The notes under the pieces: model-generated
Database searches by the model: none
Told to the model about the DNA's origin: nothing
The model's input: the letters and a program-made list of their open reading frames with translations, nothing else
Position numbers and translations under genes: made by a program
DNA from: Candidatus Berkelbacteria bacterium
GTDB lineage: Bacteria > Patescibacteriota > UBA1384 > XYA2-FULL-43-10 > 1-14-0-10-43-13
Direction of reading: 5' to 3'
NCBI GenBank assembly: GCA_037140515.1
Contig: JBAXEI010000002.1
Span: forward strand, 39,703-103,702
DNA length: 64,000 nucleotides
Shown: positions 1-64,000 of the stretch, in pieces
How the letters are laid out: each line of letters opens with the position of its first letter
Numbering within the stretch: the stretch's first letter is position 1

Positions 1-125
1 AAAAGCAACTTCTCGGTAATCTTTCTGTTCATGAGCGCGAAGTAATACAAGGGATTCATGATGACGAGGAGCGGCATATGCAAATAGCGAAGAAAATCGC
101 AGCTATTATTAAAAGTGAATTATGA
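1..125 (+). CDS. 3' end of an upstream gene running off the window. The C-terminus reads ...LSVHEREVIQGIHDDEERHMQIAKKIAAIIKSEL*. Function unknown.
   Basis: Open frame 3 from the window start to TGA at 123-125. ATGA overlap with the start of the next ORF. Confidence 0.3.
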   Translation, partial: KQLLGNLSVHEREVIQGIHDDEERHMQIAKKIAAIIKSEL

Positions 126-846
126 CCACCAAAACAACAACCCCAAAACTATATAATTCTGAGCAGGCTTCGATAGCTAATAAGATTAAATTTATTAAGA
201 TTATCGGTTTTGTTGGTATCCTTATAATCGGTGGATATAGTATTTCAAATTACATCATCAGAGATTACCCATTTGCGATCATGGAAAATATTTTGGTTCT
301 GCTGCTTATTTATTCGCTCACCCTTGTTTATAAAAATAAAGTTGATCGTGGCACTGATATTGGTGCATTTGTTTTGGCATATATCACATTGCATAATTTT
401 TCTACTGGTGGCTACTATGAAACAGGAATGCTTTGGACTTTCATGTTTCCTTCCCTGATCTTTGTCATTCAGGGAAAAAAAAGGGTCTTGTTTGGAATAT
501 TATATTATATTCATTCATTATTATAATGATTATCGGGCACATTTTTTACAATTTTCCAAGGCTACCATATTCTAACTTTATGCTAGTAAACCTAATTGTG
601 ATTTTGGCAATTGTCTCCGCAATTAGCTATTCAAAGCAATTGATTCTAGAAAGAGATCAAGATTTTTTGTCAGAAGGTGCTAAACAAGAGAAAAAAATCA
701 ATCAAAATTTAATCGAATCCTTGCAAAATCTTCAGTCAAGAAGTGATGAGCTTGAAAAGCTTAATAAATATATGACAGGTCGCGAATTGAAAATGATAGA
801 ACTTAAGAAGCGTGTTGCCGAACTTGAAAAAATAAATAAACAATAA
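122..846 (+). pseudogene. Multi-TM membrane protein with a C-terminal coiled coil. It is split into two overlapping ORFs (122..526 and 433..846) by an apparent +1 frameshift at an A8 homopolymer (475..482). Possibly phase-variable, or a sequencing error.
   Basis: ORF1 (frame 2) and ORF2 (frame 1) are both strongly hydrophobic and overlap by 94 nt. Adding one A in the A8 run joins ...FVIQGKK to KGLVWNIILYSFIIIMIIGH... with no break in the TM character. The ORF2 stop at 846 abuts the kinase start at 848. Confidence 0.45.
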
Positions 847-847
847 T

Positions 848-3181
848 ATGAAAATACGTAATAAAATCTTGATATTTTCCCTTGCCGTCACATTTTTTGT
901 GATGATTATTGTCATGGCGGACTCTTTTTATAACGTTGATTCAAATATTGTAAACAATGCAGAGTCAAAGCTCGAAGCCATTGCTTCAATTCAGGAAAAC
1001 AGAATAAACTCCGAGATAGAAAACCACAAAATTCAAGCAGGCTTAGTCTCGAGTAGGACTAGCTTGACTGATGATGTTGTAAATTACGATCTTACGCATG
1101 ATAAGAAGTATGTGGCCTCGCTGAAAACTCGCCTGCTGGACGTCATCAGCGCTGCACCTGATTTTAAAGCGGTCTATGTACTGGCTGACGACGGAAGTAT
1201 TATTACTGGTACTGATACTGTCGATCCTCTTGGTCGACTGACTGGCGGCGAACTTACCAACGCTAAGACTGATCGTCAAGTTTTCGTTTACGAATCGTCT
1301 ACGGCTATTAAGGACTTAGCGCTAACATCTCCAATCTCTCGAGATGGGAAATATGCCGGAATCGTCCTTATAATCACCGCCTCAGATGCGTTGCAAAAAA
1401 TTATGACGGATTATTCTGGTTTGGGAGAAACTGGGGAAACCATCATTGCGGTTAAAAATATTAATGGAGATGCTGAGTACATTCAGCCACCACGATTTGC
1501 AGACCAAAACTCTTCACTTGTAATATCGAAAGATAAGCGTACTGTCGCTGCCAACGTTGCACTGAATAAGGTTGAAGGTCTTTCTAAAAATAATATCAAT
1601 TATCGTGATCATGCTATTTATTCTGTTACTAGGTATATCGAAAGCGTTGGATGGGGGGTTGTTGTTCAAGTTGATAAGGCGGAGATATATCAACCGGTCT
1701 ACAGTCACGCAATACAGCTTGGATCTATTGCTGTTTTGCTGATAATCATAATGCTGTTTGTCTCCTTCAAGCTCGCAAATTCCATCGCACGTCCTTTGGA
1801 GACTCTGCGAACTAACGCTGATATAATAGCAAAAGGCGATTTGAATCTTGACGTTGTTGTTCGTTCTAGAGATGAAATTGGTGAACTCTCAAGATCATTT
1901 AGTCAGATGATGAAAGCGATTATCGCATCACGAGCTTCAGTGGATCAGCAGGTCATGGACCAAACCAAGGAAATTGTTGAAAAAGAAGCTTATATGCATG
2001 ATGAGCAAAAGGCAATTATCAATATTCTTGAAGATGTTGAAGAAGAAAAAGAAAATACCAAGAGAGAGAAGGATAGAATAAATACTATCTTACAAAGCAT
2101 CGGCGATGCTGTATTTGTGGTGGATCAGAATTTGAAAATACAATTGGTAAATCAGGTAACCATCGATCTGTCAGGCTATAGTGAGGATGAGCTAGTCGGC
2201 AAGAAATATACTGATGTTCTTCGCTTTATCCATGAAGACGCAAATTCTAAAGTTGAAATAGTAAATGATAAATTTGTAAATGATGCCATCTCGACTGGCA
2301 AGGTTCAGGAGATGTCGAACCATACTGTGATTGTTTGCAAAGACAAAAAGCGAATTCCTGTCTCTGATAGTTCCGCGCCGCTAAAGAATCAAGCGGGCGA
2401 AATTATCGGTTGCGTCGTGGTATTTCGTGATGTGACTCGTGAATATGAAATTGACAAGGCGAAGACTGAGTTTGTCTCTCTTGCCTCGCATCAGCTTCGT
2501 ACTCCACTTTCGGCAATTGGTTGGTATTCTGAGATGTTGGCAGATGGTGATGCTGGAAAGCTAAATGAAAAGCAGCAACAATATTTGCTTGAGATTACCA
2601 AGGGCAATAAGAGAATGGTTGAGCTGGTAAATTCTTTACTCAACGTTTCTAGGCTTGAGCTCGGCACATTCGTCGTAGACCCAGTTCCTACAAATATTGT
2701 TACAATTGCTGAGGAGTCGGTGAAGGAGCTAGTTGCACTTCTCGATGAGAAGAAGCTAAAAATTGAAGAAGACTATGGCAAAGAGATTCCGATGATCAAT
2801 CTTGATCCGAAGCTAACCAGAATCATTTTTCAAAATCTGCTATCCAATGCTGTCAAATATACGCCGAAGGGAAAAGTTTCTATTTCTGTTTCTCGGAGTG
2901 ATGGCAGCGTCGTGATCAAGGTTGCTGACACTGGGCTTGGTATTCCTCATCATCAGCAAAAAAGAATGTTTGAGAAGCTTTTCCGCGCTGACAACGTTCG
3001 CGTCTCGAATGTTGAAGGTACTGGTCTTGGTCTATATATTGTAAAAACAGTCATTGACAATGTCGGCGGTAGTATACGCTTTGAATCTAAAGAAAATGTC
3101 GGAACTACTTTTTATGTCAAGCTGCCACTAACTGGCATGAAAAAGAAGGAAGGTTCTCGAACTCTTGATCAGACAGAGTAG
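848..3181 (+). CDS. Sensor histidine kinase with an N-terminal TM, a ~260-aa extracytoplasmic sensor domain, a second TM, then HAMP, PAS, HisKA and HATPase_c domains.
   Basis: H-box SLASHQLRTPLSAI. N/G boxes NLLSNAVKYTPKG and GTGLGLYIVK. Two hydrophobic segments flank the large extracellular region. A PAS-like region sits between HAMP and the H-box. Confidence 0.9.
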   Translation: MKIRNKILIFSLAVTFFVMIIVMADSFYNVDSNIVNNAESKLEAIASIQENRINSEIENHKIQAGLVSSRTSLTDDVVNYDLTHDKKYVASLKTRLLDVISAAPDFKAVYVLADDGSIITGTDTVDPLGRLTGGELTNAKTDRQVFVYESSTAIKDLALTSPISRDGKYAGIVLIITASDALQKIMTDYSGLGETGETIIAVKNINGDAEYIQPPRFADQNSSLVISKDKRTVAANVALNKVEGLSKNNINYRDHAIYSVTRYIESVGWGVVVQVDKAEIYQPVYSHAIQLGSIAVLLIIIMLFVSFKLANSIARPLETLRTNADIIAKGDLNLDVVVRSRDEIGELSRSFSQMMKAIIASRASVDQQVMDQTKEIVEKEAYMHDEQKAIINILEDVEEEKENTKREKDRINTILQSIGDAVFVVDQNLKIQLVNQVTIDLSGYSEDELVGKKYTDVLRFIHEDANSKVEIVNDKFVNDAISTGKVQEMSNHTVIVCKDKKRIPVSDSSAPLKNQAGEIIGCVVVFRDVTREYEIDKAKTEFVSLASHQLRTPLSAIGWYSEMLADGDAGKLNEKQQQYLLEITKGNKRMVELVNSLLNVSRLELGTFVVDPVPTNIVTIAEESVKELVALLDEKKLKIEEDYGKEIPMINLDPKLTRIIFQNLLSNAVKYTPKGKVSISVSRSDGSVVIKVADTGLGIPHHQQKRMFEKLFRADNVRVSNVEGTGLGLYIVKTVIDNVGGSIRFESKENVGTTFYVKLPLTGMKKKEGSRTLDQTE

Positions 3182-3333
3182 TGTTGTTATTGCCAAATTA
3201 CTCTATTCTGATATCGATATCATAATAAAACATTACTAGATTTGATTTAAATTATATAAATACTAAATAAAATACTTGATTTATCAAAGTATAACAAGTA
3301 TGATAAGTATAACTATTTAAATTAAGGAATTTT

Positions 3334-3582
3334 ATGTTTGATCATAAATTATTTGGCACAGCCACCATCGGTGAGAAGGGACAGATCGTTATCCCTGTCG
3401 AAGCTCGTAACCTTCTTGATCTGAAGGTCGGGGATAAGTTGCTCGTTGTCTCTGGACCAGGAAATCATGGTTTACTTATCATGAAGCCAGATGTTATCAA
3501 GAAATTTGCACAAAAAATGAATGAAAAATTTGAGAAGCTACAATTTTTTGCAGACAGTGCTTCTGAAGAAGAAATAATATAA
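3334..3582 (+). CDS. AbrB/MazE/SpoVT-family DNA-binding protein (swapped-hairpin fold).
   Basis: N-terminal GEKGQIVIPVEARNLLDLKVGDKLLV matches the SpoVT/AbrB looped-hinge motif. 82 aa with an acidic tail. The upstream region is AT-rich and carries tandem 9-bp repeats. Confidence 0.6.
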   Translation: MFDHKLFGTATIGEKGQIVIPVEARNLLDLKVGDKLLVVSGPGNHGLLIMKPDVIKKFAQKMNEKFEKLQFFADSASEEEII

Positions 3583-3599
3583 ATATTAGCAGAGACCTT

Positions 3600-5396
3600 A
3601 TGACAAAATTAATTAGATTTCTAAAGCCTTACATTTGGCAGATAGTGATTCTGCTGATTTTAACCTACTTGCAGGTTATGGCGACGTTGGCGCTACCCGA
3701 CTATATGGCGAAAATTATTAACAACGGTATTTCGGGCAAGGACATCGGTCTTGTCTGGCATGACGGCTTCTGGATGCTTGGCATCTCTTTGGCTGGCGCT
3801 GCTTGTGCAGTGGGAGCAGGCTATCTTGCCTCAAAGATTGCTACAGGCTTCTCACGCGATCTTCGCGAAAGCGTATTTTCGCGAATTGAAAGCTTCTCAC
3901 TTGTAGAGTTCAACAAATTCTCAACATCCTCTTTGATTACTCGTTCAACCAACGATATCCAACAGATTCAGATGGTGGTCATCATGCTTCTCCGTATGGT
4001 TCTGTCGGCTCCTATTATGGCAGTCGGCGCGGTATTCAAGGCGTATCATATGGCGCCCTCGATGAGCTGGATTATCGCTTTAGCTGTTGTTGTCATGTTT
4101 GGAATCATCGGAGTAATTTTCTCGATCGCGATGCCTAAGTTCGAGCTGTTACAAAAACTTGTCGACAAACTAAATCTTGTTACCCGTCAGAACCTAACCG
4201 GACTTCGTGTTGTTCGTGCCTTCAATAATGAAACGATTGAGGAAGAAAAATTTGATAAGGTGAACAAAGATCTTACAGATACAAATTTATTTGTGAATAG
4301 ACTGATGGTGATAATGCAGCCGCTTATGACTTTAATCTTTAACTTTACGACTATTGGCATCATCTGGTATGGGGCCAAGTTGATTGGCAACGGTACACTC
4401 CAGATTGGCGATATGCTCGCCTTTATGCAATATGCAATGCAGGTGATTATGTCATTCTTAATGATCTCGATTATCTTTATTATGGTGCCAAGAGCTTCTG
4501 TTTCTGGCAAACGAATTGCTGAAGTTATTGAGACTTTGCCACTAATAACAGACCCTAAGAATCCTGTTAAGGTAGATGGAAAAGGCATAGGGTTGGTTGA
4601 ATTTAAAGATGTGACTTTTTCATACCCTGGAGCCGAATCGCCAGTAATTTCAAATATTTCATTTACTGCAAAGCCTGGCGAAACCACAGCGTTTATTGGT
4701 AGCACTGGTAGCGGTAAATCGACAATCATAAATCTTATCCCTCGTTTTTATGATGTGACTTCGGGTAGCGTCTCAATCGACGGAGTAGATGTTCGAGACT
4801 TTAAGCTGGAAGACTTGTATCGAAAGATTGGCTATGTGCCACAAAGAAGCGTTTTGTTTTCGGGTACAATAAAAAGTAATATTACTTATGGCAATCAGAG
4901 CGCCACTGATTCGGAAATAGCTAAAGCTGTAAAAACTTCTCAAGCAGAAGACTTCATTGGCAAAACAGAAAAGAGTCTCGAAACCTCCATCGCTCAGGCT
5001 GGGGCAAACATCTCTGGCGGGCAGAAGCAACGCCTATCTATCGCACGCGCATTAGTTAAGAAGCCGGAGATTTACATATTTGACGATTCTTTCTCAGCAT
5101 TGGATCTGAAAACAGATTCTGCGTTGCGTAAGGCCCTAGAGAATGAGACGAAGGATAGGACCGTTTTGATCATTGGCCAACGAATAAGTACGATTATGAA
5201 TGCAGATAATATTATAGTTTTCGAGGGTGGGAAAATTTGCGGTCAAGGCCGGCATGAACAGTTGATCAAGAGTTGTGAAGTCTATCGTGAAATCGCCAGC
5301 TCACAACTTTCCGATGAAGAATTGAAAAATATTGGCTTATCTCTTCACGAGGTGGACAAGACGGTAATGGAGTTGACACAGAAGGAGAGTGTATGA
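3600..5396 (+). CDS. ABC transporter permease/ATPase fusion (type I exporter half-transporter, MdlA/YheI-like).
   Basis: Six N-terminal TM helices. Walker A GSTGSGKST, signature ISGGQKQRLSIARAL, Walker B IYIFDDSFSALD. Confidence 0.9.
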   Translation: MTKLIRFLKPYIWQIVILLILTYLQVMATLALPDYMAKIINNGISGKDIGLVWHDGFWMLGISLAGAACAVGAGYLASKIATGFSRDLRESVFSRIESFSLVEFNKFSTSSLITRSTNDIQQIQMVVIMLLRMVLSAPIMAVGAVFKAYHMAPSMSWIIALAVVVMFGIIGVIFSIAMPKFELLQKLVDKLNLVTRQNLTGLRVVRAFNNETIEEEKFDKVNKDLTDTNLFVNRLMVIMQPLMTLIFNFTTIGIIWYGAKLIGNGTLQIGDMLAFMQYAMQVIMSFLMISIIFIMVPRASVSGKRIAEVIETLPLITDPKNPVKVDGKGIGLVEFKDVTFSYPGAESPVISNISFTAKPGETTAFIGSTGSGKSTIINLIPRFYDVTSGSVSIDGVDVRDFKLEDLYRKIGYVPQRSVLFSGTIKSNITYGNQSATDSEIAKAVKTSQAEDFIGKTEKSLETSIAQAGANISGGQKQRLSIARALVKKPEIYIFDDSFSALDLKTDSALRKALENETKDRTVLIIGQRISTIMNADNIIVFEGGKICGQGRHEQLIKSCEVYREIASSQLSDEELKNIGLSLHEVDKTVMELTQKESV

Positions 5397-7420
5397 GTAA
5401 GTATGAACAAAACGAAACAATTGTAGTCAAGAAGCCTGCAACCAAAGGTCCGCTAGGTGGAGGACCGATGGGTGGGATGATGGGCGGTGCGCCCGAAAAG
5501 CCAAAGAACTTCAAGAAGACAATGAAAACTCTCATTAGCTATATGAAGCCTTTTTGGATTCAAATCATCCTCGTCCTAGCCTTTGCTATTGCAAGCACAG
5601 TTTTTGCAATATTCAGCCCAAAAATCCTCGGACGTATGACTAATCAGATCGTCAACGACTACGTAAGTATGAAAATGTATGACGGAGTGATTGCAGGACT
5701 GCCTAAAGGCTTTGCTATCAAGCCGGGCATGACGGGGAAAGATTTAGTTAAATTCATGCCCGCTGAAGCTTTGAAAAAAATCCCTGCAGACAAGATGGGC
5801 ACACTAGAAAAGCTAGACCTGACGAAGCGGCCATCTATCAATTTCGGCGTACTAGGTGATATTGCGACACTCCTAATTACACTTTATTTGCTTGGTATTC
5901 TTTTCGGTTATCTTCAAGGCTGGATCATGTCTGCTGTTTCGCAGAAAATTACGTACAAATTCCGGAAAGATATTTCCGAAAAAATAAATCGCTTGCCCCT
6001 GAAGTATTTTGATAAAAAGACCTATGGCGAAGTGCTCAGCCGAGTGACGAACGATGTTGATACGGTGAGTCAATCCTTAAACCAAAGCCTTTCTCAGATT
6101 GTAACATCCGTGACGATGATTTTGGGAATACTCGTGATGATGTTGACGATCAGTTGGTCACTGACTCTTGTTTCAATTCTTTTGTTGCCGATAAGCTTCA
6201 TATTCCTTGGCAGTGTTATGAAAAAGTCGCAAAAATATTTCAAAGAGCAACAGGATTCGCTAGGTCATCTAAACGGTCATGTCGAGGAAATGTTTGGTGG
6301 CCATACAGTCATGAGAGTATTCAACGGAGAGAAGCAATCAGTTAGCAAATTTAATAAGATCAACAAGAGTCTCTACAATAGTGCTTGGAAATCACAGTTT
6401 CTCTCGGGATTACTTTTTCCAATACTCAATTTTATCGGAAACCTTGGTTTCGTTGGCGTTTCGGTACTCGGTGGATGGATGGTTATAAATGGTAAAATTC
6501 AAATCGGCGATGTTCAAGCCTTTATCCAGTATGTTCAGCAGTTCAATCAGCCAATTGCTCAGACCGCTAGCATCGCAAACGTTCTTCAATCTACCGCTGC
6601 GTCCGCTGAAAGAGTATTTGAATTTCTCGATGAAGAAGAGCAGGTTCCTGAAACTGCAACATCTGTAAAACCTATTGATGTGAAGGGTAAGATAGAATTT
6701 AAAAATGTTGTTTTCGGTTATGATCCAGAAAAGGTGATCATTAAGAATTTGAACGTTTGTATTGAGCCAGGACATCGCGTCGCGATCGTTGGTCCGACCG
6801 GAGCTGGCAAGACCACTTTGGTAAACCTGCTGATGCGCTTCTACGATGTTGATTCTGGCTCTATCGAAGTGGACGGCGTTGATGTTCGGAACATGAAGCG
6901 CTCAGACTTGCGAAAAATGTTTGGCATGGTGCTTCAAGATACTTGGCTTTTCAATGGCACGTTGAAAGAAAATATTACTTACGGCAAGGCTGATGCGACC
7001 AAAGCTGAGATAGAAGCCGCAGCTAAGGCTGCCCATGTTGACTATTTCGTCCATTCATTGCCAGACGGCTACAATATGGTTTTGAACGAGGAAGCAGATA
7101 ATATTTCTCAGGGTGAGAAGCAGCTTATTACAATCGCTAGGGCGATGCTAGCACACACACCGATGCTGATTCTCGACGAGGCGACAAGCTCGGTAGATAC
7201 TCGTACGGAGCTGCTTATCCAGAAGGCGATGGATAATCTAATGAAGGGCAAGACAAGTTTCGTTATTGCACACAGGCTATCCACAATTCGGGATGCTGAC
7301 CTTATACTTGTAATGGACGAAGGTAACGTCGTCGAACAGGGGACACACGAAGAGTTGCTTGCAAAAAAAGGATTTTACGCATCTTTGTATAACAGTCAAT
7401 TTCTGGTCACGGAAGTTTAA
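5393..7420 (+). CDS. ABC transporter permease/ATPase fusion (MdlB/YheH-like partner of the heterodimeric exporter). Carries a ~90-aa insertion in the first extracellular loop.
   Basis: Walker A GPTGAGKTT, signature SQGEKQLITIARAM, Walker B LILDEATSSVD. A 4-nt ATGA overlap with the upstream half-transporter suggests translational coupling. Confidence 0.9.
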   Translation: MSKYEQNETIVVKKPATKGPLGGGPMGGMMGGAPEKPKNFKKTMKTLISYMKPFWIQIILVLAFAIASTVFAIFSPKILGRMTNQIVNDYVSMKMYDGVIAGLPKGFAIKPGMTGKDLVKFMPAEALKKIPADKMGTLEKLDLTKRPSINFGVLGDIATLLITLYLLGILFGYLQGWIMSAVSQKITYKFRKDISEKINRLPLKYFDKKTYGEVLSRVTNDVDTVSQSLNQSLSQIVTSVTMILGILVMMLTISWSLTLVSILLLPISFIFLGSVMKKSQKYFKEQQDSLGHLNGHVEEMFGGHTVMRVFNGEKQSVSKFNKINKSLYNSAWKSQFLSGLLFPILNFIGNLGFVGVSVLGGWMVINGKIQIGDVQAFIQYVQQFNQPIAQTASIANVLQSTAASAERVFEFLDEEEQVPETATSVKPIDVKGKIEFKNVVFGYDPEKVIIKNLNVCIEPGHRVAIVGPTGAGKTTLVNLLMRFYDVDSGSIEVDGVDVRNMKRSDLRKMFGMVLQDTWLFNGTLKENITYGKADATKAEIEAAAKAAHVDYFVHSLPDGYNMVLNEEADNISQGEKQLITIARAMLAHTPMLILDEATSSVDTRTELLIQKAMDNLMKGKTSFVIAHRLSTIRDADLILVMDEGNVVEQGTHEELLAKKGFYASLYNSQFLVTEV

Positions 7421-7451
7421 TAAACAGTATTAATATCAAAATAAAAAGGAA

Positions 7452-9242
7452 ATGAAAATGGGAAAGTTTAGAGAAGGTTTGAGTAAAAATAGGAAGTGGT
7501 GGACGCTAGGGACGGTTTGTTTCGCTCTACTCATGATCGTGTTAGATGGCAACGTGGTGAATCTGGCAGTGCCAAGTATTATGAAAACTTTTAACGCTTC
7601 GATCGGTCAGATTGAGTGGGTGAATAACGCCTATCTTCTCACCTTTGCGATACTCCTGATCACGCTCGGTAGACTTGGGGATGAAGTCGGTAGAAAAAAG
7701 ATGTTCTTGGTTGGGCTTTTTTCCTTCATAATAGGCTCTTTTCTTTGTGCGGCAGCACCAAGTATCAATTACCTTATTGCTTTTCGTGTCATTCAGGGGA
7801 TCGGTGGCGCGGCCATGATGCCAGCGACACTGTCTCTGATCGCAGCCAATTTCGAAAAGAAAGAGCGTGGCGCAGCGATGGGTATCTGGGGCGCTGTATC
7901 TGGCCTTGGCATAGTCTTGGGTCCTATTCTTGGTGGCTACCTGACCGAGAAGGGTCTTGGTGTAAACATAAACAATCTACTGCATATCACGGATTTCTGG
8001 CGTTATGTTTTCTATATCAATATTCCTGTTGGCATTTTGGCAATAGTCTCATCATTTATGTTTATTTCTGAGTCGAAGGATAGTGAAAAGAAACATAAGT
8101 ATGATTTCGTAGGCATTTTCCTTTCCTCGATTGCTATCTTTTTATTGACCTTTGGGTTCATCGAAGGAGCGAAATTCGGTTGGTGGAAAGTGAATGAACA
8201 ATTCATACTTTTCGGTCAATCAATCGGCGCTGGGAGCATTAGTGTCATTCCTTTTCTTTTTTTACTTTCAATTTTGTTTATTATAGTCTTCGTACTTTTC
8301 GAAAAGACCAGGAAAGTAGATCCGCTTGTAGATATGAACTTGTTTAAGGCAAGAAATTTCTCGATTGGTAGCTTTGCGGCAGCAGTTCTAAGCTTTTCGA
8401 TGATGGGGTCATTTTTCCTACTTCCGCTATTTCTACAATCGATCATGGGCTTTACCGCGATTAAAACGGGCCAAGTCCTACTGCCTTTTGCAATCACAAT
8501 CATGATTATGGCGCCGATCGCTGGTCGTCTCGCAGATAAATTTGGTGGCAAATATCTGATTTCTGCCGGCATGGCTATCATGGCAATCGGCGGTTTCTAT
8601 ATCGGACATTTTCGACTAGACACACAGATAAATGAGCTTATTTTGCCTTTCATTATCATGGGTCTTGGTATGGGTATGTCGATGTCGCCACTTACAAATA
8701 TCACTCTTTTGGAAACACCAGAAGATGAAATCGGTGGTGCATCCGGTGTTATTTCGACTGCACGTCAAATTGGCTCTGTCATGGGCATCGCAATTCTTGC
8801 GGCATTTCTGCAGACAGTAATCGTCAGTAATATCCGTACAGACCTTACAAAAATTGATGGTCTCTCATCTTCTATTCAGACAGATATCGTCAATCAGGTG
8901 AAAAATGGCAACAACTATAATGCAAAAGACGGTCTCAGTGCTTTGCTCATGCAGTCGATGCAGCAGGACTTGAAAAATAAAGCTATCGAAATTCAAAAAG
9001 CGAATGATCCGAAGACCTTATCGTCACCGTCGGTGCAGTCTGAGACAAATGCCAAGATGCTAAAGTATCGAGATGAGACGATTCAAAAATACAAGAGTAT
9101 AGGAATGCAAATAGGCCAGGCGAGCAAGCAGAGCTATGTTGACGGTATAAATAAAACATTTTTTCTAGCATCGCTTATTGCGCTCTTTGGTGCATTGGTT
9201 GCTCTTCTCTTCAAGGGTGGTGTCAGGACAAAAGTAAACTAA
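7452..9242 (+). CDS. MFS transporter, DHA2 (EmrB/QacA-like, 14-TMS). Has a ~130-aa hydrophilic C-terminal extension ending in an extra TM.
   Basis: Conserved MFS motif region ITLGRLGDEVGRKKMFLVG and multiple TM segments. Downstream terminator. Confidence 0.85.
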   Translation: MKMGKFREGLSKNRKWWTLGTVCFALLMIVLDGNVVNLAVPSIMKTFNASIGQIEWVNNAYLLTFAILLITLGRLGDEVGRKKMFLVGLFSFIIGSFLCAAAPSINYLIAFRVIQGIGGAAMMPATLSLIAANFEKKERGAAMGIWGAVSGLGIVLGPILGGYLTEKGLGVNINNLLHITDFWRYVFYINIPVGILAIVSSFMFISESKDSEKKHKYDFVGIFLSSIAIFLLTFGFIEGAKFGWWKVNEQFILFGQSIGAGSISVIPFLFLLSILFIIVFVLFEKTRKVDPLVDMNLFKARNFSIGSFAAAVLSFSMMGSFFLLPLFLQSIMGFTAIKTGQVLLPFAITIMIMAPIAGRLADKFGGKYLISAGMAIMAIGGFYIGHFRLDTQINELILPFIIMGLGMGMSMSPLTNITLLETPEDEIGGASGVISTARQIGSVMGIAILAAFLQTVIVSNIRTDLTKIDGLSSSIQTDIVNQVKNGNNYNAKDGLSALLMQSMQQDLKNKAIEIQKANDPKTLSSPSVQSETNAKMLKYRDETIQKYKSIGMQIGQASKQSYVDGINKTFFLASLIALFGALVALLFKGGVRTKVN

Positions 9243-9264
9243 GCAATATTTGTAAATATTAAGA

Positions 9265-9292
9265 AATAGCTCTCCAGCAGGGCTATTTTTTA
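9265..9292 (+). terminator. Rho-independent terminator after the MFS gene.
   Basis: Stem atagc(tc)/ggctat with loop tccagcag, followed by TTTTTT. Confidence 0.45.
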
Positions 9293-9344
9293 ATCATAGC
9301 AAATTATGTGGATAAAGTGTTCGACTTATGTTCGTATTAGCTTT

Positions 9345-10583
9345 ATGCTAGTAATCATGAGCATTACCACTGAGCCAAAAGATTACAGCGTTTTATTTCT
9401 CGATATGAATTCATTTTTTGCCTCTGTCGAGCAACAAGTCCAGCCCACCCTTCGTGGTCGGCCCATCGGCGTTGCGCCTTATATCGGCAGGACAGGCTGC
9501 ATCATTGCGGCATCATACGAAGCGAAGCAAATGGGCGTAAAAATCTGCCAAGTCGGCGAGGCGAAGAAGATTTGTCCACAAATCGCAATTATCGAAGCGC
9601 AGCCTTCTCTCTACATGATTTATCATAAAAAGATAAAGAAAGTGATCGAGAGTTTTACGCCATATTTTGAGGCAAAAAGCGTTGACGAATTTGCTATTCA
9701 TCTCACGCCGATGGACCAAAATCGTGAGAAAGCGACCGAACTGGCGCTCAAGATGAAGAAGGCGATTGCTGAAGAAGTTGGGGATTATCTCAAATGTTCC
9801 ATCGGGATTGCGCCATCTGTATTTCTCGCGAAAATGGCGAGCGAGTTGAAGAAACCAGACGGCCTAACAGTTCTCGAGCTGAAGGATTTGGACAATTTTT
9901 ACCATTCGCTCAAACTTCAAGATCTTACGGGCATAAATTGGCGGACAGAAGCCTCGTTGCAACGTTTCAAGATAAATTCACCAGCAGATTTCTATGGTAA
10001 ATCGCTCGAAGAGCTTGTCCGATTGCTCAAGCACATGGGGCGGCTTTGGTATTTTCGATTACGCGGCTATGAAGTCGATGATCACGTGGTGAAGAGTAAG
10101 ACGATCGGACATTCACACGTTTTGGCTCCAGAATTTCGTACGAAAGACGGGGCAACGGCAATTCTCCGTAAACTAATTTTCAAGGCTGGCTATCGTCTGC
10201 GCAAAGAAGGCTACTGTGCAGGTGGTATTTCTCTCATGATAAATTTTCTTGATGGCCAATCTTTTTCGGTCAGCCGTAGATTTTCAGTTTTTTCCGACAA
10301 TCAGAGTTTTTTGCAAAATACTTATGAACTTTTGAAGGATTGTCCGTGGCGTGGACGGCCTATTTTGGTCGCTGTTTCCTCGTTTGATTTGCAAAGAAAA
10401 ACTAGTGAGCAGATTTCTATATTTGCAGATCTAGAAAAATCAAAGAGCCTTTCCCTCGTTCTGGACAAGATAAACGATGAATTTGGGGCTGAGACAGTTT
10501 TCCCCGCCTCAATGCACACTGCCAAAGATTCGGCGCCCGATCGTATTCCTTTTGGGAAGCCGCGATATGATATTTTACACTGA
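9345..10583 (+). CDS. dinB: DNA polymerase IV (Y-family translesion polymerase). The start is ambiguous among 9306, 9345 and 9357.
   Basis: LFLDMNSFFASVEQ catalytic motif. Also GIAPSVFLAKMAS and the little-finger domain. The track ORF begins at 9306. Confidence 0.85.
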   Translation: MLVIMSITTEPKDYSVLFLDMNSFFASVEQQVQPTLRGRPIGVAPYIGRTGCIIAASYEAKQMGVKICQVGEAKKICPQIAIIEAQPSLYMIYHKKIKKVIESFTPYFEAKSVDEFAIHLTPMDQNREKATELALKMKKAIAEEVGDYLKCSIGIAPSVFLAKMASELKKPDGLTVLELKDLDNFYHSLKLQDLTGINWRTEASLQRFKINSPADFYGKSLEELVRLLKHMGRLWYFRLRGYEVDDHVVKSKTIGHSHVLAPEFRTKDGATAILRKLIFKAGYRLRKEGYCAGGISLMINFLDGQSFSVSRRFSVFSDNQSFLQNTYELLKDCPWRGRPILVAVSSFDLQRKTSEQISIFADLEKSKSLSLVLDKINDEFGAETVFPASMHTAKDSAPDRIPFGKPRYDILH

Positions 10584-10617
10584 GATTTTTTTTGATTATG
10601 TAGCTATCAGTAAATAT

Positions 10618-10646
10618 TTGCGTAATACTTTGTGCTAGTTTATAAT
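10618..10646 (+). promoter_or_regulatory. Sigma70-like promoter upstream of the Gly-rich secreted protein gene.
   Basis: TTGCGT, 17-nt spacer, TATAAT. Lies about 70 nt upstream of the GTG start and its GAGGG RBS. Confidence 0.45.
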
Positions 10647-10716
10647 TAATTTAGAACATTTTTTTGTTTTTGTATTTGTGTAACCACAAGAAAAAGTACA
10701 TTTAAGCGAGGGGCAA

Positions 10717-13371
10717 GTGGCAAAAATCTCCATCACAAAAGTACTTAGAGCGCGCAGGAAAGTAAGAATCCTGACGGTTTTGTTGTGTGCATTTGTTTTT
10801 GCTTTTGCTGTATGGAAGATTGTCATCAATAATCCCTTTGGGACCAAGGCGTCGGCCGGTTGCAATACTGTGGACGGGGTTACGACTTGTACAATTGATC
10901 AGCCCGGCAAATTGGCTCCGATGGGCAATGGCGAAGTTTTTTGTACTGGCGATCTTGCTTACGATTGGGCTGGTCAAAAAGCGACCAGCTGTACTACAGG
11001 CCAGCAAACGGTGATATCTTCTGGCGCTTCGGTCGTCATCGCAAACACAGCTGCTGTGACAACATATTTCACAAACACTTTGAAAAATCTTACTATTCAG
11101 AGCGGCGGGACTGTCACCCATGAGCCGTTGGCAGCAGCGGACACTTCAAACCAAATTTTTGGAAAAAAGGTAAGTATTATCGCGACTGATTATATCAGGG
11201 TTGAAGATGGGGCAAAGATAAATGCAGATGGAAAAGGCTATCCTGGAAATGCGACTATGGCCACTCATTCTGATGGCTATCCGACTTATGACACTGGTGG
11301 CGGGCACGGTGGACTTGGCTATCAAGCCACCAACAAGTTTGCTTGGGGTGGCGGTGGTAGTAGCAGTGTCTCGACAGGAGGCACAGCCTCGAGCTACACA
11401 TCTCCTAGCGCGACTACACCCACACAGTTCCCGTCTTTATCTGGCTCTACGCTTTTGCATGGCGCTTCTGGCGGTGTAGCTTGTATCGATACTACTGCTT
11501 GCTTCACAGGTGGTAATGGCGGAGGCTACATTCATTTAGAAGCCCCAAAAGTTCAAATATTCCCTACGGCGCAGATAACAGCAAGCGGAAGTGCTCCAAA
11601 CTATACACCTACACTTATCCCGGCTGGTGGTGGCGCCGGCGGAACGATAGAAATTGCAGGACAAGGCGCAAATGGGATTGTGTCTTACTGGCCTGATCTT
11701 GGTGATCCAGCGGCGACAATAGTTCCTGGTGGTCTCTCTGCAACTGCTGCAAATAGTGGTAACTCAGGCAAATTTACGAATTCGTTGTCCTTCGGCTTGC
11801 CGCTGAGCAATATTTTCGTAGGCAGCATGCTGAATTCTCTTGGCGGTGCCGCGGCTCTATCTAGCTGGACTGGACATATGCCAGCTGGCGGCGGCGGTGG
11901 AGCCGGGGGAAAAGTAACTCTTAGCGGTAAATATGTCCCACTTTGTGAAATAAATGTGGCATCTGTTAAGAACACTAGCGGCCATTATTACATTCCTGCT
12001 GGTTGCGAAGGTAGTGACGTAATAATAAATGGGGATATAACTGTATATGCTGATGATGCGAAAGTGCTTCAGAATGATTCACTGGATGCGCGGACGGCTT
12101 GTACGGATCCAGCGATAACAAACTGTGATAGTCACAGAAAGTTTCAATCGCTTACATTATCAAACAATGCAAAGCTGACACATAACGGCGTGACTATCCC
12201 AGAGATGATATCTGATGATTCAAATGTCAACAAATCGCTGGCTGATGAAGTTTACGGCACAGCTCGCTGGAAAAAGGTGGATATTGAAACTGCTGGAGAT
12301 TTGATAATCAAAGATACTTCTAATATCAATGTTACTGGCAAAGGATATCCTGGCGGGGTTTTTTGCAATGCTTCAGGAACTGGCGTTTGTAGTACTACTT
12401 TGAATGCGAAGGCTGGCTATGGACCTGGAGGATCGTTTGGCGGTCAGTGGCCTTGGGGAGCTGGAACAACGAATTGTGGCTATGGCGCGAGCTACGGAAG
12501 CCTTGGCTCTGCCATGAAAGATTGTTTGACGAATCTTGTTGATACGTCTGTAGCGAAATACGGTGATGCCGACTTAAATTTAGCTAATAAACTTGAATTT
12601 GGATCTGGTGGCGGTGGTTTGCAAGTTCCTGCTGGTACTAATTCAACTTTGACTGGTGGCTCTGGTGGAGGCAGAATCAAACTTTTGATTAGCGGCACTT
12701 TAAATTTGTCTCCGGTAAATAATCCTAATGTAATACTAGCCAATGGTGGAAATGGGGCTTGTTACGGCGCAACGTCTCCTTCATGTGGGGCTGGTGGATC
12801 TGGCGGCTCAATTCTGATCAAATCGAAGTTCTTTTCGATTCCGAATACTGGTGTAGCCTTAGGTATTGAAGCTGGCGCGCCAAAAATGACTACGGCAACA
12901 CCAGGCTCAGTGTCTAGCGATGTTTATCTTCCGATATTTTTTCAAGCAAAGGGAGGAGACGGAGGCCTGGGCGGCGCCTCGCAGGGTGGTGGCGGCGGAG
13001 CTGGGCGAATAATGGTGAAGAAGCTACTCTTGAGCTCGACGCCAACATTAAAGAAAACGTTGACTGCTCAGAAAAGGGGAGGGGTTTCAAATTCATCTTT
13101 CGATCCATATACATTGCAAAAAGATGATGAAATAGGAGTCTTAGTTGAAGTCTATGGTGTCGAGGAGCCACTTGTATTTCGTGACAGCTGGCTAAAGTCT
13201 TCAAACGGGAGCTGCCAATATGTAAGTAATAGTGGCGAGTTTAACCTCACTAGCTCCCCTTGGCCTGCTGGAAGTGATAACGCTGATGGCTATAGTCTGA
13301 GCCTAGACTCTGGAATGAAAGATGCAGGCACAGGTGCTATTTTGATATCATATCAGTGTAAAGTCCAATAA
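10717..13371 (+). CDS. Secreted/membrane-anchored Gly-rich repeat protein, predicted beta-helix-like surface protein (paralog A). Function unknown.
   Basis: GTG start. N-terminal TM ILTVLLCAFVFAFAVW. Recurrent GGGG/GGxGGx blocks and GGGRIxL motifs, GKGYPG motifs, and a conserved two-Cys block CTDPAITNCDSHRKFQSLTLSNNAKLTHN shared with the next gene. Confidence 0.75.
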   Translation: MAKISITKVLRARRKVRILTVLLCAFVFAFAVWKIVINNPFGTKASAGCNTVDGVTTCTIDQPGKLAPMGNGEVFCTGDLAYDWAGQKATSCTTGQQTVISSGASVVIANTAAVTTYFTNTLKNLTIQSGGTVTHEPLAAADTSNQIFGKKVSIIATDYIRVEDGAKINADGKGYPGNATMATHSDGYPTYDTGGGHGGLGYQATNKFAWGGGGSSSVSTGGTASSYTSPSATTPTQFPSLSGSTLLHGASGGVACIDTTACFTGGNGGGYIHLEAPKVQIFPTAQITASGSAPNYTPTLIPAGGGAGGTIEIAGQGANGIVSYWPDLGDPAATIVPGGLSATAANSGNSGKFTNSLSFGLPLSNIFVGSMLNSLGGAAALSSWTGHMPAGGGGGAGGKVTLSGKYVPLCEINVASVKNTSGHYYIPAGCEGSDVIINGDITVYADDAKVLQNDSLDARTACTDPAITNCDSHRKFQSLTLSNNAKLTHNGVTIPEMISDDSNVNKSLADEVYGTARWKKVDIETAGDLIIKDTSNINVTGKGYPGGVFCNASGTGVCSTTLNAKAGYGPGGSFGGQWPWGAGTTNCGYGASYGSLGSAMKDCLTNLVDTSVAKYGDADLNLANKLEFGSGGGGLQVPAGTNSTLTGGSGGGRIKLLISGTLNLSPVNNPNVILANGGNGACYGATSPSCGAGGSGGSILIKSKFFSIPNTGVALGIEAGAPKMTTATPGSVSSDVYLPIFFQAKGGDGGLGGASQGGGGGAGRIMVKKLLLSSTPTLKKTLTAQKRGGVSNSSFDPYTLQKDDEIGVLVEVYGVEEPLVFRDSWLKSSNGSCQYVSNSGEFNLTSSPWPAGSDNADGYSLSLDSGMKDAGTGAILISYQCKVQ

Positions 13372-13373
13372 AT

Positions 13374-15917
13374 ATGAAAAAAACTTCAATATTCAAAATT
13401 TTAGCAAAGAGAAAAATCGTTCTATCTAGTGCGATATTTCTCGGCTTGGCGGCTGCTGTCCTTTCGGGCACATTTATCTTCTATCGATATTTTCAGCCAG
13501 TGAAAGCTGCAAATTCTTGTGCAGCTAATGTTTTGACGGTGAATACTGGAGCGACCGCAAAGATCGTAGATAATTTTTTGACTGGCTCAATTACGCCTTG
13601 CGATAACACAAATGTTTCTGGCTATGATATTACAGTTAGCGGTACTGGAGTGAAGCTGATACTGGCTGGATATAATACTTTCAAAAATATTTCAGTTTTG
13701 TCTAATGCTACAATAACCCATGAGGCGCTGTCCTCTCTAGATATTGAAACAGACGGTGCGAGTTTGCTGCCTACTGGCGAGGCCAAAAAAGTTCAAATGG
13801 TTATTTCTGGAACATTAACGCTCGATACCGGTGGCAAAATCTCGGCTGATGGTCTTGGCTATCCTGGCGGCACCGCTACTCACACTGCTGGCTTTGGCTT
13901 TGGCGGCGGTCAGGCTACTCAGGCTGCACTAGCTTCTACTGTTATCTTGGCTTTTGGTCCTGGCGGAGGTGCTTTCGGTGGTGTCGGCGGTAGTGGATTC
14001 TCCAATCCATCTCTGACAGCTGCGACGGGTACGGCTTACCCAAACTACTATGATCCGTATATTTTTCGCGCTGGCTCGGGCTCAGGATACAATGCGGGGC
14101 ATATAAATACTCCGGTTCCTGTTGTCGGTTCAAGCGGTGGAGGAAGGATATATGTTCGGGCTGGTACAATAAACATCAAAAGTGGCACTATTTCAGCAAA
14201 AGGTAGCACAGGGCTTGCGCAGATACGAAAATATACTCTAAATGTTGTGAACAGATATTCTTTTACGGGGGGTGGCGCCGGAGGCACAATCTGGCTAGTC
14301 GCTGATACTATTGTTGCGCCAAAAGGGGCCACAGGAGTCACGCCCGATGTGTCTGGCGGTGCTATCGGAGGTGACTATCAGATCACAACAACAAATAGTG
14401 CAGATGATAAAGTTATTGCATCGGCTATTCATGACGGAACAAACGGTGTGAGTGAAATATTTGTGGATAGCCAGGAGAAATCGGATTTATACAAAAATTA
14501 TTTTGGTTATTTAAGTACTGCTGGTGGTTTGCCATCGTCAGCAACAGCAACATTGACAGGTTCTCTGAAAGGCACAGCAGCTGGCGGCGGTGGGGGTGGT
14601 AGGATCCGTGTAGAGGCAAAAGTTGTTCGTCCGTCTTGTACTATTATCTCCGGAACTACTATTCCTGACTATTGTGAAAACGGAGATGTGGTCGTTGGCA
14701 ATGGTCTCACAATCAATATGGATGCCGTAACAGTTTTGCAAGATTCCACACGCACTCTGTGTACTGATCCGACTATTTCAAACTGCGATAGTGCTAGACA
14801 TTTTAACAGCCTTACGCTTCAGGGGAACGCGAAGCTTACCCATAATCCAATTACTTCTGGCGATCTATTAGTTGGCGGTACACCTTATACCACACTTCAA
14901 GGTGACTCATTGATAAAAGGTGCCGCTCGTTGGCGAAAAGTAGACATCACAGTTGATGACTATATAAGTCTGGCAACCGGTAGCTCGATAGACGTGAGTG
15001 AAAAAGGCTATACCGGCTCTAACAATACATCGGCTGCACTTGGACGAGCCGCAGGAGCGACAAATACCAATCAGGGCGGTGGCTATGCCGGAAAAGGCGC
15101 GGGGAATTCTCTGGTTAGTTATCCACCGGATTTCCAGACAAAGGTGATCAGTGGTAATTTTGATTATACGTCGACTTATTTAGATAGCGGCAAAACCTAT
15201 CCACTATTTGACGCTGGTTCTGGGGCTGGAACTGCAAGTGCTGGAGGCGGTGGTAGGATTCACTTAAATGCAAAGAGCTTGACACTTGCTCCAGGGTCTT
15301 CGATCTCGGCAAATGGTACTGGCGTGGCAGCAAGTATGGCAGCTGGTGCTGGCGGCATGATTTGGATAGATTCTCAGAGCTATAGCTTTCCATCTGATCT
15401 TCCTGAGGCAGTTGTCACTGGTGGAACTGGCGCAAATGTTGGAGAAAACGGCTATATCTATACAGATATCTTCACACCAAATCTTATTTCAGCAAATGGC
15501 GGCAGCACGACAAACGGATTCAACGGTGGCGGTGGACGAATAATAATTCATCAGACTGTTGCGACTCAGAATCAGCCAATCATTACGAAGAGTGTGAAAG
15601 TTGTTGAACGACCAGGGATGACAGGTACAGCGGTGACAGACCTAAATCCTTATGCTCTTATCCTTGACGATGTGATTGAAGTGACTATTGCGGTTACAGG
15701 TCTGACACCAGGCACACCAAACACTACTATTGATGAAAATGTTTTGGCCGCGCCGACTGGCCAATATTGTTCGCCAATTTCTGCTACCGCTGCAACTCCG
15801 GCGAGTCCAAGTACAGCTCCTACAATCTCGACAGGCATAAAGCTTTTGACTTGGACATTTACGCCAACAAACACAAGCTCGTCTATGACATATAAATGCA
15901 GGGTGGTGAAGTCATGA
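13374..15917 (+). CDS. Secreted/membrane-anchored Gly-rich repeat protein, tandem paralog B of 10717..13371.
   Basis: N-terminal TM. Motifs collinear with paralog A: ITHEALSSLD, ADGLGYPGG, CTDPTISNCDSARHFNSLTLQGNAKLTHN, ARWRKVDIT and the GGGRI repeats. Lies 2 nt after paralog A. Confidence 0.75.
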   Translation: MKKTSIFKILAKRKIVLSSAIFLGLAAAVLSGTFIFYRYFQPVKAANSCAANVLTVNTGATAKIVDNFLTGSITPCDNTNVSGYDITVSGTGVKLILAGYNTFKNISVLSNATITHEALSSLDIETDGASLLPTGEAKKVQMVISGTLTLDTGGKISADGLGYPGGTATHTAGFGFGGGQATQAALASTVILAFGPGGGAFGGVGGSGFSNPSLTAATGTAYPNYYDPYIFRAGSGSGYNAGHINTPVPVVGSSGGGRIYVRAGTINIKSGTISAKGSTGLAQIRKYTLNVVNRYSFTGGGAGGTIWLVADTIVAPKGATGVTPDVSGGAIGGDYQITTTNSADDKVIASAIHDGTNGVSEIFVDSQEKSDLYKNYFGYLSTAGGLPSSATATLTGSLKGTAAGGGGGGRIRVEAKVVRPSCTIISGTTIPDYCENGDVVVGNGLTINMDAVTVLQDSTRTLCTDPTISNCDSARHFNSLTLQGNAKLTHNPITSGDLLVGGTPYTTLQGDSLIKGAARWRKVDITVDDYISLATGSSIDVSEKGYTGSNNTSAALGRAAGATNTNQGGGYAGKGAGNSLVSYPPDFQTKVISGNFDYTSTYLDSGKTYPLFDAGSGAGTASAGGGGRIHLNAKSLTLAPGSSISANGTGVAASMAAGAGGMIWIDSQSYSFPSDLPEAVVTGGTGANVGENGYIYTDIFTPNLISANGGSTTNGFNGGGGRIIIHQTVATQNQPIITKSVKVVERPGMTGTAVTDLNPYALILDDVIEVTIAVTGLTPGTPNTTIDENVLAAPTGQYCSPISATAATPASPSTAPTISTGIKLLTWTFTPTNTSSSMTYKCRVVKS

Positions 15918-16846
15918 AACTTTTCAAGCTAACATTTTTATTAGTTTTACTTACAGTAGTCTTGCAGCCTGGTATTATTCGAGCTGCAAACAATTCTTTA
16001 CCAGATGTTATGTTTGGCAGTACGAAGCTGACCCAAAACGGAAAAAATTATTTTGGCGGAGTGACAGGCAACTACGCAGTTCTAAACAATTCCTCATCTC
16101 CAGATTTTGGTTTTCGCAATGATCAGAAGTGTGTGAAAAGCGATGGTACGCTGGTGATTCAGTCGATCACGTCGCCAAAATGCTTTGTCCTGACTAGTTC
16201 AAACTCAGCTGTAAACTTGCTTACGAGTCGCTCCTTTATTCGTATCGGTACTAACGACGAGCAGGCGATTTATGAGTTGCCGGCGCTATATTTTAGCAAG
16301 AGCACTATCGCTGGCGATGTATTTGGCAATATTGATTATAGTAAATTTTCTTTCTGGGGAAATAACACTTCTACTTCTGGTGATTCAGCTTGGACGACCA
16401 GTGGCTATGCGATGAATCCAAAATCACAATCTTCATGGCTAGACTCTAGCGGCAGCGGGACGACGGCGTACAACAGCTACTATGCCAAGATCAGGGCGAT
16501 GGCAGACAACGGGAAAGTTTTTTCGCCTGCTGATACTACATATTTAAACTCGAGCACTGACATTCATATTTATTTGCAGAGCAAAGACATTGCTAGTAGT
16601 TCTTCGGCAAATGACGAAACGAATCTTTATCCTGAAGGAAAGACGTGGATTGTTGATGCTACTTCTTATAACCCTACTACTAATGGTGATCTGAGCATTA
16701 GTAATACTTCTGGCAAAAGAAAAATTACATATCATGGCATTGGAACTATACTCGTAAAAGGAAACGTAGACGTTGCGGCAAACGTAGAAATCATGCCTGC
16801 AACTGATAAGGACAAGCTAGGAATTATCTCTATCGCAGGTGACTAA
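15914..16846 (+). CDS. Secreted protein of unknown function with an N-terminal signal peptide.
   Basis: MKLFKLTFLLVLLTVVLQPGIIRAANN looks like a cleavable signal peptide. S/T/N-rich. Overlaps the end of paralog B. The ORF track starts at 15896. Confidence 0.6.
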   Translation: MKLFKLTFLLVLLTVVLQPGIIRAANNSLPDVMFGSTKLTQNGKNYFGGVTGNYAVLNNSSSPDFGFRNDQKCVKSDGTLVIQSITSPKCFVLTSSNSAVNLLTSRSFIRIGTNDEQAIYELPALYFSKSTIAGDVFGNIDYSKFSFWGNNTSTSGDSAWTTSGYAMNPKSQSSWLDSSGSGTTAYNSYYAKIRAMADNGKVFSPADTTYLNSSTDIHIYLQSKDIASSSSANDETNLYPEGKTWIVDATSYNPTTNGDLSISNTSGKRKITYHGIGTILVKGNVDVAANVEIMPATDKDKLGIISIAGD

Positions 16847-16933
16847 TTAGTGCCTCGTCTGAAATCGATTTTTTGACTAAATACAAGTGCCAAAATTTCT
16901 TCTCTGAGACACAATATTATTGTGGAAAAGTAT

Positions 16934-16963
16934 TTGGTATTCTCGCATAAATTGGTCTATAAT
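16934..16963 (+). promoter_or_regulatory. Candidate promoter for the giant gene.
   Basis: TTGGTA, 18-nt spacer, TATAAT. A GGGGAGGG RBS sits at about 17000, ahead of the ATG at 17013. Confidence 0.3.
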
Positions 16964-17012
16964 TAGATTAATAAAAACTAACGTTTTTCATATTTCGGGG
17001 AGGGAAGCGTAG

Positions 17013-20000
17013 ATGCGAAAATTTAGCCCCATGAAAAGTCTCCAACAAATGCTTGGAGATATATCTAGTCGTACAAATGCGGCTCATTTTTTGCGCTCAA
17101 ATATCCACGAGAAAAAGCTAAATGGTGGAGTTAGCTTTCAAAAAGTTGTCTTAGTCACATTTGTTCTTGCAGCAGCTCTAATCTGCGGATTTTTGTACAA
17201 TAATCAACCACAAAAAGCGTATGCTGCAAATTGTCGGTGGACCGGTTCGGTAGGGAACGCAGACTGGATGACTGCGGGAAACTGGACAAGTTGCGCTAGT
17301 TTGGTTCCTCAATCAGGTGATTCAATAACCTTCGACTCTAGCGGTACACAGGTCGTAAATCTTAACAGCTCTACTTCTATTGCGAATTTGACCATCGCAA
17401 ATACATTTGCAGGCACTATCACAGTTGGCGGAGGCTATACTTTGACAGTGTCTACAAACTATCGTCAATATGCAGGAACTTTCAATGCTCCGGCTGCTGG
17501 GTCAATAAGGGTTGGCAACCAGTTTATGAATGACCAAGGCGTGTTTAACGCTAGTACCAGTCTTGTAGATCTCTATAATGTTACAAACGCAGGTTCTGCT
17601 GGTTTCTGGGGTAATACTACTTTTTACGACCTAAGCATCACGTCACCAACAGCAACCCCAGTTTTGTTCGAGCAGACTAGGACTCAAACAGTTCTTCATA
17701 ACTTTGTTGCGAAAGGTACTTCAAGCCAAAATCTTATTTTGACCAGAAATGCAGGCTCAAATTGGATCCTTGACCTAAAAGGAACGTATTCTATGGAATA
17801 CGTCTCAGTCAGCTATTCCACAAGCTTGAGAGCAGGATATCTAAATCCACCAAACTCTTTCAACGGACCTAGCAATACAGGCTGGTTTCCGCCGATCAAT
17901 GTATCTGGCTCATGCAGCTCGACTTCAGCTGAGACAGTTTATCTTGTTGTTAACGGCACTTTAAATACCCAATTTGCAACGACTGCTGGTGGTGCACCAT
18001 GCACATACACAATTTCTGGGGTATATAGACCAAATAAGGGAGATGTTATCCAGACTTTTGTGAACAAGATTGGCGCATCGGATCCGACTGATGCACAAAA
18101 AGCAGTTGCAGTTATGAAATACAATACGGCCGGCAATGATGTGACGGGCTTGGACTTGAGAGAAAAGACACTATCTATCGGTACTCTTGATTCACAGGTG
18201 GTTACATACTCAGACCTCAAAATGTACGACTATGTCAATACGACTACTCGTAAGAACATTCTATATGATTGCACTGACGCTTATGGACCTAATAATTTTT
18301 TCAATCTCATGTCCAAAGCCTCTGGTTACTCGCAACAGCTGACAGTCTATATCCCAAATGGTGGCACTTATTCGGGACAGACTAGCGGCTACCGGGTAGT
18401 CACGGAAACTGATTATCTTCAGATTGCCACTGGTGGGACGTACCTAGGCGCCAATGACTCGACGATGGATCTGAAAGCTACTGGCACGCCATTTACCAAA
18501 AGTGGTACTTTTGACCCAGGTACATCTAACTTCATCTACTCTGCTGCCGTTACAGTGACAGCAGCTACTTACTATGATCTTACACTTCTTGGTACTGGCT
18601 CAGACACTGTTCTCGCTGCCGGGACGTTGACTGCTCTGCGTAATTTCACTATCGGAAATGGTACAGCAACGACTGTCGTTCGAGCAAATACGAATAATCC
18701 GATAATCAATATTGGCGATTCGCTTGCTCGACCAACATTTCTGATTAGTAATGCTAGTACCTTCTACGCCTCACCCTCTGCTGTGATGAATGTTTACGGT
18801 AGCTTCACAGCGCACGGAACCTTTACGCACAACAACGGCACAGTAAATATTTTCTTGTCGACTGGCGATCACGGCCATATCACGGCTGATAATGCTCCTG
18901 TTTCGAAATTTTATAACCTAAACATTACTCGTGGAGCGACCGCTACTGTAGCTTACAAGATTTATTTTGATACTAACTTTACTGTCGATGGCAATCTTAC
19001 GATGAGAAACGATACAGATGTCAGACTTTATATTGAGAGCAAAACAGCTTCTATCGGCACTATCTCAGTGACAGGTGATATCATTTTCCCAGCAACACCA
19101 GCGAACACTGGTGGTATCTCTATCGGGGATAATATTTCTAGAGATTCTAATGGTAATCCTATATACGCTTCTTGGCCTTCAATTGATTTCAAAGGCAATT
19201 TCCGTCAATTGGATACAGATGTAAACCCAGGAGGATCAAGTATAGTGATCGCTGGTTATTTGACTGCATCGGGTTCCACCAATCAGCACTTTGAGCGTGC
19301 TCGGAGCACTTACAATGCTGGCACCGCATACCAACCGAGCTTTCTTTCTGGTGATCTGTCTTCGGTAACCTGGAAGATAAATAAACCCGTTGCAGGCACA
19401 TTTGTCATTCCGGACTCTGACTTTGTCTTCGATAATGTGGTGTGTGACGCAAACTATGATGCAGAGTTTCAGAAAAATGGTACAAACACTATTGCCTTGA
19501 ATAATTTTAATTACGGAAGTGATTGCAACTTTACCCAACCAAATGACGCAGACATGTTCTTGCTTTTTGGCAATTTCACTATGAATGCGGCTGGCAAAAC
19601 TTTCTCCATCAACCCTACTTTCAAGACACAATTTGGCTATCTGCTAAGCAAGTTTTTCTATGTTTCGGACTTTGTGAATGACGAAACTTGGTCAAAGGGT
19701 GACGTTGTCATAAACAATGGTACTCTTACTTTTCCGACAGCTTACGCTACTAAGATGCGCAGCCTGACTATGAATGCTGGAAATTTCAACGCTCCAGGAG
19801 GTACGGGAGAACTGATAATGTACTCGAACTTTACAATTGGTGCTGGCGCAACTTTCCATAATAATTTGGGTAAAGTTAAATTTTTGACTGACTATATTGG
19901 CAGCTACATTACTGTGGCCAACTCTGCGGCGAGCACGTTCTACACTCTAGACTTTGGCAGAACACTGACAACCAAAAGAATTGATTATACAGGTAACTGG

Positions 20001-23000
20001 GCTGGCGGCATAGAAATAAGGAGTGCCCTAGTCGTTGATAGCAACTTTCAAATATACAATAGCAGTGAAAGCCCACTAAACATTTCTAAGATTAATTCAG
20101 CCGACGCTCTCCCTGTGACAATAAATGGCAACTTCACACTTCTTCATACGGATGAGACGGGTGCAATAGGAATTGGCAATTCTAATGTACCAGCTACTTT
20201 TCCAACGTTTGATTTGAATAGAGATTTTTCATACGAAGAAAATACCGACACAGCAGGGGACGCGAAAGTCTATCTTTGTATGAAGTTCATCGTTTCTGGT
20301 ACTGTCGATCAGCATTTTACACGACTTAGAACTTTATATCCTTATGGGGTTACTCCTGACTATTTGGCCGGATATTTTGTTAACGTAACTTGGCAATTTA
20401 GAATGGGCGCTGGCGCCCATGTCATCGCCGATACAGACTTCATATTCAACGGCGTGGTTTGCGATGCCAATTATCGTGCAGAATTTTTGAAAAAAAATAG
20501 CAATAAGATTGCTCTGACAAATTTTCAGTATAACAACGGTTGTAACTTTATTCAGCCACTCGACGCAGTCGATAGCTTCCTTTGGTTCGGCGATTTCACG
20601 ATGAACGCTAATTCGACTTTCACAATCAATCCGCTGTTTAAGACCCAGTTTGGATTTATGCGTAGTAAATTCGGGATCAGTTTTGTGGGTAACCAAACTT
20701 ATCCTGAGCGTTGGTCGGGAGACAGTCTGCCATATTACTTCGACACAGGCACAAACGGTAATATTACTGTAAATAATGGCACTCTGGAGTTTCCGACTGG
20801 CTATGTAACAACGGCTGGTGGCGTGACGATAAACGGGGGAGTGCTGAAGGCTCCTGGAGGTGCAGGAAACCTGAGCGTCCACTACAATTTCGTACAGACT
20901 GGCGGTAGCTTTGTTCACCAAAATGGTTTGGTTACTTTGCTTGCTGATTATGCGAACAATACAGTATCTTCGATCAATAATTTATTGACGTTTTACAAGC
21001 TAGATATTACGAAGTATCTTGGCGATACATTCAGTATCTTACTAAAAAGTAATATTCAGACCGATAGCGATCTGACTTTTGGCAACAGGATGACGAGTTT
21101 AATTAACTATCCTCTAAATCACCTAATTTTTCGTAGTGAATCAAGCCTCAATCCTACAGTTACCGTAAAAGGAAATTTCATACTTCCTGACTACGGGAAT
21201 AGAAATTGTTCTACTTTTGGTGCAACAACATATCCAAATCAACTCAATGTCGATTTGTGGGGCGACCTGTCAGCGCCAGCGACGAACGCAGTTGTACTAG
21301 ACGCGAACTTCCACTTTGTGGGTGATCGTGAGCAGCAAATTGATGTAAACGCTCACCTGGAGAACGATGATACTTGGAAGGGTGTTTGGCTAAGCAATGG
21401 TAAATGGGAAATAAATAAGAGCTCTGCGTCCGGAAAAGTATCTCTAGCAAAAAACTTTATTGCGTCTAGCGTACATGGCATTATTGATAATAATAACGGT
21501 CACCCTCTGTATATGGATGTTAAGAAGGGTGTTCTTGACATGAACGGTAAGAATTTCGTTTTGCTCGGCCGGACAAATGATTTCATAGACGGTAGCGGCG
21601 GATTTGCAAACTTGGTTGATGTTACGCTTTCGGCGCAGGATGCAGGGACAATCAGGCTCCTGGGGACCGAACAAACCCCTAGGTTTGTTGTCCTCTCTAG
21701 ATTCTCAACTGTTGAATACTATGATCAGAATGCAAATGGTAGAGAGATAAAGAAATGGAACTATGGGAATCTCAAGATAAACGCGGTAAACGGCGTGACA
21801 AAGGGAAAGTACTCTTTGCCAGCCTCTCTCGTGGGCTATTGGAAGATGGATGAAAGTAGTTGGTCGGGCATAGGAAGTGTTAAAGATTCGACAATTCTGG
21901 CCAATAACGGAACCGCAGCCAATGGTGCCGCGCCGGTGACGGGCAAATATGGGAATTCCGGTAGTTTCAATTATAGTATGAATAGTCTGGTAGACGCTGG
22001 CTCGATACCAAATGTTGATTTGACAAATGAAGTGACTGTATCAACGTGGGTAAACTTTGACAGCTTTCCCTGTGACCAAGCCCAGGGCTTTTTCTCAAAG
22101 GATCATGATCTGACGCTATATGCTACTTGCAGGAGCTATAATGCAGTCACTAATTTCCCACCACGTTATAGTTTCGTGTTCTCGACACCTGGCGGTCTAG
22201 TTGGTTCACAGTTTGCTGCGCCAGTGACCGGTAATTGGTATCATGTTGTCGGTGTATATAAGCAATATGAATACATGAAGATATACGTAAACGGGGTTCT
22301 CTCTAGCACTACGCCTATTACAACCAAACGGTCTGAAACAGCTAGTAATTTTCGGATTGGTAGAGGCTACAGTGAGCGAGTCGATTGTGTTGGCTTCGGA
22401 AGTGCTAGTTGCGATAGCTGGAATAATGTAGATACTCTTAGTGGACGACTTGATGAGGCAAGGCTTTATTCTGTTGCTCTGACTGATCAGCAAATTGCTA
22501 ATTTGTATAATAATAATGATGCTGGTCCCTTACCTGGTACTAATATTCAAAACGATGTCTCGATTGTGGCCGGTACCCTTGACGGACAGGGTCGTGAAGC
22601 AAGCGTCGGTGGCAACTGGACCAACCAAGATACTTTCTTGTCGAAGGACGGCAAGGTAACCTTCACGTCTGCAGATAAGACAGACTTCGTGAATTCGATT
22701 GGTACGACTATTCCGGCTATCAAGCTACTTAATAACAACAATCAGCAGTGGGGAAGTGTTGGGTTCGACAGTGGTATTTCTGATGGTGGCCAGTGGAAGT
22801 TTGTGGATACGAACAATCATATAATCCTGCAAAACAATCTATATGTTGCAAATGGCAATGTTGCGACCGATGCAGCCGATCTAGATAATAAGCAGATGAC
22901 GGTCATGGGTGATGTTGTCCTGACTGGTGGCAAGCTGACGGCTCGTGGCTCTGTGATAAATGTCGGGGGTAATTGGTCAAACACGGGCGGCACTGGAGTT

Positions 23001-26000
23001 CTCGCATATGGTACGTCTACGGTGAAGTTTACGAAGGCTGATGGGCCACAAAATATTTCAGGCAACACTACTTTTTATAATCTGACAAAGCAAGTTTCGA
23101 CAGAGCAGCATTGGATATTTGCAAAAGATTCTGTTACTTCCGTCATGGGCAAGTGGACGGCAACTGGTACGCAAAACAATATTTTGTTTGTCGAGAAAGA
23201 CGGCGTTGCAAACAACGGTGATCATTGGAAAATCTGGCTAAATAACGTATCTTCTGGCAAGGATTTGCAGTGGCTTGCGGTACGTGATTCAAACAACATT
23301 TCAGTTCAAGAGATAAATGTTGCAGCTGATAAAGTATATGATCTTGGAAACAATATTCGCTGGATTTTTGGAGGTATTGATATATCCGGATCATGCAACC
23401 TCTATGATGAAGCTGTTACGACTTTTTGTGCTCCTGGCGCGAATATAGTTTCGGTGGCTGTAAATGATGAGATCCAGCCGATGAAAGGCAGTATCGCAGC
23501 TGATGGAACCTGGAGCGTCAGCGGTATCCTTGGTAAAGCGGCGGGTGCGACGATAACTGTTTATCTAGATGGTGTGGCAATAGAGAAACGTGCAAATCTA
23601 GTTGCTGTTTCGAACGCTACTAATATCATCAACGCTAAATTATTCGAAAATCATCTCACTATCGGAGCTGAGGGTAGCGCAATGATCAATAATGGTAATT
23701 TGGCACTGTTTGGCCACTCTATAGCGGCTGATGATGACATAATTTTCGATATAAATGTCTCAAGTAAAAAACTGACTCTTCTAAATACAGGAAAAGTTCT
23801 TCGAGACGAAGTCTTGTATGTTGGGGGGAACAATAGTTCTTTGTATCAGCCGAAATTTGGAACGATGACTGGTGATCTGATCACAGCGCCTAGCGTTCAT
23901 ATCGGGCCAAGTGCAAAGATGGATCTTTCAAATTGTACAGATATTGATGCATGTAAAATAAATGTTGATGGCGGAAACTGGAGAAACGATCTGACTGGTT
24001 CGTTTGCAGCTGGCTCTTCAACTGTCAATTTCTCTGGCACTGCAAATGATCAGGAGATAAAGACAGGTAATGCTGCCTCAAAATTCGATAAATCGGTAAT
24101 CAATGGCACGATTCAGACAAATAGCTGGGTTTCTCCTGACATAAATCCTTATCAATACCAAAAAGAGATTACGATCAACGGGCCATACTCAGCTGGCGGA
24201 AGTCCTAGTGCAACTCTTTCAAATGGCTTGGTCGCTGAGTACAAGATGAATGAAGCCTCTTGGACGACAAATGGCCCAGTTCTAGACTCGACAACAAATG
24301 GTGCAAACGGCATAAATACACGAGCAAATACAACAGATACTGGCAAATTTGGGCGAGGTGGTGATTTCAACGCCACGAATACAAGCTATGTTGCTTTGCC
24401 TGCTGCCGTAACTTCTGGCTTGAATAAGTTTACGATCTCGATGTGGGTAAACGAAACACAAGCTGGACCAGTTAACGATGACAGGACCCTGATTGGCAAT
24501 TTTAGCACCAGTAATGAAGGTTCTCTTCGTGTGACAAGTAGGGGCGGACGATTGGGAATGCTGGCCTCAAAAATGAATTCGAGCTACCTCAATACAGCTA
24601 ATACTTTTGATGGCACAGGCGTCTCCAGCACGGGGACATATAGCATTTCAAATAATAAGTGGAACCATGTTGTTGTGGTTGCTGATGGTATGCAGATATC
24701 TCTATATGCAAACAGTGAAGCTGACGGAAAAATGATACATCTCGGGTCAAGTCCAGCAGACAGAGGATTGACTGCTCTGTCAATGTACTTGGGCGCACAA
24801 AATTATAACAATTCTATTCCAGCAGCTTCTTACTACACCGGAAAAATTGATGATGTTAGGATTTACAATCGAGCACTCTCTGATGCGGAGATTGGGATAT
24901 TGGATCAGGCCTCGGAGGATAATTCTTTCGACGTAAATAAACTTAATCTTGTGGATTACAAGGCAGTTCTCGACGATGGCGAAGTTGCTCGTTACGATTT
25001 TGAAGACCAAGCAAATGTAGGTAAGGATGTTTCGGGAAATAGCAATAATGGAGTACCTACTGGAGATATTACTGCTTTTGGCAAATTTGGAAATGGTTTG
25101 AAGTTCACCGCAGATGGTCAGAATTTAAGCTTGGGCAAACCATCGATACCTGGCCCTGGAAGCGAATTTTCGGTTAGTACCTGGTTTTACCAAAGCGCAT
25201 ATGCCTTCAGCTCTCAATATCTTGTATCTCAGACCGACTCAGCTGGTTCGGGCTTCTCGATCTTTACCGGTGTCGCTGATACCTCGGGCAATTACGATGA
25301 CATTCTTGTTGGTGACGCTACAAATGATGCAACGGTATGGAAGGTCCCTGTCCTCTTCTCGGTCGGATCTGGCGCCTGGCACCATGTTGTAGTTGTCTCA
25401 AAGAAAAATGGAGCAGATCTATACTTCGACGGCATCTTGAAAGCCTCCAAGACTTCAGCTCTCTCATATGGAAATAACTCAGATAGCCTGGTCCTTGGCA
25501 AGAAAAATTTGACTGTATCTGGTGGTGACCTCAAGGGTGGGCTTGATGAATTCAGAATATATGATCGCTTGCTCACTTCGAGCGACGTTTCAACCTTGCA
25601 CACTAGCAACACAACTTCTGACTGGGCAAATTTCTATACACATGCATTAGAAACTGGACAAGATATTATATTTACTGCGAGTGACAAGACTACTCTCTTA
25701 CCATTTTACCGTGATAAATTCACAGCAAGTGGCCAAAATTCTCGCTTTGTTGTGAAAGTCCCGAGTGTCCCTGCAAATAGCTCAACGAATATCTATGCGT
25801 ACTATGGTAACACACACTCAGACAGGAGCGATGCAAGTTTGATCACTTCTGCTCTTCCTGCACCAAAAGGTGCATGGTCGCTTGATGAGGGAGTCGGAAC
25901 TACAGCAAAAGATGCTACCGCGAATGCTAATAATTGTTCTGTTGTTGCTCCGCCTGACTCTTGGACCGGTAGCGGCAAATCTGGCGCTGCGCTGGTTGGC

Positions 26001-29000
26001 GGAAACACAACGTTGAATTGGAACACGTGGAATTATGCCTTGTGCGGAAATGGGGCATCAATAAATTCAATTTCTGGTGCGATTACTCTTGAAGCCTGGG
26101 TAAACATGGCTTTTCCTGTGTCCCAAAATGTTAGTGGTAGCATCTTGTACAGAGAAAATTCTTACGATCTTGGTATCAGCTCTACATATACTGATTCTAT
26201 TAATATAGACAGGTACAAATTTAGTCTTTATACGAGCAGTGGATGGAAAACAATTTATTCCGACTTCACAGCTACGCCTGGAAAGTGGCAGCACGTTGTG
26301 GCGACTTGGGACAATGGTAGCAAAATCATGAAATTGTATGTCGACGGTGTTTTACGAGCTTCTGGGAGTGAGTATGTTGCCAATTCGCTAGCTGCTTCAT
26401 CGAGTGTCTTTAGTATCGGCGTTGGCCTCTATCAGAATTACGATAGGCTTCAAGGTCAAATTGATGATGCTAGAGTGTATAATGTTGCTCTCGATCCTGC
26501 ACAAATAGCATTGGACGCAATAAGTAAGCCTTTCTACTCACTCAACTCTGTGGCACCAGTCGCTACAAATACCGCGTACGCTCCAAGTATCTTGTTCAGT
26601 GATACTGAAGCCACTTGGCAAGCAGAATCAAACGGTACATGGATAACCTCTGATGATTTCCACGCAAATACACTCACACTTGGTGATGGAGGTCTAAATG
26701 CAGGTGTGGGCGATGTCCATATCTACAGTGATTTCTCTCAGGTGCAAGGAACTAAAACAAGTAAGTTTACTGCTCCTGGTGCAAACAAAACTATGTATGT
26801 TGGCGGAAACTTTACCCACACTAGCGGGCAATTTATAACAAATGGTGGAACGCTTGCCTTCAATTCAAAGGCTTCGGATGTCAAAAATATTAAGCTAAAT
26901 GGCATCTCTCCAGATAATTTGGCTTTTGATAGTGAAACAACAAACAGAGGACAATGGAAGTTTGCTGATACCGACACTGCGGTAGCCGTCGCAAACGATT
27001 TCACACTTGGTAAAACAGTAACTACCACGGCTGGCCTAGGCTCTGCGCCAATTACTACAAGATACATTTGGTATCCAGATGGTGCTCAGGGGATGATCAA
27101 GCAGGATACGGTAACAGGTATTAAGACATCCGTACCTGTACTACCTGGCGGGGGACTCTTCAACGTACATGGTAGTAGTGTCGACAAAGATGGAAACGCT
27201 TGGTTATCTTTTGACAACTATCCAGTCACAGGCTGGAACGGTTATCAGTCGATTAGAATTGATGCTGTGACAAATCAAATTACGAAATATCCTTCAGGCG
27301 GAGGGCCCATCGTAGTTGACTCTGCGGGCAATATTTGGATGTCGCAAGCTAGCTCGACAAATTATCTAATCAAATATAACTCTGCTGGTACTGAAGTCTG
27401 CCGAGGAACTACTAGCTATCATGCAAATGCAATGGCCGCAGATAGCAACGGAAATATTTGGGTGGCGGGAAATAATCAATATGGTATGGACGAGCTGCTC
27501 AAATTTGATCAGAGCTGTACTCAAAAAGTCATTGGTGACTCCTCGTCCCAACCTCTTGGTATCGCAGTCGATAGCGATAACAATGTCTGGGTTACTAGCA
27601 GTCTCGAGGGGGTTGTCAGAAAGATCAATGGCAACACTGGCGCCACAATGGCAATTGTTAGCACTGAGAATGGATATCCTGTTGGTGTTGCTATAGACGC
27701 GAATAATGATGTTTGGGTTGCAAACGATTCTAGCTATGGCACTGTAGTCAAGATAAGCCATACGACAAATACGGTGGTCAAAACTGTTGATGTCAGCGCT
27801 GGTCCATATGGTATTTCAATTTCAGGCGACGGAAAAGTTTGGACAACCCATTTGGGCTCAAATAATACAACCAAGATTGATCCAGTCACAGATACTGTTA
27901 CAAATTACCCTGCCTCCGGTGCTGTATTCACAGTCGGTGACATGACTGGTTTTGCATTGCAAAAATTTGTCTTGAAGAATGATACGCAAGTAGCTCTCGG
28001 GCTGGATCTTCAGGGAAAAACACTGACAACAAAAAATGTTAAAATTATCGACACGGGAAGAATTACAGTAAGTGAGCCTTCTTCGGTAATCGTTTCAGGC
28101 GACTGGCAAAATAATGCAGATGCCGAGACATTTAAGGACGCCACCGGATCCGCGAAGCCTTTATGGGTCGCAAATTTTAATGGCACTTCACAGCGCATTC
28201 TTGGAAATACAGTCTTTTCAACGCTGAAGTCTACAAACTTTACTGCTACTTTCAGAGAGATTGCTTTCGGTGCTGGCACCACAACAGAAGTTACTAAATA
28301 TTTGGATATTGAGGGCAAGAGCTCTTCGGCTAGATCTATCACTCTCAAGTCAACTGCTACTGGGAACAAGTGGAACATCAAGGTCTCTTCAATTTTGACG
28401 CCGAATCATCTAGTAGACTCTGTCAACCTATATGATTCGAATAATACAAATTCTGTTTATCTCTGCGCCTCGAATTCTAATGGTTCAACCACGGATAATA
28501 TTCGTTGGAATATTACTGCTATTTCTTCTGCACCGGGCGTTTGCGGACTGCCAATTTCGATCGTCATTTCTGGCAAAGATCGTGTGAAGGTAGGCGAAAC
28601 ATTCAGCCTTGACTGGGCTGTGGAAGAGGCCGATTCATGTGATTTCACCAGTAATCCCGTGAATGCTAGCTGGAATACTGCTAGAACAATTCCTCCGGCT
28701 GATGTTCACGATTGGACAGGTTCTGTCCCATTAGCTATCAGCAATACAACAACTTTCACTATGACATGCAAAAATTCAAGTAATCCTGGCGGTGTTGTTA
28801 AGACTAAGACGGTCTCGATAAATGGTGGAATTTGTACCTTCAACGATAACAATACTGTGAACGCGATGCTCTTCTGCGAGAATGCATTTAACTTAAAAGG
28901 CGACAATTCTACCTTTAACGGCGCTGTCAGCTCACAGAATATGTCTATCGACGGGGCAACGCAAAACAACAGATTCAACTATGAATATGATACAGACGGA

Positions 29001-29066
29001 AACGCACCTCCAGGATTTCGTTATTTGAATATTCCTAGACCAAGCGAGGTGGGCAACAAGCAGTAA
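17013..29066 (+). CDS. Giant (4017 aa) surface protein. It has a signal-anchor TM, an N/T/G-rich beta-rich region with internal tandem repeats, four LamG/concanavalin-A-like lectin modules, an NHL-like beta-propeller and a Cys-containing C-terminal domain. Putative adhesin.
   Basis: Single uninterrupted 12,054-nt ORF. TM at VVLVTFVLAAALICGF. Four modules each with W..HVV...Y..(L/V)Y.(D/N)G and (L/I)D(E/D)xR(I/L/V)Y, with repeated antisense ORFs only. NHL-like blades GNAWLSF, GNIWMSQ, GNIWVAGN, NNVWVTSS, NDVWVAND and GKVWTTH. Confidence 0.9.
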   Translation: MRKFSPMKSLQQMLGDISSRTNAAHFLRSNIHEKKLNGGVSFQKVVLVTFVLAAALICGFLYNNQPQKAYAANCRWTGSVGNADWMTAGNWTSCASLVPQSGDSITFDSSGTQVVNLNSSTSIANLTIANTFAGTITVGGGYTLTVSTNYRQYAGTFNAPAAGSIRVGNQFMNDQGVFNASTSLVDLYNVTNAGSAGFWGNTTFYDLSITSPTATPVLFEQTRTQTVLHNFVAKGTSSQNLILTRNAGSNWILDLKGTYSMEYVSVSYSTSLRAGYLNPPNSFNGPSNTGWFPPINVSGSCSSTSAETVYLVVNGTLNTQFATTAGGAPCTYTISGVYRPNKGDVIQTFVNKIGASDPTDAQKAVAVMKYNTAGNDVTGLDLREKTLSIGTLDSQVVTYSDLKMYDYVNTTTRKNILYDCTDAYGPNNFFNLMSKASGYSQQLTVYIPNGGTYSGQTSGYRVVTETDYLQIATGGTYLGANDSTMDLKATGTPFTKSGTFDPGTSNFIYSAAVTVTAATYYDLTLLGTGSDTVLAAGTLTALRNFTIGNGTATTVVRANTNNPIINIGDSLARPTFLISNASTFYASPSAVMNVYGSFTAHGTFTHNNGTVNIFLSTGDHGHITADNAPVSKFYNLNITRGATATVAYKIYFDTNFTVDGNLTMRNDTDVRLYIESKTASIGTISVTGDIIFPATPANTGGISIGDNISRDSNGNPIYASWPSIDFKGNFRQLDTDVNPGGSSIVIAGYLTASGSTNQHFERARSTYNAGTAYQPSFLSGDLSSVTWKINKPVAGTFVIPDSDFVFDNVVCDANYDAEFQKNGTNTIALNNFNYGSDCNFTQPNDADMFLLFGNFTMNAAGKTFSINPTFKTQFGYLLSKFFYVSDFVNDETWSKGDVVINNGTLTFPTAYATKMRSLTMNAGNFNAPGGTGELIMYSNFTIGAGATFHNNLGKVKFLTDYIGSYITVANSAASTFYTLDFGRTLTTKRIDYTGNWAGGIEIRSALVVDSNFQIYNSSESPLNISKINSADALPVTINGNFTLLHTDETGAIGIGNSNVPATFPTFDLNRDFSYEENTDTAGDAKVYLCMKFIVSGTVDQHFTRLRTLYPYGVTPDYLAGYFVNVTWQFRMGAGAHVIADTDFIFNGVVCDANYRAEFLKKNSNKIALTNFQYNNGCNFIQPLDAVDSFLWFGDFTMNANSTFTINPLFKTQFGFMRSKFGISFVGNQTYPERWSGDSLPYYFDTGTNGNITVNNGTLEFPTGYVTTAGGVTINGGVLKAPGGAGNLSVHYNFVQTGGSFVHQNGLVTLLADYANNTVSSINNLLTFYKLDITKYLGDTFSILLKSNIQTDSDLTFGNRMTSLINYPLNHLIFRSESSLNPTVTVKGNFILPDYGNRNCSTFGATTYPNQLNVDLWGDLSAPATNAVVLDANFHFVGDREQQIDVNAHLENDDTWKGVWLSNGKWEINKSSASGKVSLAKNFIASSVHGIIDNNNGHPLYMDVKKGVLDMNGKNFVLLGRTNDFIDGSGGFANLVDVTLSAQDAGTIRLLGTEQTPRFVVLSRFSTVEYYDQNANGREIKKWNYGNLKINAVNGVTKGKYSLPASLVGYWKMDESSWSGIGSVKDSTILANNGTAANGAAPVTGKYGNSGSFNYSMNSLVDAGSIPNVDLTNEVTVSTWVNFDSFPCDQAQGFFSKDHDLTLYATCRSYNAVTNFPPRYSFVFSTPGGLVGSQFAAPVTGNWYHVVGVYKQYEYMKIYVNGVLSSTTPITTKRSETASNFRIGRGYSERVDCVGFGSASCDSWNNVDTLSGRLDEARLYSVALTDQQIANLYNNNDAGPLPGTNIQNDVSIVAGTLDGQGREASVGGNWTNQDTFLSKDGKVTFTSADKTDFVNSIGTTIPAIKLLNNNNQQWGSVGFDSGISDGGQWKFVDTNNHIILQNNLYVANGNVATDAADLDNKQMTVMGDVVLTGGKLTARGSVINVGGNWSNTGGTGVLAYGTSTVKFTKADGPQNISGNTTFYNLTKQVSTEQHWIFAKDSVTSVMGKWTATGTQNNILFVEKDGVANNGDHWKIWLNNVSSGKDLQWLAVRDSNNISVQEINVAADKVYDLGNNIRWIFGGIDISGSCNLYDEAVTTFCAPGANIVSVAVNDEIQPMKGSIAADGTWSVSGILGKAAGATITVYLDGVAIEKRANLVAVSNATNIINAKLFENHLTIGAEGSAMINNGNLALFGHSIAADDDIIFDINVSSKKLTLLNTGKVLRDEVLYVGGNNSSLYQPKFGTMTGDLITAPSVHIGPSAKMDLSNCTDIDACKINVDGGNWRNDLTGSFAAGSSTVNFSGTANDQEIKTGNAASKFDKSVINGTIQTNSWVSPDINPYQYQKEITINGPYSAGGSPSATLSNGLVAEYKMNEASWTTNGPVLDSTTNGANGINTRANTTDTGKFGRGGDFNATNTSYVALPAAVTSGLNKFTISMWVNETQAGPVNDDRTLIGNFSTSNEGSLRVTSRGGRLGMLASKMNSSYLNTANTFDGTGVSSTGTYSISNNKWNHVVVVADGMQISLYANSEADGKMIHLGSSPADRGLTALSMYLGAQNYNNSIPAASYYTGKIDDVRIYNRALSDAEIGILDQASEDNSFDVNKLNLVDYKAVLDDGEVARYDFEDQANVGKDVSGNSNNGVPTGDITAFGKFGNGLKFTADGQNLSLGKPSIPGPGSEFSVSTWFYQSAYAFSSQYLVSQTDSAGSGFSIFTGVADTSGNYDDILVGDATNDATVWKVPVLFSVGSGAWHHVVVVSKKNGADLYFDGILKASKTSALSYGNNSDSLVLGKKNLTVSGGDLKGGLDEFRIYDRLLTSSDVSTLHTSNTTSDWANFYTHALETGQDIIFTASDKTTLLPFYRDKFTASGQNSRFVVKVPSVPANSSTNIYAYYGNTHSDRSDASLITSALPAPKGAWSLDEGVGTTAKDATANANNCSVVAPPDSWTGSGKSGAALVGGNTTLNWNTWNYALCGNGASINSISGAITLEAWVNMAFPVSQNVSGSILYRENSYDLGISSTYTDSINIDRYKFSLYTSSGWKTIYSDFTATPGKWQHVVATWDNGSKIMKLYVDGVLRASGSEYVANSLAASSSVFSIGVGLYQNYDRLQGQIDDARVYNVALDPAQIALDAISKPFYSLNSVAPVATNTAYAPSILFSDTEATWQAESNGTWITSDDFHANTLTLGDGGLNAGVGDVHIYSDFSQVQGTKTSKFTAPGANKTMYVGGNFTHTSGQFITNGGTLAFNSKASDVKNIKLNGISPDNLAFDSETTNRGQWKFADTDTAVAVANDFTLGKTVTTTAGLGSAPITTRYIWYPDGAQGMIKQDTVTGIKTSVPVLPGGGLFNVHGSSVDKDGNAWLSFDNYPVTGWNGYQSIRIDAVTNQITKYPSGGGPIVVDSAGNIWMSQASSTNYLIKYNSAGTEVCRGTTSYHANAMAADSNGNIWVAGNNQYGMDELLKFDQSCTQKVIGDSSSQPLGIAVDSDNNVWVTSSLEGVVRKINGNTGATMAIVSTENGYPVGVAIDANNDVWVANDSSYGTVVKISHTTNTVVKTVDVSAGPYGISISGDGKVWTTHLGSNNTTKIDPVTDTVTNYPASGAVFTVGDMTGFALQKFVLKNDTQVALGLDLQGKTLTTKNVKIIDTGRITVSEPSSVIVSGDWQNNADAETFKDATGSAKPLWVANFNGTSQRILGNTVFSTLKSTNFTATFREIAFGAGTTTEVTKYLDIEGKSSSARSITLKSTATGNKWNIKVSSILTPNHLVDSVNLYDSNNTNSVYLCASNSNGSTTDNIRWNITAISSAPGVCGLPISIVISGKDRVKVGETFSLDWAVEEADSCDFTSNPVNASWNTARTIPPADVHDWTGSVPLAISNTTTFTMTCKNSSNPGGVVKTKTVSINGGICTFNDNNTVNAMLFCENAFNLKGDNSTFNGAVSSQNMSIDGATQNNRFNYEYDTDGNAPPGFRYLNIPRPSEVGNKQ

Positions 29067-29141
29067 AATCAAATTGGCTATTGTTTAAAGAATAGTAATA
29101 TTATAAAATGTAGTAAGTAATAATGCGCACTAGGAGGGACA

Positions 29142-29822
29142 ATGGATTTGGAAAATGTGCTAAAGGGGCAGACCCCAGCACCGGCCACTTCTGGCCAATC
29201 GCCTGAGGCGGAGATCACACAATTTCAAGAGAAAAATAAAGTGAATATTTCACTGGTTTTACTTTGGTCTGCTGCGGCAATTGCCGTTCTCGGGACAGGT
29301 TTATTCTTCTTGCTAAGCTCAAGCGCTCACCAAGACGTTGTCGAGTATCAAAAAACATTGGTTGCCAAAGATGACGAGATTGAAAAGGGCAAGAAAAACG
29401 CAAATGAAAAGGAAATCGTATCAATAAAAGCAGTCGTCGCTCAGCTAAAAAATGCTGAAGCAAACCGTTTCTCAATGGTTGATTTTTTGCCTTTGTTTTT
29501 CGCTCATGTAGATAAAAATGTAACTCTAAATACTCTAGCAGTCTCAAGCGAAGGTGTAATCAGCTTCACAGGCAATACCGATAGCTTCAAATCGGCCGCT
29601 GAACAGGTTATGGCTTTGAAGGCATGGAAAATCAAGGATACTGAAGCGCTTTCGGGTGTGAACCTCGGGGCTGTCTCAGCAACTCGAAGTGAGGATGGCA
29701 AGGTTACTGTTCCTATCGCTATAAACGCTACGTTTGATAAGAAATTGCTCCCAGACGCGATTGCATTAGTGCCTTCGACTAGCGGCACAACAACAGGAGG
29801 TTCAAATGCCAAAGTTCAATAA
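29142..29822 (+). CDS. Bitopic membrane protein, PilN-like type IV pilus alignment/assembly protein (tentative).
   Basis: Short cytoplasmic N-terminus, one TM (ISLVLLWSAAAIAVLGTGLFFLL), a coiled-coil segment and then an extracytoplasmic domain. First gene of the pilus operon. Confidence 0.45.
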   Translation: MDLENVLKGQTPAPATSGQSPEAEITQFQEKNKVNISLVLLWSAAAIAVLGTGLFFLLSSSAHQDVVEYQKTLVAKDDEIEKGKKNANEKEIVSIKAVVAQLKNAEANRFSMVDFLPLFFAHVDKNVTLNTLAVSSEGVISFTGNTDSFKSAAEQVMALKAWKIKDTEALSGVNLGAVSATRSEDGKVTVPIAINATFDKKLLPDAIALVPSTSGTTTGGSNAKVQ

Positions 29823-30336
29823 CGAGAGATTCCAAGCTGTTTGTGCGGTTTTCATAGCAATTGCAGCGATTGTAGTCTGCTGGCAGTATGCGCTCCCATC
29901 ATACAACAAGAACGTATCAGATCAAGCAAAATATAAGGCTGATGTAGCTGCTGCCGACATTAAGCTCGCTTCTGTCAAGAAAAATGAGAAGGTTTTTAAC
30001 GACTCACAGACCAGCGCAACTATCAATTTACTCAACATTGCAATTCCTGAGGACAAGGATTTACCAAATCTTATAACAGAGCTAGAGGCAATCGCGACAA
30101 ATCATGGCATGTTTATCCCTGCGCCATCTATTACTGACGGCACAGACAACACAGTTATGATTTCTTTTGGAATATCCGGGACGCTACAGGAGCTAACAGA
30201 TTTCATGACAACAATCCAAAAAGATTTACGATTTTTCAATATCAAGAGCGTCAGCATGTCAACCTCAAAGGACATCGTAAACATGTCCCTCTCAATAGAA
30301 GCATACAAACGTGCTAGTAGCGCTGTGGCCAAATAA
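29806..30336 (+). CDS. Bitopic membrane protein, PilO-like (tentative).
   Basis: N-terminal TM AVCAVFIAIAAIVVCW. Overlaps the upstream gene by 17 nt. Lies in the pilus operon. Confidence 0.4.
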   Translation: MPKFNNERFQAVCAVFIAIAAIVVCWQYALPSYNKNVSDQAKYKADVAAADIKLASVKKNEKVFNDSQTSATINLLNIAIPEDKDLPNLITELEAIATNHGMFIPAPSITDGTDNTVMISFGISGTLQELTDFMTTIQKDLRFFNIKSVSMSTSKDIVNMSLSIEAYKRASSAVAK

Positions 30337-30347
30337 AGGAGAAAGCT

Positions 30348-30620
30348 ATGAAGACAAAATTAGATCCTAAAATTTTATCGCTTATCGGCGGCATCGCGGC
30401 CGTAGTCCTAGTGATTGGCGCATTTTTGTACATGTGGCAAAACGGTAAACCTGTAGCAGGGGAAAAAATAATCACAGATGTAAAATACAAGACTGTCGAA
30501 ATCGGTACGACTATTGCCGACGCCCAGATTATGATGAACAAATTATCGTCAAAAGCCACGCTACCAGTGACAGCACCGACAGCAGATAAAATTGGCAAAG
30601 ACAATCCATTTACTCCATAA
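30348..30620 (+). CDS. Small single-TM protein, possibly a PilP-like pilus accessory component.
   Basis: 90 aa with TM ILSLIGGIAAVVLVIGAFLYMW. Sits between the PilO-like gene and pilB. Confidence 0.35.
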   Translation: MKTKLDPKILSLIGGIAAVVLVIGAFLYMWQNGKPVAGEKIITDVKYKTVEIGTTIADAQIMMNKLSSKATLPVTAPTADKIGKDNPFTP

Positions 30621-30710
30621 ACTACGTATCTCTGACTTCCATCTAGAAAATTGTTTTGCTGAATAAAACAGTTTTGTTTCGGTAGAATTTAATCATCAAA
30701 AGTTTTTTGA

Positions 30711-33185
30711 ATGCCAACACAAACACAGAATTATAACTATCTCGATCCAGCTCTTACCAGCCAATCAGTTCTGGACGTTTTTGTGCTACAGGATTTGATT
30801 GATCCTGAGGATGCTAGGAAGCTGCAGAAGAAGCTAAAGACCAATCGTGAAATTGAGAATTTTTTGTTAAAAACAAAAATTGTTACCAAAGAAACGATCA
30901 ACAAGGCCTATGGCATCATGCTAAAACTGCCTTTTATCGAGATAAAAAATTTGGATATTCCTGAGTCAGTTTTGTCTATGGTTCCGGAGAAATTAGCACG
31001 AAAATACCAAATTATTCCGATCGGTATAGAGGACAATTTAGTTCGTGTCGCGACCGCCAATCCTGCCGATCTATTAGTCGGCTATGACACGGGAATCGGC
31101 AAGCTATTCGCAGAAAAAAAGTTGGAAATCGAGCTTTTTCTTACAGGAACAGCTGATTTCGAAGAAGCGGTCAAACAGTATCGAAAAGGTTATGAAAACG
31201 ATCTGCTGGTAAAGAAGGGCAGCGTACCTGCTATTTATTTGCGAAACCAGACGATCAAAGAGCAGTACCTGGACAAGATACCTCGAGATTTTATCGAAAA
31301 GTATAGAATGGTTGTTTTTGGTCAAAACAAAAAAGGCACATACCTTATCGCATGCGAGAAGCCAGATGATCCCGAGACGTTGAAAATTCTCAATTTCATA
31401 AGAAGTGAAAACAACATAAATTTTGAAAAATTTGGTACCTCTCGAGAAGATATAGACTTTGTAATCAATCTTTTGAACAATCCAAGCGGAGCACGCCAAA
31501 CACATGGTTCTCTCACTATAGAGACCAAATCTGCAGAAAATACGAATTGGGCAAATGACTCTGCAACTAGTACTGAGATGGCAAAGCTCAAAGGTCAAAA
31601 AGTTCAGAGAGGCAACACTGGTCCAACGCTGAAGGATGTATTCAAAAGCATGGTTAATACATCTTCGGAGGATACTTCTGGCGATATTACCATTGATAGC
31701 ACTGAAACAGAGAAAGAATACGAGGAAAGTCTTCATGAGACAGATATTGTTGAAGACAAAGGTGAAGTATCACCCAAAAATGATTTAGCCTCAACAACAG
31801 GTGCTCCCGAAGCTACTTCGGAAGTACTCCCTGACAATGAAAACCCTGAGGTGAAAAAGTCTGCTGATGCTCCGGAAGAAGCCTCTGATACTGAGGGGGA
31901 GATGGGCTCTTGGGTTGATGACAAAGACCTCGGGTCATTACTAACAAAAGAAATTCTGACAGAAGCCGATTTAGCCGAGGCCTCAAAACAAGGCTCTGTT
32001 CCACATATTGTGGCTGCTGTCCTCGACTATGCTCTAAATAATCGGTCTTCCGATGTCCACGTTGAGCCCGAGGCAAAAGTATTGCGAATTCGATGTCGTG
32101 TTGATGGAATCTTGAAAGATATTATGAAACTACCAATGAAGTTTCACCCTCCGTTTGTGAGTCGAATTAAGATCATGTCAAAACTGAAAATTGATGAAAC
32201 TAGAATTCCACAAGATGGACGATTTGATACTATATTCAAGGAGAGAGAAGTTGATGTTCGTGTTTCGACTTTGCCGACTGTTCATGGTGAAAAGATCGTG
32301 ATGAGAGTTTTGGACAAGAGTCAAGGGATTCTTTCTCTTGAAGATCTTGGTATGCAGGGTAGCGCATTTGAGGAGACAATAGCCGCTATCAAGAAACCAT
32401 ATGGCGTAATCCTCGCTACCGGTCCTACTGGCTCAGGTAAATCCACGACACTATATGCGGTCTTGAACAGAATTAGTTTGCCGGGTGTGAATATTGTGAC
32501 GCTTGAGGATCCAGTCGAGTACGAAATACCAGGGATAAATCAGTGTCAGATAAAGCCAGAAATCGGCTTCACCTTCGCTTCAGGCTTGAGAAGCATTTTG
32601 CGCCAAGATCCAAATGTGATCATGGTTGGTGAGATCCGCGATGGTGAAACCGCTGGCATGGTTACGCATGCGGCTTTGACCGGCCACTTGGTTCTCTCGA
32701 CCTTGCATACAAACGATACTGCTGGAGCTCTGCCTCGCATGATAAATATGGGCGTAGAACCTTTTCTCATTACTTCCTCGATAAATCTCATAGTGGCACA
32801 GCGTTTGGTCCGAAGAATATGTCCGAAATGTAAAGAGGAGATGGTGGTCCCACAGAAGCTAATGGATGAGCTGAAGGCTGAGCTTGATCTGATTCCGGCG
32901 ACAAACGTAAAAGACCGAGAAAGAATTCCAGCGGAGCTAAAGCTTTATCATGGCAGAGGATGTTCTGACTGTCACGATGGCTACAAAGGCCGCGTTGGCA
33001 TATATGAAGTCATGACGATGAATCCAGATATTGAGGAGCTTGCAATAGAGAAAAAATCTGCAAATGATATCAAGGAAGCATCAATCAAAAATGGCATGAT
33101 CACGATGAAACAGGACGGAATCATCAAAGCATTTATGGGCGAGACAACCGTCGATGAGATCTTCCAAGCGGTTGTGGCTGATTAG
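30711..33185 (+). CDS. pilB: Type IV pilus assembly ATPase (PilB/GspE family) with a duplicated N-terminal GSPII_E_N domain and a ~170-aa acidic low-complexity insertion.
   Basis: Walker A ILATGPTGSGKSTTL. Asp/His boxes. Tetracysteine motif CPKCKEE...CSDCHDGYKGRVGIYEV. The N-terminal N1 domain ends near aa 250 and a second N1-like domain resumes at about aa 430. Confidence 0.9.
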   Translation: MPTQTQNYNYLDPALTSQSVLDVFVLQDLIDPEDARKLQKKLKTNREIENFLLKTKIVTKETINKAYGIMLKLPFIEIKNLDIPESVLSMVPEKLARKYQIIPIGIEDNLVRVATANPADLLVGYDTGIGKLFAEKKLEIELFLTGTADFEEAVKQYRKGYENDLLVKKGSVPAIYLRNQTIKEQYLDKIPRDFIEKYRMVVFGQNKKGTYLIACEKPDDPETLKILNFIRSENNINFEKFGTSREDIDFVINLLNNPSGARQTHGSLTIETKSAENTNWANDSATSTEMAKLKGQKVQRGNTGPTLKDVFKSMVNTSSEDTSGDITIDSTETEKEYEESLHETDIVEDKGEVSPKNDLASTTGAPEATSEVLPDNENPEVKKSADAPEEASDTEGEMGSWVDDKDLGSLLTKEILTEADLAEASKQGSVPHIVAAVLDYALNNRSSDVHVEPEAKVLRIRCRVDGILKDIMKLPMKFHPPFVSRIKIMSKLKIDETRIPQDGRFDTIFKEREVDVRVSTLPTVHGEKIVMRVLDKSQGILSLEDLGMQGSAFEETIAAIKKPYGVILATGPTGSGKSTTLYAVLNRISLPGVNIVTLEDPVEYEIPGINQCQIKPEIGFTFASGLRSILRQDPNVIMVGEIRDGETAGMVTHAALTGHLVLSTLHTNDTAGALPRMINMGVEPFLITSSINLIVAQRLVRRICPKCKEEMVVPQKLMDELKAELDLIPATNVKDRERIPAELKLYHGRGCSDCHDGYKGRVGIYEVMTMNPDIEELAIEKKSANDIKEASIKNGMITMKQDGIIKAFMGETTVDEIFQAVVAD

Positions 33186-33252
33186 CAAATTTCTTGCATG
33201 TGGAGAATAATATAGATATACTGTAAACAGAATATAAAGACTTTGGAGGGGT

Positions 33253-34320
33253 ATGACAGAGACAAAAGGTAGCGAGATTTCGACATATCTGAACTATGCT
33301 ATCAGTAACAATGCATCAGATATTCACATAAACGTTGGCGTGCCAGTAAACGTTCGTATTGATGGTAAGCTTATGCCTATTCCAGAGGCCTTGAAGGTTG
33401 ATGAGCTCAAGGCAAAGGAGCTGGTTTCCGCATTTACTCCGCCAGATATGCTTTTGTCGCTCAAGCAGAAACGGGAGATAGACTTTTCGTTTGGTTTCCA
33501 GAGCATGCGTTTTCGTGCGAATGTCTTTTATCAAAAAGGTTCTATCTGTGCTTCATTGCGTTTGATTCCAAAAGAGCTTCGTAGCTTCGCTGACCTTGGT
33601 CTGCCGCCAATTCTTGAAAAGTTTACAGAGCACAGCCAAGGGTTTGTAATCATCACCGGTCCTACTGGCTCAGGTAAGTCAACAACTCTCGCTGCTATGA
33701 TCGACAAGATAAATAGCGAAAAGCGAAAACACATTATCACTATCGAAGATCCTATAGAGTATGTATTTGAGCACAAACAATCTCTTATTTCGCAGCGTGA
33801 AGTCGGCTCAGATACAAATTCCTTCGCTCGAGCACTACGCTCTTCGCTTCGTGAAGATCCAGATGTCGTTCTGATCGGTGAAATGCGAGATCTCGAAACT
33901 ATCGAGGCGGCTATCACTCTTGCTGAAACAGGTCACCTAGTTCTTACGACTTTGCATACAAACTCTGCTGCTCAAACTGCAGACCGTATCGTAAATGTCT
34001 TCCCACCTCACATGCAGCAACAAATTTCTAGTCAGCTTGCATCAGTTCTTCTTGGGGTCGTTTCTCAGCGTTTGATTCCGAAGATAAATGGCGGACGCGT
34101 TATGGCTGCTGAGATCATGATTGCAAACACCGCTATCAAAAGCTTGATCCGTGATGGCAAGAATTACCAAATTCCAAATGTCATCTCGACTTCAGCCGCT
34201 GATGGTATGATCAGTCTCGATAAAGTGCTTGCAGAGTATGTTTCAAGAGGGGATATCTCACTTGAAGAAGCGCTAAACTTTTCACTTGATCCAAAAACTT
34301 TCAAGATGATGGTATACTAA
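33253..34320 (+). CDS. pilT: Type IV pilus retraction ATPase (twitching motility protein).
   Basis: FVIITGPTGSGKSTTLAAMIDKIN, ITIEDPIEYVF, GEMRDLETIEAAITLAETGHLVLTTLHTNSAAQTADRI. 355 aa and no N-terminal extension. Confidence 0.9.
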   Translation: MTETKGSEISTYLNYAISNNASDIHINVGVPVNVRIDGKLMPIPEALKVDELKAKELVSAFTPPDMLLSLKQKREIDFSFGFQSMRFRANVFYQKGSICASLRLIPKELRSFADLGLPPILEKFTEHSQGFVIITGPTGSGKSTTLAAMIDKINSEKRKHIITIEDPIEYVFEHKQSLISQREVGSDTNSFARALRSSLREDPDVVLIGEMRDLETIEAAITLAETGHLVLTTLHTNSAAQTADRIVNVFPPHMQQQISSQLASVLLGVVSQRLIPKINGGRVMAAEIMIANTAIKSLIRDGKNYQIPNVISTSAADGMISLDKVLAEYVSRGDISLEEALNFSLDPKTFKMMVY

Positions 34321-34343
34321 TATCAATTAATCACACCCAATAA

Positions 34344-35546
34344 ATGCCACGTTATCTTTACAAGGCAAAAAACAATAAGAGCGAGATTGTAACTGGTACA
34401 GTTCGCGCAGACAATCAGATCGAAGCTGAGAAGCTTTTGGTTCGGCATGACTTTGTGCCTATTGAGATTACACCAGAGCAGAAAAAAAGCTTTGGCTCTA
34501 TGCTTTTCAACAAAGTATCGGTCAAGGACAAGGCAGTTTTCTCGCGTCAGCTCGCTACAATGCTAAATGCTGGCTTACCACTGACCAAGGCGATCAGTAT
34601 TCTCGCAAAACAGGCAAAAACAGAGCATTTACGTCAAATATTTGTTGATATTTATACTGATCTTCAAGAAGGCTACAATTTTTCATCGGCCTTATCCAAG
34701 CATCCCGAGGCATTTGATCGTGTCTTTGTAAGTATCGTGAATTCCGGCGAAACGACCGGTAAACTCGACGTTGTTTTGAGCGAGCTAGCTGAGCAAATGG
34801 AAAATGATAGCTCATTTCTGAGCAAGGTTTACTCCGCGCTGTATTACCCTGCATTTATCTTTGTCGCACTTATCGGCGCTGCAGTAGTCATGATGATTAT
34901 GGTCGTCCCTAAGCTAAAAGGAATGTTTACCGAAAACGCGACCGAGCTGCCTGTAATTACGAAAATACTACTTTCTATGTCCGCCTTTATGGTTTCATAT
35001 TGGTGGCTACTTCTTATTATATTGGTCGCGCTTATAGTCTTTTTGAAATCGTGGCTCGGCACAGAGAAAGGTTCTAGAGCTATTCACTCTCTTCAGATTA
35101 CTATTCCAGGACTAAAAAATATCTTTGAAGGTATTTATATGTACCGCTTTACTAGGACACTGGCGATGCTTATTGGCGCTGGCGTCCCTTTGCTTGATGC
35201 GCTTCACATCAGCGCTACTGTTATGGATAATCCACTCTACGAAGACGCGATCAATCGTGTCTCCTCGCAGGTAGAAAAAGGTATGTCTCTATCTACTCAG
35301 CTCATGAAAGAAAAGTATTTTCCACCACTTGTCGGTAATATGGCGGCAGTTGGTGAAGAGACGGGTGAGCTGGATAAAGTTCTGATAAAAGTTTCTGAGT
35401 ACTACGCTCAGGCGACGTCTGATCTGACGAAGGCTGTGACTTCGCTTGTCGAACCAGCGGTCCTTTTGCTGGTCGCTGCTGGTGTTGTTTTTCTCGTATT
35501 TGCAATCTATATGCCAGTCATACAGATGAGTAATTTTGGTGGCTAA
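34344..35546 (+). CDS. pilC: Type IV pilus platform protein (PilC/GspF family).
   Basis: Two T2SSF repeats, three TM segments and conserved GxxLxxALxI regions. Confidence 0.9.
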   Translation: MPRYLYKAKNNKSEIVTGTVRADNQIEAEKLLVRHDFVPIEITPEQKKSFGSMLFNKVSVKDKAVFSRQLATMLNAGLPLTKAISILAKQAKTEHLRQIFVDIYTDLQEGYNFSSALSKHPEAFDRVFVSIVNSGETTGKLDVVLSELAEQMENDSSFLSKVYSALYYPAFIFVALIGAAVVMMIMVVPKLKGMFTENATELPVITKILLSMSAFMVSYWWLLLIILVALIVFLKSWLGTEKGSRAIHSLQITIPGLKNIFEGIYMYRFTRTLAMLIGAGVPLLDALHISATVMDNPLYEDAINRVSSQVEKGMSLSTQLMKEKYFPPLVGNMAAVGEETGELDKVLIKVSEYYAQATSDLTKAVTSLVEPAVLLLVAAGVVFLVFAIYMPVIQMSNFGG

Positions 35547-35715
35547 TATTTGCATGGTTTTTGGAAATAGCTTATAATATTTATAAATAAATTATCAATA
35601 TTAATGTCTTTGCTCGGTCGATCAAAGCTTTATATAAAAAATTTGCTTCTTGTTAAGCAGACTTGAAGCAAGCAGATATCTGCTTTTAGAAAATATGAAA
35701 ATGGAGGGAAGAAAA

Positions 35716-36177
35716 ATGAAAAAGTTAAAAGGTTTTACGCTTGTAGAGCTTTTGGTAGTTATCGCGGTCATTGGTATCTTGTCAGCTGTAGTTATCTTGA
35801 ACACAAACAGTGCCAAGGTAAAAGCTAGAGAAGCCAACATGAAGACAACTCTCGATACTGTCCAAAATATCGGTGTCTTGTGTGCTGACGGTACTACGGT
35901 TGGTAATCTAGATTCCGCTGACGCCTATGTTGCAAAGTCAACTGGTACGACAACGACTCCAGCTATTTGCAACGGTGCAAGTCCAGCTATCACTGATGTC
36001 TGGCCTGTACCTGAGTCTGGCTACTACTATGCAGTCAAGAGCGGTAGTTCCGCAGACCCTACACTCAAGGATTGGCGTATCTATGCTTCTAAGGTTGGAA
36101 CAGCAGGAACCTATGTTTCAACAGACACACCAGTGATAATGTGCTCTGCTTCGAAGTGTTCAACCAATGCGTTTTAG
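35716..36177 (+). CDS. Type IV major pilin (class III signal peptide).
   Basis: MKKLKGF/TLVELLVVIAVIGILSAVV prepilin leader with the G-1/F+1/E+5 signature. C-terminal Cys pair. GGAGGG RBS. The ORF track begins upstream at 35650. Confidence 0.85.
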   Translation: MKKLKGFTLVELLVVIAVIGILSAVVILNTNSAKVKAREANMKTTLDTVQNIGVLCADGTTVGNLDSADAYVAKSTGTTTTPAICNGASPAITDVWPVPESGYYYAVKSGSSADPTLKDWRIYASKVGTAGTYVSTDTPVIMCSASKCSTNAF

Positions 36178-36193
36178 TTTTACGTTCTTTTAC

Positions 36194-36217
36194 GTTCGGC
36201 AAAGATCTTTGCCGAAC
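36194..36217 (+). terminator. Perfect 24-bp palindrome/hairpin immediately after the pilin gene. A possible terminator or protein-binding site, though it lacks a T-run.
   Basis: gttcggcaaaga|tctttgccgaac. A 12-bp perfect inverted repeat centred on agatct. Confidence 0.35.
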
Positions 36218-36439
36218 TAAAAGAGGGCAAAGTTTACAAATAGATAGATAATCGAGAGTCGGGACTTGCGGCTTAGGACCAAGGGCTCGGTATTATATCT
36301 TGTCATCCCGTACTGCGGCATGAGATACGGGATCTTGAGCAAAATTTCAAAAAGTATACGCGCAAGATTCCTGCTTCCGCAGGAATGACATGAAAAAAGC
36401 TATCACTAACGCAAGCCCACTTGCAGAAATGGATTTACG

Positions 36440-37216
36440 ATGGATGCATACTATTTAATTTTCTTATTTATATTGGGCCTAGCGATCGGCTCTTTTCTAA
36501 ATGTCGTCATTTTCCGAATGGATGAGCTGAAGACGATTCTTTATGATCGTTCGCATTGCCCATCTTGCAAGAAAATACTCAAATGGTATGACCTAATTCC
36601 TTTTCTTTCATTTGTAATGCTCCGGGCGAAGTGCCGATATTGTGGTAAGGGGATTTCTTATCAATATCCTATAGTTGAGCTATGCACGGGACTACTATTT
36701 GCCTTTCTTTTCTTATTCTTTGGTATTAGCTGGACTCTAGTCGTCTACCTAATAATTTTTTGCATTCTTATTGTTGTCTTCGTTTATGACTTGAAGACAC
36801 AAACTGTGCCAGAGATATTCGTTTGGATCGCTCTAATACTGTCTGCGGCTTTTGGCTGGTACTTTGGCCATTTTAGTTTTATTGAAATGATTCTTGGTGG
36901 CTTGGTCGGCGGCGGATTTCTTGCAATATTGGTCTTGGCTTCGAAGGAAAAGTGGATGGGCGCCGGAGATATTAAGATCGGCTTGATCCTAGGCTTTTTG
37001 CTTGGCTACCCAAACGCACTGTTTGCTATGTTTTCTGCCTTTGTCCTTGGCTCGCTTGTCGGCCTCTTGTATGTCTATCTGAAAAATAAATCTATTAAGC
37101 GTGAATATCTGAAAGAATCTCTGCCTTTTGCACCATTTCTGATCTTCGCGACACTTATCGGTCTCGTTTATGGGCCACAGATTGTTGCATGGTATTTGGG
37201 CGGAATGTATTACTAA
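36440..37216 (+). CDS. pilD: Prepilin peptidase (A24 family, PilD).
   Basis: N-terminal CPSC...CRYC zinc motif. Catalytic Asp boxes VYDLKTQTVP and GAGDIKIG. Eight TM segments. Confidence 0.9.
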   Translation: MDAYYLIFLFILGLAIGSFLNVVIFRMDELKTILYDRSHCPSCKKILKWYDLIPFLSFVMLRAKCRYCGKGISYQYPIVELCTGLLFAFLFLFFGISWTLVVYLIIFCILIVVFVYDLKTQTVPEIFVWIALILSAAFGWYFGHFSFIEMILGGLVGGGFLAILVLASKEKWMGAGDIKIGLILGFLLGYPNALFAMFSAFVLGSLVGLLYVYLKNKSIKREYLKESLPFAPFLIFATLIGLVYGPQIVAWYLGGMYY

Positions 37217-37232
37217 AGCCTTGGAGGGCAAT

Positions 37233-37766
37233 ATGAAATCACGAAAAGCATTTACTCTCATCGAGCTACTGGTCGTCATTGCTGTGATCGGTATACTCTC
37301 TGCTGTAGTTGCTATCAGCACAAATGGCGCAAAGATAAAGGCTCGTGATGCACAGAGAAAAGGGGACCTGCTAAAAATTGCTTCTGCGCTGGAAATATAC
37401 AGAACGGATAATAAGTCCTATCCGTCATACTCGACTACTGCGAAACAGACTGTGCTTAATCTTGCACTTACTAATTCTCTAGTCCCCACATATCTCCCAA
37501 CCATGCCTACTGATCCTCAGAATAGCTCTTCTGTTTATTACGATCAGCAGTATGTATATACTTCTGATAGCACTACGGCGAATCCAGCCGTTCCAGTAAA
37601 ATCAACAAAATTCTCATTGTATGCTGTGCTCGAGAGGCCAAGCTCTGCCGACACTGCTACTGTACCAGTGCAGGCCACGACGTTGTGTCCAAAGTTTCCC
37701 TCCGGTAATCAAGTTTCTTCTCCTGTGAAATCGCCATCATATGCCGTAGTCGGAAATTGTAAATAA
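37233..37766 (+). CDS. Pilin-like/pseudopilin protein (minor pilin).
   Basis: MKSRKAFTLIELLVVIAVIGILSAVV prepilin leader. The ORF track starts at 37170, overlapping pilD. Confidence 0.75.
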   Translation: MKSRKAFTLIELLVVIAVIGILSAVVAISTNGAKIKARDAQRKGDLLKIASALEIYRTDNKSYPSYSTTAKQTVLNLALTNSLVPTYLPTMPTDPQNSSSVYYDQQYVYTSDSTTANPAVPVKSTKFSLYAVLERPSSADTATVPVQATTLCPKFPSGNQVSSPVKSPSYAVVGNCK

Positions 37767-38378
37767 ATGATGAAAAAGGCATACACACTAATCGAGCTTT
37801 TGGTCGTAATCTCCATAATCGGCTTTATGGCTATCTATTGTGTTCCTGCTTTTGCGAAGTTTGGCCGTAGTAGTGATTTCAAACAGAAGTCAGATGAGGT
37901 GAAAATTCTGATGCAGCGAACTTATGCGCTCTCCAGAAGCCCAGAAAATACGAGAGTACAGTACTATCGTATGAGGGTTGATAGTCAAGCGTTTGTTCTT
38001 GAGAGAACTGAAAAAGTCTCGCCTGTACTTTCTGCTGACTGGACTGAAGTCAGTCGAGTAGAGAAGCTGCTAAATAGTCCCGCAGGATCAGGTACGGCAA
38101 ATAACCTTCAAACAATTCAATGTGATAATGCACCCGGAAACACTGCTTGCGTGATACTTACATGTTCTGTCAATCCACAAAAGAAGTGTGATATCTCAAC
38201 TATTCCAACTGCGCCAATCACTACAATGTCCCAGATATCTCTTCGCGATTATAAAATATCTGGGATGAAAAACTTAGCCAACTTCACTTTCGAAGGAGTG
38301 AACAAGGATGGTGCTTATGATAGTGGCTTTAAGAGCAACAGCCCCTTTAATGTAGTGTTGACCTATACCCAAATATGA
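37767..38378 (+). CDS. Minor pilin/pseudopilin.
   Basis: MMKKAYTLIELLVVISIIGFMA prepilin leader. Confidence 0.7.
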   Translation: MMKKAYTLIELLVVISIIGFMAIYCVPAFAKFGRSSDFKQKSDEVKILMQRTYALSRSPENTRVQYYRMRVDSQAFVLERTEKVSPVLSADWTEVSRVEKLLNSPAGSGTANNLQTIQCDNAPGNTACVILTCSVNPQKKCDISTIPTAPITTMSQISLRDYKISGMKNLANFTFEGVNKDGAYDSGFKSNSPFNVVLTYTQI

Positions 38379-38944
38379 TGATGAAAAATACAAAAAAAGC
38401 TTTTAGTCTTATCGAAGTCCTGCTTGCAGCGACTATTATTGTGATACTACTCTATGCGCTTGTGGCAGCAGGCAGATCAGCTCTTCGGAACTCATCGTCA
38501 ATACATGAAAAAGCTCAAGCAATGTTACTGGCTCAGCAAGGTCTTGAGATTGTTCGTCAAATCCGTGATACAAATTGGATCGACGCAAATCAGCAGAATT
38601 GGAGCAACTTTTCCTTTGATACTACTGAAAAGTGGAGAGACAAAAGTGGCTCAGATATGAAAATTAAATTTGATTCACTTTCTGAGGCGAAGAGGCCATT
38701 CCTCGATGTTTTAGCCGCACCTGCCGATTATGAAATTATTTCCGTAGATAATCTTGAGTACCATAGGATAGTCAAGTATGTGAAGCTTGCTTCTGCAAAT
38801 ATGCCAGAGGGCATCGGTAGCGGAGGAGCGATCCAGCCCGCGGATAATGCCGTGAAGGTAACCGTCACCGTCAGCTGGGATACAGGGACACCACAATCGC
38901 TTAGCATCAGCGAAGTATTAACAAATTGGCGACCAAATTACTAA
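38375..38944 (+). CDS. Minor pilin/pseudopilin (PilW/GspJ-like).
   Basis: KKAFSLIEVLLAATIIVILL N-methylation-type leader. Overlaps the upstream gene by 4 nt. Confidence 0.65.
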   Translation: MMMKNTKKAFSLIEVLLAATIIVILLYALVAAGRSALRNSSSIHEKAQAMLLAQQGLEIVRQIRDTNWIDANQQNWSNFSFDTTEKWRDKSGSDMKIKFDSLSEAKRPFLDVLAAPADYEIISVDNLEYHRIVKYVKLASANMPEGIGSGGAIQPADNAVKVTVTVSWDTGTPQSLSISEVLTNWRPNY

Positions 38945-38945
38945 A

Positions 38946-39707
38946 ATGACTCAAAAAACCAACAAAAAATCAAAAGCGTTCACTCTTCTTGAGCTGCTAG
39001 TCGCCACAACTATTTTTGGCATTGTGATGATGATGGCGATGAGCGCTATTACAGATAGTGCAAACTATTTGGCGAAGCTCAAGGCGATGCGTGTTGCCTC
39101 TGAAGAATCCAGAAGAATTGCGGATATTCTTGGCGAAAATATCAAGAACGCAAATAGCGAGATTAGCGTCACGTTCACCTCTGGCGGTATAGTACATACT
39201 GGCGAGCTATACAAATCTGGCATAGCCTTATTTAGTTGTACAGCAGCTGGAGCGTGCGATGCTACTCATTCTACTATTTTCGACCAATCGATGAGCGATT
39301 CAAACGCAGCTGCATTTGGTGCAAACACTCTTGTTCTCGGCGAAAAAGACACTAGTGGCAATCTTGTTTACAAGGTGTATTACAATAATAAGGATGAAGC
39401 TGAGCCAAAGCTATACTATTGGGAAGGAAGTTCCTTGGTTCTTGACTATAATTTTTTTAGTACTCTGATGGTAGATGCAAACGTGATCGCAGGTGGTGCG
39501 GTTGCCGATCTCGATTTACAAAATAATATTATAATAAAATTTGGGGGATATGCACCAAATAGCGTTACTATGCTGGACTCTGCGCAGCGTCAGCAATCCT
39601 ATGTTTTTTACAATATAAACGTAAATACTCGCGGTACTGGCCTGAAACGGCAAGAGCTTTTCAATATCAACGTCTTGTCTGGCGTTACCTCTAGGAATTA
39701 TAACTAA
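38946..39707 (+). CDS. Minor pilin/pseudopilin.
   Basis: KSKAFTLLELLVATTIFGIVMMMAM leader. Confidence 0.7.
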   Translation: MTQKTNKKSKAFTLLELLVATTIFGIVMMMAMSAITDSANYLAKLKAMRVASEESRRIADILGENIKNANSEISVTFTSGGIVHTGELYKSGIALFSCTAAGACDATHSTIFDQSMSDSNAAAFGANTLVLGEKDTSGNLVYKVYYNNKDEAEPKLYYWEGSSLVLDYNFFSTLMVDANVIAGGAVADLDLQNNIIIKFGGYAPNSVTMLDSAQRQQSYVFYNINVNTRGTGLKRQELFNINVLSGVTSRNYN

Positions 39708-39806
39708 TGATCGGGCTACGTGTGCTGGTTTTCCAAGTAATTGCTTGCTAGTTTCACCATTTTGAGCTATTTTTAGATAGATAAACTATTTATTTTGGAG
39801 ATCACT

Positions 39807-40802
39807 ATGACAAAAAGAATATTCTCAGGCATTCAACCTAGCGGCATTATCCATCTGGGTAATTATCTCGGCGCGATCAAACAGTGGGTAGATACACAGG
39901 ATACAGCTGATCAAGCGATTTTTTGCGTTGTAGATCTTCATGCGATTACTGTTCCTCAGGATCCGAAGGCTCTGCAACAAAATATTCTAAACGCCGCTGC
40001 ACTCTACATCGCTTGCGGTGTGAATCCAGAAAAAGCCGTGATATATGTTCAGTCTAGTGTGCCACAACATTCTGAGCTGATGTGGATCCTGAACACAATC
40101 GCGACAATGGGCGAACTTTCACGGATGACTCAGTTCAAGGAGAAGTCTGCGAAGAATACAAATTCTGACTCTGTGGGTGTTGGTTTGTTCGACTATCCAG
40201 TACTGATGGCTGCTGACATCCTCCTATATGGTACAACTCACGTTCCTGTCGGTCATGATCAGAAACAGCATGTTGAGCTAGCTAGAGACTTGGCGCAGAG
40301 ATTCAATTCTCGATTTGGCGAGACTTTTGTAGTTCCAGAGCCAATAATCAAGAAAGAAAGCGCACGGATTATGGGACTTGATGATCCGACAAAGAAGATG
40401 AGCAAATCAGCTTCTTCACCGCTAAATTATATCGCGATGACTGATGATGCAGAGACAATCCGCAATAAGTTCAAGCGTGCTGTTACAGATTCTGGCAGCG
40501 AAATAGTTGCTCGTGAGGATAAGCCTGCTATCACAAATTTACTTAATATTCTGAGTGAAGTCTCTGGAAAATCAGTTGCAGAACTTGAGAAAAATTTTGC
40601 AGGCATTGGCTACGGTGATTTCAAGATGGCAGTCGCAGAGGCAGTTATCGAGTATCTCAAACCAATTCAGGACAAGTATTTCGAATTGTTGAAAGACGAG
40701 TCCAAGCTGAAAGCAATCTTGCGAGAAGGTGCCGAGCGAATCGCACCGATTGCCAAAAAAACGCTCAAAGAAGTTCAGGAAAAAGTAGGCTTGGGAATCT
40801 AA
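39807..40802 (+). CDS. trpS: Tryptophanyl-tRNA synthetase.
   Basis: Class I HIGH-like GIQPSGIIHLGNYLG and KMSKS motifs. GGAG RBS 7 nt upstream of the ATG at 39807 (the track begins at 39795). Confidence 0.9.
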   Translation: MTKRIFSGIQPSGIIHLGNYLGAIKQWVDTQDTADQAIFCVVDLHAITVPQDPKALQQNILNAAALYIACGVNPEKAVIYVQSSVPQHSELMWILNTIATMGELSRMTQFKEKSAKNTNSDSVGVGLFDYPVLMAADILLYGTTHVPVGHDQKQHVELARDLAQRFNSRFGETFVVPEPIIKKESARIMGLDDPTKKMSKSASSPLNYIAMTDDAETIRNKFKRAVTDSGSEIVAREDKPAITNLLNILSEVSGKSVAELEKNFAGIGYGDFKMAVAEAVIEYLKPIQDKYFELLKDESKLKAILREGAERIAPIAKKTLKEVQEKVGLGI

Positions 40803-40807
40803 TATAT

Positions 40808-41260
40808 ATGGATACAATTTACATAAATACAGATGGGGGATCGAGGGGCAATCCAGGGCCAGCGGGTATTGGAATCATCTTTTTTGATGACCAAAGCAAA
40901 CAGATGCATAGCCACAAGGAGTGTATTGGCGATGGCACAAATAATGAAGCGGAGTATACCGCCATCATCCGAGCACTTGAGATTTTGCTCAAAAGTAAAT
41001 GGTTTGCGGACAATAACTTGGCTGATAAAAAGGTGATTTGTCGTCTCGATTCGAAGCTTGTAGTCGAGCAGATAAATGGCAATTGGAAGGTGAAAGAAGC
41101 CCGTCTGAAGGACTACGTGACAAAAATCCGTGCAATGGTAGACCAGATGCATCTACATATCTCTTTTGTTCACATTCCTCGAGAAGAAAATTCTGCCGCT
41201 GACGCCTTGGTAAACCTTGCTCTGGACGAGCAGGCAAAGAATCTAAATAGCTTAACCTAA
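40808..41260 (+). CDS. rnhA: Ribonuclease HI.
   Basis: INTDGGSRGNPGPAGIGI, NNEAEYTAIIRALE and catalytic DSKLVV...HIPREEN..AD. Confidence 0.85.
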   Translation: MDTIYINTDGGSRGNPGPAGIGIIFFDDQSKQMHSHKECIGDGTNNEAEYTAIIRALEILLKSKWFADNNLADKKVICRLDSKLVVEQINGNWKVKEARLKDYVTKIRAMVDQMHLHISFVHIPREENSAADALVNLALDEQAKNLNSLT

Positions 41261-41267
41261 AAATATT

Positions 41268-41489
41268 ATGAAAATAACCGTACGCGTAATTCCAAACGCG
41301 AAAACGCTAAAAGTCGAGAAGCATAGCGATGGAACCTTGAAGGTCTGGGTCACTGGCAAGCCATTTCGTGGTGCTGCGACGCTAGAAGTGATTGACGCGC
41401 TATCTGCCTTTTACAAAATTCCAAAAAGTCTTATCACTATCGTAAAGGGTCTTACTTCACGAAATAAGGTTTTTGATATCGACAATTAG
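41268..41489 (+). CDS. DUF167/YggU-family small protein.
   Basis: ITVRVIPNAK...LKVWVTGKP.RGAATLEVIDALSAFYKIPKSLITIVKGLTSRNK matches the YggU pattern. Confidence 0.6.
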   Translation: MKITVRVIPNAKTLKVEKHSDGTLKVWVTGKPFRGAATLEVIDALSAFYKIPKSLITIVKGLTSRNKVFDIDN

Positions 41490-41553
41490 TTTTTCTAGAC
41501 CTGCTGTGAAATCGGGTGTATGATATAGAAGAACAAAAAATGGAGGGAAATAG

Positions 41554-42168
41554 ATGAAACTAAAAAAGGGTTTTACGCTCGTAGAACTTCTTGTCGTCAT
41601 TGCAGTGATCGGCATTCTTTCTGCTGTTGTAGTTCTAAATACAAACAGTGCAAAGAGTAAAGCACGTGACGCGATCAGGCTTTCTGATATGGCTACTTTG
41701 AAGACGTCTTTAGGCTTATATTTAGAAGCAAATGGAAAATACCCTGACCAGCGTCCGAGCCCTGATCCAAGCACGACTTGTTTGACGAACTGTGTTATCA
41801 GCCGTAGCGACACAGCTATGGATGGTAATCCCGGTAAGTATATTTCCGACATGGATACGTATTTCCCAGGTGGCCTCCCAAACGATCCGATAAATAAGTC
41901 AAACGGATCTGGCAATTATTTTTATTCGTATCAAGCTATTGTAGTAGTTTCCGCGGTTTCGCCACCATGTGATGTCTCAAAATATTCTCGTCGCATTCTT
42001 TTGGGCGTAAGGACCTTTGAATCAATACCTGCTTATACACGTCATCCGAAAAGTCCGATTCAAGAAGCACAGGCAGAATGTTGGCCATCAGCTAATGACT
42101 CAACCTGGGTAACAAATGGTAGCAATATGCTGCGAGAATGGGGATACACAGTTCTTGAAGAGAAATAA
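41554..42168 (+). CDS. Type IV major pilin, paralog of 35716..36177.
   Basis: MKLKKGFTLVELLVVIAVIGILSAVVVLNTNSAKSKARDA is nearly identical to the N-terminus of the other pilin. Same AAAATGGAGGGAA leader. Confidence 0.85.
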   Translation: MKLKKGFTLVELLVVIAVIGILSAVVVLNTNSAKSKARDAIRLSDMATLKTSLGLYLEANGKYPDQRPSPDPSTTCLTNCVISRSDTAMDGNPGKYISDMDTYFPGGLPNDPINKSNGSGNYFYSYQAIVVVSAVSPPCDVSKYSRRILLGVRTFESIPAYTRHPKSPIQEAQAECWPSANDSTWVTNGSNMLREWGYTVLEEK

Positions 42169-42185
42169 TTTTTCAATAATTTAGT

Positions 42186-43952
42186 ATGAAATACTGGCCT
42201 TATATTACAATGATATTGTTCCTTATGGGGATCAGTATTTTCGTAGTTATATATGGCGAGAAAAGTCAAAGAAATAACACTGCTGCGAAGTCTTCTGTCG
42301 TGGATAGCTCGCCCGCTGATAGCGCCAAAAATCAAAAGCAAAAAATATTTGCAGTGACGGTGCCTCATCATGATTTGGTTGCGGCTGATCGGAGCAAATA
42401 CCTAGCTGAAATCGCAAAAATCGAATCGCCAAAGACTATTATCTTGGTTTCGCCCAATCACTTCGATACTGGCAAAAGTGATATTTTGACTACTGAAAAG
42501 ATTTGGGACCTTGGTGAAAAAAAGATAAACCCAGCAGATGATATTATCAGCAAGTTGCCTTCTGAATTGGTCGGCAATGATGAAAATGCGTTCCTTGGTG
42601 AGCATGGCATCAAAAATATCCTGCCTGATATTGCCAATTATTTCCCTAACGCTAAAATCGTACCAATAATCATCAAACAAGACACAGCAAAAGGAAAAGT
42701 GGCTCTGCTAGCTGATAATTTAGTAAGAAATTGCAAAGAAGACTGTTTGCTTATCACCTCCGTAGACGATTCGCACTATCAGCCAGCGTCTCTTTCTGAG
42801 CTTCATGACAGTCTGACAATCAGAGCGTTGAACAATGTAGATGATGATTTGATTTGGCGAGCGGAAGTAGATTCGAATCAATCACTTGCGCTACTGATCG
42901 CTTGGTCAAAAGCTCATGATGCAAATAAATTTAGTATCTACAAAAATACAAATTCTGGAATTATTGCTGGCGATCGTGATGTCGAGGCGACTAGCTATAT
43001 TTTTGGTGATTTTGCAGTTGGAGAAAAGAATGCAACCATTGGTGATGAAGTTACTTTTACCATAGCAGGCGACTCGATGTTCGACCGAGCGGTTGATTAC
43101 AAATTTCGTGATAACAAAATATTTGATATTTTTGCAAATTTCGGCGACAGAGTTCTCGCTGGTACCGATCTCTCTCTACTAAATCTTGAAGGCCCGATCA
43201 GCGCTGAGCCGATTGTAGCTGACCAGACTGACTCACTGATATTTAATTTTCCGCCAAAAACTGTAGATGTACTGAAATGGTTAGATATAAATGCGGTGAG
43301 CTTAGCTAATAATCATACAATGAATGCGGGCAAGACAGGATTTGCTAACACTCAGAAAGTGCTAAAAGAAAAAGATATATTGCCGATCGGTTCGGCAACT
43401 TCTTTTGACGAAACTTCTATTGCCAGATTTGGCTCTGGAGTTACAAAACTGAGTGTTATCACTATCGAGTCGCTTGAGGTGAGCAAGGATTTGACAGAGA
43501 TCGTAAAAGCAGAAAAAAATGCTGGCAATCGAGTCTTGATCATGCCACATTGGGGCACAGAATACGAACCAATTCATTCAGCTTCGCAGGAAAAGCTTGC
43601 ACATAGCTGGATAGACGCAGGCGCTGACATTGTGATCGGCTCGCATCCACACGTTGTTCAAGATGCCGAATTATACAAGTCTAGAGCAATTTTTTACTCA
43701 ATTGGAAATTTTGTTTTTGACCAAACTTGGTCTGAGCCAACTCAGAAGGGTCTAATTATTGCCGGGAAATTTAAGGGTGATAGTTTAGATCTAGTATTAT
43801 TGCCGATTGTGAGCAAGAAAATCCAACCACAGCTACTTCGTGGGGCAGAAAAGACCGATTTTATTACCAAATTTCGTAACGATCTCGGTTTGTCCACTAG
43901 CAGTACAGGTCTTGGTTATGATAAAATTACTATACAACTAAGTAACAAATAA
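42186..43952 (+). CDS. Membrane-anchored fusion protein with an N-terminal Memo1/AmmeMemoRadiSam-B-like domain and a C-terminal CapA (PGA_cap) metallophosphoesterase-like domain.
   Basis: N-terminal TM. Memo-like motifs VTVPHHDL, ILVSPNHF and TSVDDSHY. CapA-like motifs IAGDSMFDR, NAVSLANNHTMNAG, MPHWGTEY and IGSHPHVVQ. Confidence 0.6.
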   Translation: MKYWPYITMILFLMGISIFVVIYGEKSQRNNTAAKSSVVDSSPADSAKNQKQKIFAVTVPHHDLVAADRSKYLAEIAKIESPKTIILVSPNHFDTGKSDILTTEKIWDLGEKKINPADDIISKLPSELVGNDENAFLGEHGIKNILPDIANYFPNAKIVPIIIKQDTAKGKVALLADNLVRNCKEDCLLITSVDDSHYQPASLSELHDSLTIRALNNVDDDLIWRAEVDSNQSLALLIAWSKAHDANKFSIYKNTNSGIIAGDRDVEATSYIFGDFAVGEKNATIGDEVTFTIAGDSMFDRAVDYKFRDNKIFDIFANFGDRVLAGTDLSLLNLEGPISAEPIVADQTDSLIFNFPPKTVDVLKWLDINAVSLANNHTMNAGKTGFANTQKVLKEKDILPIGSATSFDETSIARFGSGVTKLSVITIESLEVSKDLTEIVKAEKNAGNRVLIMPHWGTEYEPIHSASQEKLAHSWIDAGADIVIGSHPHVVQDAELYKSRAIFYSIGNFVFDQTWSEPTQKGLIIAGKFKGDSLDLVLLPIVSKKIQPQLLRGAEKTDFITKFRNDLGLSTSSTGLGYDKITIQLSNK

Positions 43953-43972
43953 TGTTCTATAAATGGAGGGAA

Positions 43973-45667
43973 ATGACAAAGAGAGAAAAGATTTTATTAT
44001 GGAGTCTGATTGGGGTTCTTATATTATCAAGTGCCGGCTTAGTCTATGCATATCGAGATAGCATTCCTTTCTTGCACAAGGATAAAGGTGTTTCTTTGGA
44101 TGTAGCCCCTGTCGCGAGCGGGAGTACTGTGTCCACAGGTAGCGTTGCCACTGGAAATGCTGCTACTGGTAGCGTTGCTGTTAGCACTGGTTCTGTGGCT
44201 ACTGGCACTACTGTCGTGTCTGATATCAAGTGGGTTACGCCTGCAAAGATTGCAGATCCTGGCGTTATCAAATTGTCTTATGATTCGAGTTACTCGACAT
44301 ATTATAAGGTCGCGAATTATACAGACGGCGGCGAGATGATCCTAGGCTTGATTCCGCCAGATGGTCCAGGCGCAAGCTCGATCATTCGATTCAAAAAGAC
44401 GACCGATAGCAAATATTATTATCTGAAAAATAGCTCAACAAATCCAACTGATTCGCTTGAATCAACATTTTTGGTAGATTATGGCACAAAGACTTTTGTT
44501 GATACGAAAACTGCAGCTTATGCAGACCTCGCGAGTCCAGATAAGATTGTCCTAGATAGCAAGACTACGCTTAAGCTTGTCGGCGGGATTGGTACCTCAC
44601 AGCTTTTCTCAGACCTAATAGAGCCAAAGCTTCTGACGACCACTGCCTCTGGCCCAATTTATCGAGTTATTACTGGCGATAACACACAGCCATACCTGAA
44701 CAGAAGCTTGTATTTGAAGCATGCTGATGGCACAATTTCTGGCTACGTCGAGAGCATTGCCTTTCTAACAGATAGTGGCGTTGCAAATATTACCCTCACC
44801 ACTGGGACTAAAGATGCTGCAGCATACAACACAAACAGTACTGCTGGCTGTGGAGGACCGGTTCTTACGACAATACTTACATCGACAAGTGATATCGCAA
44901 ATCGTGTCACAGTCTATGGCACGACCTCAACAGGTGATAAAGTCTACACTTTGACTAGCCAGTCAGATGTGATTGCAACAACTGCGTACAACAACTATTC
45001 TACAGGACGAGGCGCAGATGCGATTACTTTTGCTCAGTATTTTAGCAAACCAGCACTATTCTTGTGGAAAGATGGCCTCAACGACTACGTTCTTTTCATG
45101 AATAATGAAGTCGGACCAATGGGCGAGTGCGGCAAACCAGTAGTCTATTTGTACCCGACTGAGACTACAAGCATTAGCGTAAAAGTAGGTGCAACGATCA
45201 CCAAGAGCGAGCCACAATACAATGATGGCTGGAATGTTTTGGCTCAGCCAAGTGGCCAGCTTACACAGAACGGTGTATCTTATCCAAATCTTTTCTGGGA
45301 GGGTATCGGAAATGGCACTTATCCAGCAATTGACTCGGGGTTTGTTGTGAAGTCGAGTGACATCGAATCAACTTTATCTAGCCATTTGACACTTCTTGGC
45401 TTAAATACTCAGGAAAAAGCAGATTTCATGGAGTATTGGCTACCAAAAATGCCAAAAACGGCTTATACGAGACTGACTTGGCTGGGAACAAAAGATATGG
45501 ATCGTCTTGCACCACTCACTGTGACTCCAGCACCAGAAACCAAGATCAGAATCTTCTTAGACTTCCAAGGATTGGATAAGATGATTGATTTGAAACCTCA
45601 GCACCTATCAGCGCCATCTCGAATCGGTTACACGCTTGTCGAGTGGGGCGGGCTACTTGTAAAATAG
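43973..45667 (+). CDS. Membrane-anchored/secreted protein of unknown function.
   Basis: TM ILLWSLIGVLILSSAGLVYAY. Short TGSVA-type repeats. GGAGGG RBS before the ATG at 43973 (the track begins at 43952). Confidence 0.55.
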   Translation: MTKREKILLWSLIGVLILSSAGLVYAYRDSIPFLHKDKGVSLDVAPVASGSTVSTGSVATGNAATGSVAVSTGSVATGTTVVSDIKWVTPAKIADPGVIKLSYDSSYSTYYKVANYTDGGEMILGLIPPDGPGASSIIRFKKTTDSKYYYLKNSSTNPTDSLESTFLVDYGTKTFVDTKTAAYADLASPDKIVLDSKTTLKLVGGIGTSQLFSDLIEPKLLTTTASGPIYRVITGDNTQPYLNRSLYLKHADGTISGYVESIAFLTDSGVANITLTTGTKDAAAYNTNSTAGCGGPVLTTILTSTSDIANRVTVYGTTSTGDKVYTLTSQSDVIATTAYNNYSTGRGADAITFAQYFSKPALFLWKDGLNDYVLFMNNEVGPMGECGKPVVYLYPTETTSISVKVGATITKSEPQYNDGWNVLAQPSGQLTQNGVSYPNLFWEGIGNGTYPAIDSGFVVKSSDIESTLSSHLTLLGLNTQEKADFMEYWLPKMPKTAYTRLTWLGTKDMDRLAPLTVTPAPETKIRIFLDFQGLDKMIDLKPQHLSAPSRIGYTLVEWGGLLVK

Positions 45668-45793
45668 TGATCTGGCGATATATATAAATCAGCTTCTGAA
45701 AAGGAGCTGATTTATATATTACTACTTGTAAGCTAGTCTTCGGTGTGTTTGAACGATCTAGCGCCAAACAATATTTTCAGCTAGAGTATTTCT

Positions 45794-46909
45794 ATGCCAA
45801 CGAAAATTCGAACATTTGATTTTAGTCTTTTGGTCTTGCCGATCATTTTTACCACGGTAGGGGTCTCTTTGATCTATAGCTTGGTAATGGGCACGGCAAA
45901 TGATGGTTTGGGCCTAAAGCAGGGGATGATCGCGATAGTAGGTTTGGCGATGATGTTAGTTTTTTCATTTTCTGATTATCGATATTTCAAGGGCACCGCT
46001 TGGATATTCTATGCGGTTTCTCTGATTCTTCTGGTCTGGGTATATATCTTTGGTAAGTCGGTAAATGGTGCGATGAACTGGATTGATCTGAAGATATTTC
46101 GGTTACAGCCCTCTGAGCTAGAAAAAATCAGCTTGATATTCACTCTTTCTGCATATTTTTCAAACAAAACCAATAAAATTAAGTGGCAGCACATTTTGGT
46201 TTCTCTCCTTATTTTGCTGGTCCCACTGGCATTGATATTGTTGGAGCCAGATCTTGGTACAGCGATAATAATTTGTTTTATCTATATCACGATATTGCTC
46301 GCGTCAAAGCCAACGAAATCGCAAATTGCTGTGATTGTTGGAGTCGTCTTAGCTATCTTTATCTGTGCTTTTCTTGCTTTCAAAGGTACGAAACCATTTC
46401 AGAACGTCTTGCATGATTACCAGAGACAGCGAATCGCTGTTTTTCTCAAACCTGATCTTGATCCATATGGTCGGGGATATAATGTGAAGCAAGCGCAGAT
46501 TACCATTGGTTCGGGCAACCTAATCGGCAAAGGCTTGGGCAAAGGTTCACAATCTCAGCTTCAGTTTCTGCCAGAAGCACATACAGACTTCATTTTTGCT
46601 GGAATCGCTGAATCGTTTGGATTTCTTGGAACTTCAGTTTTCCTTGTGCTTTATTGCTTTTTGTTAACAAGAATTCTAGAAATTGGCGCTCGCGCACGTG
46701 ATAATTTTGGTATGCTCTGCGCTTTTGGAGTTTTTGGTATGTTCTTTTTTCAAGCGCTTATCAGCGTTGGGATGAATATTGGATTTTTGCCAGTAACAGG
46801 GATTCCTCTGCCTTTTATGAGCTATGGCGGAACGTCGCTTCTTGTCTCGATGATGGCAGTCGGTCTGATCCAGAGCGTTTTTATCCGCCACGAAAAAATA
46901 ACATTTTAA
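45794..46909 (+). CDS. SEDS-family peptidoglycan glycosyltransferase (FtsW/RodA).
   Basis: GSQSQLQFLPEAHTDFIFAGIAESFGF and PVTGIPLPFMSYGGTSLL. Confidence 0.85.
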   Translation: MPTKIRTFDFSLLVLPIIFTTVGVSLIYSLVMGTANDGLGLKQGMIAIVGLAMMLVFSFSDYRYFKGTAWIFYAVSLILLVWVYIFGKSVNGAMNWIDLKIFRLQPSELEKISLIFTLSAYFSNKTNKIKWQHILVSLLILLVPLALILLEPDLGTAIIICFIYITILLASKPTKSQIAVIVGVVLAIFICAFLAFKGTKPFQNVLHDYQRQRIAVFLKPDLDPYGRGYNVKQAQITIGSGNLIGKGLGKGSQSQLQFLPEAHTDFIFAGIAESFGFLGTSVFLVLYCFLLTRILEIGARARDNFGMLCAFGVFGMFFFQALISVGMNIGFLPVTGIPLPFMSYGGTSLLVSMMAVGLIQSVFIRHEKITF

Positions 46910-46913
46910 TGTA

Positions 46914-46941
46914 TTGACAATTTGGCTCTATCTGATAATAT
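46914..46941 (+). promoter_or_regulatory. Promoter for rplU.
   Basis: TTGACA, 16-nt spacer, extended TGnTAATAT. A hairpin agccc-cac-gggct followed by TTTTTT (46955..46975) lies in the leader. Confidence 0.45.
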
Positions 46942-46992
46942 ATATCTTATAGATAGCCCCACGGGCTTTTTTAAGTTAGGAGTAGAAAAAAC

Positions 46993-47304
46993 ATGTTTGC
47001 AATCATTTCAAGTAAAGGTGTTCAATACCGAGTTGAAGAAGGTAAAGAATACAAAATCGACATTTTGGAAGAGCCTTCCGATAAGAAGCTCATTTTTTCT
47101 GATGTCTTGATCGTTGATACTGACAAAGGTACTAAAGTCGGAGCTCCTTTTATCGAAGGTGCTACTGTCGAAGCTGAATTCATCGGCGATGCCAGCACTA
47201 AGAAAGTAAAATCAACTAAGTTCAGACCAAAGAAGAGATATCAACGAAATCTGGGTCACAAACAGCACTTTACGTTGATCAAGGTTCTCTCTATCAAAGC
47301 ATAA
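46993..47304 (+). CDS. rplU: 50S ribosomal protein L21.
   Basis: MFAIISSKGVQYRVEEG... typical L21. Confidence 0.9.
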   Translation: MFAIISSKGVQYRVEEGKEYKIDILEEPSDKKLIFSDVLIVDTDKGTKVGAPFIEGATVEAEFIGDASTKKVKSTKFRPKKRYQRNLGHKQHFTLIKVLSIKA

Positions 47305-47306
47305 TT

Positions 47307-47501
47307 ATGAAAAACGCCATATTTGATTATTTCAAAGGGGTGTGGAACGAACTTACAAAAGTTACGTGGCCAACAAGAAAAGTAGTTATCAATCATACAA
47401 TTATAGTTATAATCTCAGCTGTGATAGCGATATCTCTGACTGCGGCAATCGATTTTGGACTTGCTCGGTTGGTTGAATACGTTGTTCAGCATAGGAGTTA
47501 G
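47307..47501 (+). CDS. secE: Preprotein translocase subunit SecE.
   Basis: VTWPTRKVVINHTIIVIISAVIAISLTAAIDFGLARLV matches the SecE TM/C-terminal region. Confidence 0.8.
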   Translation: MKNAIFDYFKGVWNELTKVTWPTRKVVINHTIIVIISAVIAISLTAAIDFGLARLVEYVVQHRS

Positions 47502-47508
47502 GGGATTT

Positions 47509-48111
47509 ATGGATAAAGAAAAAGACGAAACAAAAATTGAAGAGCCTGTTGAAGGTTCGAAAAAGTTTCTTACAATGAAGCAAACTGGTGAAAGAAACTG
47601 GTATGTTATCCATACTTACTCTGGCTATGAGGAGCAAGTAGGCGAATCGCTGAAGCAGCGAATTGAATCTTTGAACATGCAAGAAAAGATCTTTGATGTT
47701 ATCGTGCCAAAAGAGAAACAGATTGAAATCAAAAACGGTAAAAGAAAAATCATTGAAAAGAAGATTTTTCCTGGCTACGTCATGGTAGATATGATTGTCA
47801 CTGATGACTCTTGGTACGTTGTCCGAAATACACCAAATGTTACCGGCTTTATCGGTTTCGGTGTTCGACCAACTCCAATGTCGAAGGAAGAGATTGACAG
47901 AATCAAGAAGAGAATGGGCGTTGAAGAGCCAAAATACCAGATCGATCTTCGTGTAAATGATCTCGTAAAGATTACTGACGGCGCTCTAAAGGGCTTCGAA
48001 GGCAAGATTGAAGAAGTCGATCAAGATAAGGGCAAAGCTAAAGTCTTAGTCAACATGTTTGGTCGCGAAACTCCAGTCAATTTGGACTTTTTGCAAGTTA
48101 TAAAAGTATAA
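47509..48111 (+). CDS. nusG: Transcription termination/antitermination factor NusG.
   Basis: WYVIHTYSGYEEQV, the NGN domain and the KOW motif KITDGALKGFEGKIEEVD. The track ORF starts at 47455 inside secE. Confidence 0.85.
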   Translation: MDKEKDETKIEEPVEGSKKFLTMKQTGERNWYVIHTYSGYEEQVGESLKQRIESLNMQEKIFDVIVPKEKQIEIKNGKRKIIEKKIFPGYVMVDMIVTDDSWYVVRNTPNVTGFIGFGVRPTPMSKEEIDRIKKRMGVEEPKYQIDLRVNDLVKITDGALKGFEGKIEEVDQDKGKAKVLVNMFGRETPVNLDFLQVIKV

Positions 48112-48207
48112 TCAGTCAAAATCGTTTCATTGTTATATTGTCAAATTGCTGGCTTCTAGCGATTACATATATAGCTGAGATGGTGTCAAATATAAATAAG
48201 GAAAAAG

Positions 48208-48633
48208 ATGGCAAAAGCAATAAAAGCAATAATCAAACTACAATGTTCTGCTGGTAAAGCAAATCCTGCTCCTCCAGTCGGTCCAGCACTCGGTCAACAT
48301 GGCGTGAATATCATGGAATTCTGCACCAAGTTCAACGAAGCTACAAGAGAAAAAGGTGATACAATCATACCTGTAGAAATTACAGTGTATGAAGACAGAA
48401 CTTTCTCTCTAGTTTATAAGCAACCGCCTGCAGCAATTCTGATCATGAAAGCAATCAAAGCAGCAAAAGGCTCAGACAATTCCAAGAAGACAAAAGTAGG
48501 CATTTTGACTCAGGTACAGCTTGAAGAGATTGCAAAAGAGAAAATGAGTGACCTAAATGCAAATGATATCGAAGCCGCTAAAAAAGTGATTGCAGGTACT
48601 GCTCGAAGTATGGGCGTTGAGATCGAAAAGTAA
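48208..48633 (+). CDS. rplK: 50S ribosomal protein L11.
   Basis: [33 protein letters not shown]. Confidence 0.95.
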
Positions 48634-48665
48634 TTTTGAAAAAGTTGAGACAGATATAAAAAAAG

Positions 48666-48694
48666 AAGCCCGAGAAACTCGGGATTCTTTTTTG
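48666..48694 (+). terminator. Rho-independent terminator after rplK.
   Basis: cccgag-aaa-ctcggg then attcttttttg. Two copies of the palindrome gtctgcagac follow. Confidence 0.6.
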
Positions 48695-48800
48695 TATATA
48701 ATAGGTGCCGTCTGCAGACCGAAGCGAAAGGAGGGGCAACACTTCTAGTCTGCAGACAACGATATTCATACATTGTCATAATAACCAAAGATAGTATATA

Positions 48801-50660
48801 TTGTCAAATATGAAAGAATTGCAAAAAATTGAATACGAAGTAGGAAGTAATCATACAATAAACTCTGTGTTAGAAACATTGAGTAATTTTGGTTATGAGA
48901 TAGTTCAAAATATTGAGAGCTCAGCCGAAGCATCTAAAGCTGGCGGAAATATACAAATATTTCCAGTAAATTTTGTAAATCCAATAAGGCTGGAGTTCTT
49001 TGGAGACAATATTGACGCAATTGTTGAGTTTGATAAATCAAGTAATAAGAAGATTCGGTCTCACAATTTCGTTGACTTGAACAAAAATACTTTGACTCTG
49101 GATGATAATTCAGCAATTCGCCCCGGTGATTTTATTGTTCATGAAGATCATGGAATCGGCGAATTTAGATATCGAAGCGCTCGGATAATCGCCGATGAGA
49201 TTGTGCATTATGTGAACATATCATACTTAAATAATGCGCTATTATGTGTACCAAGCGATCAAATTCCGAAAATATCTAGATATATTGGTGTAGGTCGAGC
49301 TAAGCCAAAGCTAAGTCGCCTTGGCAGTCCTGTTTGGAAGAAAACTTATCAAAAAACTTATGAAAATGCATTGCTTTTGGCGAAAGAGCTTCTCATAGTT
49401 TATGCAAAACGTCACATTGCCAGAAAAACTCCGCGATATATTAATTATGATTGGGAAAATGAAGTAGAAAAGACTTTTCGTTTCGCACAGACCCCAGATC
49501 AAAATGCAGCAATCAAAGATGTCTATAGCGATATGACCAAAAATGTACTAATGGATCGCTTGATTTGTGGTGACGTTGGCTTTGGCAAAACTGAAGTTGC
49601 AATTAGAGCTGCAGTACAAGCGGTCGCAAATGGATTTCAAGTTGTGATCTTAGTGCCGACAACTATTCTTGCAGAACAGCACAATGAGACTCTTAGAGCC
49701 CGTTTGAAGGATTTGCCGATTTCCGTCGAACATATTAGCCGATTGGTCGAACCAAAAATTCAAAATGAAATTATCGAAAAAACCAAAAATGGTTTGGTTG
49801 ATATTCTTGTTGGAACTCATAGGCTCGTAAAGGGTAGTGTCGAGTTCAAGAACTTAGGGCTTCTTATCATTGATGAGGAGCAAAAATTTGGCGTTAAGGA
49901 TAAGGAAAAGCTAAAGAAATTCCGAGAAGATCTTGATGTTATTTCGTTGACTGCAACCCCAATCCCGCGAACTCTATATATGGCGCTTTCGGGGATTCGT
50001 GAGATATCGCAGATTCAGTCAGTCCCATTTGGCAGACAGAGCATTGAGACTGCTGTCATCCCTTTTGAGAAAAAATCAGTGCTAGACTATTTAAAAAACG
50101 AAAAAGCACGTGGTGGACAGAGCTATTATTTGCATAACGAAGTAGCGACTATTCAGAGCGTCCAGAAGTGGCTATGTAAGGAACTGCCTGATTGTAAAAT
50201 CGAGGCCGGCCATGGTCAGATGAGCGAAACGAAGCTTGGCGAAAATATGCGCGAGTTTGCAGCCGGAGAAATTGATATATTGGTTTGTTCAACAATCATC
50301 GAAAATGGTCTCGATCTGCCAAATGTAAATACGATGATTGTCGACGAAGCTGATCGTTTTGGTTTGTCTCAACTATATCAGATCAGAGGTAGAATCGGAC
50401 GAAGCAGCAAGAAGGCTTATGGCGTTTTCACCTATCAGAATAAGAAGCTGACTCCAAATGCCGTAAGACGCCTCAAGGTCTTGGCCGAGAATACTGAGCT
50501 TGGTGTTGGCTATAATTTCGCGATTGAGGATTTGGAAATACGTGGCGGAGGGAATATACTAGGAAAAGAGCAGCATGGAAATATGGAGGCAGTGGGTTTG
50601 ATGCTCTACTCGAAACTGTTGAAATTAGCAGTGGAAAAGTTGAAAAAAGAAGCTGCATAG
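48801..50660 (+). CDS. mfd: Transcription-repair coupling factor, compact form. It lacks the N-terminal UvrB-homology D1a/D1b and much of the C-terminal D7.
   Basis: RID/CarD_TRCF region FIVHEDHGIGEFRYRS. SF2 helicase motifs GDVGFGKTEVA, DEEQKFG, TATPIPRT and QIRGRIGRS. Confidence 0.8.
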   Translation: MSNMKELQKIEYEVGSNHTINSVLETLSNFGYEIVQNIESSAEASKAGGNIQIFPVNFVNPIRLEFFGDNIDAIVEFDKSSNKKIRSHNFVDLNKNTLTLDDNSAIRPGDFIVHEDHGIGEFRYRSARIIADEIVHYVNISYLNNALLCVPSDQIPKISRYIGVGRAKPKLSRLGSPVWKKTYQKTYENALLLAKELLIVYAKRHIARKTPRYINYDWENEVEKTFRFAQTPDQNAAIKDVYSDMTKNVLMDRLICGDVGFGKTEVAIRAAVQAVANGFQVVILVPTTILAEQHNETLRARLKDLPISVEHISRLVEPKIQNEIIEKTKNGLVDILVGTHRLVKGSVEFKNLGLLIIDEEQKFGVKDKEKLKKFREDLDVISLTATPIPRTLYMALSGIREISQIQSVPFGRQSIETAVIPFEKKSVLDYLKNEKARGGQSYYLHNEVATIQSVQKWLCKELPDCKIEAGHGQMSETKLGENMREFAAGEIDILVCSTIIENGLDLPNVNTMIVDEADRFGLSQLYQIRGRIGRSSKKAYGVFTYQNKKLTPNAVRRLKVLAENTELGVGYNFAIEDLEIRGGGNILGKEQHGNMEAVGLMLYSKLLKLAVEKLKKEAA

Positions 50661-50683
50661 AATAAATTAATAGGTGAGGGTCC

Positions 50684-51775
50684 ATGACAATACTGAATAA
50701 AAACAAATGTTTGCTTGGACTCATAAGTCACCCGAATATTGGAATTCAAACGATCAAAAAGATTCTCCTTGCCTATGATAATGATATTGATAAGGCCTGG
50801 AATGCGCATCAAGATGATTTAGCAAAACGCCTTGATAGAAAGATCATACTTTTGCTTACGGATGCGAGAAACAAATTTGATCCGGATACCGAAATAGAGA
50901 AACTTGCAAAGCTCGATGTTGGCTATGTGACGATGTATGACAAAGCCTATCCAGAGCTGCTAAAGCAACTATATGATTTTCCACCTGTGCTATTTGTAAA
51001 AGGAAATATTGAGGTGCTCAAAGCAAAAAGTCTTGGTGTTGTCGGCAGCAGAAAATACACAAATTATGGTGCTAAAATGTCTCATAAATTTTCAAAAGAG
51101 TGTGCCGAAAACGGCTTAGTCATTGTTTCTGGCTTAGCCCTTGGTATAGATGCGATCGCACATCAAGCCGCGGTTGACGCAGGAACGCCTACTATTGGGG
51201 TCCTAGGGTGCGGCCTTGACCGAGTTTATCCAGTTAGCAATTATCATCTTGGGGAAGCAATAATACGAGGCGGTGGTGCCATAGTCTCCGAATATCCTCT
51301 TGGTACACCCCCAATGAAGCAAAACTTTCCGCAAAGAAATAGAATAATCGCTGGCCTTAGTGTCGGCACATTAGTCATCGAAGCGGCAGAACACTCAGGA
51401 GCTCTGATTACTGCTTATTCAGCACTCGAAAACAATAGAGACGTTTTTGCGATACCTGGAAATATCGATGCTGAAACTTCATATGGAACTAATGAGCTTC
51501 TAAAAAAGGGTGCAAAGTTGGTGACAAAAGTCGAGGATATCCTTGAAGAAATGAATATCAAGATAGCAGACAATCATACAAAGTATGAAGAATATATTCC
51601 GAATACGCCAGAGGAAAAGATAGTATTTAGCTTATTAAAAGTAGATTCTAAGTCAGCCGATGAAATGGTTGCGGAGACAAAAATGAATGTTATCGCGTTA
51701 AATGCGACATTGTCTTTAATGGAGCTAAGTGGAGCAATCCAAAACATTGGTGGTGGCAGATATAAACTGAAATAA
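50684..51775 (+). CDS. dprA: DNA processing protein A (SMF).
   Basis: GSRKYTNYG..., GLALGIDAIAHQAAVDAG, IGVLGCGLDRVYP. Confidence 0.85.
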   Translation: MTILNKNKCLLGLISHPNIGIQTIKKILLAYDNDIDKAWNAHQDDLAKRLDRKIILLLTDARNKFDPDTEIEKLAKLDVGYVTMYDKAYPELLKQLYDFPPVLFVKGNIEVLKAKSLGVVGSRKYTNYGAKMSHKFSKECAENGLVIVSGLALGIDAIAHQAAVDAGTPTIGVLGCGLDRVYPVSNYHLGEAIIRGGGAIVSEYPLGTPPMKQNFPQRNRIIAGLSVGTLVIEAAEHSGALITAYSALENNRDVFAIPGNIDAETSYGTNELLKKGAKLVTKVEDILEEMNIKIADNHTKYEEYIPNTPEEKIVFSLLKVDSKSADEMVAETKMNVIALNATLSLMELSGAIQNIGGGRYKLK

Positions 51776-51913
51776 TTTTATTATTTTATCATTTTAATAC
51801 AATTTATTAATTCAGAGAATTTGCAATAATATAGATCTGATTTGATTTTTATTCATAATGTTGTTAATTTATCTAAAGTGTTCGAAAAAATAAAAGGAAG
51901 GGAAAGAACAAAA

Positions 51914-54094
51914 ATGAATCTAGTGATCGTCGAGTCGCCAGCAAAGGCGAAAACAATCGAAAAATATCTAGGCAAAGATTTCAAAGTCTTGGCCTCTTTT
52001 GGTCATGTCCGTGATTTACCAGAAAAAAACATTGGTATTGATATAGAAAATAATTATGAACCAAAATATGAAGTTTTAGCGAAAGCAAAGAAAACACTTG
52101 CTGCTCTCAAGGATGCATTGAAAAAATCAGATATGGTCTATCTCGCGACTGACTTGGACCGAGAAGGAGAAGCTATTTCTTGGCATTTGACTCATGCGCT
52201 TGGTTTGAAGCTTTCAAGCGATAAAGTAAAAAGAATTGTTTTTCATGAAATTACAAAATCAGCACTCGAAAACGCTGTTGCGAATCCAAGAGGCTTGGAT
52301 CTAAACCTTGTTGACGCACAACAGGGTCGTAGAGTTCTTGATCGACTTGTTGGCTATAAGCTCAGTCCACTTCTTTGGAAAAAGGTAAAAAAGGGCCTTT
52401 CGGCCGGCCGTGTTCAGTCCGTGGCTGTTCGGCTCGTAGTCGAGCGTGAACGTGAGATTAAGAATTTTGTTCCTGTCGAATATTGGTTTCTGGGCGTTAG
52501 CTTAGCCGATCAGAAAAAGAAAGATGTCTTTACTGCATCCTTGGTTCAAGTAGATGGCAAGCCAGTCGGCAAAATGACGATCAAGACAAAGGACGAAGCC
52601 GACAAAATAGAGAAAGATTTAGAGGGCGCTTCATACAAAGTCATACAAGTTAAACATGACGACTCTATCCGTAAACCGTCTGGGCCATTTACAACTTCCA
52701 CGCTTCAAATGGAATCTTCTCGAAAGCTCGGTTACTCTCCGAAACAGACTATGATGATTGCTCAGCACCTTTATGAAGCTGGTCACATCACTTATATGAG
52801 AACTGACTCAACAAATATATCTGCCGATGCTGTAGCAGCAATCAATACAACAATTACATCTCAATTTGGCGAAAAATATTTGAATAAGGGTAATAGATCT
52901 TTTGCAACCAATACGAAACATGCGCAAGAGGCTCATGAAGCGATTCGCCCAACTCATTTTGACAAGATGGAAGTCTCTAACGATAGGCAGGAGCAAAAGC
53001 TTTATGAGCTGATCTGGAGACGAACGGTTGCTACTCAGATGGGGGACGCAATATTTGATATTATTACAGTCAAGATTGAAGCAAAAGCGACTAAGGATTT
53101 TATTTTTGATGCGAAAGGTGAGGTAATAAAATTTGACGGCTTTATGAAACTATATCTAGAAGGAAAAGATGAAGAATCTGAAGATAATATTTCAAAAATC
53201 CCAAATCTTGCCGAGGGTGAACTGCTCGATTTCATCAAAATGTTGAAAAATCAAAAATTCACAGAGGGTCCAAAAAGATATAGCGAAGCAATGCTTGTGA
53301 AGAAGCTTGAGAGTCTTGGCATCGGTCGTCCGTCGACCTACGCGCCAACGCTTGAGACAATCCAAAATCGTGGCTATACAGAACTAATCGATAAAAAATT
53401 TCAACCTACTGAGATCGGAACTATTGTAAATGATCTGCTTGTCGCAAATTTTCCTATCGTCGTCGATTATAAGTTTACCGCAAACATGGAAGACGAGTTT
53501 GATGAGGTCGCAGAAGGAAAACTTGATTGGCATAAAGTCATTGATGAATTCTATGTTCCTTTTGCGAAGACTCTAAAAGAAAAAGATAAAGAACTAAATA
53601 AAAGCGACATCATGCCCTTAGAGGAACTAGAAGAGGAATGTCCAAACTGTGGCAAGAAGCTTGTAGTTCGTTTCGGACGCTTTGGCAAATTTATTGCATG
53701 TCCAGGATATCCTGAGTGTAAATACTCTCGTCCGCTCGAGACAAAAGCAGAAGAGAAGAGCTCAGAGGTCTCGGATGGTGAGGGCGGTATGGAGAGTCTT
53801 GTTGATGCTGAAAAAGAAAAATGCGAGAAATGTGGTGGCAAGATGATGCTCAAGGAAGGGCGTTTCGGTAAATTTCTTGCTTGTGAAAATTATCCAACAT
53901 GCAAAAATACAAAGGCTATTGTAGGCAAAACTGGTATCAAATGTCCGAAATGCGAGAAGGGCGAAATAATTGAGAAGAAAACAAAAAGACGTCGGAGCTT
54001 CTGGGGCTGTTCACGATATCCTGACTGTGACTATGCAACTTGGGATAATCCAACAGTCAAGAAAGATGAAACAACCGCTGAGCAAGGAGTATGA
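51914..54094 (+). CDS. topA: DNA topoisomerase I with three C-terminal C4 zinc ribbons.
   Basis: MNLVIVESPAKAKTIEKYLG Toprim, the active-site Tyr region, and three CxxC...CxxC modules. The track ORF begins at 51842. Confidence 0.9.
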   Translation: MNLVIVESPAKAKTIEKYLGKDFKVLASFGHVRDLPEKNIGIDIENNYEPKYEVLAKAKKTLAALKDALKKSDMVYLATDLDREGEAISWHLTHALGLKLSSDKVKRIVFHEITKSALENAVANPRGLDLNLVDAQQGRRVLDRLVGYKLSPLLWKKVKKGLSAGRVQSVAVRLVVEREREIKNFVPVEYWFLGVSLADQKKKDVFTASLVQVDGKPVGKMTIKTKDEADKIEKDLEGASYKVIQVKHDDSIRKPSGPFTTSTLQMESSRKLGYSPKQTMMIAQHLYEAGHITYMRTDSTNISADAVAAINTTITSQFGEKYLNKGNRSFATNTKHAQEAHEAIRPTHFDKMEVSNDRQEQKLYELIWRRTVATQMGDAIFDIITVKIEAKATKDFIFDAKGEVIKFDGFMKLYLEGKDEESEDNISKIPNLAEGELLDFIKMLKNQKFTEGPKRYSEAMLVKKLESLGIGRPSTYAPTLETIQNRGYTELIDKKFQPTEIGTIVNDLLVANFPIVVDYKFTANMEDEFDEVAEGKLDWHKVIDEFYVPFAKTLKEKDKELNKSDIMPLEELEEECPNCGKKLVVRFGRFGKFIACPGYPECKYSRPLETKAEEKSSEVSDGEGGMESLVDAEKEKCEKCGGKMMLKEGRFGKFLACENYPTCKNTKAIVGKTGIKCPKCEKGEIIEKKTKRRRSFWGCSRYPDCDYATWDNPTVKKDETTAEQGV

Positions 54095-54705
54095 TGATTG
54101 ATCCTGTGATGAAAAAAGCCGCTATAGATTTGGCCTGCGAAATTACAAACAAATGCGGTGACGTGATGCATGGTGTTTCGCATCTCGAAAGTGTTCTCAA
54201 CTATTCAAATATGATTGTCAAAAGTTATCCTGAGGCTGATCTTGATATATTAGAAATTTCAGTTTGGTGGCATGATGTTGGTCGTTTGTATCTTGATCGT
54301 GGCCACGCTCTGAAAAGCATGGAAATGGCGATCGAAAGTCTGACGAAGATTGGTTTTGATGCTTCTGACGTCGAAAAAATTAGTATTGCTATCGAGAGTC
54401 ACAGTAATAGTAGCGAAAAAAAGCCATCCACTATCGAGGGAATAATTCTTAAAGATGCTGACAAATTGGATTTCTTGACTTCTTTACGTTGGCAAATAGG
54501 AATGGACAACGATAGAACCAAGGAAATAGAGATTGGAATTGACAAGATACCGTTGATTCTCACTGATATTCTAATATTACCCGAGTCAAAAGAAATCTAC
54601 GCTGAATTATTTACGAATCTGGTAAATTATCTAAAGAAATCTGACAATCCTTTTATCAATAAATATAAACCGACGATTGCTAAACGTTGGCAGGTTAATA
54701 TCTAA
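54091..54705 (+). CDS. HD-domain phosphohydrolase-like protein.
   Basis: HGVSHLESV...WHDVGRL...KDADKLD suggests an HD motif. ATGA overlap with the topA stop. Confidence 0.55.
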   Translation: MMIDPVMKKAAIDLACEITNKCGDVMHGVSHLESVLNYSNMIVKSYPEADLDILEISVWWHDVGRLYLDRGHALKSMEMAIESLTKIGFDASDVEKISIAIESHSNSSEKKPSTIEGIILKDADKLDFLTSLRWQIGMDNDRTKEIEIGIDKIPLILTDILILPESKEIYAELFTNLVNYLKKSDNPFINKYKPTIAKRWQVNI

Positions 54706-54708
54706 AAT

Positions 54709-55308
54709 ATGCTTCCAAAATCAGTTCAAAATCTTATAGACGAATTTTCGAAATTGCCTGGTGTCGGCCCGAAATCGGCTGCTAGACTCGCTTTTTACTT
54801 GCTGACGAAGCCAAAGTCTGATGTTGAGTCTCTCGGCAAAAGCATCTTGGGCCTTGTTGAAAATCTTAAATACTGCGATATCTGCTACAATATTGCCGAG
54901 ACTGAAGTTTGTGCAATTTGTAGCAATTCCGAAAGAGATCCTTCAATCATAACCGTGGTCGAAGAACCTTTGGACGTGATCGCGCTTGAGAAATCTCTGG
55001 GAATTAACGGCCTTTATCATGTGCTCGGGGGCGTGATTTCACCGATCAACGGTGTCAGTCCTGAAGATTTGCGAATTGATCAGCTTATCCGGCGAGTTCA
55101 AAATGGTGAGATCAAAGAGATAGTGCTTGCGACTAATCCGAACCTTGAGGGAGAGGCAACAGCTGCGTATCTTAAAAATAAAATTTTCGCAGTAAATTCT
55201 GAGATCAAAATTACTCGGATCGCTCGTGGGCTCCCAATCGGTGGTGATCTGGAATATGCCGACGAGGTGACACTGAAGCGTTCGCTAGAAGGGCGTAGGG
55301 ACTACTAA
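54709..55308 (+). CDS. recR: Recombination protein RecR.
   Basis: HhH LPGVGPKSAARLAFYLL, C4 zinc finger CDICYNIAETEVCAICSN, and a Toprim domain. Confidence 0.9.
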   Translation: MLPKSVQNLIDEFSKLPGVGPKSAARLAFYLLTKPKSDVESLGKSILGLVENLKYCDICYNIAETEVCAICSNSERDPSIITVVEEPLDVIALEKSLGINGLYHVLGGVISPINGVSPEDLRIDQLIRRVQNGEIKEIVLATNPNLEGEATAAYLKNKIFAVNSEIKITRIARGLPIGGDLEYADEVTLKRSLEGRRDY

Positions 55309-55386
55309 ATTGGCCAGAATAATTTGTTGAAAAAGTAGTCAGGGACTGATAAAATTCTTGAATTAAAAATAGGTGGATAACTCTTC

Positions 55387-55416
55387 TTGACAATCAGCTA
55401 CATTGATCGCTAAAAT
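55387..55416 (+). promoter_or_regulatory. Near-consensus sigma70 promoter for the small Zn-ribbon protein gene.
   Basis: TTGACA, 18-nt spacer, TAAAAT. Confidence 0.5.
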
Positions 55417-55459
55417 CCAATGCAGTTGATGAAAAATTAAAACAAAAAGAAGAGGTCAA

Positions 55460-55696
55460 ATGAGGGAAGAAAAATTCTGCTGTCCAAACTTAGATTGTGG
55501 CTTTACTAGCTACAATAGTGGTGAGTGTCCTGAGTGTGGAAAAGAATTGGACAAGATCAAAGGCGACGATTATGCATCTTTCAATAGCGAAACAGAAGAA
55601 GACAGTCCAGCAGAAGTAATGATGAGCGACTTCGACGATGATCCAGACGTGACGTCTTGGTATAAGGACGAAGAAGGCTCATATTCAGCCATGTAA
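55460..55696 (+). CDS. Small zinc-ribbon protein with a highly acidic C-terminus.
   Basis: CPNLDCG...CPECG 4-Cys ribbon. D/E-rich tail. Has its own promoter and terminator. Confidence 0.5.
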   Translation: MREEKFCCPNLDCGFTSYNSGECPECGKELDKIKGDDYASFNSETEEDSPAEVMMSDFDDDPDVTSWYKDEEGSYSAM

Positions 55697-55705
55697 TTCC
55701 ACTAA

Positions 55706-55739
55706 AACTCGAGGGAACTCTACGCCTCGAGTTTTTTTA
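55706..55739 (+). terminator. Rho-independent terminator.
   Basis: Perfect 9-bp stem aactcgagg/cctcgagtt with a 10-nt loop, followed by TTTTTTT. Confidence 0.65.
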
Positions 55740-55805
55740 TTGGAAATGAGCTGAAATTATGCTAGAATAATATTAGATTGTCAAAGAATTAACGAGAATA
55801 ATCAT

Positions 55806-57152
55806 ATGAAACTATACAACACGCTGTCGGCTAAAATTGAAGAATTCAAAACTATCGAGGGCAAGAAAATCCGAATGTACACATGCGGTCCAACAGTTTA
55901 TGATACCGCCCATATTGGCAATCTCCGCAAATACCTTTGCGACGATATTTTGGTGCGATTGCTCAAATTTGAAGGTTCTGAGATCAAGAGAGTAATGAAT
56001 ATTACTGATATCGATGACAAGACGATCAAGCGTGCTGAGGGCGTCAAAAAAGATTTTGATATTTTAATCAGAAAATACGAAAATCAGTTTCTTGCAGATC
56101 TAGATTCTCTAAATGTTTTACGACCAGACAAAGTAACGCGTGCGACTGAGTATGTCGAGGACATGGCGGCTTTTGTTGAGGACCTTTTGAAAAAGGGCTT
56201 TGCTTATAAAACTTCTGATGGCTCTGTATATTTCTCTCTCGAAAAGTTCCCATCTTACGGAGAGCTTTCAAAGCTGGATAAGCGCGAGATTAAGGTCGGA
56301 GCTAGAATAAATTCTGATGAATATGAGAAGGAGAATCCTTCCGACTTCGTGATCTGGAAGGCTTGGGATGAAGCTGATGGAGAGATTTTTTGGAACACTT
56401 CACTCGGCAAGGGTCGTCCAGGTTGGCACCTAGAGTGCTCGACAATGAGCATGAAGGAGCTCGGCGAAACGATCGATATTCATACTGGCGGTATTGATAA
56501 TATTTTTCCGCATCATGAAAATGAAATTGCTCAATCTGAAGCCCGAAGCGGTAAGAAGTTTGTAAACTTCTGGGTTCATAGCGAAATGTTGATGGTAGAT
56601 AGTCGCAAGATGAGCAAAAGCTTGAATAATTTTTATAAATTGGCCGACATTATCGAAAAAGGATATTCTCCAATGGACTTTCGATATTTGGTGCTTACTG
56701 CCCAATATCGTTCTAAGCTAAACTTCACCTGGGATGGTTTGGAATCTGCAAAAAACAGCCGCGCTCGTCTAGTGCGCTTGGTTCAGGAGTTCGCAAAGGC
56801 AGATAAGGGCGAAGCTAATGAAGGTTACATTGCAAAATTCAAAACATATTTGGAAAATGATATTGATCTGCCAAATGCAATCGCTGTCCTTTGGGAAGTT
56901 GCTCGCGATGAGAGTATTTTTGCTGGATCGAGATATGCAACAATGCTTAGGTTTGATGAGGTGCTTGGCTTGAAGCTTGGCGAAAAAGATGCTCTTGAAA
57001 TCCCAGCAAATATTCTAGAAATCGCAAATGAAAGAAAAGCAGCACGAGAGAACAAAGATTACGCCAAATCTGATGAATTACGGGATAAGATTGCGGCTCT
57101 TGGCTATATAATCGAAGACAAAAACAATGAGTTCACAATCTCTCCAAAATAA
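55806..57152 (+). CDS. cysS: Cysteinyl-tRNA synthetase.
   Basis: CGPTVYDTAHIGN (HIGH-class) and KMSKSLNN. Confidence 0.9.
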   Translation: MKLYNTLSAKIEEFKTIEGKKIRMYTCGPTVYDTAHIGNLRKYLCDDILVRLLKFEGSEIKRVMNITDIDDKTIKRAEGVKKDFDILIRKYENQFLADLDSLNVLRPDKVTRATEYVEDMAAFVEDLLKKGFAYKTSDGSVYFSLEKFPSYGELSKLDKREIKVGARINSDEYEKENPSDFVIWKAWDEADGEIFWNTSLGKGRPGWHLECSTMSMKELGETIDIHTGGIDNIFPHHENEIAQSEARSGKKFVNFWVHSEMLMVDSRKMSKSLNNFYKLADIIEKGYSPMDFRYLVLTAQYRSKLNFTWDGLESAKNSRARLVRLVQEFAKADKGEANEGYIAKFKTYLENDIDLPNAIAVLWEVARDESIFAGSRYATMLRFDEVLGLKLGEKDALEIPANILEIANERKAARENKDYAKSDELRDKIAALGYIIEDKNNEFTISPK

Positions 57153-58131
57153 TTTTTGGAACAAACTACATAAACCGTTTAAGGTGCTCGCACCGATGGC
57201 TGGCTATACTGACAGCGCTTTTCGGTTGCTTTGCCGCGAGCTTGGCGCTGATGTGGTTGTTTCAGAGCTAGTCTCAGCTGATGCGATTTTTCATCAATCA
57301 AAATATTGGTACAAAGATGAAAATAACACTTGGCTTTCAAAGCGCGGCAAAGATGAAACACTTGAAATGTTGAAGTTTGACGAGGCGGAACGGCCATATG
57401 TTATTCAGCTTTTTGGTAAATTTCCAGATAAGTTTGCTTTCGCCGCGAAGTGGGTGAGCGAAAATTTGAGACCCGATGGGATTGACATCAATATGGGCTG
57501 TCCAGCCAGAAAAGTCGTAAATAGCGATCATGGTGCCGCACTCCTGAAAAATCCTGAGCTAGCGGTACAAATCGTGAAAGCGGTCAAAGAAAATACCGAT
57601 TTGCCAGTTTCGGTAAAAACGCGCCTTGGTTGGGACCATGATGATCAGATACTCGAATTCGCGCCGCAATTGCTGCGTGCTGGGATCAGCGCACTGACGA
57701 TTCACGGCAGAACCTATAAAGACGCCTTCAAAGGCGCCGCTCGTTGGGACAATATTTATGAAGTCAAAAAGATGTTTGGCGATGAGCTAATCGTAATCGG
57801 TAACGGCGATATATCATCGTATGAACAATTAAGCACTTTAGCAAAAGATCCTTTTGGCGAGACAAGGCTTGACGGCTTGATGGTCGGCCGGGCCGCCTTT
57901 GGCAAGCCTTGGATCTTTTCGAAAGAAAGTATGACAAATGATGAACTGAAGATGATTATTTTGAAACAAGCACGATATATGTTAAAAATTAAGGGAGATT
58001 TCGGCATGATCGAGTTCCGAAAGCACCTTGTGAAATATATCACTGGCTTCGTAGGAGCTAAGGATCTACGAAAGAAGGCAGTGACCGTTACAAGTTTTGA
58101 AGACGTTGAGAGCCTAGTGAGCGAACTTTAG
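57127..58131 (+). CDS. dus: tRNA-dihydrouridine synthase.
   Basis: LAPMAGYTDSAFR, DINMGCPARKV and HGRT. Overlaps the cysS end by 26 nt. Confidence 0.85.
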   Translation: MSSQSLQNNFWNKLHKPFKVLAPMAGYTDSAFRLLCRELGADVVVSELVSADAIFHQSKYWYKDENNTWLSKRGKDETLEMLKFDEAERPYVIQLFGKFPDKFAFAAKWVSENLRPDGIDINMGCPARKVVNSDHGAALLKNPELAVQIVKAVKENTDLPVSVKTRLGWDHDDQILEFAPQLLRAGISALTIHGRTYKDAFKGAARWDNIYEVKKMFGDELIVIGNGDISSYEQLSTLAKDPFGETRLDGLMVGRAAFGKPWIFSKESMTNDELKMIILKQARYMLKIKGDFGMIEFRKHLVKYITGFVGAKDLRKKAVTVTSFEDVESLVSEL

Positions 58132-58141
58132 ACACGAGGTA

Positions 58142-58170
58142 TTGACATAGTTGAGGATTTGTGGTAAAAT
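58142..58170 (+). promoter_or_regulatory. Near-consensus promoter with an extended -10. It has no adjacent CDS, so it is a candidate sRNA promoter.
   Basis: TTGACA, 17-nt spacer, TGgTAAAAT. Located 11 nt after the dus stop and 520 nt upstream of the next CDS. Confidence 0.5.
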
Positions 58171-58422
58171 TGCTCTAACAAGGGGAAATTTACCCGACAT
58201 CAAAGACAATCTATAGAAGTTTGCTTGTAGCAAGGATGGGGATCGTGCTGGACAGATTGTTTATCTGTGCGTACGTCAAAAACCTTGCTTTTTTGTTTTC
58301 TTATTTCTGACTGGGATCTTGGGATATTAGGATGATAGATTTATAGATTGACCGGCAATGAAGGTCCGTTAAAAAAAGTGGATCTGGCTAAGTTAGTCTC
58401 TGTCATTTCTCACCTTTCTCCT

Positions 58423-58453
58423 GGTTAGAACTAAGCGCGCAAAACAAGCAAAT
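58423..58453 (+). repeat. 31-bp direct repeat, copy 1 (ggttagaactaagcgcgcaaaacaagcaaat).
   Basis: Exact 31/31 identity with 58520..58550. Confidence 0.8.
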
Positions 58454-58519
58454 TCATGAATAAATTTCATCGTCTGGATCCCACCTCTCAAGCCACAGGC
58501 TGGGATGACAGGAAGGGGA

Positions 58520-58550
58520 GGTTAGAACTAAGCGCGCAAAACAAGCAAAT
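58520..58550 (+). repeat. 31-bp direct repeat, copy 2.
   Basis: Exact copy. 66 bp separate the two copies. Confidence 0.8.
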
Positions 58551-58690
58551 AATTTTGATAAGAATGTGATGGTTTCATACTATTCATGCTTATCAAAATA
58601 AAACTCATGAAAATGAGTTGATAACGCAACTGACTTTGTGAATCGAAGATTTGCAAAGTAGTATCCCAAAATTTGTTTGGAGGAAATGCC

Positions 58691-59803
58691 ATGAAGCTTA
58701 TCACAACAGCTTGTCTGGTCATCTTATTACTTGTAGTGGCTCTTGCACCTGTGAGAGCTTCTGTAGCAAGTAGCATTGCAGCACCGCTGTACAACAGTAC
58801 AACGGTCCTGAATAATGCCGGGTTTAATCCGGTGGTCAAGTCCGCGGCTAGCGCCGAGAACAAGACTCCGGACGCAACATTACGTACAGGCACTTGGAGC
58901 ACGAACATCATTGTTCCGAAGTCCAGTGCAATGGCGCAGTTTAGATTTTTACTCATCGACATGAAAATTCAGGGTTTCGACCTTGGAAAATATACTGGAG
59001 TGAAAGTAAAAATCGACGACTCGATGATCAGCAAAGAGTCGATCAATCCTAATAAGTTAAAATCCGAATCAAAAAAAGGCGAAGTCTATGCAAACCCCGA
59101 AGGGGCTTACAAAGGCTCAACCCAATTTTGTAAGGGAAATTTGACACAGGGAGCTTTAACGCTTCGCGCCGACGGCGTTTTAGTTGTAGACACTAGCAAG
59201 CTGGATTTAGACCAGTACTGCTTAGAGTTTTCGCTAACTCACGAAGGCAAAGTAGTTAAAGATGATTGGCTCATCTGGATTCACATCACTAATCGTGAAA
59301 AGATGACAGACACCAATTCGTTTTACTTTACCCTTGTCAATCCTTCCAACTATCTTGACGATTACTGTCAGGCACAAGCCGGCACAAATTATCAGGATTC
59401 AGTTGGAAGACTCCAATCGGTTGCATTTTCGTCATATTATGATGAAATATTGAAACCGTATTGGAACTTGATCGATACCCCGATTTCTGCCAACTTAAAG
59501 GCAAATGCGCTTTGGCGCGATGTCAATAATGAGGCGAAGCCCCTGCAAAATACTGCTCCCGTCACAAAGGATTGTACCCATTGGGTACGACTCCAGAAGG
59601 ACGGAAAAGCGTTTAGCGGTTGGGTGAATCTGAAGGTGTCGGAAAATCAGGATGAACCTTCTTTGATCCAAGGCCCATTGATTCTTTTCAATGGTGCTAA
59701 GGTCGGTCCACAGAAAATGTGGATAAGAGAAGAAGGCAAGGATGCTTGGACGGTAAAAGTTATCGATGTCCGCCCGAATGGCGTGACCACAGTGACCCTG
59801 TAA
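58691..59803 (+). CDS. Secreted protein of unknown function (signal peptide).
   Basis: MKLITTACLVILLLVVALAPVRASVA. GGAGG RBS 7 nt upstream of the ATG at 58691 (the track starts at a TTG at 58673). GC-richer than neighbouring genes. Confidence 0.65.
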   Translation: MKLITTACLVILLLVVALAPVRASVASSIAAPLYNSTTVLNNAGFNPVVKSAASAENKTPDATLRTGTWSTNIIVPKSSAMAQFRFLLIDMKIQGFDLGKYTGVKVKIDDSMISKESINPNKLKSESKKGEVYANPEGAYKGSTQFCKGNLTQGALTLRADGVLVVDTSKLDLDQYCLEFSLTHEGKVVKDDWLIWIHITNREKMTDTNSFYFTLVNPSNYLDDYCQAQAGTNYQDSVGRLQSVAFSSYYDEILKPYWNLIDTPISANLKANALWRDVNNEAKPLQNTAPVTKDCTHWVRLQKDGKAFSGWVNLKVSENQDEPSLIQGPLILFNGAKVGPQKMWIREEGKDAWTVKVIDVRPNGVTTVTL

Positions 59804-59810
59804 GGAGGGC

Positions 59811-60725
59811 GTGATGAGTAAATTCCTAACTTTGGCCATGGCGCTACTGCTTGCAGTGGCCTCGTGGTCCGCCCGTCCCGCGGGCGAACTTCCCTTATTT
59901 GACAAAATCTGCCACACGAACCCTGTTCTTGAACGGGGTCTCGGTCCAGAAATCGTCACAAAGGGTTATTCTATCCAGGCACTTGGTCGCTATGATCGCG
60001 ATGGTAGACCGATGACTTATTATGAGTCATGGACTTCCGGACGGTCCGGCGAAGTGACCTGGTGTCGTTTCCGTGTTGGTGAAGCAGTCGAAGCAAAGAA
60101 AACAGGAGTTCGAGACATAGTTCTCGAAAAAATCCTTTTCGGCGTAGAGACCTGGGAAGCCAAACGAATCGTCCGATGTGGCAATCCTACAGCAATAACT
60201 TTCTATTTATGGAAAGTAAAACCTGTGGCAGCCTCAAAAAACGGTTTAAACGGTAAAAACGGCCGAAACGGTCATGACGGTAAACCCGGTCCAAAAGGTG
60301 ATCGTGGCGAAACCGGCCGACCAGGCCGAGATGGAGTTGACGGCAAAGATGGTGCACAAGGCGAACAAGGACCTCCAGGTCCTCCTGCCGAAGTGTATTA
60401 TCCGCCGCAAACCCCCTTACCTCCAGTTTTAACCAATGAGTCATACGCACCCGAATTTCGGGTAAACTATGGCTCAAGCGAATTTCGCCAAGGTCTTCAG
60501 ATCTTTGGCGCGATCGCGATCGTCCCAACACCTGCTCCTGGCAAGGATGGGCTGAATGGTCAAAACGGGAAAAACGGTTTAAACGGTAACAATGGCAATA
60601 ACGGCTTAAACGGCCTACCTGGCCCAGCCGGTCCTCAGGGACCCGCCGGCCCATGTGGTCCAGTTGGTCCGACATATTGCCCGCCACTGCCAATCGGCAC
60701 AACCCCGCCACAACCTAATCTTTAG
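59811..60725 (+). CDS. Secreted collagen-like (Gly-X-Y triple-helix repeat) protein.
   Basis: Signal peptide. Two Gly-X-Y tracts of roughly 17 and 14 triplets, e.g. GKPGPKGDRGETGRPGRDGVDGKDGAQGEQGPPGPP and GKDGLNGQNGKNGLNGNNGNNGLNGLPGPAGPQGPAGPCGPVGP. Pro-rich C-terminus. AGGAGGG RBS. Confidence 0.75.
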   Translation: MMSKFLTLAMALLLAVASWSARPAGELPLFDKICHTNPVLERGLGPEIVTKGYSIQALGRYDRDGRPMTYYESWTSGRSGEVTWCRFRVGEAVEAKKTGVRDIVLEKILFGVETWEAKRIVRCGNPTAITFYLWKVKPVAASKNGLNGKNGRNGHDGKPGPKGDRGETGRPGRDGVDGKDGAQGEQGPPGPPAEVYYPPQTPLPPVLTNESYAPEFRVNYGSSEFRQGLQIFGAIAIVPTPAPGKDGLNGQNGKNGLNGNNGNNGLNGLPGPAGPQGPAGPCGPVGPTYCPPLPIGTTPPQPNL

Positions 60726-60884
60726 GTTTCTGGCACAATTATCCGAGGAACACTCTCTCTAAGTGAAAGAGTGTTCCCACATCTTAAGACAATAATTGAT
60801 TTTATTGCCTTAAGTATGTGAAAATACACGTAGAAAATTTTATTATCAAAGCTACGAAAAAAACACTATTAATTAGGAGAAAAA

Positions 60885-62072
60885 ATGAACTGTACTGAAA
60901 ACAAAACCAGCACAAAGTCAAAAATCGCTATTGCGCTTTTGGCGGTCGCTGGAGTCTTAGCAGGCGTATTGGCACCATTGGCTTCGGTCAAAGCTGTTGA
61001 TACTGTCGGCCCACGTTTCAACGTCTTGCCAGATGATTACAAGACTTTGCGCGGTGGAAACAAAACAAAAAATGAGCTGTCGAGAAATGCAGTAGTAACT
61101 GGCGTTGCTGGTGATACTGTCTCTGGCTTGGTCTATTACCACAATGATGTCTTGAACACCACTGCCAATAACACCAAAGTCAAAGTAACTTTTCCTGCAC
61201 AGACAACAAATAAAAAAGCGACTGTTTCTGTAAATCTGTCTGCTGACAATGCTGAAAACATTATCAACGACACGATGGAGATTCAGTTGGATCAGGACGC
61301 AAAACTAACATTCGTCCAGGGTTCAGTTCAGTGGTTACCAAACTTCACTGATACGACTAAGCCTGCTGTTGCCCTTCCAAACGGTCAAACAGGTAACGAA
61401 ATTATCACTCCAAATGGTGTTAATCTCGGTGGTATCAACGGTTGTTGGAATTATATCGGTTATGTCTATTTCTTAGTCAAAACTGATAAAATCGACCAAA
61501 AATTACCGGCTCTGAAGATTGAGAAAACTGTTCGTGACTTTACCGTAAATGAAGCAACTTTTGTAAAAGAGAATGAAGCCAAACCAGGCGATGTTCTTGA
61601 ATACAAGATCAGCTATTCAAATACAGGTGAAGGCCCAGCTGCAAACGTAACTGTAAGTGACGTTTTGCCAGCAAATGTAACATATCTTGCCAACACAACT
61701 GTTCTAAACGACGGTACTGGTGAGAAAATGGTTGCAGATGGTATCGCTCAAAGTGGTATCAGCCTTGGCGCAATTGCCAACGGCACTTCGGGCTATGTAA
61801 AGTTCAAAGCCCAAATCAGTTCTACTGTTGCTGCGGATCAAACATTGACGAATACTGGTTATCTTCTGTTCAACAAGCAAAACTTGTCTGATACAGCGAA
61901 AACCAAAATCGTAGTCAGTGTGATCGTCACTCCGGGTCAGCCTGGTGCTGGCAATCCATTGCCTCAGACTGGTGCAGAGACTTATATCATCACTGCGTTA
62001 ATCGTAGCTGCTGGATATGTCACTGCTAAATATCTGAAAAAAAGAAAAGAACTCGCAGAGTTGATCAAATAA
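60885..62072 (+). CDS. Cell-wall-anchored surface protein with a DUF11 repeat domain and a C-terminal LPQTG sortase sorting signal.
   Basis: Signal peptide. DUF11-like region GDVLEYKISYSNTGEGPAANVTVSDVLPANVTYL. C-terminal LPQTGAETYIITALIVAAGYVTAKYLKKRKEL, read as LPxTG plus a hydrophobic stretch plus a positively charged tail. Confidence 0.8.
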   Translation: MNCTENKTSTKSKIAIALLAVAGVLAGVLAPLASVKAVDTVGPRFNVLPDDYKTLRGGNKTKNELSRNAVVTGVAGDTVSGLVYYHNDVLNTTANNTKVKVTFPAQTTNKKATVSVNLSADNAENIINDTMEIQLDQDAKLTFVQGSVQWLPNFTDTTKPAVALPNGQTGNEIITPNGVNLGGINGCWNYIGYVYFLVKTDKIDQKLPALKIEKTVRDFTVNEATFVKENEAKPGDVLEYKISYSNTGEGPAANVTVSDVLPANVTYLANTTVLNDGTGEKMVADGIAQSGISLGAIANGTSGYVKFKAQISSTVAADQTLTNTGYLLFNKQNLSDTAKTKIVVSVIVTPGQPGAGNPLPQTGAETYIITALIVAAGYVTAKYLKKRKELAELIK

Positions 62073-62091
62073 CTTTGTAGAGAATATATAC

Positions 62092-62130
62092 AAAACCGCT
62101 CCGACTTATGTTGGGGCGGTTTTGTTTTGT
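62092..62130 (+). terminator. Rho-independent terminator.
   Basis: aaaccgctcc...ggggcggttt stem, followed by TTTGTTTTG. Confidence 0.55.
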
Positions 62131-62172
62131 ATTACAATTATGCTAAAGTGTAGATATTAATAAGGCAGATTT

Positions 62173-63207
62173 ATGGGATTGAAAGAAAAGCTCGAAGATC
62201 TAAAGATGATCTTGAAAATCGATAAGAAAAAATCTGAAATCGCTCAGATCGAAAAAGAGATGAATGAGCCTGATTTTTGGTTGGATGAAAAAAACGCTAA
62301 CGAAAAAAGTCGCAAACTGAAGAATCTGAAGGACGAAATCAAAGAGTTTATGGACGTTTATGAGATCGCTGAGATTGCTAACGACGAAGAGTTGGAGTCG
62401 ATGCGAGACGAGATCGAGAAGCTTGAGCTCTACTCAATGTTTACAGGCAAATACGATGATCATAATGCGATTATTAACTTTTACGCTGGCGCAGGTGGCG
62501 ATGATGCCCAAGATTGGACCGAAATGTTGCTGAAGATGTATTTGCGTTGGGCAGAAAGCAATGGCTTCCGTGCGATGATTATCAACGAATCACGTGGCAC
62601 AGAAGCGGGGATAAAGAGCGCCACGATCGAAGTTCATGGTCTCTATGCCTATGGAAAACTGAAGGTGGAATCTGGGGTGCATCGGCTTGTCAGACAGTCC
62701 CCATTTAACGCAAAAGCGCTTCGTCAGACATCTTTTGCCCTTGTTCAGGTGTTGCCCGAGATTGAGCAAGAAACAGAGCTTATAATCGATTCTAAGGACA
62801 TTCGGATGGACGTCTTTCGGTCCGGTGGCAATGGCGGACAATCAGTCAATACGACTGATTCGGCTGTGCGTCTGACGCATATTCCAACAGGGATTGTAGT
62901 CGGCTGTCAGAATGAGCGAAGCCAGTTACAAAATCGTGAAAATGCGATGAAAGTACTTCGTTCGCGATTGGCCCAGCTTATGCTTGAGCAACAAAAGGAG
63001 CGCTTGGAGGAGCTAAAAGGCGATTTCTCTTCGCCAGAGTGGGGAAATCAGATTCGTTCTTATGTTCTTCATCCGTACAAAATGGTCAAGGATCATCGAA
63101 CTAATTTCGAGTCCAAAAATCCAGACGATGTTTTGGCAGGAAACTTGAATGGCTTCATTGAGGCTCAGCTCAGACAGCTGATGAAATCAAAAACGACTGT
63201 TGAATAA
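62173..63207 (+). CDS. prfB: Peptide chain release factor 2, encoded as one uninterrupted ORF with no +1 programmed frameshift site.
   Basis: SPF tripeptide (RQSPFNA) and GGQ motif. Ends ...HPYKMVKDHRT. Confidence 0.9.
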   Translation: MGLKEKLEDLKMILKIDKKKSEIAQIEKEMNEPDFWLDEKNANEKSRKLKNLKDEIKEFMDVYEIAEIANDEELESMRDEIEKLELYSMFTGKYDDHNAIINFYAGAGGDDAQDWTEMLLKMYLRWAESNGFRAMIINESRGTEAGIKSATIEVHGLYAYGKLKVESGVHRLVRQSPFNAKALRQTSFALVQVLPEIEQETELIIDSKDIRMDVFRSGGNGGQSVNTTDSAVRLTHIPTGIVVGCQNERSQLQNRENAMKVLRSRLAQLMLEQQKERLEELKGDFSSPEWGNQIRSYVLHPYKMVKDHRTNFESKNPDDVLAGNLNGFIEAQLRQLMKSKTTVE

Positions 63208-63251
63208 AGTAAAAGTTTAGACGAATATTATATTAACTACAGTGAGGGGAT

Positions 63252-64000
63252 ATGGACAAATACCTAGCAATCTTTCAGGGATTAAAAGCACCAGCGATAC
63301 CAGATATTTCTGGCTTTAATATCAAGAGCAACGAACTGCTTTTGATTATACTTGCAATTTTAATTCTGTCATTTGTTATCGATCTCTTGCTTGTTAATTC
63401 GGTTTTTGGTCGAAGTTATCGGGTTTTCGTTGCTTTTGGCGTGATTGTGCACGAATTCTCGCACGCTCTGTTATGTATTCTTATGGGCGCGAAAATTACG
63501 AAGATTGCGCTTTTTGATAAACAGGGTGGTAGTGTTGAGCATACCAAGCCGCTTGTTCCGATCATCGGCCAGGTTCTGATTTCTCTTGCGCCGTTTTACT
63601 TAGGCGCAGTTGCAATATATTTTCTTTCGCTCTGGATCGGTTTGAAGCAAGTCGACCTAGGTAGCATTAGCCTGACTTTTGATGGGGCAATTCACTTTTT
63701 CAAATCGTTGATCGGAACAATTAATTTCTCGGATTACAAAAACTGGCTGGTCATCTATTTTGTTTTGTCGATTGCAGTCACGATGACTCCAAGCAAGCAA
63801 GATATCAAAAATGTGGCTTTTTCGCTTATTTTTATAGGCTTGGTGATTTATGCCATTTATCATTTTACGGCAATTCGTTTCAGCTTCGCTTGGCTACCAA
63901 TCGAAAAAATCACCGTGCTTTTGTCGACAGTGCTTGTTTTGTTGATTTTGTCTCTGCTTTTGAGTATCATTGTGTTTGCTGTTTCGAAAATGTTGAAACG
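63252..64000 (+). CDS. Polytopic membrane protein with an HExxH motif, putative membrane-embedded metalloprotease-like. Partial, running off the window end.
   Basis: Translated by hand: ...VFVAFGVIVHEFSHALLCILMGAKI... with at least 6 TM segments. No stop before position 64000. RBS GAGGGG. Confidence 0.45.
   Translation, partial: MDKYLAIFQGLKAPAIPDISGFNIKSNELLLIILAILILSFVIDLLLVNSVFGRSYRVFVAFGVIVHEFSHALLCILMGAKITKIALFDKQGGSVEHTKPLVPIIGQVLISLAPFYLGAVAIYFLSLWIGLKQVDLGSISLTFDGAIHFFKSLIGTINFSDYKNWLVIYFVLSIAVTMTPSKQDIKNVAFSLIFIGLVIYAIYHFTAIRFSFAWLPIEKITVLLSTVLVLLILSLLLSIIVFAVSKMLK

Follow-up and report, generated by a model that had tools for sequence, protein, structure and literature searches.

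A conserved rod-shaped hairpin RNA in the probable 5′ leader of a surface-protein operon of Berkelbacteria-like Patescibacteria

The window (the whole stretch of 64,000 nt that was analysed) contains a gap of about 560 bases between dus and a run of three genes on the + strand. A first-pass annotation had remarked that no coding sequence follows dus here, and there is indeed no ORF of 40 aa or more lying wholly within 58132-58690. The whole 514-nt stretch folds far beyond its shuffled versions (z = -5.5). The features of the gap and of the genes that follow it are, in order:

58142-58170, + strand: promoter P1, with a -35 element TTGACA (58142-58147), a 17-nt spacer and an extended -10 element TGgTAAAAT (58162-58170)
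58177-58228, + strand: start of the predicted leader, with a transcription start site near 58177 predicted from the promoter; sequence variable among relatives
58229-58300, + strand: hairpin A, GCAAGG...CCTTGC with AAGGATGGGGATC, then a U-run TTTTTTGTTTTC; terminator-like (predicted fold)
58236-58310, + strand: ORF of 24 codons, MGIVLDRLFICAYVKNLAFLFSYF; not a gene
58291-58444, + strand: conserved 155-nt rod-shaped hairpin RNA, 51 base pairs in six coaxial helices (covariance model)
58293-58316 paired with 58419-58442, + strand: basal helix of the rod; apical loop at 58368-58379 (model pair coordinates)
58423-58453, + strand: 31-mer copy 1, which is the 3′ strand of the basal helix plus a tail of 9-11 nt
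58454-58519, + strand: 66-nt spacer with a small hairpin, ATCCCA...TGGGAT (predicted fold)
58520-58550, + strand: 31-mer copy 2, which duplicates the 3′ arm and is confined to the sublineage of the window
58552-58599, + strand: inverted repeat ATTTTGATAAGAATG / CATGCTTATCAAAAT
58555-58583, + strand: weaker promoter-like site TTGATA-17-TACTAT (9 of 12 positions), overlapping the inverted repeat
58590-58624, + strand: bulged hairpin TTATCAAAATAAAACTCAT-GAAA-ATGAGTTGATAA (predicted fold)
58633-58659, + strand: last hairpin of the predicted leader, ACTTTG...CAAAGT (predicted fold)
58679-58683, + strand: Shine-Dalgarno sequence GGAGG (from the sequence)
58691-59803, + strand: gene for a 370-aa secreted protein with no known domain
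59811-60725, + strand: gene for a collagen-repeat protein
60885-62072, + strand: gene for a DUF11/CLIPPER protein with a C-terminal LPQTG and membrane anchor

The 370-aa protein gave no match in Pfam, NCBIfam or the PDB sequences. Five homologues were recovered by word-indexed search and 11 by exhaustive profile search, and its AlphaFold model (mean pLDDT 37.7) was unusable. The gap had been described as bordering a block of genes with shifted GC content, and this was borne out: GC is about 0.50-0.55 at 59500-60750, which coincides with the collagen-repeat gene, and the synteny of the block is maintained in relatives.

When the intergenic region was compared with 15 Dus-linked loci, matches were found over positions 150-320 only, at 68-77% nucleotide identity, the Dus proteins of the same loci being 53-66% identical. 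An alignment of 15 sequences (MAFFT and RNAalifold) gave a rod of 51 pairs, 31 of which show compensatory changes. The rod was found at 54 loci, representing 44 distinct sequences, in the Berkelbacteria-like clade of Patescibacteria. Across the 44 sequences 94.6% of cells are paired and both sides have changed in 37 of the 51 pairs; this larger alignment was fitted to the model, and the independent MAFFT and RNAalifold analysis arrived at the same rod. Covariation scores 0.545, as against 0.174 or less in slid controls (in which 38-57% were paired), and none of 500 shuffles reached the observed values. The rod is a conserved structured RNA, with base pairs kept by compensatory substitutions beyond the level of the controls.

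Its strand is fixed by invariant G-U pairs. The covariance model scores the rod of the window at 135.5 bits on the + strand, and those of the relatives at 89-154 bits on the + strand compared with 24-28 bits on the reverse strand. Conserved details include an invariant block of 8 bp (58309-58316 paired with 58419-58426) with fixed G-U pairs, internal loops, and a 12-nt A-rich apical loop (consensus CUUAAAAAAUGU). The basal helix consists of 24 consecutive pairs in the consensus (94.9% paired, 18 covarying), and in the window it carries four mismatches, three of them U-C within the GCGCGC segment and one at 58304/58431. In the consensus this helix is long enough for an RNase III substrate, which needs at least some 20 bp of almost uninterrupted double strand, and by analogy the rod may be cleaved by such an enzyme; a search for the RNase III signature motif in the 64-kb window found none. 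Pairing of the flanks that would extend the basal helix is significant only in relatives L102 and L091 (median z 0.15; window z 0.42). A closing helix around the rod, including one between 58218-58227 and the tail of the 31-mer, was rejected as a family feature, flank complementarity being near chance. In some other lineages the rod is flanked by heptamer repeats.

A search of the whole window with Rfam 15 at gathering thresholds returned 0 matches, and at E values up to 10 nothing relevant was found on the rod between 57900 and 58900. A chance match to mir-2060 (E = 0.13, 58226-58298) touches the first 8 nt of the rod. The cmscan proposed as a check of the region has therefore been run, and no known housekeeping RNA explains the interval. 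ARAGORN found no tRNA or tmRNA in the window, and a literature search on structured and noncoding RNAs of Patescibacteria, and also of Berkelbacteria, returned nothing specific to the group and nothing on the rod. Members of the family were also collected independently of context, by a sequence-pattern scan of metagenomes that yielded 37 true rods. A second covariance model, built from 54 sequences, was used on the dus neighbourhoods of the wider CPR; at loci of Magasanikbacteria, Uhrbacteria and other CPR it detected only L027 (80.8 bits) and, marginally, L036 (21.4 bits). The motif pattern had 0 matches in viral contigs, and a phage or mobile origin of the rod was dropped on this basis. A search for a second family-wide domain, close to the start codon, found similarity at the sub-clade level only. 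The rod is a new structured RNA family, absent from Rfam 15.

Upstream of the rod, promoter P1 had been described as near-consensus and as one of the best in the window, and both descriptions hold: TTGACA-17-TAAAAT agrees with the consensus at 11 of 12 positions and is preceded by an upstream TG, and it is the sole match to TTGACA-N14-16-TGNTANNNT in the 64 kb, where 0.15 matches to the full pattern would be expected by chance. Taken alone, a single match in the window is only suggestive of a functional promoter. The pattern TTGACA-17-TGnTAnnnT was found upstream of the rod in all of the relatives with enough upstream sequence (43/43), at distances of 56-250 nt. The segment from the -10 element to the rod is 42-224 nt long across relatives, with little sequence conservation.

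Between promoter and rod lies hairpin A. The fold-back of GCAAGG with CCTTGC, and the T-run after it, were noted previously and are present, the stem spanning about 58229-58288 and TTTTTTGTTTTC occupying 58289-58300. Many relatives have at the equivalent position a short hairpin that contains GGA(N)GGGA and is followed by a U-run, and 14 of them pass a strict terminator scan at this position; L012 and L107 lack the U-run, and the automated terminator scan of the window does not list the site. The T-run is the 5′ strand of the 24-bp basal helix of the conserved, covarying rod downstream. As the U-run is paired inside this helix, at least some transcripts would have to read through hairpin A.

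Against a leader that runs on through the rod, hairpin A and its U-run form a textbook intrinsic terminator in many relatives, and much transcription might stop before the rod. Two known types of regulatory site were considered for hairpin A and set aside: ANTAR-type dual hexaloops, the loop sizes varying from 4 to 7 nt, and CsrA-binding GGA sites, most of the GGA motifs lying within helices.

The gene order of the relatives is dus, the rod RNA, a gene for a secreted protein, a gene for a second secreted protein (collagen-like in some) and a gene for a DUF11 protein, the last lying 2.5-3 kb downstream in most. The gene downstream of the rod is on the same strand and encodes a signal peptide in all relatives whose sequence extends far enough, and all of the context-free members with enough flank show the same type of downstream gene. 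L014, L015, L017 and L019 have an extra gene between dus and the rod, with the secreted-protein gene still next. This arrangement suggests that the rod is linked to the downstream operon rather than to dus. Such a placement, after a promoter and before one class of gene and always in the same orientation, is what a cis-acting 5′ leader would show, and the rod is therefore predicted to be part of one. The distance from rod to gene is mostly 72-435 nt, and about 500-930 nt in L090, L091 and L016. A gap of about 930 nt, as in L016, is long for a leader.

The part of the predicted leader between rod and gene is less widely conserved. The sequence at 58552-58599 is kept in L088, L089, L126 and L128, where the -35 element of the weaker promoter-like site is TTGATA or TTGGCA (both 5/6). 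A bulged hairpin before the next gene had been noted, and it is present at 58590-58624 and conserved only in close relatives. TTATCAAAAT is common to the 5′ arm of this hairpin and the 3′ arm of the inverted repeat, which makes the two outer stems mutually exclusive. A strong Shine-Dalgarno sequence precedes the downstream gene in nearly all relatives.

The two exact 31-mers reported previously were found at 58423-58453 and 58520-58550, and no third copy occurs in the window with up to three mismatches (none is expected by chance). Of 38 family members, just the window and L089 show a significant repeat of the 3′ arm downstream of the rod, with a weaker one in L088. The sister strain L128 carries an array of 3.4 copies of a 61-nt unit, with 99% matches and identical spacers. 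At the position of the 66-nt spacer, L088, L089 and L128 have a hairpin of different sequence. Arm copies are identical within a genome and differ between genomes (GCGCGC in the window, GCACAC in L089 and GTACAC in L128), and L088 retains the family-typical AAGAAAGCAAAA, with full pairing in the basal helix. The three U-C mismatches of copy 1 weaken the helix, which argues for homogenisation and not for selection on pairing. Copy 2 could pair in place of copy 1, at -21.7 kcal/mol compared with -29.5 kcal/mol. The 31-mers are a homogenised tandem repeat, made up of the 3′ arm and a small hairpin, that arose in this sublineage and varies between strains in copy number and unit length; recombination would keep the copies uniform within a genome. 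They do not resemble a CRISPR-like array, the spacers of L128 being identical, the window having just two copies with a 66-nt spacer, and the neighbouring genes encoding surface proteins.

We think it probable that the 560-base gap comprises a promoter and a structured 5′ leader of about 510 nt belonging to a three-gene operon for cell-surface proteins in Berkelbacteria-like Patescibacteria. Transcription would start about 7 nt past the extended -10 element of the promoter at 58142-58170, and the transcript would pass the small terminator-like hairpin A and its U-run, then the 155-nt rod, before reaching the gene at 58691. The rod would be a cis-acting, double-stranded element of the operon mRNA, most plausibly bound or cut by a factor specific for double-stranded RNA, such as RNase III, which would set the 5′ end of the mRNA, its stability and its translation. 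The invariant 8-bp block, with its three fixed G-U wobbles, may be a sequence-specific recognition site, and the additional copies of the 3′ arm may serve as alternative pairing partners that could modulate processing of the rod.

The rod might instead be an independent, abundant noncoding RNA, working in trans or within an RNP and either a primary transcript or excised, which is merely syntenic with a separately promoted operon. Consensus promoters are also typical of stable-RNA genes, and P1 is the only full-pattern match in the window; the invariant G-U block, the internal loops and the A-rich apical loop suggest a specific protein partner; and rod and gene are separated by a long stretch that differs from relative to relative (72 to about 930 nt). 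Promoter-like sites occur between rod and gene in 5 of 37 relatives, L027 has a full consensus promoter there, and the weaker site is conserved in the sublineage of the window. That leaves 32 of the 37 with no such site, which is weak evidence because most genes of the window evidently use promoters that the scan misses. Terminator-like sites between rod and gene are likewise found in 5 of 37, but no member has one at the rod's 3′ end, and there is no room for a promoter of the rod alone because its 5′ strand abuts hairpin A. The rod was never found away from the operon, even in the context-free scan, and its restriction to one clade is unlike that of housekeeping RNAs. We regard an independent RNA as possible but unlikely. 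The first-pass annotation had proposed a small RNA of about 120 nt, running from the promoter to the hairpin and T-run, with the remainder serving as operator repeats. In the window and in at least 14 relatives, hairpin A and its U-run do look like an intrinsic terminator, and the basal helix prefers U on its 5′ strand more than pairing alone demands (columns 3-8), as would fit a second role as a terminator tail. No other part of the interval is, however, as poorly conserved as the stretch from promoter to T-run, whose length varies between 42 and 224 nt; the T-run belongs to the 155-nt rod, which begins inside it with no promoter of its own and so requires read-through; and the U-run is missing in L012 and L107. 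The operator pair fares no better: copy 1 is the 3′ arm of an RNA helix, copy 2 is confined to the sublineage, strains differ in the number of copies and the length of the unit, the promoter is 250-380 nt upstream of the 31-mers, and as a repeat the 31-mers are absent from 35 of 38 family members. The palindromic half-site suspected in the 31-mer, TTAG-AA-CTAA, amounts to just 4+4 nt and is not convincing. Such a small RNA with an operator pair is improbable. A diverged housekeeping RNA, 6S or SRP, overlooked by the Rfam models is very improbable, notwithstanding the rod-like shape, the strong promoter and the length of about 155 nt. Even at E up to 10 there is no Rfam match over the rod; the large two-sided central bubble of 6S RNA is lacking (internal loops are small and one-sided, the largest being about 9x2 and 7x2 nt); the 12-nt A-rich apical loop is no GNRA tetraloop and the domain IV motif of SRP RNA is absent; ARAGORN finds no tmRNA; and the rod is confined to one clade and tied to one operon.

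The two remaining readings deserve almost no credence. One is that the interval encodes a small hydrophobic peptide, for which three ORFs could be put forward: the 24-codon ORF on the + strand, a 21-aa ORF on the minus strand (58341-58406) with a Shine-Dalgarno-like GGAGAAAGGTGAG upstream, and a 54-aa gene call on the minus strand (58528-58692). The 24-codon ORF exists, although it had been placed at 58244-58318 and actually lies at 58236-58310, an offset of 8; a form extended to a TTG spans 58221-58310, and the ORF shares sequence with both hairpin A and the rod's basal helix. L089, the closest relative covering the segment (88% identical), has AAG in place of the ATG, which contradicts the proposal of a 24-aa peptide. 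Relatives have CAC, TAC or CGT where the 21-aa ORF starts (CAT on the + strand), the region of this ORF shows compensatory base-pair changes and indels of 1-5 nt, and the 54-aa call is broken by frame-disrupting indels of 1-2 nt in L088, L089, L126 and L128. Judged from these comparisons, neither start codons nor frames are conserved as they should be in a small protein gene. The other, also raised at the outset as a remnant integration junction, is that the GC-rich genes are an inserted island, with the direct repeats as an att site at the 3′ terminus of an RNA gene. The position of copy 1, over the 3′ end of a structured RNA, recalls that of att sites in genes for tRNA and tmRNA, and GC content is higher downstream. 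Only 66 nt separate the repeats, though, and there is no copy of the 31-mer at the far end of the block; the rise in GC coincides with the collagen-repeat gene; relatives whose Dus is 53-66% identical keep the same gene order, GC-rich genes included; in L128 the units are arrayed head to tail and their spacers are identical; and viral contigs lack the motif.

Two extensions of the reading as a structured leader are more speculative, and we consider them rather unlikely: that unequal recombination of the 3′-arm copies provides a surface contingency switch in an ultra-small episymbiont, or that the excised rod is a clade-specific, stand-alone protein-binding RNA. If the contingency switch were true, altered folding or processing of the leader would cause expression of rapidly evolving attachment proteins to vary between sister strains.

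Patescibacteria need surface contact with their hosts and have compact genomes. Against that background, a noncoding interval of 560 nt with higher conservation than the proteins next to it is a sign of strong selection. The rod family is well supported (44 distinct sequences and 37 covarying pairs) and could enter Rfam. It probably marks the most strongly transcribed envelope operon of the clade, and it offers a concrete way to test whether the structure of a leader RNA and variation in tandem repeats bear on how strongly fast-diverging surface proteins are expressed. There is a caution here as well: a hairpin and T-run after a strong promoter were read as the terminator of a small RNA, yet the T-run is half of a larger, conserved helix.

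Among known systems, 6S RNA is likewise rod-like and about 150-200 nt long, and the rod described here follows a strong promoter; it differs in having no large central bubble, no match to 6S RNA in Rfam and no terminator of its own, and in being restricted to a clade. The orphan leader motifs of the CMfinder type in Rfam are, like the rod, defined by covariation and located upstream of a consistent class of gene, but the rod is unusually long and fully rod-shaped, with no multi-stem junction or pseudoknot. The untranslated leaders of S-layer genes have a stabilising role. One such gene, slpA of Lactobacillus acidophilus (Narita et al. 2006, among the references of PMC3666127), resembles the present locus in combining a strong promoter and a structured 5′ leader before the gene of an abundant envelope protein. 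The slpA leader is about 100-200 nt long and is not known to contain a clade-wide covarying structure; the gene there encodes an S-layer protein, whereas here it encodes a 370-aa protein unmatched in Pfam, NCBIfam or PDB. In Staphylococcus aureus, cleavage by RNase III in the 5′ UTR of cspA stabilises the mRNA and activates translation (PMC3386247). Both cases have a long 5′-UTR hairpin in a gene that is, or is predicted to be, highly expressed, but the cspA leader is 113 nt, with a much shorter hairpin and no conserved G-U rod or repeats, and here the mechanism is proposed from the likeness. For the HMW1A adhesin of Haemophilus influenzae, RNase III cuts a long hairpin in the 5′ UTR, which raises expression and is coupled to variation in repeat number (PMC12721329). 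There is no sequence homology between the two systems and the organisms are unrelated; RNase III cleavage is known in H. influenzae and suggested here by analogy; and repeats of 7 nt form the arm there, whereas the rod is non-repetitive and a unit of 61-97 nt duplicates only its 3′ arm, in one sublineage. Both, however, have a long hairpin in the (here predicted) 5′ leader of a surface-protein gene, with a G-rich arm opposite a pyrimidine-rich arm, and in both, tandem repeats lie within or next to one arm and vary in number between strains (PMC12721329).

The intergenic region between dus and the three-gene surface-protein operon was compared by blastn and nhmmer with 80 Dus-linked loci; most related loci are short fragments, not whole genomes. 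The 514 nt from the predicted transcription start to the next gene fold far better than shuffled sequences (z = −5.5), and the sole conserved part of the region (positions 150–320; 58285–58450 in the window) is matched by 15 loci at 68–77% nucleotide identity, on the same strand every time. This block starts inside a T-run and ends inside the first of two 31 bp repeats. RNAalifold gave a single long hairpin (rod) of 51 pairs, 31 of them with compensatory changes. A covariance model built from the rod was used to widen the search, and found 16 strong and two weaker members among the genome loci. Of 44 loci picked up in metagenome contigs by a context-free pattern, 37 proved to be true members (89–149 bits; E-values are rough because of a short calibration).

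When all 54 matches (44 distinct) were aligned together, with fitting to the model, standard pairs filled 94.6% of cells, both partners had changed in 37 of the 51 pairs, and the covariation score was 0.545. The observed pairing and covariation values were reached by none of 500 shuffles, and controls with partner columns slid gave 38–57% pairing, with no score above 0.174. A separate, independent alignment gave a structure identical to that of the large model-fitted one. Because several G-U pairs never vary and reverse-strand scores reach just 24–28 bits, the rod RNA belongs to the + strand.

Features of the interval between dus and the operon.
58291–58444, + strand: rod (covariance model, window coordinates)
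58293–58316 paired with 58419–58442, + strand: basal helix of the rod
58309–58316 / 58419–58426, + strand: 8 bp block of the rod with three fixed wobble pairs, hardly varying
58555–58583, + strand: promoter-like site TTGATA-17-TACTAT (9 of 12 positions)

The GGG/CCC pairs flanking the 8 bp block never vary, and an A-rich loop of 12 nt caps the rod. Three tandem G-rich octamers (TGGGATCT TGGGATAT TAGGAT; period 8, 2.8 copies) occupy 58312–58333 of the 5′ arm and pair with the pyrimidine-rich 3′ arm, the sequence of which (TCTCACCTTTCTCC) resembles the 3′ end of 16S rRNA. At several related loci (L014, L015, L016, L092, L102, L109 and L110), short tandem repeats of period 7–11 start exactly at the rod 3′ end (units TGAATAA, TTACGAA, AATTTAT, AATAAGC and AATTTTTATTC). 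The repeats on both sides of the rod are complementary in L102 and L091 and extend the basal helix (z = −5.3 and −3.7), a feature that is not general in the family.

The window carries nusG, rplK, an mfd-like gene, dprA, topA, recR, cysS, dus and prfB, and is placed in Patescibacteria (CPR) because the Dus relatives belong there. Among named genomes, Candidatus Berkelbacteria MAGs come closest, with taxon labels unreliable for many MAGs, and Dus identity reaches just 53–66% in the best matches. The contig itself comes from a JGI metagenome of a lake. The cysS and dus genes overlap by 26 nt (57127–57152). A 78-aa acidic, zinc-ribbon-like ORF with two CxxC pairs (55460–55696, + strand) lies between recR and cysS, a synteny kept in many relatives, and has no Pfam or NCBIfam match. 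No tRNA or tmRNA was predicted by ARAGORN across the 64 kb.

An Rfam scan of the interval, proposed in the first-pass annotation, was run and matched no known family: the whole 64 kb gave none at gathering thresholds, the interval gave no meaningful match at E up to 10, and Rfam 15 has no family matching the rod. Literature searches on structured or noncoding RNAs of Patescibacteria, and on Berkelbacteria, gave no description of the element. In CPR lineages further away, the element is absent from the surroundings of dus. The rod represents a new RNA family of a known type, structured leaders or orphan noncoding RNA motifs, and is unusual as a long pure rod associated with arm duplication.

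The promoter noticed previously (TTGACA-17-TGgTAAAAT) is indeed present at 58142–58170, with 11 of 12 positions matched plus the upstream TG. It is the sole match to TTGACA-N14-16-TGNTANNNT in the 64 kb window (chance expectation 0.15) and, taken alone, is only suggestive. TTGACA, a 17-nt spacer and TGnTAnnnT were found 56–250 nt 5′ of the rod in every one of the 43 members whose upstream sequence is long enough. The −35 hexamer lies within a palindrome, TTGACAnnGTCAA, in about 16 of these 43 relatives (L003, L004, L005, L013, L082, L086, L094, L096, L101–L103, L109, L116 and L125; TTGACATAGTTGGTCAA is the L089 version), and this may be an operator overlapping the promoter. In the window (58142–58156) the second half-site has been lost.

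Between promoter and rod the sequence varies, usually with a short hairpin carrying a GGA(N)GGGA motif, then a U-run. The GCAAGG...CCTTGC hairpin and T-run of the window (ending at 58300) had been read as the end of a short RNA of about 120 nt, a reading that seems unlikely, as the conserved block begins within the T-run. The small hairpin and U-run may be a real attenuator, a role compatible with a leader and one that would partly rescue the short-RNA idea. The alternative product, a 24-aa peptide, finds no support, as the ATG of its ORF is lost in the related locus L089; the 24-codon ORF exists, but at 58236–58310, eight bases upstream of its assigned position. Minus-strand ORFs in the interval were rejected as genes, since substitutions and indels disrupt them in relatives.

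The two 31 bp repeats are exact (58423–58453 and 58520–58550), as first reported, and the window holds no further copy with up to three mismatches. The 3′ strand of the basal helix and a short tail together make up copy 1. Among 38 family members tested, a downstream repeat of the rod 3′ arm was found only in the window, in L089, where the two arm copies have GGAAATAAGCACACAAA in common, and more weakly in L088, where they have diverged and copy 1 retains the sequence typical of the family, AAGAAAGCAAAA, with perfect pairing to the U-run. L128 carries a head-to-tail array (61-nt unit × 3.4, 99% identity), each unit being arm sequence followed by a small hairpin. Arm copies are uniform inside one genome and different between genomes. 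In the window, the GCGCGC of copy 2 is also present in copy 1, where it introduces three U-C mismatches into the helix. Judged from these sequences, such uniformity, with GCGCGC kept despite the mismatches, is the signature of a tandem repeat expanding, contracting and being homogenised by recombination. The repeats had been proposed as an operator pair or as the remnant of an integration junction. Copy 1 is a helix arm, which with the homogenised repeat pattern argues against operators, and the same signature, together with the absence of the element from viral contigs, argues against att sites. In L126 the first operon protein is 91% identical to that of the window and the leader repeat is of the L128 type (GGAAATAAGTACACAAAACATTT), unlike the 31-mer, which suggests recombination between strains within the leader. 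The rod 5′ arm has a pairing energy of −21.7 kcal/mol with copy 2 versus −29.5 kcal/mol with copy 1; as pairing with copy 2 is feasible, the repeat is predicted to be one that could influence folding.

At every locus with enough sequence, the rod is followed on its own strand by a gene that has a strong Shine-Dalgarno sequence and encodes a signal peptide, mostly at 72–435 nt (maximum about 930 nt, L016). The next gene encodes a second secreted protein (collagen-like in some), followed in most genome loci by a DUF11/CLIPPER protein. Four genomes have an extra gene between dus and the rod, and there the rod stays beside the operon. The first operon protein (58691–59803) is 60–61% identical in strains with leader nucleotide identities of 88–97% (60% and 88% for L089 versus the window), and has just 11 representatives among 1.84 billion proteins; its structure model has a pLDDT of 37.7. 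Its fast divergence fits a surface protein under diversifying selection. A GC content of 0.50–0.55 at 59500–60750 coincides with the collagen-triple-helix repeat gene. Long ORFs crowd both strands downstream of the rod in L003, L011, L013, L015 and others, suggesting high GC there too; this probable high GC and the conserved gene order in relatives argue against recent transfer of a GC-rich block.

The five closest relatives keep the promoter-like site at 58555–58583, some of them with TTGGCA, and it may be a second operon promoter in the sublineage of the window. The site is overlapped by an inverted repeat (58552–58599) that has TTATCAAAAT in common with the bulged hairpin seen earlier and found here at 58590–58624, so that their outer stems are mutually exclusive.

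The comparisons establish an RNA structure that is new and under strong constraint, the strand it is read from, its fixed place with a consensus promoter on one side and the surface-protein operon on the other, and differences between strains in the repeats of one arm. The rod is probably part of the 5′ leader of this operon, and would act on it in cis. The main rival, an RNA that stands alone or is excised and has a function of its own, seems less likely; terminator-like sites were found between rod and gene at 5 of 37 loci and at none of the rod 3′ ends, and promoter-like sites in that gap also at 5 of 37. In the most divergent family member (L027:5609–6065, 52–81 bits), a second promoter with the full consensus, TTGACA...TGGTAATAT, separates rod and gene, and the rod may be transcribed separately there.

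For a leader rod, the 24 bp continuous helix stacked on further helices would be of the type recognised by double-strand-specific factors, notably RNase III, and the invariant wobble-rich block suggests sequence-specific recognition. RNase III itself can be put forward only tentatively as the mechanism. Experimental precedents for RNase III acting on leader hairpins are the hmw1A leader of H. influenzae, which has a long hairpin with a G-rich arm and repeats that differ in number, and where cutting raises adhesin expression (PMC12721329), and the cspA leader of S. aureus, where the cut stabilises the mRNA and activates translation (PMC3386247).

Follow-up and report, generated by a model that had tools for sequence, protein, structure and literature searches.

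The systems closest to the locus analysed here are surface proteins of other bacteria and the leaders of strongly expressed surface genes. Collagen-binding MSCRAMMs such as CNA, ACE and Cnm wrap a triple helix with two IgG-like domains, and highly expressed surface-layer genes carry long structured 5´ leaders. The streptococcal proteins Scl1 and Scl2 (NF038329, NF038330) combine a hypervariable globular head with GXY stalks of strain-variable length and an LPXTG anchor. CLIPPER (DUF11, PF01345) proteins are LPXTG fibrillar adhesins with a long tandem stalk (bioRxiv 10.1101/2025.04.25.650565; structure 9IFR). In Bacillus, the collagen-like fibrils of BclA and L-BclA, a spore system, come from a small gene cluster and are attached to a basal structure that is encoded separately (bioRxiv 10.1101/2023.10.23.563578).

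Our window, a stretch of 64 kb from a Candidatus Berkelbacteria bacterium, contains three same-strand open reading frames, ORF1 to ORF3, between dus (57127–58131) and prfB (62173–63207). An earlier note on this DNA had taken them to encode secreted and surface proteins as one block, and the description fits: ORF1 encodes an orphan secreted protein, ORF2 a collagen-like protein and ORF3 a CLIPPER/DUF11 protein with LPQTG, the one LPXTG-type sortase substrate that the note had counted among the three products. Signal-peptide-like N-termini can be read from all three translations, and the long antisense ORFs (144, 154 and 174 amino acids), the repeat-bearing region upstream (a perfect 31-nt direct repeat at 58423–58453 and 58520–58550, + strand) and the terminator before prfB are present as well. 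The latter is an intrinsic terminator (62090–62125, + strand) with a 16-bp stem including 8 G-C pairs, a 4-nt loop and a T-run, and it closes the block.

The main claim of the note, that horizontal acquisition brought these genes in as an islet between dus and prfB, is ruled out by synteny, since the block is conserved in position wherever both flanks occur, an outcome that the note itself had named as refuting. The GTDB set comprised 14 species-representative loci with dus and prfB within 10 kb, and in all 14 the gap is filled (3.8–8.6 kb) at dus identities of 39–66% and the order recR-zn-cysS-dus-surface genes-prfB is kept; an ORF3 homologue lies directly 5´ of prfB in 13 of them. The closer relatives (L081, L082, L085, L091, L098, L099) have the three genes in identical order, L088–L090 likewise keep the gene order, every metagenome relative recovered keeps the dus-surface genes-prfB layout, and no empty site was found among relatives with both flanks. 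Homologues of the block proteins were found in the same clade only. We read the locus, with moderate confidence, as an ancestral, vertically inherited and clade-specific cell-surface operon of an ultra-small, Berkelbacteria-like member of the Patescibacteria (CPR) that contains a variable ORF1/ORF2 cassette and is headed by an RNA.

ORF3 (60885–62072, + strand; 395 amino acids) is a predicted wall-anchored stalk protein with a signal peptide, an N-terminal beta-sandwich (nt 61002–61499) and a CLIPPER/DUF11 domain (61512–61910). It passes the cut-offs of PF01345 (38.7 bits against a gathering score of 24.6) and TIGR01451 (51 against 24). The LPQTG at 61959–61973 (residues 359–363) is followed by ETYIITALIVAAGYVTA and then KYLKKRK, giving the C-terminus a hydrophobic transmembrane segment and a KKRK tail; the residues L, P, T and G vary little or not at all across homologues, and the LPXTG model TIGR01167 scores 13.5 bits, under its cut-off of 15.9. 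No sortase gene was found in the window. Sortases are reported to be common in CPR (PMC6851277).

The AF2 model of ORF3 (pLDDT 85) consists of two beta-sandwich domains, and its Foldseek matches are adhesins of Gram-positive bacteria. K214, D259 and N323, a Lys/Asp/Asn triad and candidates for the Lys-Asn isopeptide pair and the catalytic Asp/Glu of CLIPPER domains, are invariant across 24 homologues. The profile of ORF3 and its homologues matches 9IFR with E = 0.0036, and the Asp in the matched stretch, which from the construct position we take to be the catalytic Asp-748, aligns to D259. The CLIPPER domain of ORF3 probably contains a K214–N323 isopeptide bond, whose formation D259 would catalyse. 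ORF3 differs from the described adhesins in having a single CLIPPER domain, in the clade-specific beta-sandwich without family assignment that precedes it, and in its occurrence in a CPR bacterium, paired with two anchorless secreted partners. The model also resembles MSCRAMMs in its two tandem beta-sandwich domains (Foldseek E ~1e-5), and here too a collagen-like protein is at hand, encoded next door; however, the TM-scores are just 0.21–0.29, and close relatives keep ORF3 at 94–97% though their ORF2 is almost free of collagen repeats.

Protein identity of ORF3 to close relatives is 93–97%, at a dS of 0.24–0.49. Its synonymous divergence is 2–4 times lower than that of its neighbours, with an ORF3/prfB dS ratio of 0.26–0.49 in all pairs, and the gene prefers the codons ATC, GGT, ACT and AAC. 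The low synonymous divergence and the distinct codon pattern, which looks like an expression-linked bias, suggest that ORF3 is highly expressed. The low dS could alternatively be due to constraint at the RNA level.

ORF2 (59814–60725, + strand) encodes a secreted mosaic collagen-like protein of 303 amino acids that starts at ATG 59814, preceded by the Shine-Dalgarno sequence GGAGGG at 59804–59809. A signal peptide and a head domain of type A (to 60242) are followed by a first GXY run (60243–60386, 16 triplets), a conserved module (ESYAPEFRVNxGSSEFRQGLQI), a second GXY run (60540–60674, 15 triplets) and a conserved Cys/Pro-rich tail (YCPPLPxGTxPPQPNL). The GXY runs themselves are uninterrupted, and the collagen family PF01391 is matched with 60.8 bits (cut-off 27.2). 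No sorting signal was found in ORF2, which ends in PPQPNL without a hydrophobic anchor. It shares the hypervariable head and the GXY stalks of variable length with Scl1/Scl2, but scores far below the cut-offs of these families (61.8 against 325 and 35.9 against 400), has no LPXTG anchor, and differs in the non-collagen module that splits its GXY runs and in the position of its conserved end, which is the C-terminal tail. With BclA and L-BclA, the likeness is that of an anchorless collagen-like protein encoded beside a would-be carrier protein; that system belongs to spores, sequence homology is limited to the GXY repeats, and the attachment of ORF2 is putative.

ORF1 (58691–59803, + strand), the variable allele of the cassette, encodes a secreted orphan protein of 370 amino acids with a signal peptide ending in VRA. 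Its start codon is ATG 58691, which GGAGG precedes by 8 nt; TTG at 58673 was rejected as start. ORF1 has no match in Pfam, NCBIfam, PHROG or PDB, its AF2 model (pLDDT 38) offers no usable structure, and just 5 homologues were found in 5.8 billion clusters and 4 representatives in 1.84 billion proteins. Weak profile links connect it to the first locus gene of distant relatives.

Divergence along the locus is uneven. Compared with genus-level relatives, the flanks and ORF3 have 88–98% protein identity and ORF1 60–68%, save for one 91% allele in L091. Nucleotide identity to L081 is 0.75–0.93 in the flanks, 0.29–0.72 from 58459 to 60709 and 0.85–0.97 in ORF3, and identity to relatives drops sharply from the direct repeat onward. 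The dN of ORF1/ORF2 is 0.24–0.70 against 0.01–0.07 for flanks and ORF3. L091 and L082 have nearly identical ORF3 genes (dS 0.09) and ORF1 genes only 66% identical. Head A of ORF2 recurs in L088 (62%), L089/L090 (55%) and L001 (50%), lineages whose housekeeping proteins are 37–59% identical to those of the window, and the nearest relatives of the window have a non-homologous head B with few or no GXY triplets. The sharp breakpoints and the incongruent gene trees point to a recombining variable cassette.

In the mechanism that we propose, ORF3 would be the constant and probably abundant part, which would be exported via Sec and then linked to the wall through LPQTG by a sortase encoded elsewhere; the isopeptide bond would stabilise the second of its two beta-sandwich domains. 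ORF1 and ORF2, secreted and neither with its own anchor, would form the variable part. ORF2 would be a short collagen-like trimer with a head domain and a stalk length that vary by lineage, and its conserved C-terminal module presumably docks onto the constant surface part; the co-location of the genes and the conserved C-terminus of ORF2 suggest that ORF1 and ORF2 may bind to ORF3 or to the wall. ORF1 and the ORF2 head would be swapped between lineages by homologous recombination via conserved flanks, that is the leader RNA upstream and the ORF2 C-terminus and ORF3 downstream. The likely selective reason would be recognition of, or evasion by, partner or host cells or phages. We read the whole as a surface module with a putative function in host or partner recognition. 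A conserved strong promoter and the extended-hairpin RNA would head the operon.

This promoter (58142–58170, + strand) comes immediately after the dus stop codon and is sigma-70-like, TTGACA-17-TAAAAT with an upstream TG, in agreement with the consensus at 11/12 positions. In 19 of 20 loci examined, all but L014, an equivalent TTGACA-N17-TAnnnT precedes the RNA hairpin by 43–138 nt. Next comes the variable 5´ domain of the putative leader (58176–58300, + strand), in which a GC hairpin (GCAAGG...CCUUGC) encloses ACAGAU/AUCUGU and is followed by a U-run. This domain folds with -34.4 kcal/mol (z = -2.7), and L081 and L086 carry compensatory changes in its inner hairpin. Its sequence is kept in close relatives only, distant loci having a hairpin and a U-run at the same position.

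The extended-hairpin RNA proper (58292–58460, + strand; ~150 nt) has 49 base pairs in five helices and an A-rich apical loop, and was found by nhmmer and a covariance model in loci whose proteins are only 40–65% identical. Compensatory changes affect 30 of the 49 pairs in 18 sequences and 36 of the 49 in 41 distinct sequences; in the latter set, 95.6% of the cells are paired, compared with 39–56% in slid controls, and 0/500 shuffles reached as high a value. The conserved G-U pairs place the RNA on the + strand. No match reached the gathering score in Rfam 15, where the best sub-threshold matches were unrelated miRNA models (E 0.08–0.4), and the RNA matches none of 6S, SRP, tmRNA and RNase P. 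It is an undescribed structured RNA. Each locus has one copy, which invariably lies after dus and before the first surface gene, 56–375 nt from the next long ORF, even where a gene is inserted after dus (L014, L016, L018). The first copy of the direct repeat is the basal 3´ arm of this hairpin and the second a duplicate; L081 has one copy, the window and L085/L086 have two, and L082 has at least four units of ~62 nt.

A foreign donor would explain several features of the block, which would then be a GC-richer island acquired horizontally between dus and prfB. Its GC content is 0.455 compared with 0.423 for the window, a direct repeat lies upstream, and synonymous codon usage, given the amino-acid content, deviates in the three genes (z = 3.6, 7.4 and 5.0 for ORF1, ORF2 and ORF3; no other gene of the window exceeds 3.4). 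The codon usage shift claimed by the earlier note is thus real, but it does not reflect a shift in GC: GC3 (0.477, 0.423 and 0.384) stays within the window range of 0.29–0.49, with z-scores of 3.1, 1.1 and -0.1 in the order of the genes and of 2.6 for prfB itself. The block is GC-richer, but modestly so, since its excess corresponds to ~+1.6 SD for equal-sized windows, 6.6% of such windows equal or exceed it, and GC reaches 0.470 in another region. Only ORF2 is GC-rich (0.523, compared with 0.450 for ORF1 and 0.426 for ORF3), and its excess is located at codon positions 1 (0.626) and 2 (0.521), so that it stems from the amino-acid composition, namely Gly/Pro codons. No integrase or transposase domains were found in the block or its neighbours, no tRNA, and no att-like repeat pair bracketing the block; the sole direct repeat is wholly upstream and is a duplicated RNA arm. 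With the position conserved down to 39% dus identity and homologues known from the same clade only, a foreign island is very improbable, and what horizontal exchange there is appears narrower, the replacement of ORF1 alleles and of the ORF2 head domain by recombination within a conserved locus. Fast evolution in place, under relaxed or diversifying selection and without allele exchange, might account for the tiny ORF1 family and for distant positional counterparts that are barely recognisable (hhalign probabilities of 57–96%). We consider it improbable: ORF1 and ORF3 disagree on how the window, L091 and L082 are related, one genus-level group contains two non-homologous ORF2 heads, the head of the window is shared with distant lineages, and identity changes at sharp breakpoints. 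In addition, dN/dS stays low while pS is at saturation. The values for ORF1 (0.05–0.18) give no direct indication of positive selection, a point against our own reading too, with synonymous sites saturated in most pairs.

Similar considerations apply to the nature of the products and of the RNA. The LPQTG and the CnaA-like isopeptide-type domain of ORF3, as in pilins, and the two tandem ORF3 paralogues of some relatives could indicate a sortase-assembled pilus, with ORF3 as polymerised pilin and ORF1 and ORF2 as accessory or tip subunits; but the window has a single LPXTG protein, ORF1 and ORF2 both lack a sorting signal, no sortase gene is adjacent to the block either, and the ORF3 sequence shows no pilin motif of the YPK(N) type, which makes a pilus rather unlikely. 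We give almost no credence to a prophage remnant with tail-fibre-like proteins. Numerous PHROG tail-fibre families do match ORF2, the best with an E-value of 6e-15, but all matches are inside the GXY repeats (residues 124–203 and 218–288), neither ORF1, ORF3 nor head-B ORF2 matches a PHROG family, a tblastn search with ORF1 against 50,697 phage records gave no match, and the locus has no other phage genes and a stable chromosomal synteny. The hairpin RNA could also, though less probably, be a housekeeping-type small RNA of its own and merely a neighbour of the surface genes: it has its own consensus promoter and is much better conserved than the downstream genes, a hairpin and U-run lie between promoter and RNA, and a second promoter-like site follows 3´ of it in the window. 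However, the stretch from the RNA to the first gene has no consistent terminator, most loci having none, the RNA is always directly 5´ of the surface genes, and it matches no Rfam family. It is most likely a structured 5´ leader that would serve mRNA stability or control. The strong promoter, the long structured untranslated region and the codon-biased surface-protein gene recall the leaders of surface-layer genes; the hairpin RNA differs in having no sequence or structure relation to any described leader, and its leader role is putative.

Two further sites bear on how the leader and the genes might be transcribed. In the proximal control region (58552–58622, + strand), a 15-nt inverted repeat (58552–58566/58585–58599) encloses the promoter-like TTGATA-17-TACTAT (58555–58583). 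The region is kept in close relatives, and its small hairpin shows compensatory changes (AACUCAU/AUGAGUU versus AACCAU/AUGGUU). A 12-bp hairpin after ORF2 (60747–60777) and a promoter-like TTGATT-17-TGtGAAAAT (60796–60825) are located 5´ of ORF3 on the + strand (60747–60825). With promoter-like sites both 3´ of the RNA and before ORF3, the RNA might be transcribed on its own, and the three genes might not belong to a single operon. The 12-bp hairpin and the TTGATT site are conserved in five of five aligned close relatives.

The surface genes between dus (57127-58131) and prfB (62173-63207) had been read in the earlier note as a horizontally acquired islet inserted at this position, a reading that is refuted by synteny. 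With dus as probe and one genome per species, our survey yielded 14 loci that have dus and prfB within 10 kb. The gap between the two genes was occupied in 14 of 14 loci (size 3.8-8.6 kb), at dus identities as low as 39%, and an empty site was found in none of them. In each locus a signal-peptide protein of approximately 340-470 aa is followed by a protein of approximately 220-320 aa, which contains GXY runs in some loci, and then by one or two DUF11/LPXTG proteins; a homologue of ORF3 (60885-62072) is located immediately upstream of prfB in 13 of the 14. Iterated HMM searches and hhalign linked some, not all, of the positional counterparts to ORF1 (58691-59803) and ORF2 (59814-60725). The contigs carrying the few ORF1 homologues belong to genus-level relatives with a gene order identical to that of the window, and their recR, cysS, dus and prfB proteins are 88-98% identical to those encoded here. 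Two loci of more distant lineages, L088 (8984-11457) and L089 (955-3554), retain three genes for small secreted proteins ahead of prfB, among them a homologue of ORF2 head A; the third gene is short (197-237 aa) and has no CLIPPER match, and dus is missing in L088.

The block is surrounded by housekeeping genes on the same strand, with recR, a gene for a 78-aa zinc-ribbon protein, cysS and dus upstream and prfB, a M50B peptidase gene and further genes downstream. The best matches of dus and other flanking genes came from Patescibacteria MAGs, of which two carry the label Berkelbacteria, and identities were only 53-66%. ORF1 starts at ATG 58691 with GGAGG located 8 nt upstream, and its homologues begin at the same methionine. 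The ORF2 start, ATG 59814, comes directly after the stop codon of ORF1 and is preceded by a Shine-Dalgarno GGAGGG. The terminator noted before prfB was confirmed as a 16-bp stem downstream of ORF3. The zinc-ribbon protein (55460-55696, between recR and cysS) has a CxxC...CxxC arrangement and an acidic tail; its position is the same throughout the clade, and against the close relative L081 it has a low dS (0.39). A programmed +1 frameshift is common in RF2 genes; prfB is a single unbroken ORF of 344 aa with a PCRF domain from residue 20, and no sign of such a frameshift was seen within 62173-63207.

The compositional shift that had been noted for the block proved true for codons and not for GC content as a whole. 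Synonymous codon choice deviates in ORF1, ORF2 and ORF3 with z values of 3.6, 7.4 and 5.0, while all other genes reach at most 3.4. The GC content of the block is 0.455 against 0.423 for the window, which is approximately +1.6 SD and is equalled or exceeded by 6.6% of equal-sized windows, and the region at 10.7-16 kb is richer in GC than the block. Three consecutive ORFs without Pfam match are found there (10717-13371, 13374-15917 and 15896-16846, encoding 884, 847 and 316 aa); GC2 is unusually high (0.54) in the first two, and no other stretch of the window is as rich in GC. Within the block only ORF2 is outlying in GC (0.523), with 0.626 and 0.521 at codon positions 1 and 2 and a GC3 of 0.423. 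When each gene was simulated from its own amino-acid sequence and the window's synonymous codon usage, giving GC3 and codon-choice z values, the GC3 z was 3.1 for ORF1, 1.1 for ORF2 and -0.1 for ORF3. A Gly/Pro-rich gene can thus mimic a compositional island. ORF3 favours ATC, GGT, ACT and AAC and avoids GTG, ATA, GGG and AAG, which looks like an expression-linked bias and not like foreign origin.

Divergence within the block is very uneven. Against L081, the flanks have nucleotide identities of 0.75-0.93, the stretch at approximately 58459-60709 has 0.29-0.72 and ORF3 has 0.85-0.97, and dN is 0.24-0.70 for ORF1 and ORF2 versus 0.01-0.07 elsewhere, with synonymous sites in ORF1 and ORF2 saturated. 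Relationships are incongruent between genes: the close relatives L091 and L082 differ in ORF3 by a dS of 0.09, yet their ORF1 genes are only 66% identical, and ORF1 of L091 is 91% identical to that of the window. Along the sequence, identity to L091 is approximately 0.82 in ORF1, falls to 0.2-0.5 over the greater part of ORF2 and rises again near 60660. The dN/dS of ORF1 is 0.05-0.18, a low value that points to old alleles being kept and exchanged rather than to pervasive positive selection. ORF1 is an orphan secreted protein with no match in Pfam, NCBIfam, PHROGs or PDB, the PDB profile search included; an exhaustive HMMER search returned four cluster representatives, none of them an annotated relative, and an AF2 model with five homologues was unusable (pLDDT 38).

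ORF2 is collagen-like, as had been noted, with two GXY runs of 16 and 15 triplets, and it is a mosaic. Its head type A is missing from all near relatives, which have a non-homologous head B in common, and is found again with 50-62% identity in L088, L089/L090 and L001, loci of relatives whose housekeeping proteins are only 37-59% (L088 and L090) or 61-64% (L001) identical to those of the window. The GXY runs vary from none or approximately four triplets up to 16, and the conserved parts are a middle module, ESYAPEFRVNxGSSEFRQGLQI, and a tail, YCPPLPxGTxPPQPNL.

ORF3 carries the DUF11 domain (now named CLIPPER), LPQTG, hydrophobic segment and KKRK expected of the LPQTG-DUF11 protein described before. 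It is 93-97% identical in near relatives, and its dS amounts throughout to 0.26-0.49 of the prfB value; in each comparison of the window with L081, L082, L085 and L091 its synonymous divergence lies 2-4x below that of the flanking housekeeping genes. A conserved hairpin and a promoter-like site are located upstream of the gene. The AF2 model (24 homologues, pLDDT 85) contains two beta-sandwich domains at residues 40-205 and 210-342, preceded by a signal helix and followed by a C-terminal transmembrane helix. Foldseek matches with low TM-score were Sgo0707, ACE/CNA/Cnm and AgI/II C-domains of Gram-positive adhesins as well as integrin leg domains; against PDB and BFVD only generic tandem Ig-like adhesins were obtained (TM 0.2-0.3), from which no specific ligand can be inferred. 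In the N-domain C187 is invariant and Q168 nearly so; a thioester domain, which these residues suggested, was rejected, since the Cys follows the Gln in the sequence, an order not known from thioester domains, and no family match supports it. K214, D259 and N323 are invariant among the homologues, and the segment around D259 aligns with the CLIPPER crystal structure 9IFR, in which a Lys-Asn isopeptide with a nearby Asp has been demonstrated (10.1101/2025.04.25.650565). No sortase is encoded within the 64-kb window; according to PMC6851277, sortases occur commonly in CPR.

The noncoding region upstream of ORF1 contains a near-consensus promoter directly after dus (58142-58170), a hairpin with a U-run and then a hairpin RNA at 58292-58460, an extended hairpin of approximately 150 nt and 49 pairs. 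With nhmmer its segment was found in relatives that share only 40-65% protein identity with the window, and conserved G-U pairs fix it to the + strand. Compensatory changes were present in 30 of the 49 pairs among 18 sequences. A further 31 loci came from a pattern scan of metagenome contigs; each was confirmed by the covariance model and lies in the dus-to-surface-gene context. In the alignment of 41 distinct sequences, compensatory changes occur at 36 of 49 pairs and the paired fraction of cells is 95.6%, a result reached by none of 500 shuffles, while slid controls gave 39-56%; this alignment was fitted to the model and thus leans toward the structure, and an independent MAFFT alignment agrees. 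The RNA is present in the window and in the relatives' loci L001-L018, L026 and L081-L122, always between dus and surface genes. One sub-lineage has an additional gene of approximately 260 aa inserted between dus and the RNA (L014 11094-11891, L016 11018-11812, L018 11153-11935), and there the RNA adjoins the surface genes, not dus. It has no match in Rfam 15. SRP, 6S, tmRNA and RNase P identities were rejected, with no match in Rfam or ARAGORN, and by eye the RNA lacks the GNRA-tetraloop SRP core and the large central bubble of the 6S type. It is a well-supported structured motif, new to Rfam 15, lineage-restricted and tied to a surface-protein operon.

The hairpin RNA is most likely a leader, the main alternative being an independent sRNA. 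The promoter is kept 43-138 nt upstream of it in 19 of the 20 loci examined, and in most loci the stretch from the RNA to the first surface gene is free of terminators; a second promoter-like site lies in an inverted repeat upstream of ORF1 (58552-58599). A small ORF in the leader (AUG in AAGGAUGGGG) was rejected because its frame is not conserved, with an immediate stop in L003 and no AUG in L010 and L012. The repeat reported in this region exists, but it is a duplicate of the basal 3´ arm of the RNA, a 31-nt direct repeat at 58423-58453 and 58520-58550. Its copy number in relatives ranges from one to at least four (L082 1-400), and it lies at the left boundary of the variable cassette, where identity collapses. 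It may be a recombination scar or a source of alternative pairing partners.

Together, the data fit an ancestral surface module in which a constant anchored stalk is combined with exchangeable secreted partners, whereas readings as an island, a pilus, a prophage or a product of fast evolution only are each contradicted by specific tests. We infer that the module serves in recognition of a partner or host, or in evasion. More tentatively, and with the odds against it, the locus could determine partner specificity in an episymbiotic CPR lineage. ORF3 would then be a constant, abundant, wall-anchored stalk. The recognition proteins that it presents, ORF1 and, on a collagen stalk of variable length, the ORF2 head, would be interchangeable, with recombination shuffling them among lineages. 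The RNA would represent a new class of structured leader that controls expression and serves as upstream recombination anchor, and its duplicated 3´ arm would mark past exchange events.

Partner recognition and attachment by the ultra-small CPR/Patescibacteria are little understood. Previous work on CPR attachment, according to PMC11623550, focused on type IV pili, and our literature search found no account of this locus or RNA. A clade-wide locus at a fixed position, with a conserved wall-anchored protein and swappable secreted proteins, is a concrete candidate for host-range determinants.

The window encodes further surface features. A single ORF of 4017 aa (17013-29066) encodes a giant surface protein with four Laminin_G_3 (concanavalin-like) stretches and matches to DUF2341 and beta-propeller-like domains. 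A type IV pilus cluster at 29806-42168 comprises a PilO-like protein, two T2SSE ATPases, T2SSF, a prepilin peptidase and six proteins with an N-terminal methylation motif, and is broken up by trpS/tyrS-type tRNA synthetase and RNase H genes.
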